DNA from: Octopus bimaculoides
Taxonomy: Eukaryota
Length of the DNA stretch: 58,880 nucleotides
Direction of reading: 5' to 3'
NCBI RefSeq assembly: GCF_001194135.2
Contig: NC_068990.1
Span: forward strand, 34,214,524-34,273,403
The notes under the pieces: generated by a model
Told to the model about the DNA's origin: nothing
Database searches by the model: none
Seen by the model: the letters and a program-made list of their open reading frames with translations, nothing else
Shown: piece by piece, positions 1-58,880 of the stretch
Layout of the letters: the number at the start of each line of letters is the position of its first letter
Numbering within the stretch: position 1 is the stretch's first letter
Position numbers and translations under genes: made by a program

Positions 1-339
1 TTCAAGAACTCATCGATGAAAATCCTTATGAAACATGTGTAGTCCTTTTACTATCTTTATCTTATGATATTTACTTTGTTTTATATTATACTCATTTATT
101 GTGTTTTTAATTATTAATTTTTCTAAATGTGACAGTGGATTTTCATCAATGAGTTCTTGAAACTTGTTTTTTTTTGCCTAAAACTATATATTTCATATAT
201 ATATATATATATACACACACACATATATACACTTACACACACACATGTATATATTCTGGTCATCAATGAAATTGAAAATGTCCTTAAGCTGTTGAAAGCA
301 TGAGGAAAAGATGGCATAATAATAATGGCGATGCTAAGG

Positions 340-720
340 AATAAAAGAGAAGAGTTGTGGGAAATCTTTTGTCTATGCTTCAATTGCTATCTGAAGGAGA
401 TACCTTCCATGTGGAAAGAACTGAATACCATCTTGCTTCACAAAAAAAGTTAAGAACTATCAACGCATATGACTCTTCTAGCCTCACATTTACCAGCCTG
501 TTACAAAGGTCATAGTCACTAGATTGTTGAAACATCTCAGTGAACAGCAGGGTTCTCTAAGAACTACAGTGCAACAGATCTCATATTCACTCTAACAGAG
601 CTTACAGAATGAGCTAGAGAATAAAAACCGATCCTGTGTATCACTTTCATCAACTACAAAAACACGTTCTATAGCACTGAGGTGAATGTAGTGCTGAAAT
701 CTCTGGAAATGTACACAATC
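340..720 (+). mobile_element. Decayed RTE-type LINE reverse transcriptase fragment
   Basis: Frameshifted translation IPSMWKELNTILLHKK...NYSATDLIFTLTELTE*ARE*KPILCITFINYKNTFYSTEVNVVLKSLE resembles non-LTR RT motifs (WK.S.TILLHKKG; YST.DHIFTL...FIDY.KAFDSV). Confidence 0.8.
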
Positions 721-765
721 ACTGCCCCACCCTAAAGTACATAACATCAATCAGGAACAGCTATG

Positions 766-905
766 TACAGGTATGGCTGTATAGTTAAGAAGCCTGCTTG
801 CCAACCACATGGTTTTGTGTTCAGTCATACTGTACAGCACCTTCTGTTATAGCCCTAGGGCAACAAAGAACTTTGTAAGTTGACTCTGTAGACGGAAACT
901 GAAAG
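766..905 (+). mobile_element. tRNA-headed SINE, 5' portion (family A)
   Basis: Head ggctgtatagttaagaagcctgcttgccaaccacatgg...gttcagtc...gacggaaactgaaaga shared with about 13 copies in the window. Confidence 0.75.
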
Positions 906-1300
906 ATTTCCATAGTTTATGGGTATATCAGTTCGCTGTAACTTAATGGAATAAAGTGATCCATGATGATCTACTGTAGTTAAGCATCCTTATGTACTTG
1001 GAACACCCAGGGCTAAAAGCAACCACAATGGTGAAAGTATATAGGAACTAACAATATAAACTTAATTTTATCTTAATTTCTCCTAATACATACATACATA
1101 ATTATATATATATATACATAGATATGCAGGGCAGGGAATCATCAATTAGTAATAAAATTAATAATTAACAATTCTGCCGTGTCAATCCCTATATATTTAT
1201 GATTATAAATTTTTTACCGAAGAAGGTTTTTTTTCATACTGAGCTACCCGGCAGAATTGTTAATTATTAATTTTATTACTAATTGATGATTCCCTGCCCT

Positions 1301-1854
1301 NNNNNNNNNNNNNNNNNNNNNNNNNNNNNNNNNNNNNNNNNNNNNNNNNNNNNNNNNNNNNNNNNNNNNNNNNNNNNNNNNNNNNNNNNNNNNNNNNNNN
1401 NNNNNNNNNNNNNNNNNNNNNNNNNNNNNNNNNNNNNNNNNNNNNNNNNNNNNNNNNNNNNNNNNNNNNNNNNNNNNNNNNNNNNNNNNNNNNNNNNNNN
1501 NNNNNNNNNNNNNNNNNNNNNNNNNNNNNNNNNNNNNNNNNNNNNNNNNNNNNNNNNNNNNNNNNNNNNNNNNNNNNNNNNNNNNNNNNNNNNNNNNNNN
1601 NNNNNNNNNNNNNNNNNNNNNNNNNNNNNNNNNNNNNNNNNNNNNNNNNNNNNNNNNNNNNNNNNNNNNNNNNNNNNNNNNNNNNNNNNNNNNNNNNNNN
1701 NNNNNNNNNNNNNNNNNNNNNNNNNNNNNNNNNNNNNNNNNNNNNNNNNNNNNNNNNNNNNNNNNNNNNNNNNNNNNNNNNNNNNNNNNNNNNNNNNNNN
1801 NNNNNNNNNNNNNNNNNNNNNNNNNNNNNNNNNNNNNNNNNNNNNNNNNNNNNN
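1301..1854. other. Assembly gap; others at 10669-11381, 11938-11947, 12619-12691, 14864-14963, 16170-16349, 19212-19221, 20873-21252, 29645-29656, 44940-44949, 53189-53329, 53892-53991
   Basis: Runs of N. Confidence 1.
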
Positions 1855-1881
<27 letters not shown>

Positions 1882-1890
<9 letters not shown>

Positions 1891-2045
1891 CTGTGGCTTT
1901 GTGGTAAGAAGCTTGCTTCTCAATTACATGGTTCCAGGTTCAGTCCCACACCATGGCAACTAGGGCAAGTGTCTTCTACTATAGCCTCGGCTCAGCCAAA
2001 GCCCTGCAAGTGGATTTGGTAGACAGAAATTAAAGATAAACTATG
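1882..2045 (+). mobile_element. tRNA-headed SINE, 5' portion (family A)
   Basis: gctttgtggtaagaagcttgcttc...ggttcagtcccac...gcaagtgtcttctactatagcc. Confidence 0.8.
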
Positions 2046-2084
2046 TATATACATACATACATACGCATGCATGTCTGTATGTAA

Positions 2085-2600
2085 AGTCTAAAGTCTGGTC
2101 ACATGCTATATCAAAACTGACAGTAAGACCATGATATCTGTTTCATTTGTTCACTCTGCACTGTCGTATTCTTCTGAAACATGGACAATACACATGTCTC
2201 ATGTAAGAATGTTGGAAAGATTTTACCAGAAATGTTTCCGTTATATACTCAGAATAAGTAGGTCCTCATTTATTCCTGACACTGAGGTTCTTGCTGAAGC
2301 TAAGATCACATGAATCCAAGCCATGCTTACTAGGAATCAACTACAATAGACAGGCCAACTCATCCAAATGGATGATGAGCACATTCTAAAACAAATGCTT
2401 TTTGGTAAGCTTAAGCCAAGAAAGACAAAAAATAGTAAGCCAAAGAAATGATGCAAAGAGTCTTTAAAATCAAATTTGGAATGCCTTGAAGTATGTTACA
2501 AGTCTTGAATCACTTGTGGCAGATAGTGTAGCATGGAGAGCTATAATTTAGAGTAGTGTTAAAGATTTTGAGCTTGACAGCAGTAAGCATGCTGAAACGA
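2085..2600 (+). mobile_element. Decayed RTE/BovB-like LINE ORF2 C-terminal fragment
   Basis: LSYSSETWTIHMSHVRMLERFYQKCFRYILRI...DTEVL...QLQ*TGQLIQMDDEHILKQMLFGKL resembles the RTE motif LLYGSETW...LERFHQRCLR.IL...QLRW.GH..RM...PKQLLYGEL. Confidence 0.85.
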
Positions 2601-2926
2601 AAAGAAAATTTCCTAAAAATGTGATTAATATCAATAAAGTAGCAAGAGTTTTTCTTTCCTCTGTTAAATGTTCTTTATACACATAATATTCAGATCTCAC
2701 GCTGATATGAAATAGCACCATGTGAATAAGGCATACATGAACTATTGGAATCTCATTCCAGGTGACCAGTTTCAATGCAACGTCTATCAAATTTTTTAAT
2801 TTGCTTTCTCTGACCTGCAACAGTTAAACAAAACATTAAAAGCCTGAACATCACCAGTCTTGAAGAGTCACCAAAGGACATGGGTATTGTCCCTTCCTTT
2901 AGACTCAAGAAGTAAAATAATTATAA

Positions 2927-3086
2927 ATAGGCATGGCTGTGTGGTAAGAAGTTTGCTTCCCAACCACATGGTTCCAGGTTCAGTCACACTGCATGGCACC
3001 TTGGGCAAGTGCCTTCTGCTACAGCTTCAGGCCAACCAAAGCCTTGTGAGTGGATTTGGTAGATGGAAACTGAAAGAAGCTTGTCG

Positions 3087-3121
<35 letters not shown>

Positions 3122-3343
3122 ATATATCTATTCATGTCTGTGTTTGTCCCCCACCACCACTTGACAACCAGTGTTGGTGTGTTTACATCCTTGTTACTTG
3201 GCAGTTCAGAGAGGGAGACCAGTAGAGTAAGTACCAGGCCTAAAAAAAAAAAAATAAGACCTGCGGTTGATTTGTTTGACTAAAACCCTTCCAGGCAGTG
3301 CCCCAGCATGGCCACAGTCAAAGGACTAAAACAAGTAAAAGAT
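2927..3343 (+). mobile_element. Near full-length tRNA-headed SINE (family A)
   Basis: A-box-like tggctgtgtgg, B-box-like ggttcagtc, internal (TA)/(TG) microsatellite, 3' part ...cagcatggccacagtcaaaggactaaaacaagtaaaag. Confidence 0.9.
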
Positions 3344-4097
3344 ATGCATACCATACACCTATGTGTGTGCTAGTATCATCATTTAGTATCTGTCTCCCAT
3401 GCTAACTTGAGTTGAACAGTCTGACAGGATCAAATGAGCTAAAAGACTGCATCAAGTACCAATGTATGCTTTAGCATTGTCAGTACAGCTGAAAGCCCTT
3501 CCTAATGCCAATCCCTTTATGAAATGTACTAGTTGCTTTTTTTTCATTTTATTTCTTTTCTTTTTTTGTAACACAGGTACAAGTACAAGTGAGGTCACCA
3601 AGTAATTTTCAAGACAAAGAAAATAAAGAACAAACCTCCTCAAATGAGTGGAGATGTAGTAGAGGCGTGGGGGGGGGGTTATGCCAGGTGTTCAATCAGG
3701 CACAGGTGTCTTGCTATGGAAAAGATACATAGCTGCTGATGATGATGTATGTATCGAAGCAGTAGTAGAATTGAGGTAAAGGTTGATGGAGGGATATATA
3801 GAAGAACAAGAAAAAGGAAAAAAACAGAGAGAGAATGGAAAATGTGTAAATGAGAAAGGAGGAGCTATAATAACAATATAGCAGTCAGTCAATCAAAAGA
3901 CAATAAAACAACCTAGTGGAGTATACAAAGCTAGGAGGATGGGGGAAGCCATCAAATGCCAAAGAAAAATAAAAGCAATTAGAAGAAAAGATTGGAAAGG
4001 CCTTCTGCTAAGTGTAAGTCTGCCTAAAAATTTTGCTGCCAAGATGCTAAAAATTATCCAAGTGTGCAAAGGTGTGACAATCTCAATAGAACTTTAG

Positions 4098-4316
4098 TCC
4101 TTTAACATTCAGGTTACTGTCAAATTTAATGCTTATTTATTCACATCGTTTTGAATTAATCATACATCATGATATAACTTTGGGATTTCAATGCTGTGAT
4201 TGTCTATTATTAGAATGCTATTGTAGAGTAAGTGTGAGAGGCCAGATTTGGCCAGTTTGAACGTAAACAAGTACAATATTAGGGCCTGATATGGCCAGGT
4301 TTAAATGCTTAAGGGG
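4098..4316. mobile_element. piggyBac-type MITE (degenerate)
   Basis: Terminal inverted repeats tcctttaacatt / aatgcttaagggg; right flank TTAA (4317-4320), left flank TTAG (mutated TTAA). Confidence 0.65.
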
Positions 4317-5033
4317 TTAAGAAGAGGATATAAATAGAGATGATAGCAAATGATGATAAAGTTGGGGAGTGGGTAAATTAGTGGATAGAGGACTATTTAA
4401 CAAATTAACAATTACATAATTACATAAATAATAATAATGACAGGGGCAGTATTAATATTAAAAGGTAACATTTATCTCCAGCTTGGATGTTGCGTTAAAA
4501 CAAGGAGAACAATGTGTTATTTACCATGAGAGGACCTCGCATATGAATTTGTGGTACATAAAAGCACTCATGCTTATATCATAAATGATCACTTAAGTAA
4601 AGACAAAAGGACATAAACATATACAGATAAAAGATTTGATATTAGACTATACTGAGGGTAAATAACCAAAGAATTAGAAAGGCTACACTAAAGATAGAGT
4701 ATAGCAGAAGTAAATATTTATCTAACTCAGGTAGAACATACTTCGGTAGGAAGGAAAAAAAGAAAAGAAAAAGGAACATTTATAACAGAGATGTTGGAGA
4801 AATATGGTTCAGAAGACAGTGGGAATTTCCTGGTAAAATTTCAAAATAATATTTTACTACAGATACTACACCTTGGCACAGTCATTAAAATGGCTAGGCA
4901 ATATCTTAAGGGATGTTATTGTTCTTAAGATAGTGTATATGATTAGATTAGATAATAAGGTAGAGATTTTGTGTTCAGCAGAAGAAAAATGAACTAATGT
5001 GGGATAAATTAATTTCAAAGTTGACAAAAGACC

Positions 5034-5105
<72 letters not shown>

Positions 5106-6399
5106 CACATATTAGTTATATAAATGTATTTACATAAATATATATATGAATGCATATATACATTTATGTGTTTATTTATACGTATGCATATACACAATAT
5201 ATACACACACACATATATACACAGTTTATATAATCTATATGTACACACAGTTCTATATAATAACACATACATACACAGAGCTGTGTTATGGAAGTATATA
5301 TAACTTGACAGCATGTACTATGCCTTCACTAATCACTTTGATTCACATGATTAAAATTCAATTATTTAATGAAAGGACTCAAAATTAGATACTTTAATAA
5401 ACAGAAGATAGGAATAGTTGAAACCTGAGATGATTATTGAATTCTTTGCCTCTGTAACCTAAAACAATACCGCAAGATGTAGGAATGAACATCAAAATAT
5501 TTTCTGTGCAATTAAAACATACACTAAATAGAAAACAATGACAACTGCTGAAATAATATTTTAGTGTTTAGTAGTGATGGTAGGCCTTTGACTTATAGGA
5601 CCTTGGACATTTCTCTCCCACTATAATACAGTTGACTTGGTAACATGTATACATAATCCTTTAACATATTTGCACTGTTCTACACATATTCAAACAACTA
5701 CCTCTTATTTTTCATCTAAATACCTACCAACATGCATACATCTCTTCATATAAATATAAGCAAGTAAAGAAATCTAAGTAGTTTACAATATGCTAGAAAC
5801 AGACAGGTTGCTAGTACCTTGAAAAATGTAGAGACATGCTGGACAAATGTAATTCTATGAAGGAAAAGGCAATCACAGCTGGAACACCTATGAATTTTGA
5901 TCTGTTTGAGCAGAAACAGCCTGGGGTTAAACAACATTGTGCAGATGTAGCGCTTCTCTTCAATCATGTACACAGACATATACACACTTGTGACATTTGC
6001 TGCCAATGCACACACATGTTCACATACACACACACAGACCACAGCAACTCTACACAAACACGAATATACTCAGTTGCTGCTTCCCACACGCAGACCAACC
6101 TATGACACGACTCACACTCATTCCATATGTGGGCCACACACAGACAAATAACCCCATAACAAATCGAGGGCAACTTGTCTATGTGATTATTAGCCTTGCT
6201 AGAAACACCAGCCAAATTCTCTCAAATAACAAATGGAAGGTCACAAAGAGTAATGTAGTCCTAAGTGTACTATACCTTAAAAAGAAGAAAAAAAGGTATG
6301 CTCATGACTAGAACAATTTTTTTAACACATCTGCTCGACCAGGCCTGACCTGGGGTTAAACAATACAACATCCATATTTAACACCATGGACATACATGC

Positions 6400-6819
6400 T
6401 CGTGATTCAGCAGACGCACACACACACATCTGTACATATACACATATGCACAGCTGTGACTACATACACTCACGCTTATGACTATATACACACACCTTTG
6501 TGGCTATTCTCTCTCTCTCTCTCTCACACGCTCACACCTGCAACAAACACTCGCACACACCTGTGACTGCATGCACAAATACAGATACATATATGACTAG
6601 AGTCACACACACATCTGCAAGACATGCAGGCACACAATCTGTGACTACATACATACATCTGTGAATGCACACAGATATACACGCACACATGTCACTATAT
6701 GAACACACACACACACAGTCTATGACTGTTGACATGCATACATTTGTGACTGTGGACATGCAGACATCTGTAACTATGCACATATCTGTAACAATACACA
6801 CATACACATCTGTGACTAT

Positions 6820-6864
<45 letters not shown>

Positions 6865-6900
6865 CACATATCTGTGACTATGCATTTACACATGTGGCTA
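6400..6900. repeat. Degenerate minisatellite (catctgtgactatgcacac-like units mixed with (CA)n)
   Basis: Repeated tctgtgacta/ctgtgactg motifs every ~20-40 bp. Confidence 0.7.
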
Positions 6901-7461
6901 TGCATAAAACACTTAAAAGAACAACTAACAAACAGACGTCTGATTCCATCTACACAGATGCTAATCTGTGATTACACACACACACACACACACATGCATA
7001 CACACACAGACACACAGGGAAATTCATATTTCTTCCTCTCTCTATACATAAACGCACAACTAGAGATATCGTCTATAGGAGGATGACTCAATACCGACAT
7101 ACAACTTAACAACCCATTGCACAAACCTAAACACTTTCCATGATCATGTCTATACAAATACACTTTTTCTATCTGTGTACTATCACATTCCATGTAGACA
7201 CAGCCATGCCCATCACCATTGAAATATATACACATTCAATGCAAAACAATCATATCTTATCCTCTGTGAGTGTGCAAGGACCCATAGACACATATTTCAA
7301 ACTCCACACACGCACACACACACACATATCACCATCATTTAAAATTTGTTGTTCATATATATATATATATATATATATGCTTACATCTGTTCCCACATGG
7401 GTTTACATATAGCTGCCTCGTACTTGATAAACACATACACATGCATTTCTCTCCACATCTG

Positions 7462-7505
<44 letters not shown>

Positions 7506-8351
7506 GTACAATCTGCACACAAAAGTCAATTATTATTTCTACATATGCATAAGTAGAAATAGATACCCTTCAATATAACAAGACCTAATATAAATGTTGG
7601 TTGGCTGGTTGGTTGGTATTCCCACTCACACTTCACATTATATAGACAAAGAGGGAGAGAGAAAGAGTAAAAGAGAGATACAGAGTGAACATGTGTTGTA
7701 GGATGAGCACATATTAAGTTTGGTGACAGGCAATGAGTAAAGGAAGGTTCACACATACACACATACACACACACAAACACAGTGAGAAACAAACAATCAT
7801 AGACACAGGGCAGTGTGAGCATCAGGAAGAGAAGTTAGAGGAGGAGAGGGAGTAAGGACACAATAGTTACTTGAAGAATGATAAATTTTCAGAAATTAGG
7901 TTGTTCCATTTTGAAGATATATAATTCGCAAATTCAGCATTGATTTCATTATTCTGCATCAGCAATGGGCAATTTCATAAGAGATAAGTTATCAGTTTTT
8001 CTATGTATGCGGAAAGTAGACTCCCTAAGTTACCAGTCATGTGACATATAAAACTCTAGAATAAAATATCCATATTTATCTATGTCCATACATATGTGTG
8101 TGCGTGTGTGTGTGTGTGTGCGTGTGTGTGTATACACACGGTTAGTTTTAAAATGGTAGCAGCTGATGAAGGGAATGTTCTCTATGTGGCCTGTTTTCTG
8201 TACTCTGTTTATATTCTGTTTTTCATTTTGTCCATGGTTTTTGTGACGTCCTGTACCCAGATATGCATCTATATATACATGTAGATGTAGGTATGCACAT
8301 ACATGTACGTATATATGCATATACTCACATATTATTTGTATTATTATTATT

Positions 8352-8394
<43 letters not shown>

Positions 8395-8395
8395 A

Positions 8396-8592
8396 CAGGG
8401 TGCACATAATTTACCTTTGCAATTTGAAAAATTCAGAAAGAGGGAAAAAATAAGAGCAGCTTAACAGGTTGCAAGCAATCAATGGGGCTCAATTGAAAAT
8501 GTTCTGATGTTTCTAATAAAATTTTGTTTGCCCATTTTTTCAATAAACTCTGCTGAGTTAAACACTTTTTTAATGAATGAACACCTCTTATA
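8396..8592 (+). mobile_element. Possible Tc1-like deletion relic (transposase 3' end plus terminal sequence)
   Basis: Starts cagggtgcac and ends gaacacctctTA; the internal stretch loosely resembles a Tc1 C-terminus (RLQA..NGA.IENVL). The two termini match poorly. Confidence 0.3.
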
Positions 8593-8873
8593 GAGAGAGA
8601 GAGATAGAATACATACATACACAGGCACAAATATACAGACATATAAATATAGGTATTTTGAAAAATACTTAGATTTATATGAAGACATACAGGAAGATAG
8701 ATGAACAAATATAGACAAAAATATAAACACATACTTAGACAGACAGACAGATGGATAGATAAAACATATAAATAGATGTATAAGCATACAAATATATACA
8801 CAGGAGATAGATACATGCACAGTAAATACACACACACACACACACATATATACACACACGTACATACATAGAC

Positions 8874-8914
<41 letters not shown>

Positions 8915-8980
8915 TATATTTACATACACACATATATATACACATACATATGCATATACATACACACATACATATATATA

Positions 8981-10373
8981 TCAGGTTGAGTAAAAAGTAA
9001 CCAACGTTTTGAACCATGAAGAATTTGTACTGCAATTTTGCAGAGTTTTGAATTTTTTAAAACATTTTTTGCAATTGTCTGATAATACAGACAAAGACTT
9101 GTCCAAATGCATCAATAAATTAACATTGATATGTTTTCACCATTTTTACAATCATCTGAAATGAAATTGTCAAAGCACAATATTCGAGCAATTTTGCTAT
9201 TCAACTTTGAAAAAGGACATAAAGCAGCTGAAACTGCTCAAGATATCAACAAAATGCTTGGTGAGGAAATGACCAGTGAGTGGTCAGCTCGAAAATGTTT
9301 AAACGACTTCGCAGTGGAGGCTTAAGCCTTGAAGATTGTGAGTGTAGTGGGTGCCCATCCGTCATTGATGATGGTCAATTAAAGACCGTAATTGAGAAAG
9401 ATCTACGTAAAACCACTCAAGAACTGGCAAAAGAACTTCAAGTTAGCCAGAAAACTGCCTGCAGCCATTTGCATGTAATCAGAAAATCAAAAAAGCTCGA
9501 CAAGTGGGTACCACACAATTTGAATAAAAATGCGCAGATATGAAATTTGCTCATTGCTTCTTCTCTGTAACAAGACATCCATTTCTCAACCATATTGTAA
9601 CTTGTGATGAAAAGTGGATCCTCTACAATGATAAAAATTTTCTTTACAGTGGTTGGACCAAAGTGAAGCACCAAAAACCTTCCCTAAACCCAATCTCATC
9701 AAAACGAAGTTTATGGTGACTGTTTGGTGGTGTACTACTGGATTCATCCATTATAACTTCTTAAAACCTGGAAAAACTATTACTGCAGAAACATATTTCC
9801 ATGAAATTGCCAAAACGAACAAAAAACTGCTACTCCGCCATCCCAAACTGGTCAACAGAATAGGACCAGGTGGCGAGCTGGCAGAAACATTAACACGCTG
9901 GGCAAAATACTTTGCGGTATTTCGTCTGCAGTGACGTTCTGAGTTCAAATTCCGCCATAGTCGACTTTGCCATTCATCCTTTCGGGGTTGATTAAATAAG
10001 TACCAGTTACTCACTGGGGTCGATATAATCGTCTTAATCTGTCTTTGTTTGTCGCCTCTGTGTGTAGCCCCTTGTGGGCAGTAAAGAAATAAGAATGGGA
10101 CCAGTCATACTTTGCGACAATGTTCAATCACATGTTTCACTAATGATGCTTCAAAAGTCGAGGGAACTTGGCTACGAAGTTCTTCTCCACCCAGCTTATT
10201 GCCCAGACCTTTCTCCTACCGACTACCACTTTTCAAGCACTGATGGTTTCCTGTGAGAGAAAGAGCTCAAAAATCAAACCTATGCTGAAAGTGCGTTCAA
10301 AGAGTTCATCAGCTACAGAACTCCAGATTTTTATGTTACCGGAATAAATAAACTTGTAATTCATTGGCAAAAA
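8981..10373 (+). mobile_element. Mariner transposon (Hsmar1/cecropia-like, DD34D), pseudogenised, SINE-interrupted, 3' end replaced by (TA)n
   Basis: Left TIR TA|TCAGGTTGAGTAAAAAGTAACCAACGTTTT. ATG at 9161 MKLSKHNIRAILLFNFEKGHKAAET; WVPHNL at 9505; TCDEKW (D 9606); ILCDN (D 10116); YCPDLSPTDYHF (D 10221), with 34 codons between the 2nd and 3rd D. Multiple frameshifts; no right TIR. Confidence 0.95.
9870..10091 (+). mobile_element. tRNA-headed SINE (family B) inserted into the mariner transposase
   Basis: Starts gtggcgagctggcagaa, B-box gagttcaaattcc; flanked by a 13-bp target-site duplication agaataggaccag (9857-9869) / agaatgggaccag (10092-10104). Confidence 0.9.
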
Positions 10374-10411
<38 letters not shown>

Positions 10412-11839
10412 CTGTGTGTGAATTTCAAGTACATGAGTGTGTATGTGTGTATACATGAAACTTCACATTAGTCAGAGGACTATTTACGGAGCAAGACTGT
10501 CTAGAAACAAATGCCCCTCAAGAACCCCGCAAAAAGCAGCTTGTAAGCAAGGTACAAGTACTATAAGTACATGGCTATATATCTTTTCAGAGAAAAATGG
10601 ACATGAATATAAGTGCTTTTTTGATGGTGATGCTCAGTTAGAAACATGGCTCAAAACAAAGGTACACANNNNNNNNNNNNNNNNNNNNNNNNNNNNNNNN
10701 NNNNNNNNNNNNNNNNNNNNNNNNNNNNNNNNNNNNNNNNNNNNNNNNNNNNNNNNNNNNNNNNNNNNNNNNNNNNNNNNNNNNNNNNNNNNNNNNNNNN
10801 NNNNNNNNNNNNNNNNNNNNNNNNNNNNNNNNNNNNNNNNNNNNNNNNNNNNNNNNNNNNNNNNNNNNNNNNNNNNNNNNNNNNNNNNNNNNNNNNNNNN
10901 NNNNNNNNNNNNNNNNNNNNNNNNNNNNNNNNNNNNNNNNNNNNNNNNNNNNNNNNNNNNNNNNNNNNNNNNNNNNNNNNNNNNNNNNNNNNNNNNNNNN
11001 NNNNNNNNNNNNNNNNNNNNNNNNNNNNNNNNNNNNNNNNNNNNNNNNNNNNNNNNNNNNNNNNNNNNNNNNNNNNNNNNNNNNNNNNNNNNNNNNNNNN
11101 NNNNNNNNNNNNNNNNNNNNNNNNNNNNNNNNNNNNNNNNNNNNNNNNNNNNNNNNNNNNNNNNNNNNNNNNNNNNNNNNNNNNNNNNNNNNNNNNNNNN
11201 NNNNNNNNNNNNNNNNNNNNNNNNNNNNNNNNNNNNNNNNNNNNNNNNNNNNNNNNNNNNNNNNNNNNNNNNNNNNNNNNNNNNNNNNNNNNNNNNNNNN
11301 NNNNNNNNNNNNNNNNNNNNNNNNNNNNNNNNNNNNNNNNNNNNNNNNNNNNNNNNNNNNNNNNNNNNNNNNNNNNNNNNNATATATATATATATATATA
11401 CATATGTATGTATGTATATATACATATATATGTATGTATATTTATTTCATTTTTGTATTTGGTTTGCAAGATTCTTTATGTGAATTTGTGACAACTATTT
11501 AAGAGGTGGTAAGAAGCAATGAAAATTTTAGAAATAAAATAAATAAAGAAATGAGAGGAAAATGAACCGGTGTGTTAATTAATAAAGCATTAAAACAGAA
11601 TGACTCCCCTGACACAACAAAATATGTATATTTAGTTATATATATGCCATGGTATAGAAATATATATATCGCTACATACATACGAGCACACGTTCATATA
11701 TATATATTTACACAAACATCCTTCTCCATACAAATATATATATGGACATGTATCTACAAATGCATACATAAATATGTATATGTACACGCACATATGAAAA
11801 CATGTATTTACAAATATACATATACATACATATACACAC

Positions 11840-11937
11840 ATAAACTCTGCCAGATCAGATTGGAGCCTGGTGTAGCCATCTGGTTTCACCAGTCCTCAGT
11901 CAAATCGTCCAACCCATGCTAGCATGGAAAGCGGACG
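11840..11937 (+). mobile_element. 3' tail of RTE-tailed SINE/LINE (family C)
   Basis: ctctgccagatcagattggagcctgg...cagtcaaatcgtccaacccatgctagcatggaaagcggacg, nearly identical to 53095-53188. Confidence 0.8.
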
Positions 11938-11947
11938 NNNNNNNNNN

Positions 11948-12029
<82 letters not shown>

Positions 12030-12030
<1 letters not shown>

Positions 12031-12230
12031 TAATATTGGTTTCACAATTTGGCACAAGGCCAGCAGATTTGCAGGAGAGGCTAAGTTTAGAACATCAAAC
12101 CCAGTGTTCACTTGGTACTTATTTTATCGGAATCCAAAACTTTACCTGGACGGAGTTTGAGCTCGGAATATAAACACGGACGAAATGCCACTTAGCATGT
12201 TGCCAGCTGTGTTGGCAATTCTGCCACTGG
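12030..12230 (-). mobile_element. SINE family B, reverse orientation
   Basis: Reverse complement begins tggcagaattg and contains gagctcaaactcc, aataagtaccaagtgaacactggg, as in the 9870 and 47915 copies. Confidence 0.7.
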
Positions 12231-12292
12231 TTTTATATGCTTCATATCTATATGAATACATAGCAGATACATAGACATATACATGTATGTAC

Positions 12293-12338
<46 letters not shown>

Positions 12339-12942
12339 AACTATATTTATGCACACTCATAAATATATACACACGCACACACACATATATATACACAAAT
12401 GTTTACAAATTCAAATACATATGCATATATACATATACATATAAAAACACCTATTTCTATATACATACAAATCCATATATGCATATGAATATATATATAT
12501 ATATATATATGAAGATTCATATCAATACATATATACACACACACACACATATATATATATATGTTTGTGTGCATGTATGTATAAATGTGTGGATATATAT
12601 ATATATATATATATATATNNNNNNNNNNNNNNNNNNNNNNNNNNNNNNNNNNNNNNNNNNNNNNNNNNNNNNNNNNNNNNNNNNNNNNNNNTATACACAG
12701 ATATAGATATGAACATACATATCCATAGATATTCTTCTCTCATATTTACATTTATTGCAGCAGTCCTACAGTTTTTTCAAGCACGGTAAAAGAACTCAGA
12801 AGGTTGGGTCTCCAGCCAGGCTTTTGTGACACATTTAGACCCATAAATTCTTCAGCAATCACTTATATCTACATACACACACACACATATATATAAACAC
12901 ACACACATATATATAAACACATGCATATATGTATATACAAAC

Positions 12943-12999
<57 letters not shown>

Positions 13000-13239
13000 C
13001 ACACACACATATATATACATTCATACATATACTTATATATAGGTATATATATACATTTATACATATATAAACATATATTCATATATCTATATACATACAT
13101 GTATATATATATATATTTTCATATACGTATATATACATATAAACATGCACATATACAAATAAACACACACACACACACACACAAATACAGAAACATATAC
13201 ATAAATATATATGTTAATATATATATATATATATTTTTA

Positions 13240-13410
13240 CAACGGGTTTCTTTCAGATTCCATCTAACAAATTCACTCAAGAGGCTTTGGACAGGCCGAG
13301 GCTATAGCTTCAGACATTGGTCGAAGGTGTCATACAGTGGGACCAAACCCACAAGCATAGGGTTGTTAAGCAAGCAACTTACCACACAACCGCTTCTGCA
13401 CCTTCATATG
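13240..13410 (-). mobile_element. SINE family A 5' portion, reverse orientation
   Basis: ttctttcagattccatc...ggctatagc...cagtgggaccaaacc...cttaccacacaacc. Confidence 0.8.
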
Positions 13411-13739
13411 TACACATATATATAGACATATACACACATACATATACACACATATATACTCATGTACACACAGATATATATACTCATGTGCACACATGTA
13501 TTCTATATACATATAGAGATATGTGTATACATACATATCTATTATTCTTTCCTTCTTTCTATCATCCCCTTCACACTTCGTTCTTCCGTTCCCCCTCTCT
13601 CATATTTCCTGGTCTTATCTTCACGCTCACCTTCCCTCCTCTTTCACTTCTCTCTGTCCTTTTTATTTTTTTCTCACCCCGCTCCTTCATGGTTCTATCC
13701 CTCTGCCTCTACCTCTCACGCTTCTCTCCCCAAGTGACC

Positions 13740-14230
13740 AGTGTTTGGCCAAGCCAGACCTATGTTTCTTTGTTCGACTACCATCCGGGCAACATCTATA
13801 TTCCTCCCTGTGCCAGTCAACTCTTATGTCCCTGCCATGAGGCATTACTCCCACACACGCCAGCTTAATTTAGTTTGTCCTTAGTCGAAAGACACCCGTT
13901 CTAAATGTCCTGGAATTTGTATTTGTGTATCATTTCTTCATTTTGTCCGTCCTGGTTTTTTATACATTCACTGCTCTCTTCCAAGGAATCTAATGCTCTT
14001 AGATTAGTTTTTCCTTTGGGCTGGCCAGAATGGAGCAATCTCGAGTATATCCAGTTGAAACTGCAAAGATAAACTGAAACTCGACTGAGGAAGGAAAACT
14101 CCGAATGACCTGTCATTGTCTTTTTTGTATTGTCTGTCTGGGAGATTTGATGTCCCTTTTTTGTATCACCTAACTGTCGAGAGGATTTGCGTTGTAGTCC
14201 CATTTTTGTATTTTTTATATAAAAAAAATA
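13740..14230 (+). mobile_element. Unclassified repeat carrying a hammerhead-like core (possible Penelope-like element terminal repeat)
   Basis: CTGAGGA-A-GGA(AAAC)TCC-GAA at 14085-14105. Family assignment is inferred only from this motif. Confidence 0.35.
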
Positions 14231-14565
14231 TACAAGCGTACATACACTTTGCTCCCTTACATATACATATATGCATACACATACATATATATACATACAC
14301 ATATATACATGTATACGCACATTAGAACATATATATATATATGTACATACAAATACAAAAATATATACGTATATATGCATATATATGTACATATGTATAT
14401 ATACAAATATATCAATATGTGTATATATACATTTTTGTATATATATACACATATGTATGTATACACATATATTTACACGTATGTATGTATATATAAATAC
14501 ATGTGTATATATAAATACATATATATACATATAAATATAAAAATATATACGTATATATACATATA

Positions 14566-14635
<70 letters not shown>

Positions 14636-14863
14636 TATACATATATATATATATATACATACACACACACACATATATATATACATACATATAAATACAT
14701 ATATATACATATCTATCTACATATATATATCAATATACACAAACACATATATATACACACAAACACATACATACACACACATATATATACATATATACAC
14801 ACATATACACATTTACATGTATACATATATATATGTATAAGTATATATATATATATATATATA
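14210..14863. repeat. Large compound (TA)n/(CA)n microsatellite block; similar blocks at 8600-8980, 12280-13230, 18850-19660, 53750-54150, 55100-55570, 58740-58880
   Basis: Directly read; source of most IY/CV/TH-rich ORFs in the track. Confidence 0.95.
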
Positions 14864-14963
14864 NNNNNNNNNNNNNNNNNNNNNNNNNNNNNNNNNNNNN
14901 NNNNNNNNNNNNNNNNNNNNNNNNNNNNNNNNNNNNNNNNNNNNNNNNNNNNNNNNNNNNNNN

Positions 14964-15100
14964 AGCCTAGTACTTATTCTATTGGTGTCTTTTGCCGAAC
15001 TGCTAAGTTACGGGGATGTAAACACACGAGCATTGGTTGTCAAGCAATGTTGGGTGGGGGTGGGGGGACAAACACAGACACACAAACATATACACATACA
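14964..15100 (-). mobile_element. SINE family A 3' portion, reverse orientation
   Basis: agcctagtacttattctattgg...gctaagttacggggatgtaaacac...ggttgtcaagc. Confidence 0.85.
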
Positions 15101-15539
15101 CATATACGAGTGCACAGTTGAACCACAAATATTGATTTCAAACCGAAATATTGCATGACAGTGTTGTTTTTAAGCACTTCCTTGCCAATCTCCACTTACC
15201 TCTTATGTGGTGCTGTTGATTGCACCCACAGGCTTAATTTATCACATAGATGTAGTTCCTATATCTATGTGATCGTTCAGCATGGTAGTGGCAGCGCCAA
15301 CAGCCGCAAAGGAGAGTATATCCACTGAGAACTTTTTGGTGCATTCAAAAATTTCATACACCCCACCCACTTTTCCATGACAAAGTTAGGGTTTGGAATC
15401 TTCCAAACAGACACATGCTATGTTACGTAGTCGAATTAGCCCTTCATTTACTCCACAAATGTTTTGTCATCAATGCTACATTTCCCCGTATCACATTTCA
15501 ACTTAACTGTATCATATATGTAAGCCATGACATTTAAAT

Positions 15540-15568
15540 CCAGAGCAACACTGGGCATGTCTGCTAGT
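15540..15568 (+). mobile_element. Helitron-like 3' terminus
   Basis: Short hairpin CCAG-agcaaca-CTGG, ~9-nt spacer, then CTAG (15564-15567) followed by T; 5' end not identified. Confidence 0.4.
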
Positions 15569-15970
15569 AATAAATAAAAATAAATAGAGCAATAGAAGCA
15601 ATATTAATACCAAAAGATAAAATATATTCACCACTTAAAAGTGGATGCTGCATTAGAACAAACAAATGCTGCAATATTTAACAAGAGAGAAAATTCACAT
15701 ATGGTTATTGGTGCATAAAAGCACATCATAACTACCGCCAGCAGCAGACAAGCACCTCTACTTCTGCTGCATGAACAACCAGTTCTTGTGATTTCAGCCT
15801 TATTTTGCATTGTCATTGATAGACACCAAGCAGCTGAAAATAGCAGCAACTTCCACACTAGCTATGCATTTCTATGTATATATATATGTGTGTGTATGCA
15901 TTTATATGTATATATGTGTGTATGTATGCATTTATATGCATATATATATATATGTATGCATATGTGTATA

Positions 15971-16008
<38 letters not shown>

Positions 16009-16419
16009 CAAAATAAGCAACACGGATTTTAAAGATGGTTGCAGTACGCACGTTTCATGCTACTCCATTTATTTAAGTAATGCGAGCATTACATTAAATG
16101 CAATATGTAGAGCAATCTTCAGCTGCACGAAAATACATATTGCATTTAATGTAATGCTCGCATTACTTANNNNNNNNNNNNNNNNNNNNNNNNNNNNNNN
16201 NNNNNNNNNNNNNNNNNNNNNNNNNNNNNNNNNNNNNNNNNNNNNNNNNNNNNNNNNNNNNNNNNNNNNNNNNNNNNNNNNNNNNNNNNNNNNNNNNNNN
16301 NNNNNNNNNNNNNNNNNNNNNNNNNNNNNNNNNNNNNNNNNNNNNNNNNAATGTGTCTGGCAATCACTTTTCTATATAGAGCAATGTTTGCTTGTAAATA
16401 ACTCTTGAAACATGCTTTT

Positions 16420-17195
16420 AGTCATCCATGCCCTCTAATTTGTATACCAAATGAGAGATAAGTTAAAGCTTGCATTATGTTTTAAATTCCTTAGATTTTT
16501 GGTGTTATCCATGAGGAAACATTATTTTTCGAAGTTTTAAATCTCAGTGTCGATTTTCCTTTGCAAGTAATAAACATTCTAATTAACATGAACTTCCAGA
16601 AACATGCCGTTTCATCAACAATGTATTGTTGTTGTGTTTTGTAGCCCGCTTAATCATTTTTTTGCAGTTGCCCAAGGTAATTAATTGCAGTCTTGGTATC
16701 AGCACTCACAGCTTCACCAGGTATATTTATGTTGTGCAGATTCAAGAATTTCTTAAATCTTCCAAACCAACTTTTGCCTAGTCTGAAAAAGACTTTCCGA
16801 TAGATGTTTCACATTCCGTTTCCTGCAAATTATCATGCACACTTTTGGCATGTTTTTAATTACCACCATGCTTATCAACACATAATGTTTAATCTGATCC
16901 TGAATTCTACTCCCAAGAGCTGTTCCAGTTTAAGCTCAACATTAGATTTATGACAAAAACTAGATCTGAGCTATTAACTGAATAACTTCTTGAGCACTTG
17001 ACATTATTTTCTTATTATTGTTCTCAGTGTAGATATTACAAGCATTAATATTTTTGGATGTGTCTTTTATTTCTCATGCATCAAGCCATTTTAAAACATC
17101 AGGTTTAATATCCATTGTTATCCTTTTATTATTGCTTTTTGCACTACTACCTTCAGTTCCACTTGAAGTCTTTCCAGACATCTTGAATTGCAGGT
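16420..17195 (-). mobile_element. Decayed pogo/Tigger-like transposase
   Basis: Minus-strand frames give KRITMDIKPDVLKWL (HTH-psq-like), KSWFGRFKKFLNLHNINIPGEAVSAD, and QQYIVDETACFWKFM (FNVDETGLFWK-like first D). Confidence 0.85.
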
Positions 17196-18218
17196 AAATC
17201 TAACTGCACCAGTGATAAAACAATTACTTACAACAAATATCAAGTCAAAAAAGCAAAGCATCACCAGAAAAGAACTGTTTTGTGTGAGCAAATATTTATT
17301 GTCTAATTCCTATAGATGTAACAATGAAAATCGGAAGATGAAATGGTGAAAGAATGAGATGGGTGGGGCGGGGTATACTGTATGATTACAGGTGGTTGAT
17401 GGGTTATCAGGTTCATGGGCTCTTTGCCTCTTTCACATTTGAGTTAAGCCTTGAAATTTGAATCTCTGTTCACTCACCCACTCGCATAAACATTTCCATA
17501 CACATGGAAACAATCCATTATATTGATATACAATATATGTAGCTACAGACATTACTATCATGCTAATACTATTATCGTTGTTTCAAGTAGGTTATTCACA
17601 GTCTGGGTTGGAAGTGTTGATGGTATTAGTTGTATTCCTTTTGTTGTTAGTGATGATAGTGATGGTGAGGTTTTAAAGGTAATATTCTTGTTATTCTGTT
17701 ATTGTTGCTGTTTACTCTTAAGTCAATTCTCATTGGCCTACAATAAAAGATATTTCACTTAATTTTTGGAAAACCCTAGCCTACCACATTATCTCATGGC
17801 ATAGTTTTTTTCTATTATTTTTTATGGCGTTTCTTGTCTTCTCCATACAAGTGTTGCTACTGTTAGTAATCAAGGTGTTTTGGGGATGGTAATGGCATTG
17901 GTTGTATTGGTTTTTGTGTTGATGGTCTTAGTCCTAGGACATGTATAATGTGTGTATTGTGATTGTAGTTCTTCAAATTGTGAAAATATCTTGATATCAG
18001 CTAAAATGTAAGGAGCAACATTTTGGCTATGAACAAAGTATAGTGTTTGAATTGTTAAAATTTAAGTAGGTCTTGATGTGGGTGAAATTACAAACCTTAT
18101 CTCAAAATTTGTAGCCATACTTTACAATTTCCCTAAGGTTGCTATATGAGAGTGGGAGGGGCTCTATACGTATAAATGTGATAAATATTCAGGTATTATA
18201 TATAAATGTGTGTGCATG

Positions 18219-18285
<67 letters not shown>

Positions 18286-18843
18286 TGTGCATATGCGTAT
18301 TTCCCTCTCAGATTCACACACTTATTGCAGTGGTCCTTCAGTTTTTCTAAGACCTGTAAAAGAACTTGGAAGTTTGGGCCTCCAACCAGGCCTTTTGCAA
18401 TACCCTTAAATCTAGGAAATTTTCAGCACCCCTTCATATATATAGCAGAAAGTGCCAAAGAGTCCCAAAATGTGGAAGGTCTGCAATGGTTGCAATGTAA
18501 ATGAGTGCTGTCTATGAGAAGGTAGAGGAGAAATCTATAGTGTTTATATGACATAGTTTGGTAGGTGGATCATTGCAGCTAAAGTCCTTGAAAATGTTAG
18601 AAAACAAAAGGTGTGCAGATAGGTCTTTACAGCTGTTTCAAGAGTTGTTGCATAATTGTCAGCAAGTTACTTATGCCAAAATTCTGTTGTAGTTAATTCT
18701 GGTTTTGAATCACAGTGGAGAAGTAAACATGCTGAAGTGAGGCATATTTAGAGACAAGTCATTGAGTTTCAGGAATCTGAACCTTGACTGATTAATCAAT
18801 AAGAATGACACCAATACTTTTTTGACATATATGTAGTTGTAAC

Positions 18844-18883
<40 letters not shown>

Positions 18884-19221
18884 ATTGTGTGTGTGTGTGT
18901 ATATATAGTTTATATATGTATATATATAGTTTGTGTGTGTGTATATATATATACAGTTTATGTATATATATATATATATATATATTGTATGTATATATAG
19001 TATATATATTGTGCGTATATATATTGTGTTTATATATTATATATATATATATTATACATATTGTGTGTATATATATTATATATATGCATATATATTATAC
19101 ATATTGTGTATATATATACATTATATGTTTATATATATTGTGTATATTATATATATACATATATATATTATATATACATATTGTATATATATGTATATAT
19201 ATATATATATANNNNNNNNNN

Positions 19222-19278
<57 letters not shown>

Positions 19279-19407
19279 ATATATTTGAGTAGATATATAC
19301 ATACACAATTTATGTGTATATATTATATATATTGTGTGTATTTATATTTATATATACAGTGTATATATACATTGTGTATATATATATGTATATATACAGA
19401 AAAAGTG

Positions 19408-19442
<35 letters not shown>

Positions 19443-20512
19443 ATATGTATGTATACACACACACAAACACATACATACCTTTTCCTATTATGTATATTTT
19501 TATGCATGTACATAAGCATATGTCCGTCTGCAAATTTATGTTTATAGATTTGAATGTGTGTGTGTGTGTTCGTGTGTGTGAATATGTATACCTCTATGTT
19601 TACATGTATGGAGATATCTGTATGTATATACAAACTTATATACAGAATTATATACACACGTCTACACACACCCTTTTTTGTTACCCTAGTTGTCGTACGT
19701 GTAGAACAGAAAACGTGTTTTCATGTATTCCGTAGACATAATTATTCCACATTCTTATTGCCTTCTAATATCTCCGTTTTCGTGCTCAATATACGTGTAC
19801 CAGTGATATATTCGATACTTGTTTGATAATAGCGGTGAAATAATAATATTTCTGCCCTGATGAAGAACTGTATCTGTAATATACTGAGTCGATATAAGTG
19901 ATGTACCAGTAACATAATGTGTTGTTATAAAGATATGCCAGGAACAATCAATAACATATTGGATTTATAGAGATGTACCAGTAATAACGAGTAATTTATT
20001 GCGTTGTTGTAGAGATGCACCGGTAATATACAATAGTTGGTGTAGAGATGTACCAGTTTTATATCGAATTGCTGTAGAGATATAATATACCAGTGATACG
20101 TTTGGTTGGTTTTGGTGTTGAGTAATATATAATGAGCTTCGCTGACTGCGCTTCCAGGCACAAAAACCACCGGGCCAAATCTTTCGGTCCTTTTCACTCC
20201 GAGTTCAAAGTGAACAGAGCGCGACTTTGATTTTTCCATTCTTGTGTGGAGAAAAGTATTAAATAGGTACCAGTCATGCACTGTGAGTCGATCTCATCTA
20301 GTGTTCTCTCCACCCCCTCCTATCCCCGACACCAGATGATTATATCACTGGTGCTTCTTGTCACATTTGTGGGAAATTGTATAATAAAAGTTCTTAACTC
20401 CGAAGCCCCTCCTTCTTTATCTTTTCCTCTCTCCGCTTTAATTTGAGGATGGATTTTCGGTTTTGATTTTTATTCGTTGGGCTTAGTTAGTTTAGTTGTC
20501 TGTGCACTACTA

Positions 20513-20551
20513 ATGGAATTGTCATTACTATATGATTATTATGAAAGTCAG
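20513..20551 (+). CDS. Candidate coding end of an alternative first exon of the ELAV gene (MELSLLYDYYESQ)
   Basis: ATG at 20513 runs 13 codons without a stop into a consensus donor CAG|GTGAGT (20551/20552). Phase 0 matches the acceptor at 26294, whose 21-nt leader (ITKGDTI) is open and in frame with ATG 26315. Confidence 0.5.
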
Positions 20552-20765
20552 GTGAGTGTATAGGATGAGAGTGGCGATGTGATGGCGGTGGAGGTGGTCG
20601 TCTTCATTATTATACAGGATAGATGCTGCAATAGCAGTCAGCCGCTCACTTTTTCAAAAGTGAAAAAGAAGCTAGTCTTGGATAGAAAGCGGCGGGAGAC
20701 GCTTTACTGAGACGCCGGCTCTTCTTCTCTCTCTATCTCTGTCTTTGTGTGTGTGTGTGTGTGTC

Positions 20766-20806
<41 letters not shown>

Positions 20807-21527
20807 TATTTATTCATTCTTTCTCTTTATACCGTTTCCTTCCTTTCTTTATGTGACACACGCCACTTCTTANNNNNNNNNNNNNNNNNNNNNNNNNNNN
20901 NNNNNNNNNNNNNNNNNNNNNNNNNNNNNNNNNNNNNNNNNNNNNNNNNNNNNNNNNNNNNNNNNNNNNNNNNNNNNNNNNNNNNNNNNNNNNNNNNNNN
21001 NNNNNNNNNNNNNNNNNNNNNNNNNNNNNNNNNNNNNNNNNNNNNNNNNNNNNNNNNNNNNNNNNNNNNNNNNNNNNNNNNNNNNNNNNNNNNNNNNNNN
21101 NNNNNNNNNNNNNNNNNNNNNNNNNNNNNNNNNNNNNNNNNNNNNNNNNNNNNNNNNNNNNNNNNNNNNNNNNNNNNNNNNNNNNNNNNNNNNNNNNNNN
21201 NNNNNNNNNNNNNNNNNNNNNNNNNNNNNNNNNNNNNNNNNNNNNNNNNNNNTACAACGCCATTTTCTTTGTACTCAGCAAAATATAATCAATAGTTTGC
21301 ACCACACACACAAAATATTTTGTATACGGAAACGCTAACGTCTCTTCCACGAGTTCATATTTTCGGACGTTACTCGTTACATTCTGGAATCCTTAAAAAC
21401 CAGTAAGTTCAGGGTTTGTTTATTTGATTTTTTTTCTTTCTTTCTTTTTTCCTCTTGTCTTCAACTCGCGCATCAGAACGCGCGCGCGCACACATAGGTG
21501 TGTATATTTCAACATGGGTGTATGTGC

Positions 21528-21568
<41 letters not shown>

Positions 21569-21835
21569 ATGGGTGTATGTGTGTGCATATGTTAACATCG
21601 ATGTTTGTGTGTATTAATGCGTGAGTGTGTGTGTGTTTTAATATATATGTATATATATACACTTCATGTGTATGTATATATAAATATGTTATACATACAT
21701 ACATACATACACATATATAAACATTTTCTTGCTGGTGCGAGATTTTTCATTTTAATTTTCTCTCTCTTCTAATTTGAGTTGTTCTATGTTTACAAACGTT
21801 TTTTCTTTGTTTTTTCTTTTTCTTTTTTTTTGTAG

Positions 21836-22023
21836 GATAAAAATATTTGATTTCCATATTTGCCAAAACTAGCTTGGATTTTATTGTTTGTCTGAGCGAT
21901 CATGTTGTGGATTTCGTCACAGATTCCTTAGAAACACACACACATACACACACACTAACACACGCTCTCACATTATACATGTGTGTGTGTGTATTCACTA
22001 AGATTAGGCACGCGGATCTTTGA
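21836..22023 (+). other. Candidate 5'UTR exon
   Basis: ~35-nt T-rich tract ending tgtAG at 21834-21835; GA|GTAAGT donor at 22023/22024. Contains CA repeats, so less certain. Confidence 0.3.
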
Positions 22024-23680
22024 GTAAGTTGAAGTCATTATACGGGATACAGAATATTTCATAGCACAATACCAAATAGTCAAGAGTTGTCCGTATGTAG
22101 TTAGTACACATTCTTTTCCAATTCACTAATATACCGTATTTCATGACGGACTTACCTAAACTGTTGTTTATATGACTACATCACACACAGACACACACAC
22201 AAACTTATACATATATCTATATGTACGCACACACATAAATGCATATGCATGTATATACGCATAGAAACACACACATGCACTCGCTCGCGCGCGCGATTTT
22301 GCCTTGTAGGAATTATATCCTGTGGGGGTGGTGGTGGCTACGGTGATGTCGGGCACGGTCGAAACTTTGACGTAATTATCATCCGTAAAACGCTATACTG
22401 AATGTTCTCTCGGTCTCTCTTACAATGAGTTAAGCTACTCGAACCGCTTCATTGATTTTCCCCCCCCTTCATACACCACATAAAAGCTATTCATTTCAGA
22501 CAATAGTACGGACACCAGTTTTATTCACCTGCTGAAACGAGTCCCCCCCCCCTCCACTCTCCTTTTTTTTTTACCTATTTGTAAATAAACCTTGCTTTTA
22601 AAGCTCCTCTTTCTCCGACCCTTTTGTATTTGCCTGTGTGTCTGCTATATCTTCTACTTCTATTACATCTCTGTTTTCTTGTGTTGGGAACCTCACCTCC
22701 TGTGATGTCTGTTGCTATGGTTATGTATTCTTAATTGCCAATCAAAAAGGAAACCGATTTTCTAAACATCTCACCTATTTAGTAAGTTGCGCATTACTTG
22801 TGATGTGAACCAAGTTCCGTTGATAGTTTCACTGTAAGAAAGCTAACGAATATATTAAATGGACAACGGAACTGTTAATGTCTGCTATTTGTTTTCACTG
22901 TGCTTTTCATTAATTCTTTCTTTAGTTCCGATGCCATCTCTGCTATGCGATGTAAACATGTCAGTTCATTTTCCACACTTGAAACTTATATTGCTAGAAG
23001 CGGGTCGATTTCTATGGTTGTTGGTTTCAAAATGTGATAATGGATAATAAATATATGGCATTGCATCTGACGGGACGGTTCCTGCTCCAAAAAAAAAAAG
23101 CTGAACTGGAGGCTATAATCGTGTTACATATTCAGTTCGATCTTGGTCCAGTTCGTAACTAATTGATTCATCAGGTTGTCGCTTGGACAACCTGCTCACA
23201 TGCTCAAACATTTGTGAACCACGCGCTTTTACACAATGGTGTGCCTACCTAGCTTTGGTCAGTTTCATTATAAAAGTGAAAATTGTTCAACTCAGTCCAC
23301 TACTTCAATCAGCCATTCACTTTAGTTTTATCTGAAGATGTTTCCTCATTCATTTCACCATTCTTCCCCGCCTGACTAATTTTATTTATTGAAAGTAATT
23401 AAGCCAATGCCGTGTAGATATTGTATTGGTTTGGTTTCCAGTTGTTTAGCAGTAAATTGTCTGCTTTCCAGCTTGACCAATATAACCAGTAGACCTGCAT
23501 TATTACTTACTGTCTGCTTACATCTGTGACCGTTTTTAACCATGCTACTCCTCTGCGTTTGCCGTTCGCATCACTTACTGCTGCTAGATCTGTGATCTGT
23601 CTCTTGTTTTTTTTTTTTTTTTTAAATATATACATTTATATTTCTATTTTTCCCTATTTTGTTTTTCTTTTCACTTTTAG

Positions 23681-23824
23681 AATTAACTAGTGTCTATAAC
23701 TTGGCTAGAACTATTGACTCCTACGGCTGGGCACTATCATATTTTTGGTGTCGGCCACTTTTAACTACTGCATTTAAATCTGAGACCGGTTTCTTGTTAC
23801 AACCAACATACACAGCCGAACTAG
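23681..23824 (+). other. Candidate non-coding (5'UTR) internal exon, 144 nt
   Basis: Strong polypyrimidine tract 23641-23680 ending cacttttAG; donor TAG|GTAGGT at 23824/23825; no ATG inside. Confidence 0.45.
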
Positions 23825-23915
23825 GTAGGTAGGTTTATTTTATAATTTATTGCTTTTTTTAATTATTTTATTTTAGTTATTTAGAACAATAATTTTAACA
23901 TTTTCTTATTTTAAA

Positions 23916-23952
<37 letters not shown>

Positions 23953-24796
23953 TTGTTTTCTACATTCGTTAATGAAGTAATTACCATGGAATGTTAAATC
24001 ACCGTTAGAAATAAAGCCTTATTGCTTCTCTGGTGCAGATCTCGTCAACTGCCTGGATCACAGGTGGTAACAGCCTTCAGCCCTAACAAACCAACTCCGA
24101 CCTATCCTCATTATGCCAACCGGATCAATATCGTCACGACAAAACGCGCCCTCCCCCCATTTTCTATCCTACATCTTAAATCTAACTTCATTTTTCTTTC
24201 CGGTCAGTTTCATCATCACCATCATATTTATTGTTTTTTTTTGTTGTAATTTGTTTTAATGTCGCAACTTGACAGCTTTTTCACTATTACACTTTGTAAT
24301 CTAATCTATATCTTCAGTAGATACTAGCTCTAAGCTATGAGTGCTGATAAGGGGAAGTATTCTAGATGGAGAAATCTTTCCATTTTGGCCTGGCATTTAG
24401 TAATGATTCCTAAGAATTAGACACTTTTTTCAAGTCACAGCGTCAATTGGTTTTAGAAATAACCACATCGAGAAGATTTCGTGGTGCTTTTAATACATCT
24501 CCCAGTCGATCCCGGTCTGTTTTTTTCTTTTTCTCACAGTTCCATTTTAGCACCTTTTTTCAAAAACCTACTAGTTAATACATTCTATTGATTCCTTTAT
24601 TTACACAATAAAAGATAAAAAACAAGAACAAAATCGACTATCTCTATTCTAACTTGCTTGGTGTTTCCTAGAACATTTATTGTTAAATGTCATTTGGTAA
24701 GGGCTAATTCTAACCCCTTATAAATAACTTTTACTATATATATATATAGTGGCTATATATTTAGTGGCTAGACTGGCAATATGACCATCCCCAAGT

Positions 24797-24844
<48 letters not shown>

Positions 24845-25332
24845 AATTTCTTTAAAACATGATTATATTTATTCTTACATTAAATAAGTGCTAGACTGTT
24901 TGGGTACCTGTCTGATAGGCTGCCTCCTTACTTCGGTTTATCCTCCCAATTTCTCATTAGGTGAGGAAGCCAGCATTCGCTGCCTGCTCATATTCTTCTG
25001 AAATCTGCCAAGCATGTCTGCATATATTTTGTTAGTTGGGCGATGCTAACAGTCGGTGATACAGCAGAAGTGCGCTTCACTAGTAGAAAGATGTGTGAGT
25101 AGTACTAGTAGTTGCAGTGTGTATCTTCTTGACTGCACCTCCACTGTGGCCTTCATCTTCTCTCAGCAGCAGCGGCACCGTAAGATTCAGTGACCAGAAA
25201 CCCGTCTTGTATATAATAAACCGTTGCAGTAGTAGTAGTTGTTGCAGAGATAGCAGCATTAACTGCCGCCGCTCCTTGTTACTGCTACTACTTCGATTAC
25301 TGCTACTACAACTAGTAGTTGCATTATAATTG

Positions 25333-25358
25333 GTAGTAGTAGTAGTAGTAGTAGTAGT
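25333..25358 (+). repeat. (GTA)8 trinucleotide repeat within a GTA/CTA/CTG-rich stretch (25080-25630)
   Basis: Directly read from the sequence. Confidence 0.9.
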
Positions 25359-26194
25359 CTTTCCAATATCGATGATAGGAGAGTGGCGGCTGCCGGTCGG
25401 CCAGTGTAAGGGCGGAGGGAGAGTGATGGGTACAACTTGATAATGATGCACGTTCTCATTGGCTCACACTGAGTTTCTTTAGAACAGTTTTCCTCCCTTC
25501 GATGCATTCTCGTGAGGTATTTATTGAGGTCATTGCTACTGTTGTCATTCATTCAATTATTGATTCCTGTCGTCTTCTTCGTCATCGTCGACCTCTTGCT
25601 GCTGCTGCTGCTACTATTACTACTACTGCTGGGGAGAACTGTACTTAGTCGCCGTTCGTTGCCTTAAAATTGCAGCCGTAGATTTACCACGGGATAAATT
25701 TTACCAAATGCAGGTTGGTTCTACATTTGTAAGGGTTGGCATTGTAAATTGTTATACGAGATTGTTGTTCAGGTGTTTTTTTTTCCTTCTTCTTCTTTGT
25801 CTTTTTTTATTCAGGTGAATGTTGATCTGCTTGAGCAGACGAGAGGCTTAAACATTGAACAAAGAATCTCTTCTTCTTCATTGCTTAACTTGCTTTTTCA
25901 GTTGGATTCAACACACATACACACCTGCATATTAAAGTAAAGCATTCTTTGCGTGGTTTCGTTTTTCCCCTAATTCTTGTTTATTAAACCTTTCACAACC
26001 ATCGCATTATTCAACTATATTCCCTGCACTCTAAAACTGTTCCTTATTGTTTATCCTCTTGGAGCTGTCTAATTAAATGTTGAATTTCTGGCTTTTGCAT
26101 TAGATATCTAAAGAGTGAACTTACAGCTAGGAAAGATTCCTCAAAATGTCTTCTTGCTCTCTCGTTTCTCTGTGTATCGGTGTTTCTCTTTTAA

Positions 26195-26560
<366 letters not shown>

Positions 26561-27079
26561 TAGTATAAGCCACGCTGAACAATACTACAGATGGCTTGAA
26601 GTCGATTATTCTCTTTAGCCAAATTTCGTTTCAATTTTGGGTTTCTGTGATGCTTTCCACTCAGTAATTCGGTTTCAATTTCTTCTTTGTTAAAGAAAAT
26701 GCTTTCTCTCTCATCTCACCGCTATTATCTCTCTTCAGTGTCTTTCTGTGTTTCGTATCTGCTCCTCTGTCTCCCTCACAAGTATATCCTAGTTGTGTTT
26801 TCAATTGATAGCATTGGTGTCTATCAAGTGATTATTTTTGTTTGTTGTAGTAACCATTCTTCATTTGCTAAATATTCTGTTCAGAAATGATGCTAAGTAA
26901 TGTTTAATTGATGACAGGTGGCTATGTTTAGCTGACTGACTGTTTTAGCCTCAGGCTTGACCAATTTCCTCTAACAGCCTTCATCACGCCACATACAGTA
27001 ACTTGATTTTCTGCTATCAATCTGCTAGCATTCAGCTACATGGTTTTACTGTAGACCACACTGCAAACAGCACTGGATA

Positions 27080-30000
27080 TTTCTTTGCTCCCACTCTCTC
27101 TCTCTCTCTCTCTCTCTCCCTCATTACATTCAATTCTTGTTTGCACTCTCGTTATATTCTCTCTCTCTCTCCCCTTCTTCCCTCCCACGTCACATCATTT
27201 CCTCTCTATCTCTTCTATAGTCTCTGAATCATTATTCTCTCATCATTCACACACCCTCTCTTATCGTTATTCTGTCGCTCTTTCTTGTGCTTTCCCATTT
27301 TCATTTTCTCTTAACTGCCATTTTCATCCTGTCTTATTTTCTAATTCTCTCTCTCTCTTTTTCTCTCTCTCTCTCTCTTAATTTTTCTCTCTCCCACCCT
27401 TATCTTCATTTCATTTGTCTCTCTAATCTTTATTCTCTCTATCTTAAATGCCATTTCAAATATTAATTATCTCCTAATTATTCTTCTTTTTGGCATATTT
27501 ATTCATTTTCTCCCTCCCACTTTCATTTTCTTTCTTTTGCATCATCAGTCTTTTTCTTTATTCTTTTTTCTCTCTCTCTCCCATCATTATTCTTTGTCTT
27601 TACTATTTTCTCATCCTCTCACCAATCTCTCATTTTTACGATATTCCTTTGCTTTTAGTATCACTTTCACTTCATTCTGTCACTTTCATCTCTACTTTCG
27701 TTTTCTCCCTTTCATCCTCACATTTTCAATCTTCACTCTTATCTCCACTTTCACTTTCGTTTCCACTCTGCTCAAATTTTCTTTCTGTCTATCTTCTTCA
27801 TTCTCCACTACATCCATTCTCTCTCTCATTTTTAATATCTCCATTTTTGTATGTAATATTCTTTAAATGTTTCCATTCTCTTCTTGAATTCCTGCATTCT
27901 CTCTCACATTCTCTCTCTCTCTCTTTCTCTTTCTTCATTCTCTCCTATCCTCATTCACCCATTCTCATTCCATTCTCTCTCTACCTTCATCATCACCTCC
28001 TCTGTATTTCACTTCAATTTTCTCACTTCTCCCTCTACATTCTTCCACTCCTTTCCACCATTGCTTCTCTCATCTTTATTCACTCTTGCTTTCATTCACT
28101 CTCTCTCACCCCCCCCTCCTAAATCTCAGGCATTTACACTGTATCCCCACTTTAATTTTCCATTTCCTATCTTCCCTTCAGTCTCTCACTAAATTTTCCT
28201 AGTTTCATTCTCTCTCCCTATATGCCTTAACTTCATTCTCTCTCTCTCTCTTCTTTCCCTTTTCTATGCCATCGTTGACTCTTTAATCATCATTCTCTCT
28301 CTCTCTTCTTTCCCTTTTCTATGCCATCTTTGACTCTTTAATCATCATTCTCTCTCTCTCTTCACCTCATCCTCATTCACTCTCCCTCACATCTTCATAC
28401 TTCCACTCTTTCTCTCATTCATTACTCCTCTCCTTTCTGTTCTGCATTTAATGTTTCCCCACTCTTGCATTTTTCTTTTTGTCTTTTAATTTTCTGTCTC
28501 CTAGCTCTCATTCAACATTTCCTATGTCCCTCCCATTTTCTCTCCCTCCCATTTTCAACGATGTGGTTTCTCATCGTTATTCTCACACTAACTCATTTTC
28601 TCCCTTTTTTTGCTGTTCGATTCACATTCTCTCTCCCCTCCCGTTCTTCATTCTTTTTGCTGCTTTTTTCTCTCCCCATTTTCATGCTTTTCCATCTCTG
28701 TATTCAGTCTCTCCCCACCTGATCATCTCCAGCTTTCCCTGTTATTCTCTCTCTCACTCTCTCTCTCTCTCTCTCCAATCTTTGTTCTCCCTCTTCCCTG
28801 TATTCTTTCATTCTCTCTATTTTCTTTCTTCTTTCATTCTCTCTATTTTCCATCTGCTTTCATTCTCTCTCTTTCCTATCTTCATTCTCTCTCTTTCCTA
28901 TCTTCATTCTCTCTCTTCCTTGTCTTCAGTCATTCTCTCTCTTTCCTGTCTTCATTCATTCTCTCTCTTTCCTGTCTTCATTCATTCTCTCTCTTTCCTG
29001 TCTTCATTCATTCTCTCTCTTTCCTGTCTTCATTCATTCTCTCTCTTTCCTGTCTTCATTCATTCTCTCTCTTTCCTGTCTTCATTCATTCTCTCTCTTT
29101 CCTGTCTTCATTCATTCTCTCTCTTTCCTGTCTTCATTCATTCTCTCTCTTTCCTATCTTCATTCTCTCTCTTCCTTGTCTTCATTTATTCTCTCTTTCC
29201 CGTGTCTTCATTTATTCTCTCTTTCCTGTCTTCCTTCATTCTCCCTCTTCCCTGGTCTTCATTCATTCTCCCTCTTCCCTGGTTTTCATTCATTCTCTCT
29301 TTCCCCTGTCTTCATTCATTCTATCTTTCCTGTCTTCATTCATTCTCTCTCTTCCCTGTCTTCATTCTCTCTCTTCCCTGTCTTCATTCATCCTTCCTCT
29401 TCCCTGGTCTTCATTCATTCTTCCTCTTCCCTGGTCTTCATTCATTCTTCCTCTTCCCTGGTCTTCATTCATTCTTCCTCTTCCCTGGTCTTCATTCATT
29501 CTTCCTCTTCCCTGGTTTTCATTCATTCTCTCTATTTCCTGTCTTCATTCATTCTCTCTATTTCCTGTCTTCATTCATTCTCTCTGTTTCCTGTCTTCAT
29601 TCGTTCTCTCTCTTTCCTCTGTCTTCATTCGTTCTCTCTCTTTTNNNNNNNNNNNNCCTGTCTTCATTCATCCTTCCTCTTCCCTGGTCTTCATTCATTC
29701 TTCCTCTTCCCTGGTCTTCATTCATTCTTCCTCTTCCCTGGTCTTCATTCATTCTTCCTCTTCCCTGGTTTTCATTCATTCTCTCTATTTCCTGTCTTCA
29801 TTCATTCTCTCTATTTCCTGTCTTCATTCATTCTCTCTGTTTCCTGTCTTCATTCGTTCTCTCTCTTTCCTCTGTCTTCATTCGTTCTCTCTCTTTTCTC
29901 TGTCTTCATTCGTTCTCTCTCTTTCCTCTGTCTTCATTCGTTCTCTCTCTTTCCTCTGTCTTCATTCATTCTCTCTCTTTCCTCTGTCTTCATTCATTCT

Positions 30001-31620
30001 CTCTCTTTCCTGTCTTCATTCATTCTCTCTCTTTCCTGTCTTCATTCATTCTCTCTCTTTCCTGTCTTCATTCATTTTCTCTCCTTCCTGTCTTCCTTCA
30101 TTCTCTCTTTCCAGTCTTCATTCATTCTCTCTATTTTCTGTCGTCTTTCATTCTCTCTCTTCCCTGTCTTCATTCATTCTCTCTCTTCCCTGTCTTCATT
30201 CATTCTCTCTCTTCCCTGTCTTCATTCATTCTCCCTCTTCCCTGTCTTCATTCATTCTCCCTCTTCCCTGTCTTCATTCATTCTCCCTCTTTCTCATCTT
30301 CATTCATTCATTCTCCCTCTTCTCTTTCTTCATTCATTCATTCTTTCCCTATCTTCTATCTTCCCCTTGTCTTCTCCCCTATTTTCATGCTCTCTTTCTC
30401 CCGTCTTCCTTCTCTTTTTCTCCCTTCTTCATTCCCTCTCTTTCTCTCCTGCGTTCATGCTCTCTCTCTCTTTCTCCCCTGTCTCCATCCTCTCTCTCTT
30501 TCTTGTCTTCATGCTCTCTCCTCCTCTCTCTCTCTCTTTCTCTCCTGCCTTCATGCTCTCTCTCCCTCTTCCCTATCCTCATTCATTCATTTTTTCTCTG
30601 CCCTATTCTCATTCATTCATTCATTCTCTTTCTCCCCTATCCTCATTCATTCATTCTTTCTCTGCCCTATTCTCATTCATTCATTCTATTTTTCCCCTAT
30701 CCTCATTCATTCTTTCTCTGCCCTATTCTCATTCATTCATTCATTCTCTTCCCCCATATCCTCATTCATTCATTCTCTCTCCCCTGTCTTCATTCATTCT
30801 CTCTCCCCTGTCTTCATTCATTCTCTCTCTCCCCTGTCTTCATTCATTCTCTCTCTCCCCTGTCTTCATTCATTCTCTCTTTCCCCTGTCTTCATTCATT
30901 CTTTCTTTCCCCTGTCTTCATTCATTCTCTCTTTCCTATCTTCATTCTCTCTCTTCCCTATCTTCATTCATTCTCTCTTTCCTATATTCATTCTCTCTCT
31001 TCCCAGTCTTCATTCATTCTCTCTCTTCCCAGTCTTCATTCATTCTCTCTCTCCCCTGTCTTCATTCATCCTCTCTCTCTCCCTCCCTCTCATTCTTTTC
31101 CTGGTTACTTTTCACTCCATTCTCTCATGATCTCTTCATTTCTTATTTTTTTCCTTTCTTTTCTCTCTGCCTTATTCTTCACTCTCCCATCCTCAGGATA
31201 TCTTTTCTCTTTCTTGTCATTTTGTTTTCTTTTTTTCTCTTCTTTCTCTGTTTACTCATCCTTCTGTTATATTTATCTTCCATTTTCACTGCTTTTCTCT
31301 TTTCAGATTTCTTCCCCTCACTAGTTACAATTCCGTATCTTATTTCCAGTCTCTCTTTCTCTCTCTCTCTCTCTGCCTCTCTTGTATTCATCCTTTCACT
31401 CTGTTCTTCATTCTATCTTACTTTCTCTATGCCTTACTCTTAATGGCAGATTTCTGAGTATTTCACCGATTTCTCATTTGCAACTTCTTTGTCCCAGTTA
31501 TTTTCCACTCCTTGTTGTTGCCTATTTCACCAAAGGTGATTCTGTTTCTCATTCTGATCGTTTCCCTCACCATACACCATTTTCTCTCTCTCTCTCTCTC
31601 TCTTTGCTATACGTAGATAT
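27080..31620 (+). repeat. ~4.5 kb pyrimidine-rich low-complexity tract on the sense strand
   Basis: Almost no G and little A on the + strand; includes a ~57-bp tandem duplication at ~28230-28360. Confidence 0.95.
28850..31080 (+). repeat. 26-bp minisatellite, consensus CCTGTCTTCATTCATTCTCTCTCTTT, with variant sub-arrays
   Basis: CCTGTCTTCA recurs at 28945, 28971 and 28997 (period 26). Variant blocks include ...TTCCTCTTCCCTGG... and ...CCCTATCCTCATT...; 12-N gap at 29645-29656. Confidence 0.95.
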
Positions 31621-32394
31621 TTATATATCATTTTTGTTTCTATGTTTACTTTTTCCCTTCTTGAGCAGGGTTAACAAAAAGTAATTCAGGCAGTGCATTA
31701 TGCCTGAACGCTCTTTCTGTTGCCAACACTTGTTTTCTATGAGAGAGCTTAGTATTCCATTAGTCTTTGCAGAATGTGAGACATTTTGATGAGAAGATTT
31801 AAAAACACTATGATGGCTTCTGCTTGTGTAGTGAACGAAAGGCATACTCAGAAAAGCACTAATATATGTATTATCAAAATTATTCAAGCATTCATTCGTT
31901 TTTTTTTTTTTCTGTTTCTGAATTTGAAGACTCCAAAAACAAAAAACAAAAAAAACAAAATTTGTGCCAATAAAACGATTTAATTCTAAAATACAGACTT
32001 CTTTTTTACAAAAGTAACATATATATACAAATAACTCACATACTCACACACTTATTCCAAAGCACTTTCTATACATACTTTTTGAGAATATCTCAAGGCA
32101 CACTCACAAAGCTATAAAGAATAGCATTTAAATATTGGGTTGAAAAATTCTATTTAGATGGAAAACGTTGAAGGTTGCTCATGGGACTTTGACTTTTTCC
32201 TCTATCCGAAAGGGGTTTTCAACATAGTATTTGTATAACTTTATGTGGGTGTTTGAAAATATTCCCCCAAAAAATTAGTTCACTTTCTCTCGAAAGGTTT
32301 TTATAAAATTCTTACGTCAACAATATATATGTCCATTTATATATCAGTATATATGGATAGATATGTATATGCGTGTGTGTGAGTATGTATGTAT

Positions 32395-32441
<47 letters not shown>

Positions 32442-34124
32442 TATATGTGCATGTGTATTTATGTGTATATATGTAAATTTGTATGCATGTAGTTATGTAT
32501 ATGTATGTGTGAGTATATATGGATATATCTATCAGTGAACATGCATATACATACACACATCTTCATAAATTTATATATACATATTTATCCAAAAGAAATA
32601 TGCATATATATGTATATAAAATATGTGTGTGTGTGTATATACATATATATATATATATATGTGTGTGTGTGTACGTCTGCATTTATATATAGATGTATAC
32701 AAATAAAATGTATTAACAGTATCATTTTGGAGACTGCAACTTGTGTTTCATCTTCCCTGAATGATATATAGTTGTGCTTAGTCCAAACTTTCCTCACTTT
32801 CACTTCCTATCTTCAGGTTATTCTGAGCTTGAAACATGTACGCTGCTAGCATAAGATTTTGTGAGAAAGAACGTTAACAGTAACAAAAAATACTTTGTTA
32901 CTGAACAGAGTTTTTTGACTGAATGAATTTTTTGTTTGGAAAGAGCATTAAGTTGGTTTCATGTAGAGATAGAGAGGTAACAGCTTCAACTAAGCAAGAC
33001 TATATATATTTCTCCATGCTTAGATCTGATGATGTCTCCAAGATCATGAGATACTATATATAAGATAATATAACTGCTAAGGAAACTATTTTAATATACT
33101 GATCCTATCAACAAGCAAACAAGCTAGACACATATATATTTATGCATATACAAGTATGCATATATGTGTATATAGTTAGCTATATTTGTATATATGCATA
33201 CACATATATATGTACATGAAGAAATGTATAGGTATACATATATGTACATGTGTATATGTCTGTATGTATAAGTGTGTGTGTGTATGTATAAGTGTGTGTG
33301 TATGTATACACACACGCATACATAAAAGTATCACTGCAACTGTCTGATAAATGGTCATGTGAAACACTGGGTAACAGCTTGTGAAGATTTTTTTTTCCAG
33401 CTTTAATGACTAGTAGACGTGTGTGTGTGTTCAGATATTTATGTCTTTTCTCATTCTGACAAAGATTAGGTAAGTAGATTATTGAGACATTGTTTTACAT
33501 CTAGATATCTGTCAGTAACCCTTACCTACTTTTGAAGTAAAGAATCACTTATTCTACATCTTGAAAGGTGCAGATGATTTTCTGACGGAGTAAAATTAAA
33601 ACAATGTAACCATATATAACTTAGGCAATTTTTGAATAAGCACAAAGAAACATAAGAAGAAACATGAATGCAATAGGGTGCATACAAACTAACTTGCATT
33701 TATGTGTGTGTGTTATAAGGAAGAGTGGGAGAGATGTATGCAGTGTGTAATGTAATATATATATATATATATATATATGCGCACACACACACAGACTTAG
33801 AGCAGGCTTTATTCAGTTTCTTTTGACTAATCTATGGTTAGCTTGTAGCTATATTAGAAAGCCCTTGTCCATGATGGAGATGTGTGACACTGAATCATAT
33901 GGTTGTGCAGCAAGTGTCTTAACCATACAGACATGCCTGCACCTAATGCGTGTGTGTGTGCATCTGCATGTTTGTATGTATATATATATGTGTGTCTGTA
34001 TATACATATATATATATGTGTGTGTGTGTGTACTCATGTGTATACATACACACATGTACAATAAATTTATACATGTGTATGTATATTTATATATGTGTAT
34101 GCGTATATATGTTTATGTGCGTAC

Positions 34125-34600
34125 ATTATACATCAGTTGGCCCTTCCTCTGTATATAGGACTTGTAACGAATGTCCTTGTGTACCACAGTTCTCTGATAG
34201 TCTGTTCCAGCTGAAGTTCTTTGATAATGGCCCGCATTGATTCTTCTGAGATCATCATCGATAATTTTCAAACCTGTTGAGTGAATTTCAGTACCCTTAT
34301 AGTTTCCCATCATTTAGGATTCTTTTTTTATTTTACATTTTTTTTTTTCTTTTTTTATACAATTGAAATATCCTCACCAGACGCTTCAGGTTCATTTCTG
34401 AACTTTGTGCTATCAAAGATCTTGCAACATTTACAAAAGTTGGCAATTTCAAAATTGCTGTGTTCCGCACTCATGGCAACAGAAGCTGCCTGTCTTTTCA
34501 ATTCTTGTATTAGTATTTTATCAACTGTGGAGTCTGAAAGAAATAAAAATCTTTTAATTGGTTTGAAGAGAGTAATACACTGGTAATTTAGTGTCTTCAA
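34125..34600 (-). mobile_element. Decayed Tc1/mariner (maT/Bmmar1-like) transposase N-terminus
   Basis: QELKRQAASVAMSAEHSNFEIANF... and KIIDDDLRR...VVHKDIRYKSYIQRKGQLM resemble DD37D-type HTH regions; the subfamily is recalled from memory. Confidence 0.7.
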
Positions 34601-34668
34601 ATACCCTTTGTGTTCTTTATGTATGTATCTATGAAATATTTATAGGAATGTATTTGTATATCTAGTTA

Positions 34669-34701
<33 letters not shown>

Positions 34702-36017
34702 GTGTGTATATATATATTTACATATATATAAGTAATGTCTTTTATACATATTGATATATCTGTATGTATATCTGAGTGTGTATGTTTCCTGTCTGTATAT
34801 GCATATATGCTTTTCTTCCGCTGTATATTTATCATCATCACTGTGCTTTCATTACTGATGTGTACGATGTGTCATTATGCTCCGAATCAGTTCACATATC
34901 ATCTGACTACTTCACTATTTGGATTAGCACTTACCATCTATGTCATGCATTTCGATTTTGGCTCAGTTTATCACCAACTTTTTTACAGATTGTATTTCGT
35001 GCATTTTATTCTCGCTTCGGCCTTTAGTAACAATGTTTTTGCCTTTGACAAACTAAAGAATCCTCTGCATGCTATGCTGTCGTCCATTGTTTGTCAACCA
35101 CTTAATGGGCAGTTTTCGTTTAGCTTTTCATGACACCCACAATATCGAAGATGCCTTGTGTCACTAATGGCTTGGGAGTCCACACTACTTTACGTAGTGT
35201 GCATTACAACATAGTAACCTGTTCAGAAGTTTGTATGAACTATAATAGTGGCAGAAGAATGAAATATGATGGGTTAAATTTGCAAGAATATGGGTGGTTA
35301 AAGAGTGCACCCAGTTGTTATATTGGTGAACATAGGTTGATGGTAAAGAGGTGTGGAAGTGATCAGTGATAAGCAGAAGTGGAGTTGGTGATGGTAGGAG
35401 TGGGTGATGGATGTGAATAGAAAGTGGCTCAAGGAAGAGGGAGTGATGGCTGGCAGTACAGAGCAGGGTGCACCGTTAAGTGTTTTGCCTACATTAATTA
35501 TACAGCCAAAAGTGAAAAAAAAAAAAGCAAGAAGGGAGTGTTGCTGCAGAGAAGATAGATGTTGAGTAGGAAAATGATGAAGAGATGAATGATTTGGGAT
35601 GAAAGTGTATTGCAGAGGTGGGGCTTGGCCAGTGCAGTCAACTGATATATCTAGTAAAGGACTGAAATACGTGCATCTGCCATCCCATCTCCATCTCCTT
35701 CATTTTCAATATCCATTACACCGTGCATTCAGGATGGTCACATCTACCGCATTGCATATTACTAGTCTTGTCTCGGCCTCCACATAGCTCAGCTTCATGT
35801 GATCAATCATCACTTCATTTTTGGGTTCACCTAGCTTTCTCTCTTCCACAGCTTCTTTCAGATATGGACCCTTTGCAATTCTTGGTCCAGCTGTCATCTT
35901 CCATATCCATCACTTATCTTTACAAGTAATCTTCTCTATTACCCTCAGTTCATTTGTACTTCATCACACGACACGTGTGTATATAAAATACATCTTAGTA
36001 TATTTATGTGTTTGTGA

Positions 36018-36048
<31 letters not shown>

Positions 36049-36057
36049 CACAATATA

Positions 36058-36430
36058 TTTATCTTTTACTTGTTTATCATTTGACTGCAGTCATGCTGGA
36101 GCATCACCTCAAAGGGTTTCAATTGAACAAATTGACTCCATCAGTTTCTTTCGCCAATTAAATTACAGGTACATGTACAAACCTTTACCTATTGTCAAAT
36201 ATTGGCAGGGATATAAACACAGTCACACACAGCTACATATCTATCTATCATATATATAATGTATGTATAATGATGGGCTTCTACACAGTTTCCATCTACC
36301 AAATTCTCTCATAAAGTATTGACTAACCCAGGGCTATAGTTGAAGATACTCAAGGTGCCACACAATGGGACTGAACCCGAAACTGTGTTGCAAGGCAAAC
36401 TTCTTAACCACACGGCTGTGCCTGCACCTT
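36058..36430 (-). mobile_element. Near full-length SINE family A, reverse orientation
   Basis: tcttttacttgttt...catgctggagcatcacc...caatgggactgaaccc...cttaaccacacggctgtgcctgcacct. Confidence 0.9.
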
Positions 36431-36460
36431 TATACTAGACATGTACCTACATACACAGGT

Positions 36461-36491
<31 letters not shown>

Positions 36492-36527
36492 CATTCTCAA
36501 AATGTAACCACATGTGAATCGTTGGCG

Positions 36528-36569
<42 letters not shown>

Positions 36570-36602
36570 TCTCCTCCGTCTTCCTTTTCTATGGCACTTT
36601 CC

Positions 36603-36639
36603 TGTTTCTGAAGAAGATCTTTGCTCGAAATGTTAAGCC
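36603..36639 (+). ncRNA. Degenerate minimal type I hammerhead ribozyme motif within a Penelope-like-type repeat (~36500-36740)
   Basis: gttt-CTGAAGA-A-GATC(TTT)GCTC-GAAA-TGTT-aagc: CUGANGA and GAAA core boxes intact, stem II with one mismatch, 4-bp stem I. Confidence 0.55.
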
Positions 36640-36859
36640 ATCTGTCTTTCCTTCCCTGAGCGTCTGCTAATACTTTACATGTACCATGTCCTCATGCTCT
36701 TTTTTTGTGTACACGTCTTTACCTATGCTATTGATGTGCAGTAAAAAAGCTGGAAGGAATCTGACAGGCCACTTAATGGGTTGTTGACTGTTCCCAGAGA
36801 AGACAGGCTCAAGTTCAATAATTATAGATCAGCTCCTATATCAAGCTATCATAATTTAA

Positions 36860-37079
36860 CCCTTTCATTACTGTATTTATTTTTTGATGCTCTGTGTTTC
36901 TTTCAATTACTTTAAATATAACAAAGAATTTAGTAAAATAACTTAGTTCTCATTAAGCTAGTGTTAGGAACATAAATTGTGACTAAGGTTTGGGGGAAGA
37001 TTTTAATTCAAAACTTATGAAAACAAGACATTTGTACTCAGAGCCAGAGCCAGTTTCAGCCAGGTTGGTAACGAAAGGG
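36860..37079. mobile_element. piggyBac-type MITE, 220 bp, intact ends
   Basis: TTAA|CCCTTTCATTAC ... GTAACGAAAGGG|TTAA: 11/12 TIR match and TTAA target-site duplication on both sides (36856-36859, 37080-37083). Confidence 0.9.
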
Positions 37080-37426
37080 TTAAGCTGGTACCATGGTGGA
37101 TATTTATTTGCCTAGTTTTTATTTAGGTGGCTTGTTATTAAATAAAATGTATCTAATGTACCACACATTACAAATCAGACAAATGTGTGTGTGTATACAC
37201 ACACATACACTCATACACTTTCTTTCAGAGTATATATTATTGTATATAGCTAGCTATTGTATGTGTGTGTGTGTAAGCATCTGGATATAGAAAATCTGCC
37301 TTAACAAGTTCTGACTTATGCAAGCATAAAAATGTAGATGTTAAAACTGATGATTTCAAGCTGTCTCTGTTTCTCTCTCTCTCTCACACACATTATAACA
37401 TGCTATATGTCTACTTTCTCTATCCT

Positions 37427-37474
<48 letters not shown>

Positions 37475-38429
37475 CATTTATATATATATATATATATATA
37501 AGTGGTTATGTACAGCCATATGTATACATTTGTTCATTTTTACATCTACCTTTCCATGCTGGCTTGTGCCAGATAAATCTGTTTTTCAGACATTATTTTT
37601 CAGCCGTATGCCCTTGCTGTCACTAACCCTTAGCTTAAGATTTTTGCTTTGTAACCACATATGCTTTCAAAAGCAGCATTAAAAGCATTTTGTGAACATT
37701 CTAAGCAAGCATTGTTGGAAATAAGACATTTTGGCTCTTTATCTCCATTGCCGATTAAACTTAAATATTCTTCAAACGTAGGTGGATTACAGGTCAAAAA
37801 TTAGAAGTCTTTTCCCACAAGGTGCCGATATAAAGGTACAAAAATAAAATAGCTGCCAGTAGGGGTGTCAGGTTTCATACTGTAAATCATCCAGTGTGAT
37901 GTAATTATTGAAGTTGGGTCCTCCAAACATTTTGATTAGCTCTTAACATTCTGTATGACATGAATCTGCACGTCACTGTATCTCTCTGTCCTATACCTCT
38001 TGAAACAACAGAAATTGAATCACTCTTGTTTACATTAATTTTAAATGATGTCCTGCACTCTCTATTCTGCTGAAGAAAATTTCATTCCCTTCCTGTATTA
38101 TATTCTGCAATGTTTATTTGTAGCACAAATGGCTATTCAGATTTAAAAAAAGAAAAAACAGAAAAAAAAAAACACCAGTTTCAGCCGGTAGTGCTGCCAA
38201 TTTTTGCAATAATCTGACCACAAGTTGAAGACTGTATATATTTAAATAAACAGATTTTTAGGTATTTTCTGTCAATCATTCATTACAATTTCAAAAATTT
38301 TTAACAAGATATTAAATTCCTTGTTAACATGAAACCAGTGTGGCTATTAACTACTCACTTTTGTCAAAGTAACAACAATAAATACACAAACAGGGATGGT
38401 CATGTTGTCTTGGATTTAGTCCCATTCCA

Positions 38430-38700
38430 TAGCTCCTTGGGTAAGTTTCTTTTTCTTTAGCCCTAAGTTAACCAAAGCCTTGTGAGTAGATGAGGCAGAA
38501 GGAAAGTGAAAGAGGGCTATCATGTGTGTATGTATGGATATATTGTGTGTTTGTGTGTACTTTTAACTCGATATCATGGGATTGTCATTAATGGGCATCA
38601 CCGTCCTACAAGCATTGTTGTTTGTTTCCAAATTCCAGAAAATCAAAGAGAATGTTACTCCACAAAAGCAGACAGATTTTCTCTGGTAATAACCAGCTTT
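38430..38700 (+). mobile_element. Degenerate SINE family A-related copy
   Basis: ccttgggtaagtttc...accaaagccttgtgagtaga...aaagcagacagatt. Confidence 0.55.
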
Positions 38701-38799
38701 TGAACCTCTTAAGTCCCAGATAAGAAGTGTGACATGAATTTTATGAGCAGGCCCTTCCTTTCCAGATCATAAAGATATAGTCAAATATTCCTTGCCATC

Positions 38800-39235
38800 T
38801 AAATGGGGAAAAGGTGTATTTGTTGGCTTCAAATGCTTCCAGTACATCTGAGCAGACCTTGCCTTCAAATTGGTTGCTAACCGTCAAAAATAGCCATTTT
38901 GCACACATTTTACTATACCCAGTCAGTCCTGTTGTATAGCAAGCTCATGAATCCTGACTCAACTGTACATGTGAATCATTTTATCCACACACTGGCTATT
39001 CATATCGCTGGTTACAGTTGATGTTCTCCCACTGCTTAGTTTTTTCTTCAGTGTTGGTTTCCCTTTCTTTAAACCCTTTCATCCATCTGTGCACATTGTT
39101 TTTGTCAAAGGTGTCATCTCCATAAAATACCTGGAGATAATGTCAGATGGCCTGTGCTCCTTCAGCATGTGGCCTTTACATTGAATCCTGTATTTGCCTG
39201 TAAACAACTGGAAGAACAGTTACAGTACGGATTGG
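38800..39235 (-). mobile_element. Decayed mariner (irritans/Hsmar2-like) transposase N-terminus
   Basis: Minus strand AEGAQAI..YGDDTFDKNNVHRWMKGFKERETNTEE...SGRTSTVTSDMNSQCVDKMIH...GYSKMCAKW. Confidence 0.8.
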
Positions 39236-39621
39236 GTTACCCTACTAACATATGCAGATTCAATGCCCTATGTTAGTTGATGAAAAAGTTATACTTTCTT
39301 GTGCATTACTTGCAGTACAATCCTCATGCATATATATATGTGTGTATAAATGATAATATCATCATAGCTATAATGTCAGCTTTTCTATGCATGAATGTTT
39401 CAGATAAAATTCATTCATGTACATTTTCTATGACTAGATACCCTTCTTTGTGCCAACTTTCACCAGTTTCCAAGCAAGGTAATATTTCCCATGTTTTCAT
39501 GGAATACTGCACAGAAGAGACGCTACTTGTATGACAGTATTGCTTGTTTATGACTATCGCGCAAGACAAGGTACAGATGGACACACACATGTATGTGCAC
39601 AAATGTGTTTGTGTGTGTCTA

Positions 39622-39932
39622 TAGACATGTGACTGTGTGGTAAGACATTTGCTTCCCAGCCATATGGTACTAGGTTCAGTCCCACTGTGGTAACTTGAGC
39701 ATGTTGATTTGGTTGATAGTCACTGAAAGTAGCCTGTTTGTTTGCGTATGTGTTTATTGCCCACCATCACTTGACTAGTGGTGATGGTTTGTATACTTAG
39801 TGGTTTGGCAAAAGAAAGTGATAAAATAAGTATCGGGGTTTAAAAAATAAATACTGGGGACAAATCATTCAACTAAAACCCTCCAAGGTGGTATCCCAGC
39901 ATGGTCACAGTCTAATTACGGAAACAAATAGA
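39622..39932 (+). mobile_element. SINE family A
   Basis: gactgtgtggtaagacatttgcttcccagccatatgg...ggttcagtcccactg...cccagcatggtcacagtc. Confidence 0.85.
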
Positions 39933-40224
39933 TCAGACATATGTATTTGGTTACAGACATGTATATAGATATATGTAGAGAATTATGTATACTTCTGTAT
40001 ATGTATATAGATGTATGTATATAAATATATATACATATATATATATATATGTATGCATGTATTGGTGTGGGTGTATACATGTGTATAGAAAACAGTGGGG
40101 TTGAAACTGAAACCATGAGGTTGAGAAGCAAACTTGTTAAACACACAGCCATACCTCCATAGGTATGTTTTGTACATGCATATATGTGTGTGCACATTTG
40201 TGTATACATGCATATGCGTGTGTG

Positions 40225-40257
<33 letters not shown>

Positions 40258-41931
40258 ACATTTGTGCATGTCACTTCTCTGTGTATATGTATTTGTATAT
40301 CTATATGTGTGTATGTATATGTATTTGTATACATGTGTGTGTATGTGTGTCTATATATATGTCTGCATGTGTATTTAGTCCCTACCACTCCTGCATATTG
40401 TCGTATACCCTCCCCACTTGATTTGTTCATTTTCAATATATCCCCTTTCCATTCCTTCCTCATATATCCACATTTTCTTCCTCTTTCCTTCCAAAGTCTG
40501 ATGCTTGTATGGGTAGTGTCTGCATTCTGGCAACCATTACCCAGCTTCCTTGACTCCTGCCAACGCATTTTCTTGGTGATGTTACTATGTTGAATATATG
40601 CTTTTCTCTCTCTCCATGCCCCACTCTACCCACTAATATGTAACTTTGAGTAACACTGTTCCTATATTTAACCATCTCCACTGCCCTTATCACTTTCTCA
40701 CTAATCCCCTAACATTGCTTTTAATTTTCCCTTCTATTACTGCCTTCCATTTTATCTTTCCTTCATTCATCACTTTACTCACCAATGTATAACACAAGGT
40801 AGCCCTGCATCTCACCATGCTCATCACCCACCTACCATTCTATACTCTCTAACTCTCTCTCACTTCCTTCTGACACTACTTTTCATTTTTCCTGTTATTT
40901 TCCCATTCCCTAACTGTGTTAGTCTTCCCACTATCACCTCGTCTCAAAAATAACTATGTAACTCCAAAAAGAATTCTTCATTGACCCTGAGGAACTATCC
41001 ACAACTGGAGGATAGATCTGCCCCATCACTTGGTACATCTACTCAATCTGCCCCAATATCATTACCACTTTGTACATTTGCTCACTAATCCTTGACATTA
41101 CTCTCCCACTTCTTAACTGTCACTTGAACACTAATTCTTTCTGCTATTCACTCCATTACCAGCCTTTGACAATAAGTCTATTCCATCCATCAGAAGGGCT
41201 CTTTCAAAGCAGCAAAGTGATCCTGGTAATGTTGGTATGCAGTCCTGTGATAGGTAATCAATTCAAACAGACAATGTAGGCCTGAAGAAGACTCTCTCAT
41301 CTGCATTTGTATATTTATGTATGTATATATATATATATATATATGTATATAATATACGCATCTTTTCTTTTCTTCACAGAACTAATACTTTTTTTCTTTT
41401 TCTTCCCTGTAGAAATGTTTCACAATCATCCACTTGCACATACATTTATCTCACCCACTACATTCTTCTTGGCTTTCTATGCACCTCATCTAAAAGGACA
41501 AATTTTTATACTAGTTCCTCACCATCGTTTGGACACTTCCTCTCACTCTTCCAGGACCTTTTACAGGAGTGCTGTGTCACTTTTAAATAATTTTCTTCTC
41601 TCACAGAGCTTTTCATTTTTATTTCTCCTTCGTCTTTCTTTGTTAAAACTTTCTTTCCATGTGAAAGTTCTTAGTACTCTTGTTGGTTTCCCTTTAGCCT
41701 CATACTCATACCTGCTCCCACCATCATACGTCCACTTTATCCTCAAACACCCTCAATGATTGAACAGGGAAACCAACTCCCCATACCCTGACAAACCTAT
41801 CCTTCTATACTTCAACACTCTTATTCACAAGGATAAACTTCTACTCTTGTACACAGCTCCACCCTCATCGACCCATGTTCCCACCTGGTTCATAATATAC
41901 ACACACACACACATGGTACTTATGCATTATT

Positions 41932-41962
<31 letters not shown>

Positions 41963-42472
41963 ATTTATATTGATGCATATGAATATATATGTGCACACAC
42001 ACACACACACACACACACATTTGTAGAATTGATAACAGAAAACAGGTATGGTATTCAATTCATACATGTGTTTTGTCAAATTACTGTCATAACTACACCC
42101 ACTTATGTTGAAAGTTTAATATATTCCCATTATACAAGTTATCCCTAACCTTGCAAGTCACACAATGTTGTAGGAGACAGATGAAAACCGACCATAGAGG
42201 TTCGAGGCCATGTTCTCAAATCCAAGTAGGTACAACAAAAAACAAAAAATAACATGATTATTTGCCAGGATGTGTATATGTTGTATAAAGCGTTGAATAC
42301 CATACTTGTTTCTTTGTTATTAATTCTATGACTTGGCTTGTATTCTACACACTAGTAAATCCTGAGGTTGATGAATTACAGTATACTAAACTGGATATTG
42401 GAGTGGAATGTGGAACCCTCTACTTAGCTTGATTTTCGGTTATGCTTCACAGTACCTATATTCATATATATA

Positions 42473-42945
42473 CAGTGTGATGGAAAAGTAACTCTCTATT
42501 TTGAAATACCTATTAATTGTAAATTTTACAAAAAACAAAAATGGATATGAGATTTAGTATAAAGATTTTATTTAAAATTCAATGTGGGCTTCAGATGTTG
42601 CCACCATCTTCTTGAATCACCCAGGAATTGTGTCAGCTGATTTCACTAGGAACTCTTGTATTCGCTCTTCAAGTTCTTCCAAAGTCTTTGGTTTGATACA
42701 ATAGACTTGTTCCTTTAACCAACCTCAAAGAAAGAAGTCACAGGGAATTAAGTCGGGGCTATTGACTGGCCACTCATGCGGATCAGCATGACACACCCAT
42801 CTCATGGGGAAGTGGGCATTTAGCCATTTCAGATGACAAATTAAATTCTCATACTTCAAAAAACAAGCACAAAAATTTGAACAAAAAAGTACAGTTAAGA
42901 AATAATTTATAAGTATTTTAAAATAGTTATTTTTCAATCACCCTG
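42473..42945 (-). mobile_element. Non-autonomous Tc1/mariner deletion derivative, 473 bp, with both TIRs and TA target-site duplication
   Basis: TA|CAGTGTGATGGAAAAGTAACT...TATTTTGAAATAC versus reverse complement of the right end CAGGGTGATTGAAAAATAAC...TATTTTAAAATAC. Minus strand encodes WPVNSPDLIPCDFFL*GWLKEQVY (third catalytic residue region). Confidence 0.9.
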
Positions 42946-43104
42946 TATGTGCGTGTGTGTATATATATTTGTGTGTATATGTACCTATATTTCTATGTAG
43001 ATATGTGCATATATGTATTTTTGTGCTCGTGAAATTGTTTTGACATGTATTAATACATAGATATAAATGTATGTTTGGGTACATATGCATGTAAATGTAC
43101 AAGA

Positions 43105-43140
<36 letters not shown>

Positions 43141-43659
43141 TTACATGTCTCATGATATATAAATGTATGTAAATGTATATATATGTGTTTTTGTATATTT
43201 AAATAATGTAAATATGTGTGTCAATATATGTGTGTGTATATATATATATATATGTATGTATATGTAAATGAAACAAAGATGTGCTAAGCGAAATAAAATA
43301 CCAGTTGTATACCAATTTATTAAAATTATCCCCACTGCCAGAAAATTTAAACCAGTCTCTGCATGGCAATTGGTTCTGCCACCAAACAAAATCAGGATAA
43401 AATCTAAAGAAGAAAGAATTTTCCAAAATTAAGATGCCATCAAAGAAAACAGTTTGTTTGGAGAAAGGAGGACAGCTGCCGACAGATGTTTCTATATTTC
43501 TAGGCATTGTTCAGCAGACATGATACTTGAACATGCACAAAAAAGATTAGCACAGATGTGTGGCCTAGGAAATTTGCATAAAAGAAATGAAAATGAGATA
43601 ATGGTATTAAGTTATGTGTTTGCATATAAATGTATGCACGTACACACATATGTGTATGT

Positions 43660-43719
<60 letters not shown>

Positions 43720-44639
43720 TATGTTTTAGAATATGACACAATTTCAGGTGAGTTGCTATAAAAAGGGTTAAAGTAACGTGAAGTTTGTGATAGAAATTGG
43801 TTAGTGTCTACACATGTGTGTGTGTGTGTGTGTGCGTGTAGCTAATCTTGCAACCATGTAATGGGTGTGTATGTCACTTTATTACACAATTATGTGCTTT
43901 ATTGGTGATGAGCATGGTACATCATAGCACATTTAATCATGGTGGGATTGACAAGGAACAAATATATATATATATGTACACATTCACACTTTCTTAAACA
44001 CTAGCCTACCCATCCATTGACTGCTTATGCTTCTCATACTCATGGCCCGTTTGCTCATCATTTAGTCATTCTCCTCTTACTAGTCTTTCTGTACTAATCT
44101 TTTGTTGTGACTGTGGATGGTAGTGGATCACATCTATTCACCATGTATTGCATCCTCTCACCCATGCCTTTATTGCCTATCTTCTGTTTGCCATACATTG
44201 CTTTCACTGTAATTAAAAACACCACTGCACCTTTACTGTCTTTTTCACCAAGAGCCTTTGTGTTGTTTTCTGATACAGGATCCATCCACTTTTTGTTCCT
44301 CTGCTAAGATGCTCATCCCTTGATTTTTCTGGCCTATTTAAAGCTTATGCTTCGGTGGTTTCATTATGCCCAGTACACTGTACTGCATGTTATCACGTCA
44401 TTTCACTCAGTCTGCCTCGCTCTCCTAGGCCATGTAGCCTTCTGTCATCACTCTGTCGTCTTGTTCTCAGAATACTGAGTACTCCTATCACTCATCCTTC
44501 TATCCTGTTAATCGGTGTCATTCATACATCTGTCCCTCATGTTTCTGACTCTCCAAACAGACTACCAGTGACCAGTCACATGGGGTGTGACGAACCTTTA
44601 GTCTTGTCAAGGACAATTCATCACTAAACTGCTGGTGTC

Positions 44640-44850
44640 ATGAGTAAAAAAAGAGCAGCTAATACATTTTGTAAAATAGGTGGAGTTAAGAAGGACATCT
44701 AGTCTAAGAAAAAGAACCAACTATCAATCATGAATGAGATGAGCTCCTGCAATCCATCTAAGCGAGCAGTATCGGTGAATAGTTGCTGTTGACTCTTGTG
44801 ATCTGGTCAACCCATGCCAGCATGGAAATTGGACAAAAATTGATAATGAT
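44640..44850 (+). mobile_element. Degenerate RTE-tailed element 3' end (family C)
   Basis: aaggacatctagtc...ggtcaacccatgccagcatggaaattggac...tgataatgat. Confidence 0.6.
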
Positions 44851-44896
44851 ATTTATCCTATAAATACATACACATTCTGTTTGTATGTGTATATAC

Positions 44897-44927
<31 letters not shown>

Positions 44928-44953
44928 ATATATATATACNNNNNNNNNNATAC

Positions 44954-45006
<53 letters not shown>

Positions 45007-45249
45007 TACATACACAAATGAGTGAACAAACAGAAGAAAGTAGCGTTCAACACATTTTGTAGGAGTTACATATATTTAAATCAATTTGAGTCAGCTCTAC
45101 ATGACTTAATTTCAAAGGTGTGCAGGACATATCCTGCTCATCAAATAATAGCAGTCTGTTATTAGTCATACACACACACACACGCGTGTGTGTGAGTGTG
45201 TATATATATATATATATATGTTTCTCTCTCTTTCTCTCTCTCTCTCTCT

Positions 45250-45299
<50 letters not shown>

Positions 45300-45349
45300 A
45301 TATGTATGTATATACTTACGTATACAATCAACATCGCTGTTGCCAACAT

Positions 45350-45720
45350 AAGTCTTCTCTCTTGATGTGAAAGACGGATTGTATGGCACTTATGTTAGCA
45401 TGGCAGCAAGACATGGGCCTTGAATGTAGAGGACTTGAAAAGGCTGGTAAGAAATGAGGTTAACATGCACCATTGGATCTGCAATGTAGATGTTCATGAA
45501 CAACCAAGTACAAATGTGTTGAGCTTAAGAAGAATCAGATGTAGTGTGCTAGTGAGATGGCTTTTGTATGGCCACAGGATGCTTTTGGATGAGGGCAGCT
45601 GTATAAAAACAGTGCCAATAACTTCATGTGGATGGAAAGAGGGTGACCCAACAAGACAAGTGATTAAGTGCTCTTAGGATCTTAAACTTTATAGAGGAGG
45701 TGACAAAGGACCTGGTTGAC
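45350..45720 (+). mobile_element. Decayed RTE/RTEX-like LINE ORF2 C-terminal fragment
   Basis: TWALNVEDLKRLVRNEVNMHHWICNV...RW..YGHRMLLDEGSCIK resembles the SETW..RL.RNE..M.RW.C...LRWYGHV.RM motif. Confidence 0.75.
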
Positions 45721-46859
45721 TTCCCAGAAAAACCCATTCAGCCCAGCAGAACATACTCCTCACAACATCCCTGTCACACATCATCTCTAACTGGTATTCT
45801 GCTGCTGTAATTAAATATGTACAGAACTGCATACTTCACCAGTTCTTCCCTGATGCCAGCTATCCTTCTCACTTCACAGAACCATTTTACCTGATATCTA
45901 TCTTTCATTCCTAATATTGTTCTCTCCTCCCACGTTTTACCTTGATCACCCTTCGAAGCCACAAAATTATTTCTCTCCACCCCATTCACTATGCTTTTTC
46001 CACACTCTTTCAAACTACCCAACTACCTGTCATCTCTCCTTGTCTATCCTTCACTGTTTTGTTTCTTTTCACTCCACACTTTTTTGCACTTTGTCTTCCC
46101 CTATCCCCCAACTTATGTCATTGATCACTCCTCAATCCTACCCAACTTCTACGATTGTCACCTATTTTTCTCCCTTCCTTACCTTTCTCCCCTCAACTTG
46201 TTCTCCTTCATTATGTTCAACCTCTCACTCATTCCCTATTTCTAACCATCTCTCACTCTCCCATACAGTCTTGCAATCTCTGCCAACCCACACTTTCTGT
46301 TCTCATTTCTTCTCTCCTTGTATCTCAAGCATTCAACTTGACACCTTATCACCATTATTTTTATCTGCTATTATCATGTGATGTCAAAGCAAGAATATAC
46401 ATACAAACACACAGATGATGGGCTTTGCAGTCTCCATCGGTCAAATCCAATTGAAACTTTGGTTGGCTTTAGACTACAATAGAAGACAAACTTCTTAACC
46501 ATACAGCTATTCTGTGCTAAATGCACTTATGTGATACAACCACAAGCAGATGCAAATAGATGCTGCAAATTACTTGTAGGCAGGAAAATTTACTGTTTAA
46601 TTGCCTAAAATGCTCCCACCAGATTGAAACCTCTGTACTCTGCAGCCCTTAAACTTTTACATATAAGATTAAAATGTCAGTGTAAAAGCCTCCAAAACTG
46701 CACACACACACACACACACACACATCTATCTATCTATCTATCTGGTTGTCAGATAATTTTTTTTATTTCCAGTTATTTTAATCTTTATTTTTCATTAACA
46801 ATTTTAATGAATTGGTGTAATATATTCTTCATTGTCTATGACTTCTTGCCAATGTTCTC

Positions 46860-47460
46860 CTAGGCTGCCAATACCTGACAGTAGAAGTCACTAGGTCCTG
46901 ACTCAATTCATTGAGCCACATTTTCAGCTGCATGTCATTGTTGAACACTGCCTCACAGATATTGGAAAGTGACTGGAAAAGGTGATAATCTGAAGCTACT
47001 ATATCAGGATAATATGGTAGGTGTGGTAGAACTTCCCAGATAACCTCATAAATAGCATTTTTTATTAAATTAGTGACATGGGGGCAATTGTTGTGTTGAA
47101 GAAGCAGACCCTGTTACTAATCAGGCAGCTTCAGCTGGTTTGCACCCATGCACTAAGTTTTTGAAGTTTAATCAAGTGAAGGTGATGGGTGACAGTATCA
47201 TGAGAAGATCTCCTCTACTGAACCAGTTCCCTAGTGGACTGGCACAAATCCTCATGGATGAGCTCATTTATTTGATCTTTATTTAACTGAACAGTTTATC
47301 TGGAATGCAGAAAGTTCGTGAGGTCAGATATCCCCTCCTTTATACATGAAAACCATCAGTAAAAGCATCATCTTCATACACAGTGCAAAGTTCTCAAGTA
47401 ACTTTGGCAGCATTGGAACCTTAATTGACTGTGAAAATAAGCAGGTGTTGAAAATGCTAA
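46860..47460 (-). mobile_element. Decayed, internally deleted mariner transposase
   Basis: Minus strand HFQHLLIFTVN*GSNAAKVT*ELCTVYEDD (N-terminus) and LLQHNNCPHV...WEVLPHLPYYPDIVASDYHLFQSLSN (2nd and 3rd D regions). Confidence 0.85.
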
Positions 47461-47914
47461 TTTCTTTTTTTTTTTTTCTACCAGATACTAGAATGTTCTA
47501 GGTCTAGGAAGAGGTAAAATTTATTCAAATTTTAAATAAGATAAACAGAATTTGTAGAGGAAGAATAATTACAAATTACTATAAAACAGAATAAAATATT
47601 TTTCTGTTAATTCAAATAACATTACGAAGAAACAAGTGAATTTATCAGACACCATTTTACATATATAGTGTTTATTTTTAAATAGCAGTGCACCATCATG
47701 ACCACAGCCTTTAGCCTGGAACACAGAAAGATGATTGATAGATAGATAGATAGATAAGGTGGTGTAGTAGCAGTTGATTTACCTAGTAAAACAAGGTAAC
47801 ATTGTTTCCATTGGTTTTCCAAATTGTTGAACAGTTTGTCACAATTCACGACGTATGTTGTAGTTTTCCAGTACTGGGGCAGGATTTGTAATAATATATG
47901 TATTATTATTTATT

Positions 47915-48135
47915 ATTGAGGCCATGAGCTGGCAGAATTGTTAGTATGAGGACAAAATGCTTAGTGGCATTTCATCCATCTTTGTTCTGAGTTCAAATTG
48001 TGCCGATGTCGACTTCACCTTTCATCCTTTTGGGGTCAGTAAAAATAAGTACCTGTGGAGCTCTGGCTTCAATGTAATCAACTTACCCCTCCTTTGAATT
48101 TTCTAGCCTTATGCCAAAATTTGAAACCATATTAT
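47915..48135 (+). mobile_element. SINE family B
   Basis: gagctggcagaattgttag...gagttcaaattgtgcc...tttcatccttttggggtc...aaataagtacc. Confidence 0.85.
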
Positions 48136-48389
48136 TATTATTACTGGACTCTTGTCACTTCAGCAATTGAGTGTTCAGCAAGATACAACTGTACAGTATT
48201 CTTAGTTCGATGTTCTGCCTTCTCATCTCACGTGAGTATTCAGACCTAAATAGGATTTGCAGATGTTGCAATAGTGGTCTCTATCCTTTTGGGGTTGATT
48301 GGGCTTGGTGCTACACTGGACTTTTTGTCCTTCAGCGTGTTAATCCTTGATACCTTAGGTTGGGATATAGCTTGATAGCAAAAGCCTCT

Positions 48390-48610
48390 CCACTGGGCTC
48401 TACTTAGTGCTTCTCATTCCCATGTCTTTAGGTTTATCATGCAGGTTGTCCTTATAATAGAGCAGAGGGTAGCCTTGTTGCTTGCCATGAGAGCTAAGCT
48501 GACCATAGATGAGACTTTTAGGTGAGTAAGTGTCTTCCATGAGTACCACATAGCCAACCCATATCAATTGCGCTGTCATAAGGTTCTTGCAAGATGTGAC
48601 ATTCATGGCA
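48390..48610 (-). mobile_element. Decayed RTE LINE C-terminal fragment
   Basis: NLMTAQLIWVGYVVLMEDTYSPKSLIYGQL...YYKDNL matches QLRW.GHV.RM...PK.L.YGEL...R.KD.L. Confidence 0.8.
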
Positions 48611-48640
48611 TATATATATATATAAAAGTATAAATGTGTA

Positions 48641-48674
<34 letters not shown>

Positions 48675-51600
48675 CAGCCTGCCAAGCATATATTTGCTCC
48701 ATATTCACCTACCATTCTTCTTGCCCTCCTCTACTATTACTCTGCCTTTCTCTTATTTTCTATCTTGTCATCATTCTAACCCCACTTACCCTTTACTAGG
48801 CATATTTATGAAACTGCATCAGATCACCCTACTCTCTCTACCCATTACACTCATCACTTCTACCTACTGTTTTACCAACCACCACCACCACACCCTTTCC
48901 TTTCTTGCACCCATCATCTACTCTTGCCTTTATCTCATCACCCAACCTCAGTTTCGTCCACCTCTTATTGCCAATCACTCTTTCCATTTCTTCTTCACTT
49001 TCTTTCCAACAACGCTCCAAATAGCCCTGCACTTTTCATTCTACCTTGCCATTCTAGTTCTTCTGATGTCATTGCTCTCTCTCCCATTCTTCACCTCAGC
49101 CACCTGAGCAAATACACACTCCTCCGACTATTGGATACTTTCTATTCTTACATTCTTATTCCTGCCTCAGCCACCTATTTCTGACCTTACTACTGGCATT
49201 GATTCCTCACTTATACCCATCTTTGTGATCTGCATGCTTCATGCTAGTGATTACTCTGTACATTTACTGTATACAAGGCACTCCCTCTCTGCTGGTGACA
49301 CAAAGGAAGCCTCATGCTTGCTGAGTTACAGTGGGAAATGGAATTTCACATGCTGTCTGATTATGCTCTTTGATCTTGATATCCTTGATATCCTTATCCT
49401 TCTAACACACCTATCACACCTATCACTTGCTACTTGATTACTCTCTCCTCTTCATATTTTCACTGAGTAATAGCCAGTGTGACTAAGGATAGTGATGCTC
49501 TCTTCAGTTCACTCTACAATGCTTCTAGTGTAACTAAGAGATGCCATGGGCTATACTGATTTTTCTCTCTCCAACACTTCACCTCTCCTTCACTTATCAC
49601 AGTGGCTCTCTTACCATCTTGATGTATACACATATGATTGCTTATCAAATCTGCATGTACCTCATACTATCAATATTGCCACCATGCCCATTTGGTACTG
49701 GCATCCATCACTCCCTCTGACTATTTATCTACCACTTGATATCAGTCATTCTCTAAATCTCTTATTCTTCAGCTATCATAATAAAATGTATCTAGTGCAC
49801 TTTGTAAAAGAGTTGGGGGTAGAGAGGGCATCTAGCCATGGAAATCAAGCCAAAAATAACACCCACAAGCTAGATGTGATACTCTAACCCATCTAGGATA
49901 CCATCAAAATGTTATCTAACCTGTGCCATCAGAGTTGTAAAATGGCATTATCTTTAATGTCTGTTCTTCGTGATAGTATGGGATAAACAATATGGTAGGA
50001 TCCAATGAGTTGAAGAACCATGTTATGCTCCAAAGTTTGTTTGGCATGGACAGATAGGACTAAATGCTTTTTTTTTTTTTTTGTTGTAGCACCAACATTT
50101 GTTAGATTGTCGTACAACTTGCAAGACTGGGGAGTTTATAGTTGGCTCCTTTAACTGAAGGAGAAAGTGTGATTATTTTAGGCAGGGTGATGAGAGGATC
50201 AGCTTTATACTTTTGGAGAGAATGGCAGTAATCACTTGTAAGGGAGGAATTCTCAAATAAATGGAAGAAAAGGGATTATTGTTGGTGATATGAATAACAC
50301 TCATCCTTATAATGTGACTATCCCAAGTTGTAAGGACAAGACGAGATGCAAGGTGTGGGGGAAGAGAAAATGAAAAGACAAAATAGATGAGTTGTTAGGA
50401 TTCAGAAAGTTATCAAAAGAGGTGTAAAAGTCATGGAGTATTGGCCATGTGCACGAAAGATGTGAGGTAACTGAGAAGTTATGGAGAGATCAATGAGAGA
50501 ATGAAGGCATAGGAATACGAGATGGTAGCAGACAAATGAGAAAGCATCATAGTTATGAGTAAAAGGATGATGGAAGTGAGTGGAGATATGGATGAGGAGA
50601 AGGTGGATTGATGAATTATGAATGATAAAGTGGTTATTAAAGTAAGTGGAGAGATGTATAAAGGAGGGAGTTTGGGCAAAAGTATAATGACAAGCATAAA
50701 CATGTGTGTACACAGATACACATGTACATCTATATGGAAATATTTATACACAAAGCACATGTGTATGCATGTGTACATCATGCAACTTATCCACAATGTG
50801 AAAATGCTGCCTACAATTTTTTCAGCCCACAGCAGAATAGAACTAAAAATATATAGTCTAAAACTAATTAAAGTTGTATACAGAACAGGAAGTACCCAAA
50901 TCCTATCCAACCTGAAATTCTACAAGGCTAACTAAAAATTGGTTCAAAAAAAGATTTTAAAGCAAAAGTATCCCAGAATTCTTTCTATGTAAGATACTAA
51001 GATGACAATTAAAGAATATATGTCACATGCATTAATATAAATCACATGTGTTAAATTTGTTCCTGAGAGAAACACTAATACATGTAAAAGCATATTCCAT
51101 GAGACAAGGGAGTCCTTGTGAGACAAAGAATAATGGTCTCATATTGCTTAAATAATTTAATGACAGCAAGAAATCCCACTTCAAAGAGACACTCTTTGAG
51201 ATAGAACTTAATCTCAGACTCACACATGAAAAAGTAAGGGAAGAAAAAGAAACCAGAACAGTTGAAAATATAAAAACTAACCCTAAAGTCTTCCACATAT
51301 TGTGTGTGTGACTGGTTTCCAGTCATGAGATTTGCTCAACCTGAGACTACTGTAAAAGATACTTAACCAGTTCCTGCACAGAACTACATGGCTGAGAAGC
51401 AACCTAAGTGACAACAAAGCCATGCATGTTTATTATATAAATACATGTATTATGTATATAAATTATGTGTATATGATATATTTATGGGACATTCCCTGGC
51501 CCAGTGTCATTCTAATTACACTGTTCTGCTGCTATAATTCAGTGTGATCAGGACTCCACACTTCAGGTTTTCTTTGCTACCACTTATTCTTTTTAGTAAG

Positions 51601-52369
51601 CTGAATCATTTCATTTGTTATCTATCCTTCATTTATAATACTGTCATCTTCATCACCTTTTTTACTCCCCCCCCCCATCCACCTCACATTTCTCTCTCTC
51701 TCTCTCTCTCTCTCTCTGTTATTGTTTTGCTATCTACTGTGTCATTCTTACTAATATGCTGTATTTCATCCCCCATCCTTTCTGCATTGTCAGTCATTTC
51801 CAACTTACCCACACTTTTCTCCTGCTCCTTACTCCTACCCAATTTCTACAGTTGTCACCTACTCTTTTCCTAACATCCTTACTTATCTCTGAACACTTGC
51901 CCATCATTAGAGATCATCCTTTCACATATTCATTTTCTAACCATCTCTCATTTTCTGATATTGCCTTGCAAACTCCACTCTCCAGTTCTCTGTTCTCCTG
52001 TCTCACACACTTCTAACTTACCCTTTCCTCCTGCTCCCAGTCATCTCTACTCACTTTGTATTCTGAGGGTCCACTTTGACACATCATGACAACTATTTTA
52101 TTTCTTTCCAGTTTCAATTTGGTCACATATACAGGCACCATACAATTTGAGGACAAGGTCCTGTATTACCAACAAAGATAATAACTCATAACTTTAATCT
52201 GCTAGTTCTTATTTTAGCAACTATACTTTCAGAGCATCATCTTCCATTGTGCTTGTGGTTAGATATGTATAAAGAGTATATAGGAGCAAGATTGACTGTG
52301 GTGCCATTTCCACTGCATGGCACCTAGGGACGGTGTCATCTGTTATAGACTTGAGCATTTGATAGAGAG

Positions 52370-52600
52370 ACACATTGTGTATATGCATGTGTGTCTTTGT
52401 GTCTGTATTTGTTCCCACATTCACAACTTGACAACCAATACTGGTTTGTTTATGTCCCAGTAAATTAGCAATTTGATGAAGAAAAATCAACTAAATACCA
52501 GACTTAAAACATAAGTACTGGGTTAGATTTGGTTGACTAAACCTGGCAAGGCATTGCACATGATCACGATCCAATGACCGAAACAAATAAAAGATAAATT
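52370..52600 (+). mobile_element. SINE family A 3' half
   Basis: gtgtctgtatttgttcccac...cttgacaaccaatactgg...gaccgaaacaaataaaagat. Confidence 0.75.
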
Positions 52601-52633
52601 ATGTGTTCATGAATAAGCAATATACATCTATTG

Positions 52634-52683
<50 letters not shown>

Positions 52684-52783
52684 GTGTGTGTGTTCAATAT
52701 GATATATTTAGATTCTTTATATATTCATGTATACATAATGTGTATGTATATCATTTATGTATATATATATATATATTTTAAAT

Positions 52784-53510
52784 AGAAGACCTGTTGGTGA
52801 AAGTGAAATCGTGATGGCACCTGTAGCAGTGGAGCGCTAAGAGCACCGTCCAAGCGTGATTGTTGCCAGAGTAGCTGTCTGGCTCTTGTGCTGGTGGCAC
52901 GTAAATAGCACCATTTGAGCGTGATCATTACCAACGTCGCGTTCGTGGCACTTGTGCAGGTGGCACGTAAAATACACCATTTCAAGCATGTCCGTTGCCA
53001 GTACCACCTGACTGGCCTTCGTGCCAGCGGCACATAAAAGCACCCACTACACTCTCGGAGTGGTTGGTGTTAGGAAGGGCATCCAGCTGTAGAAACTCTG
53101 CCAAATCAGATTGGAGCCTGGTGTGGCCACCTGGTTCACCAGTCCTCAGTCAAATCGTCCAACCCATGCTAGCATCGAAAGCAGATGANNNNNNNNNNNN
53201 NNNNNNNNNNNNNNNNNNNNNNNNNNNNNNNNNNNNNNNNNNNNNNNNNNNNNNNNNNNNNNNNNNNNNNNNNNNNNNNNNNNNNNNNNNNNNNNNNNNN
53301 NNNNNNNNNNNNNNNNNNNNNNNNNNNNNAGCGGCACATAAAAGCACCCACTACACTCTCGGAGTGGTTGGTGTTAGGAAGGGCATCCAGCTGTAGAAAC
53401 TCTGCCAAATCAGATTGGAGCCTGGTGTGGCCACCTGGTTCACCAGTCCTCAGTCAAATCGTCCAACCCATGCTAGCATCGAAAGCAGATGATAAACGAT
53501 GATGATGTTA
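52784..53510 (+). mobile_element. RTE-tailed SINE-like element (family C) with tandem ~65-bp modules and (GAT)n tail; 3' 163 bp duplicated across a gap
   Basis: Three GTGC..GGCAC-TAAA-GCACC modules, gttaggaagggcatccagc, tail gatgatgatg; related copies at 54300-54620 and 57570-57770. Confidence 0.85.
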
Positions 53511-54107
53511 AAATTATCTCATTAAGGGATGAAAATATCCAATAAATTGCTTGCTCATTCTATTCATAAAATAATAGGTTTAGGTATAATTCTTTGTTTA
53601 TAAATATTTAAATTAAAATTCAGAAAACAGAAATGTAGCATTAATATAGTTAGTTAATTGCAAAAATTCATATTCTCTTACAGCTGTTTCAATTTTGCAC
53701 AAAGAATTAATTCAGTAATTAAATCATTCTATTAGGAAAAAATCTCACTATTTCTTATACATATGTATGTATGTAGGTATATATATATATGTATATATAT
53801 ATGTATGCATATGTATATATATGTGTGTGTATATATGTGTGTGTATATATGCATGTGTATATTTATGTGTATATATGCATGTGTATATGTANNNNNNNNN
53901 NNNNNNNNNNNNNNNNNNNNNNNNNNNNNNNNNNNNNNNNNNNNNNNNNNNNNNNNNNNNNNNNNNNNNNNNNNNNNNNNNNNNNNNNNNNATATATATA
54001 TATATATAAACACAATATATATATATATACATGAACAATGTATATGATGTGTATATATATATATATATATAAACACAATATATATATATACATGAACAAT
54101 GTATATG

Positions 54108-54150
<43 letters not shown>

Positions 54151-54154
54151 TACA

Positions 54155-54620
54155 ATGCAGGAGTGGTTAGTAGCTTGCTGACCAACCACATAGTTCTGGG
54201 TGGAGTCCCATTGAGTGACACCATGCATGTGTTTGTGTGTCTTTATCTGTCCAGCCTTGCTTGACTGCTGAGGTTGGTATGCCCATGCCCCATTGCCTCC
54301 AGTGCCAGAGGCACGCAAAATGCACTTGCCATACAGGCCTGATGGCAGTAGCCCCTAACTGGTTCCTGTGCTGGCTGCACGTGAAAAGCACCATCTGAAC
54401 TTAATCGATGCCAGTCTTTCTTGACTGGCTCCTGTGCTAGTGGCACATAAGAAACACCCACTACACTCTTAGAGTCGTTGGCGTTAGGACGGGCATCCAG
54501 CGGTAGAAGCATTGCCTGGTCAGATTGCAGACTGGTGCATCCGCTGGCTCGTCAGACCTCAGTCGCACCATCCAACCAATGCCAGCATGGGAAAATGGAC
54601 TTTAAATGATGATGATGATG
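54155..54620 (+). mobile_element. Family A head followed by a family C element
   Basis: gcaggagtggttagtagcttgctgaccaaccacatag head; modules at 54302-54460; tail gactttaaatgatgatgatgatg. Confidence 0.75.
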
Positions 54621-54687
54621 CTGTGCAGTATGTATATATTTATGCAACTTATATATATAAATAAGTATATATACAGTATGTACATAT

Positions 54688-55091
54688 TTTTCTTTTATTC
54701 TTTTAATTGCTCGTCATTTGGCTGCGGCCATGCTGGAGCACCGCCTTTAATCTAGCAACTCGAACCCAGGACTTATTCTTTGTAAGCCAAGTACTTATTC
54801 TACCAGTCTCTTTTGCTGAACTGCTAAGTTATGAGAACATAAACACACTAGCATCTCTTGTCAAGTAATGTTGGGGGATGAACACAAACACATAAACATA
54901 TACACACCTATACGTATATATACTTATATATGACGAGCTTTTTGCAGTTTCCGTCCACCAGATTCACTCACAAGGCTTTGGTCAGCCCGAGGCTATAGTA
55001 TAACACACTTCGCCGAGGTGCCACACAATGGGACTGAACCCGGAACCATGTGGTTCATAAGCAATCTACTTACCACACAGCTCCTGCGCCT
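54688..55091 (-). mobile_element. Full-length SINE family A, reverse orientation
   Basis: tcttttattctttta...ggccatgctggagcaccgcc...ggactgaacccggaaccatgtgg...taccacacagctcctgcgcc. Confidence 0.9.
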
Positions 55092-55398
55092 ATATCTATC
55101 AATCTATCTATCTATATTACATACATTTGTATATATGTATGTGTGTGTATACACATATGTTTATATATTTGTGTATGTGTGTATATATATGTATGTGTAT
55201 ATATGTGTGTATATATATATATACACACACACACATATTGGTATATATATCTATTACAAGTGTGTATATATATATATATATATATATGTGTGTATAAATA
55301 TGCATATATTTACATATATATGCATGTGTATATGTGTTTGTGCATATATATGCATATATATCTGTATATATATGTGCATGTGTATATATATGTATATC

Positions 55399-55435
<37 letters not shown>

Positions 55436-55536
55436 CTGTATATATGCATGTGTATATGTGTGTGTGTATCTATATGTGTGTATATATATGTATATGTATG
55501 TTTGTATGTGTATATATGCATATGTGTGTGTGTGTG

Positions 55537-55573
<37 letters not shown>

Positions 55574-56230
55574 GTAAAATACATTAAATGTCACTTTGAA
55601 TCTTGCTCACTTGCAATGGTATCCAACCAAGCTGGCGCATTATGGGAAAATACTATGAAGTCTGTGTACCCCAAAACGTTAATACAAATGGAATGAAACA
55701 AATTTTGTGTAATTTGGAGCAGTAGGTATTGAGGTATTTGGGGTCTGGGTGTATAAATACCAAAAGCGGTGGAAAATAGGAAGGTTTTCCAAATATACCT
55801 TCATCCTGAAAGGAAAGAAACTATAATCTTTTGATTAGAAAGAGGTCTGTTGGCATAGAAATACGATATATTTTCGCTTTCATTAAACACAATATTTTAA
55901 TCATTTCGAAATATTTTTATGTGAATCCAATTTCAAAAATGTAAGTTTTTTATAGTCAGTATTTATGTTAGAGTTCTTTACACACACAATATTTTCAATA
56001 TTTTAAAAATTATTTTCAAGTCAATACAATTGCAAAAGTTTGTTTTGGCATATTCAAAAAAATATTTTAAATTGTTCCCTGCTATTTTTAGCATGGCCTG
56101 CTACTATGTAACAGCTATTTGCGATACAGGACCTGAAATAGCTCTTAGATGATAGCAGGGCATGCAAGAAATAGCAACCATTTCTTTCTTTTTATGTGTG
56201 TGTGTGTCTGTCTCTATATATACATGCATA

Positions 56231-56284
<54 letters not shown>

Positions 56285-56360
56285 TATGCATGTGTGTATG
56301 TATATATATATATATATGTTAGTATATATATATAGATATATATATATGTATATATATGTT

Positions 56361-56712
56361 AGACTGTGTGGTAAGTAGCTTGCTTACCAACTACATGGTC
56401 CCGGGTTCAGTCTTCTATAGCCTCGGGCTGACCAAAGTATTGTGAGAGGATGCGTTAGACGGAAACTGAAAGAAGCCCATCGTATGTATGTATGTATGTA
56501 TGTATATATATATGTATGTATGTGTTTGCCCCCTAACATCACTTGACAACCGATGCTGGTGTGTTTATGTCCCCGTCACTTAGCGATTTGGCGAAAGAAG
56601 CCAATAGAATAAGTACTAGGCTTACAATGAATATCTCCTGGGGTCGATTTCTTCAACTAAAGGTGGTGATCCAGCATGCCCGCAGTCAAATGACTGAAAC
56701 AAGTAAAAGAGT
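56361..56712 (+). mobile_element. SINE family A
   Basis: gactgtgtggtaagtagcttgc...ggttcagtc...cagcatgcccgcagtcaaatgactgaaacaagtaaaagag. Confidence 0.9.
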
Positions 56713-57534
56713 ATATATATGTTAGAGTATATATATATATATATATATACACATGTGTGTGTGTGTGTGTGTTAGTATATATGTATCTATATATCTATAC
56801 ATATAAATTTGACATGGACAATGCTTTCTTGTCTTAGGATTCATGGTCAAACAGCTGGGTGGAAGTGCATGAAAATTAACATAGATATGTAGAATGATCC
56901 AGTGGTGCTGCTGGGCTTTGTATCTTTTTCATAGCTCCCGTGGTTACCAAGATAATCTACTATAATAATACTCTTGTGTTTATGAATGAGGAAGGAAGGG
57001 GTGATGTCATACTTGGTAATGGGATGATGATAATTGTATGCTGAAAACGATAAATCAAACTGTGTTTCAACTCTGTGTGAATATATGAATATGTATGTAA
57101 AAGGTTGGTATGTGTATGTGTGGGTGTGCAGTGGAAGTGGGATGGTTCATCTTTGTTCGCTTAGTATTTGGGTTTAATTTTGATTTGGTTGAATTTTGGT
57201 TGTTTTTTTTTGTGGTCAGTTATTTTTAGTGTTTTGACAGGAAAAAGTGATTCTAAAATCGTTTTTTAGTGTAAGCATGCCCAAAGAAATCAAATGCTTA
57301 CACAGGGCAGGTTTTACAGCCACATCATCCAAACTGACAGGGTGAAAGTGGGCTGAGCTGCTAGTGTATATATGTGTATATATGTATATATATATGTGTA
57401 TATATGTATATATAAATGTGTATATAAATATGTATATATGAATGTGTATATAAATATGTATATAAAAATGTGCATATATGAATGTGTATATAAATATGTA
57501 TATAAAAATGTGCATATATGTATATGTATATCTA

Positions 57535-57770
57535 ATCGAAATCGAACTAAATTTGTAGACTGGCACCCATGCCAACGTCTTCATTGAACACTAAACTCGG
57601 CTTGCGAAGACCTGTTGGGGCAAGCGAAAGCGAAATTGTGATGGCACCAGTACCAGTAAATCACTAAGAGCACCGCCCGAGCTTGATCGTTGCCAGTGCA
57701 ACAGCTGTCAGGCTTTCGTGCCGGTGGCACGTAAATAGCACCATTTGAGCCTGACCGTTACCAACGTGTA
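57535..57770 (+). mobile_element. Family C element, 5' part, truncated in (TA)n
   Basis: gaagacctgttggg...gtgatggcacc...ctaagagcaccg...gtgccggtggcacgtaaatagcacc; homologous to 52784-52940. Confidence 0.8.
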
Positions 57771-58343
57771 TATATATATATCTATATATATATATATATG
57801 TATGTGTATATATATGTGTATATGTATGTATGCATGTATGTATATACATATATATATGTGTGTGTGTGTATATGTCTATATGTATGCATATCTATATATG
57901 GATGTATGTATGTATATATGTCCCTGATGAAATGATTACAGTTTTCCATCATTTTATTCCCTCTGGAGTAATACCAATGTTTTCTTCGAAACATGTTGGA
58001 AGTATAAAGATTTGAATAACACCTGTGTTTAACTCCAATTCTTAATTTATCTATGTCAAGCAAAACCATTTCACTAAACCCTGGAACTTCTACCTTTGTA
58101 AGTAGGCTGTAACATCCCTGGCAATTTTGTGTATTTTTGCTACCCTGGTAACTATTTATTTTTTTTCATGTTATATGTACACATTGAAAAAATACACATA
58201 CATTTATGTGTGTGTATATATATATATATATATGTATATGTGTATGTAAATCTATGTATATATATGTATGTAAATGTATGTATGTATATATACATATGCA
58301 TGTATATGTATGTATATGTGTTTGTACATATGTAAAAATTATG

Positions 58344-58733
58344 TAGGCACTGGCTTGTTTCACGATATGGTTCTGGGTTCAGTCCCACTGCGTGATACCA
58401 AGTGTCTTCTACTTTGACCTCAGGCCGACCAAGACTTTATGATTGGAAACGGTACACGGAAACTGAAAGAAGCCAGTCGTATTTATATATATATATTTAT
58501 ATATATAAATATATAAATATATATTTATATGCCTATGTTGTCACCCCCACCATAGCTTGACAACCGATGTTGATCTGTTTACATCCCTAAAACTTAGCGG
58601 TTTGGCAAAAGAGACTGATAGGATAAGTACTAGGCTTACAAAAAATAATTCCTGGAATTGATTTGTTCAACTGAAGGTGTTGCTCTTTCATAGCCACAGT
58701 CAAATGACTGAAATGGTTAAAAGAATAAAAGAA
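58344..58733 (+). mobile_element. SINE family A
   Basis: ggttctgggttcagtcccactgcg...ggaaactgaaagaagcc...gtcaaatgactgaaa...aaaagaataaaaga. Confidence 0.9.
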
Positions 58734-58844
58734 TGTATGCATATATATATTCTATATACATATTGTATATATATGTATATACATTTTACATATATATATA
58801 TATATATATATATGTATTGTGTATATATATTGTATGTATTTATA

Positions 58845-58878
<34 letters not shown>

Positions 58879-58880
58879 GT

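What the first reader, a model, noticed from the sequence alone, without database searches (positions are those of the whole stretch)
28850..31080. Intronic 26-bp minisatellite that reads as a very large Nova (YCAY) plus PTB (CU-rich) binding array in ELAV pre-mRNA
Seen: ~2.3 kb downstream of the RRM1 donor, on the sense strand, a ~2.2 kb array (roughly 80-90 units by length/26) with consensus CCUGUCUUCAUUCAUUCUCUCUCUUU. Most units contain two adjacent UCAU tetramers plus UCUU and CUCUCU. Established: Nova/Pasilla KH proteins bind clustered YCAY, and PTB/hnRNP I binds UCUU/CUCUCU; these are antagonistic regulators of neuronal splicing. Inference: the array could act as a high-valency RNA-binding-protein platform or condensate seed that couples ELAV splicing to Nova/PTB levels, with copy number acting as a tunable dose. 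It could equally be a neutral satellite.
Basis: partly seen in the sequence, partly recalled or inferred. Interest (0 to 1): 0.72.

Follow-up and report, generated by a model that had tools for sequence, protein, structure and literature searches.

The report
Fast-evolving intronic CT-rich minisatellite in octopus ELAV
A real tandem array of about 2 kb, built from 26-base pyrimidine-rich units, lies in the long first coding intron of an octopus ELAV-like gene; comparison with relatives shows a young, fast-changing, lineage-restricted minisatellite, and nothing indicates a conserved splicing-factor platform.

Summary
TRF finds one array at 28785-31084: period 26, 88.6 copies, on the + strand. 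It starts 2,266 nt downstream of the donor (26519|GT) of an exon that encodes the N-terminus and first half of RRM1 of an ELAV-like protein. It carries 154 YCAY and 473 overlapping PTB-type hexamers.

Three corrections apply.
- The 12-N gap is flanked by a 238-nt near-identical duplication that abuts both gap edges. Another gap in the window shows the same signature. About 250 bp (roughly 10 units) is therefore probably an assembly artefact.
- The array is the core of a 4.6-kb sense-strand pyrimidine domain (27085-31700).
- About 32% of the TCAT runs (27 of 84) hold only one TCAT.

Comparative evidence favours neutral turnover. O. sinensis has the array at the same place, but only about 0.8 kb of it. 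The extra 1.25 kb here consists of blocks of identical, species-specific variants. The complete orthologous intron of a more distant octopod (8.9 kb) and of a still more distant relative (2.1 kb) has no array and no CT domain. The adenines that define YCAY vary more than the average position. The array also lies far outside the 200-nt range of the Nova RNA map.

A role as a multivalent RNA-binding-protein platform is not excluded, but it rests only on motif content. Genome-wide distribution and read support could not be tested.

The parts
21285..21403 (+). Approximate 5'UTR exon of the ELAV-like gene, spliced to the coding exon
   Evidence: RNA-derived Logan contig L013 from a distant octopod: bases 1-112 match window 21285-21403 at 78%, and bases 109-338 match 26290-26519.
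26294..26519 (+). First coding exon of the ELAV-like gene: ATG at 26315, N-terminus plus RNP2 half of RRM1, donor 26519|GT
   Evidence: ORF and sequence. Pfam RRM_1 E=3e-8. 100% identical to O. sinensis ELAV-like protein 4. 205/205 nt identical to O. sinensis.
27085..31700 (+). Sense-strand pyrimidine-rich domain (77-90% C+T) that holds the array. O. sinensis has an orthologous 3.0-kb domain.
   Evidence: Composition. Flanks align to L001 11385-12756 and 13780-14408 at 74-85%.
28785..31084 (+). Compound minisatellite. Unit = (TCAT)1-4 plus a CT-rich spacer, modal length 26 bp, consensus CCTGTCTTCATTCATTCTCTCTCTTT.
   Evidence: TRF: period 26, 88.6 copies, score 2076. Pattern search: 41 hits, all on the + strand. 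Unit parsing.
28785..30296 (+). 5' part of the array: homogeneous blocks (8 identical units, GG variant, TCGT variant). It corresponds to only about 250 bp in O. sinensis, so it is a lineage-specific expansion.
   Evidence: Shared and unshared 16-mers between the two arrays. Variant counts.
30297..31084 (+). 3' part of the array, collinear with the O. sinensis array (L001 13030-13620) through shared variant blocks
   Evidence: Diagnostic 16-mers shared in the same order. BLAST 30078-33778 vs L001 12747-16518.
29645..29656 (.). Assembly gap (12 N)
   Evidence: N-run listing.
29407..29644 (+). Pre-gap copy of a 238-nt duplication. The post-gap copy is 29660-29897, with 1 mismatch. Probably an unmerged contig overlap.
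   Evidence: Local alignment. Both copies abut the gap edges, and a control gap at 53189-53329 shows the same signature.
31005..31032 (+). Two of four acceptor-like sites (long Y tract + CAG|) inside the array. The others are at 28928 and 30113. There is no evidence that any is used.
   Evidence: AG dinucleotide listing in the array.

Best explanation
This is a lineage-restricted, rapidly turning-over intronic minisatellite. Its unit combines a short (TCAT)n run with a (CT)-rich spacer, and the array forms the homogenised core of a 4.6-kb pyrimidine-rich low-complexity domain in the very long first coding intron (>32 kb) of an ELAV-like gene.

It most likely arose and changes length by replication slippage and unequal exchange. 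It is transcribed passively as part of the pre-mRNA and removed with the intron. It persists in the sense orientation because pyrimidine-rich, AG-poor sequence is tolerated in introns. Any binding of PTB-like or Nova-like proteins would be incidental, not a selected function.

Shown here: the array's structure, position, strand and motif content; its orthologue in O. sinensis; the lineage-specific expansion; its absence from more distant relatives; and the duplication at the gap.

Inferred: the mutational mechanism and the lack of function.
For: Structure
- Unit lengths vary in steps that fit slippage of the 4-nt and 2-nt sub-repeats: 22, 26 and 30 bp, with 1-4 TCAT per run.
- Variants occur as adjacent blocks of identical units: 8 perfect units, then 5 and 4 copies of the GG variant on either side of the gap, and 4-7 copies of the TCGT variant. 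This is the signature of recent local duplication.
- The margins of the domain are degenerate and the centre is homogeneous. The share of consensus 8-mers is 0.03-0.17 in the flanks and 0.4-0.77 in the core.

Comparison with relatives
- O. sinensis has the array at the orthologous place, about 0.8 kb and 30 units. Its 3' part is collinear with 30297-31084 here, whereas 28785-30296 (1.5 kb) corresponds to about 250 bp there.
- The complete orthologous intron in L002 (8.9 kb, exon 93% identical) and in L011 (2.1 kb) has no tandem array and no pyrimidine-rich bin.

No sign of constraint on the motif
- Non-consensus fraction is 0.19 and 0.17 at the two YCAY adenines, against 0.118 overall.
- The array region is the least conserved part of the orthologous alignment: 75-81% identity, against 84-90% in the flanking intron and 100% in the exon.

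No specific signal from orientation or known elements
- Sense-strand pyrimidine bias is gene-wide: 9 Y tracts and 0 R tracts outside the domain.
- No Rfam family, no recursive splice site and no terminal inverted repeats.
Against: - The array and the CT domain have persisted at the same place in two species whose introns differ by 10-19%, so the array is not ephemeral.
- Motif density is as high as in RNAs that are proven multivalent PTBP1 platforms, and the RNA is predicted to be fully unstructured, so the motifs would be accessible.
- The TCATTCAT core as a whole is slightly less variable than the spacer (8.8% against 13.1% non-consensus).
- Absence of function cannot be shown from sequence. 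No expression, binding or population data were available.
Confidence: 0.75

Rival explanations
1. Multivalent RNA-binding-protein platform. The transcribed array binds many copies of PTB-like and/or Nova/Pasilla-like proteins. It thereby either tunes splicing or processing of the ELAV pre-mRNA, or locally sequesters these proteins, in the manner of PNCTR or the Xist E-repeat.
For: - 473 overlapping and 150 non-overlapping YUCUYY/YYUCUY motifs and 154 YCAY lie in 2.3 kb; the 4.6-kb domain holds 826 and 276.
- The density of about 207/kb equals that of PNCTR (PMC6224606).
- CU-rich tandem repeats of similar unit size form a proven PTBP1/MATR3/CELF1 platform in Xist (bioRxiv 10.1101/2020.03.09.979369).
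- The predicted RNA has no secondary structure.
- The array is on the sense strand of a neuronal RNA-binding-protein gene and is present in two Octopus species.
Against: - The array is intronic, so the RNA is presumably short-lived, unlike the stable lncRNAs that serve as precedents.
- It lies 2,266 nt from the nearest splice site and more than 27 kb from the next exon, while the Nova map applies within 200 nt.
- Length differs 2.5-fold between congeners, and the array is absent from the complete orthologous intron of more distant relatives.
- The YCAY-defining adenines are more variable than average, and YCAY-destroying variants have been amplified.
- Any CT-rich repeat would score the same on these motifs.
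- No paper in the library connects YCAY with cephalopods.
Confidence: 0.1
2. DNA-level regulatory VNTR. The polypurine/polypyrimidine array with embedded (TCAT)n acts in chromatin as an intronic transcription-modulating element, for example by binding GA/CT-repeat or TCAT-binding factors, by excluding nucleosomes, or by forming non-B DNA. This would resemble the TH01 (TCAT)n repeat in intron 1 of human tyrosine hydroxylase.
For: - The array is in the first coding intron, 7.4 kb from the 5'UTR exon.
- The TCAT motif is the same as in TH01, which modulates transcription in vitro (as reviewed in PMC7425049).
- Strand asymmetry is strong over 4.6 kb: GC skew about -0.75 and 77-90% pyrimidine.
Against: - Only 8 of 84 TCAT runs have 3 or more tetramers.
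- The G and A interruptions in every unit argue against long triplex-forming mirror repeats.
- The same lack of conservation applies as for the RNA model.
- No chromatin or reporter data exist.
Confidence: 0.06
3. A local copy of a dispersed repeat family, i.e. the internal tandem repeat of a transposable element or a genome-wide satellite. In that case its presence in ELAV would be coincidental.
For: Cephalopod genomes are repeat-rich (general knowledge). The intron has grown from 8.9 kb or less to more than 32 kb in the Octopus lineage, so much of it is inserted material.
Against: - There is no second copy of the unit or of the CT-domain flanks, on either strand, in the other ~54 kb of the window or ~40 kb of O. 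sinensis sequence.
- No terminal inverted repeats bound the domain.
- A search of 5.8 billion predicted proteins with the array's translation found no matching open reading frame. This is weak evidence, because short-read assemblies collapse such arrays.
- A scan of metagenome contigs gave only two single chance matches.
Confidence: 0.08
4. The array as a whole is an assembly artefact.
For: The scaffold is short-read style with 12 gaps in the window. About 250 bp next to the internal gap is duplicated. Runs of 8 identical units (208 bp) cannot be counted reliably from short reads.
Against: An independent assembly of another species (O. sinensis GCA_006345805.1) has an array of the same unit at the orthologous position, with collinear variant blocks. 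Only the length is in doubt, not the existence.
Confidence: 0.02

Closest known systems
Intronic minisatellites / VNTRs of animal genes (general class), including compound micro/minisatellites that evolve by slippage and unequal exchange
   Same: Head-to-tail units of 22-30 bp. Blocks of identical variants, a homogenised core with degenerate edges, and a large copy-number difference between close species. Lineage-restricted.
   Different: Nothing essential. It is unusually long and sits inside a 4.6-kb strand-asymmetric pyrimidine domain.
PNCTR, a short-tandem-repeat-enriched lncRNA that sequesters PTBP1 (Yap et al. 2018, PMC6224606)
   Same: Very high density of YUCUYY/YYUCUY motifs: about 207/kb here, against 2,178 in >10 kb there.
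   Different: PNCTR is a stable pol I transcript with shown PTBP1 binding, a nuclear body and a splicing effect. Here the sequence is an intron segment with no expression or binding data, and it is not conserved beyond the genus.
Xist E-repeat (CU/G-rich tandem repeats; platform for PTBP1, MATR3, CELF1 and TDP-43; bioRxiv 10.1101/2020.03.09.979369)
   Same: A tandem array of about 1.5-2 kb made of short pyrimidine-rich units, which could offer multivalent sites.
   Different: The E-repeat is exonic in a stable lncRNA, has G/U tracts for CELF1 and TDP-43, and is functionally validated. The octopus unit has almost no G and instead carries UCAU.
Nova-dependent YCAY clusters (Nova RNA map; Jelen et al. 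2007, PMC2014790)
   Same: Clustered YCAY tetramers in neuronal pre-mRNA, commonly spaced 4 and 22 nt apart.
   Different: Functional clusters lie within 200 nt of regulated splice sites and are conserved. This array is 2,266 nt from the donor, its YCAY adenines are among its more variable positions, and no alternative exon is known next to it.
TH01 (TCAT)n microsatellite in intron 1 of human tyrosine hydroxylase (as reviewed in PMC7425049)
   Same: [quoted passage not shown] TH01 is reported to modulate transcription in vitro.
   Different: TH01 is a pure tetranucleotide repeat of 3-11 copies. Here TCAT occurs mostly once or twice per 26-bp unit.

Membership tests
Minisatellite / VNTR | Head-to-tail array of units of roughly 10-100 bp | tested here: met
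   TRF: period 26, 88.6 copies, score 2076. Unit lengths 22-30 bp.
Minisatellite / VNTR | Copy number changes quickly between relatives or individuals | tested here: met
   About 2.05-2.3 kb here against about 0.8 kb in O. sinensis at the orthologous site; the expansion maps to the 5' half. Within-species polymorphism is not testable because no reads were available.
Nova-type YCAY cluster splicing element | Cluster of YCAY tetramers | tested here: met
   154 YCAY in 2.3 kb, 67/kb against 15-21/kb background.
Nova-type YCAY cluster splicing element | Position within about 200 nt of a regulated splice site | tested here: not met
   The array starts 2,266 nt after the donor at 26519, and the next ELAV exon is beyond the window, more than 27 kb away. 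Criterion from PMC2014790.
Nova-type YCAY cluster splicing element | Evolutionary conservation of the YCAY motifs | tested here: not met
   The YCAY adenines are non-consensus in 19% and 17% of units against a 12% mean. The array is absent from the complete orthologous intron in L002 and L011.
Nova-type YCAY cluster splicing element | Binding by Nova/Pasilla and Nova-dependent exon choice | not testable with these tools
   No CLIP or RNA-seq access.
Multivalent PTBP1 platform RNA (PNCTR, Xist E-repeat) | High density of YUCUYY/YYUCUY or CU tracts | tested here: met
   473 overlapping and 150 non-overlapping motifs, 207/kb, against PNCTR figures.
Multivalent PTBP1 platform RNA (PNCTR, Xist E-repeat) | Accumulating, stable RNA that holds the repeat | not testable with these tools
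   The repeat is intronic. No expression data were available.
Multivalent PTBP1 platform RNA (PNCTR, Xist E-repeat) | Demonstrated PTB binding and a downstream effect | not testable with these tools
   Needs EMSA, CLIP or deletion experiments.
TH01-like (TCAT)n regulatory microsatellite | Uninterrupted run of several TCAT tetramers | tested here: not met
   TCAT run lengths: 27 runs of 1, 49 of 2, 6 of 3 and 2 of 4.
Recursive splice site of long introns | Pyrimidine tract followed by AG|GTRAG | tested here: not met
   No such site anywhere downstream of the donor in the window.
Known structured RNA family (Rfam) | Match at gathering score | tested here: not met
   0 matches in 20000-36000. Array RNA has MFE 0 kcal/mol.

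The most novel reading that the evidence does not exclude
In the Octopus lineage, the greatly expanded ELAV intron has acquired a 2-4.6 kb unstructured CU/UCAU array. While it is being transcribed in neurons, the array would act as a high-capacity local sink for PTB-like and Nova/Pasilla-like proteins. That would couple the processing of the transcript of a master neuronal RNA-binding protein to the levels of two other splicing regulators, with array length as an evolvable dose. It would be an intronic, invertebrate counterpart of PNCTR or the Xist E-repeat.
Probability: 0.07. Interest if true: 0.6.

Novelty: new member of a known kind. Interest (0 to 1): 0.2.

Why it matters
As found, it matters little biologically: it is an ordinary, fast-evolving intronic minisatellite. 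It has practical value as a warning. Motif counts in tandem repeats are not evidence of function, and this short-read assembly inflates repeats at its gaps.

If the platform reading were true, it would be the first intronic, lineage-specific multivalent RNA-binding-protein array described in a cephalopod neuronal regulator, and it could be tested with CLIP and minigenes. The 2.5-fold length difference between congeners also makes the locus a candidate polymorphic marker.

Tried and rejected
- Genome-wide distribution, approached through the translated array. All three + frames are open. A 104-aa periodic peptide was searched against 5.8 billion predicted proteins and gave no hit. This is uninformative, because annotated eukaryotic proteomes omit such ORFs and short-read contigs collapse the repeat.
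- Scan of metagenome contigs with a 22-mer of the unit: two single, non-tandem chance matches.
- Recursive splice sites: none.
- Terminal inverted repeats around the CT domain: none convincing.
- Rfam: nothing.
- A complementary purine-rich partner on the same strand, which could make dsRNA for editing: none. There is no minus-strand unit match and no purine-rich bin.
- Literature on YCAY in cephalopods, on octopus satellites, and on the run accessions of the relatives' contigs: nothing useful. The species of L002, L003-L010, L011 and L013 therefore remain unnamed.
- A global alignment of the two species' arrays gave an arbitrary register. It was replaced by diagnostic shared 16-mers.
Full report
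**Observation**

Tandem Repeats Finder reports one dominant array in the window: 28785-31084, period 26, 88.6 copies, 80% matches, score 2076. The sequence itself shows this plainly.

All matches are on the + strand inside 28797-31080. No match occurred in 100 shuffles, and no match on either strand was found elsewhere in the 58.9-kb window.

Parsing the array as TCAT runs plus spacers gives 84 runs: 49 with two TCAT, 27 with one, 6 with three and 2 with four. Unit lengths are 26 (35 units), 27 (10), 28 (9), 22 (8) and 30 (6). 'Most units have two adjacent UCAU' is therefore true for about two thirds.

Motif counts in the array are 154 YCAY (67/kb, against 15-21/kb in the rest of the window), 152 TCTT and 106 CTCTCT. 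There are 473 overlapping and 150 non-overlapping YUCUYY/YYUCUY hexamers.

**The gap (tested first, as asked)**

The 12 N at 29645-29656 lie inside the array. The 238 nt that end exactly at the left gap edge (29407-29644) equal the 238 nt that start 3 nt after the right edge (29660-29897), with one mismatch. Average identity between units is only about 80%. Anchored at the first post-gap base, the two flanks differ by one 26-27-bp unit. A copy-number disagreement of this kind is the sort of thing that stops an assembler from merging overlapping contig ends.

As a control I aligned the flanks of all 12 gaps in the window. Gap 53189-53329 has a perfect 163-nt duplication that also abuts both edges; the other gaps have none. 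So this assembly leaves unmerged overlaps at gaps.

About 253 positions (241 bp plus the Ns, roughly 10 units) of the array are probably spurious. That gives about 2.05 kb and about 79 units. Runs of eight identical units (208 bp) also cannot be counted from short reads, so the true length is uncertain in both directions. Reads could not be consulted. Reading frame is irrelevant in an intron, and the unit register is continuous across the gap.

**Gene context**

A + strand exon runs 26294-26519. It has acceptor tcag|, ATG at 26315 and donor ACAG|gtaag, and it encodes MDSQ...[40 protein letters not shown](G).
- It hits Pfam RRM_1 positions 1-36 at E=3e-8.
- It is 100% identical to O. sinensis 'ELAV-like protein 4' and 70-95% identical to ELAV/Hu proteins of other animals.
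- An RNA-derived Logan contig from a distant octopod (L013) joins a 5'UTR exon (window about 21285-21403) to this exon, which confirms the direction of transcription.

The next ELAV exon (GQSLGYGFVNY...) is not in the window, nor in 32.6 kb of O. sinensis sequence downstream. It is present 8.9 kb downstream in contig L002 and 2.1 kb downstream in L011.

So the array lies on the sense strand of the first coding intron, 2,266 nt from the donor, in an intron longer than 32 kb.

**Surroundings**

The array is the core of a 4.6-kb domain (27085-31700) that is 77-90% pyrimidine on the sense strand. The share of consensus 8-mers is 0.4-0.77 in the core and 0.03-0.17 in the flanks, so the centre is homogenised and the margins are degenerate.

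Sense orientation is not special. In the transcribed part of the window outside this domain there are nine pyrimidine tracts of 20 nt or more and no purine tract. L002 shows 11 against 0.

Other checks:
- The array has only four AG dinucleotides, each forming an acceptor-like Yn-CAG| site. Nothing shows that they are used.
- There is no recursive splice site, no flanking inverted repeat and no Rfam match.
- The RNA is predicted to be completely unstructured (MFE 0).

**Relatives**

The window is collinear with O. sinensis chromosome CM016867.1 (locus L001). Identity is 81-90% in non-coding DNA and 205/205 in the exon's coding part. The source is therefore a congener, not O. sinensis itself.

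O. sinensis has the same pyrimidine domain (L001 11300-14300, 3.0 kb). At the orthologous position it has an array of about 30 units (about 12800-13620) with the same CTTCATTCATTC core.

Diagnostic variant 16-mers occur in the same order in both species: CTTTCTTCATTCATTCATTC, CCCTATCCTCATTCATTCA, CTCTCCCCTGTCTTCATTC and TATCTTCATTCATTCT. They link window 30297-31084 to L001 13030-13620. By contrast, window 28785-30296 (1.5 kb) corresponds to only about 250 bp in O. sinensis. That part is built of blocks of identical units, including variants that O. sinensis lacks (CCTGGTCTTCATTCATTCTTCCTCTTC and TCATTCGTTC).

This is a lineage-specific expansion by local duplication (or a contraction in O. 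sinensis).

Two more distant lineages carry the same exon: L002 with 93% DNA identity and L003-L010 with 92%. A further one is L011, with 74%.
- L002's complete 8.9-kb intron has no tandem array and no pyrimidine-rich bin.
- L011's complete 2.1-kb intron likewise has none.
- L003-L010 cover only 1.4 kb of the intron and show none.

The array is thus restricted to the Octopus lineage in which this intron expanded.

**Constraint on the motifs**

A wrap-around alignment of the array to its consensus gives 11.8% non-consensus cells overall. The figure is 8.8% for the 8-nt CATTCATT core (consensus positions 9-16) and 13.1% for the spacer. The two adenines that define YCAY are non-consensus in 19% and 17% of units.

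A variant that destroys the second YCAY (TCGT) has itself been amplified several-fold. The array region is the least conserved part of the orthologous alignment: 75-81%, against 84-90% for the flanking intron. None of this indicates purifying selection on protein-binding motifs.

**Mechanism**

The best-supported account is a compound minisatellite that arose from (TCAT)n/(CT)n slippage products in a pyrimidine-rich, low-complexity stretch of a growing intron. It is homogenised and resized by unequal exchange, transcribed passively and spliced out. It is tolerated in the sense orientation because it is AG-poor and resembles a polypyrimidine tract. I put this at 0.75.

The structure, position, turnover and phylogenetic restriction are shown. 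The mutational mechanism and the lack of function are inferred.

Its premise about motif content is right, and there are real precedents.
- PNCTR carries 2,178 YUCUYY/YYUCUY motifs in more than 10 kb and sequesters PTBP1 (PMC6224606). The density here is the same.
- The Xist E-repeat is a CU/G-rich tandem array that serves as a multivalent platform for PTBP1, MATR3, CELF1 and TDP-43 (bioRxiv 10.1101/2020.03.09.979369).

However, those are stable, validated RNAs, whereas this is intron sequence. Nova's position rules apply within 200 nt of splice sites (PMC2014790), and the array is 2.3 kb away. The comparative data show turnover, not conservation. I give the platform reading about 0.1. Its strongest form, given in the section on the most novel reading, gets 0.07.

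A DNA-level regulatory VNTR, like TH01 (TCAT)n in intron 1 of tyrosine hydroxylase (PMC7425049), is possible but unsupported (0.06).

A dispersed repeat family could not be tested genome-wide. Nothing in about 97 kb of surrounding sequence from the two species suggests it. The protein-space and metagenome scans were empty or showed only chance matches.

**Verdict**

This is a new member of a known kind, an intronic minisatellite. Interest is low (0.2).

The decisive work is long reads for true length and polymorphism, a whole-genome strand-aware scan for the unit, total RNA-seq across the intron, and PTB/Nova CLIP with minigenes.

Noticed in passing
window 53026-53188 and 53330-53492 (flanking gap 53189-53329): A perfect 163-nt duplication abuts both edges of a 141-N gap. 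This is the same unmerged-overlap signature as at the array gap, so sequence next to gaps in this assembly should be treated as possibly duplicated.
   Followed up: partly
window 26315-26519 vs L001 10604-10808: The coding part of the ELAV exon is 205/205 nt identical to O. sinensis, including all synonymous sites, while the flanking introns are only 81-90% identical. This suggests constraint beyond the protein sequence, for example RNA structure, editing or splicing signals.
   Followed up: no
window 25438-25627: A non-coding element about 670-860 nt upstream of the coding exon is 82-86% identical to distant octopod contigs (L002 9133-9267, L003 2704-2882). Their other non-coding DNA does not align to the window. 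It may be a conserved intronic regulatory element or an alternative 5' exon.
   Followed up: no
window 26520 to the end; L002 10206-19098; L011 2612-4688: The orthologous intron is 2.1 kb in L011 and 8.9 kb in L002, but more than 32 kb in this species and in O. sinensis. This is a large lineage-specific intron expansion in a neuronal regulator gene.
   Followed up: partly
L001 33264-33386; window 50789-50912; L013 339-394: The O. sinensis 105-aa 'ELAV-like protein 4' model splices this exon to a non-RRM terminal exon. The window counterpart of that exon is frame-broken. An RNA contig from another octopod (L013) also joins the exon to unrelated sequence. The long intron may host cryptic terminal exons that give truncated transcripts, or these may be annotation or assembly noise.
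   Followed up: partly
window 21285-58880, + strand: Outside the CT domain, the transcribed region has 9 pyrimidine tracts of 20 nt or more and no purine tract. Upstream of the 5'UTR exon the counts are 0 and 2. L002 shows 11 and 0. This is a marked sense-strand pyrimidine bias in the introns of this gene.
   Followed up: partly
L002 10890-11040 and L003 4437-4583: The two distant octopod contigs share an intronic block of about 150 nt (75% identity) about 700 nt downstream of the donor. It has no counterpart in the window or in O. sinensis.
   Followed up: no
window 28239-28363: A 55-bp unit is repeated 2.3 times at 98% identity inside the left part of the CT domain. This is another very recent local duplication.
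   Followed up: no
window ~1936 and ~39672, + strand: Two similar translated fragments (…LCGKKLASQLHGSRFSP… and …LCGKTFASQPYGTRFSP…) suggest two copies of a dispersed element in the window.
   Followed up: no
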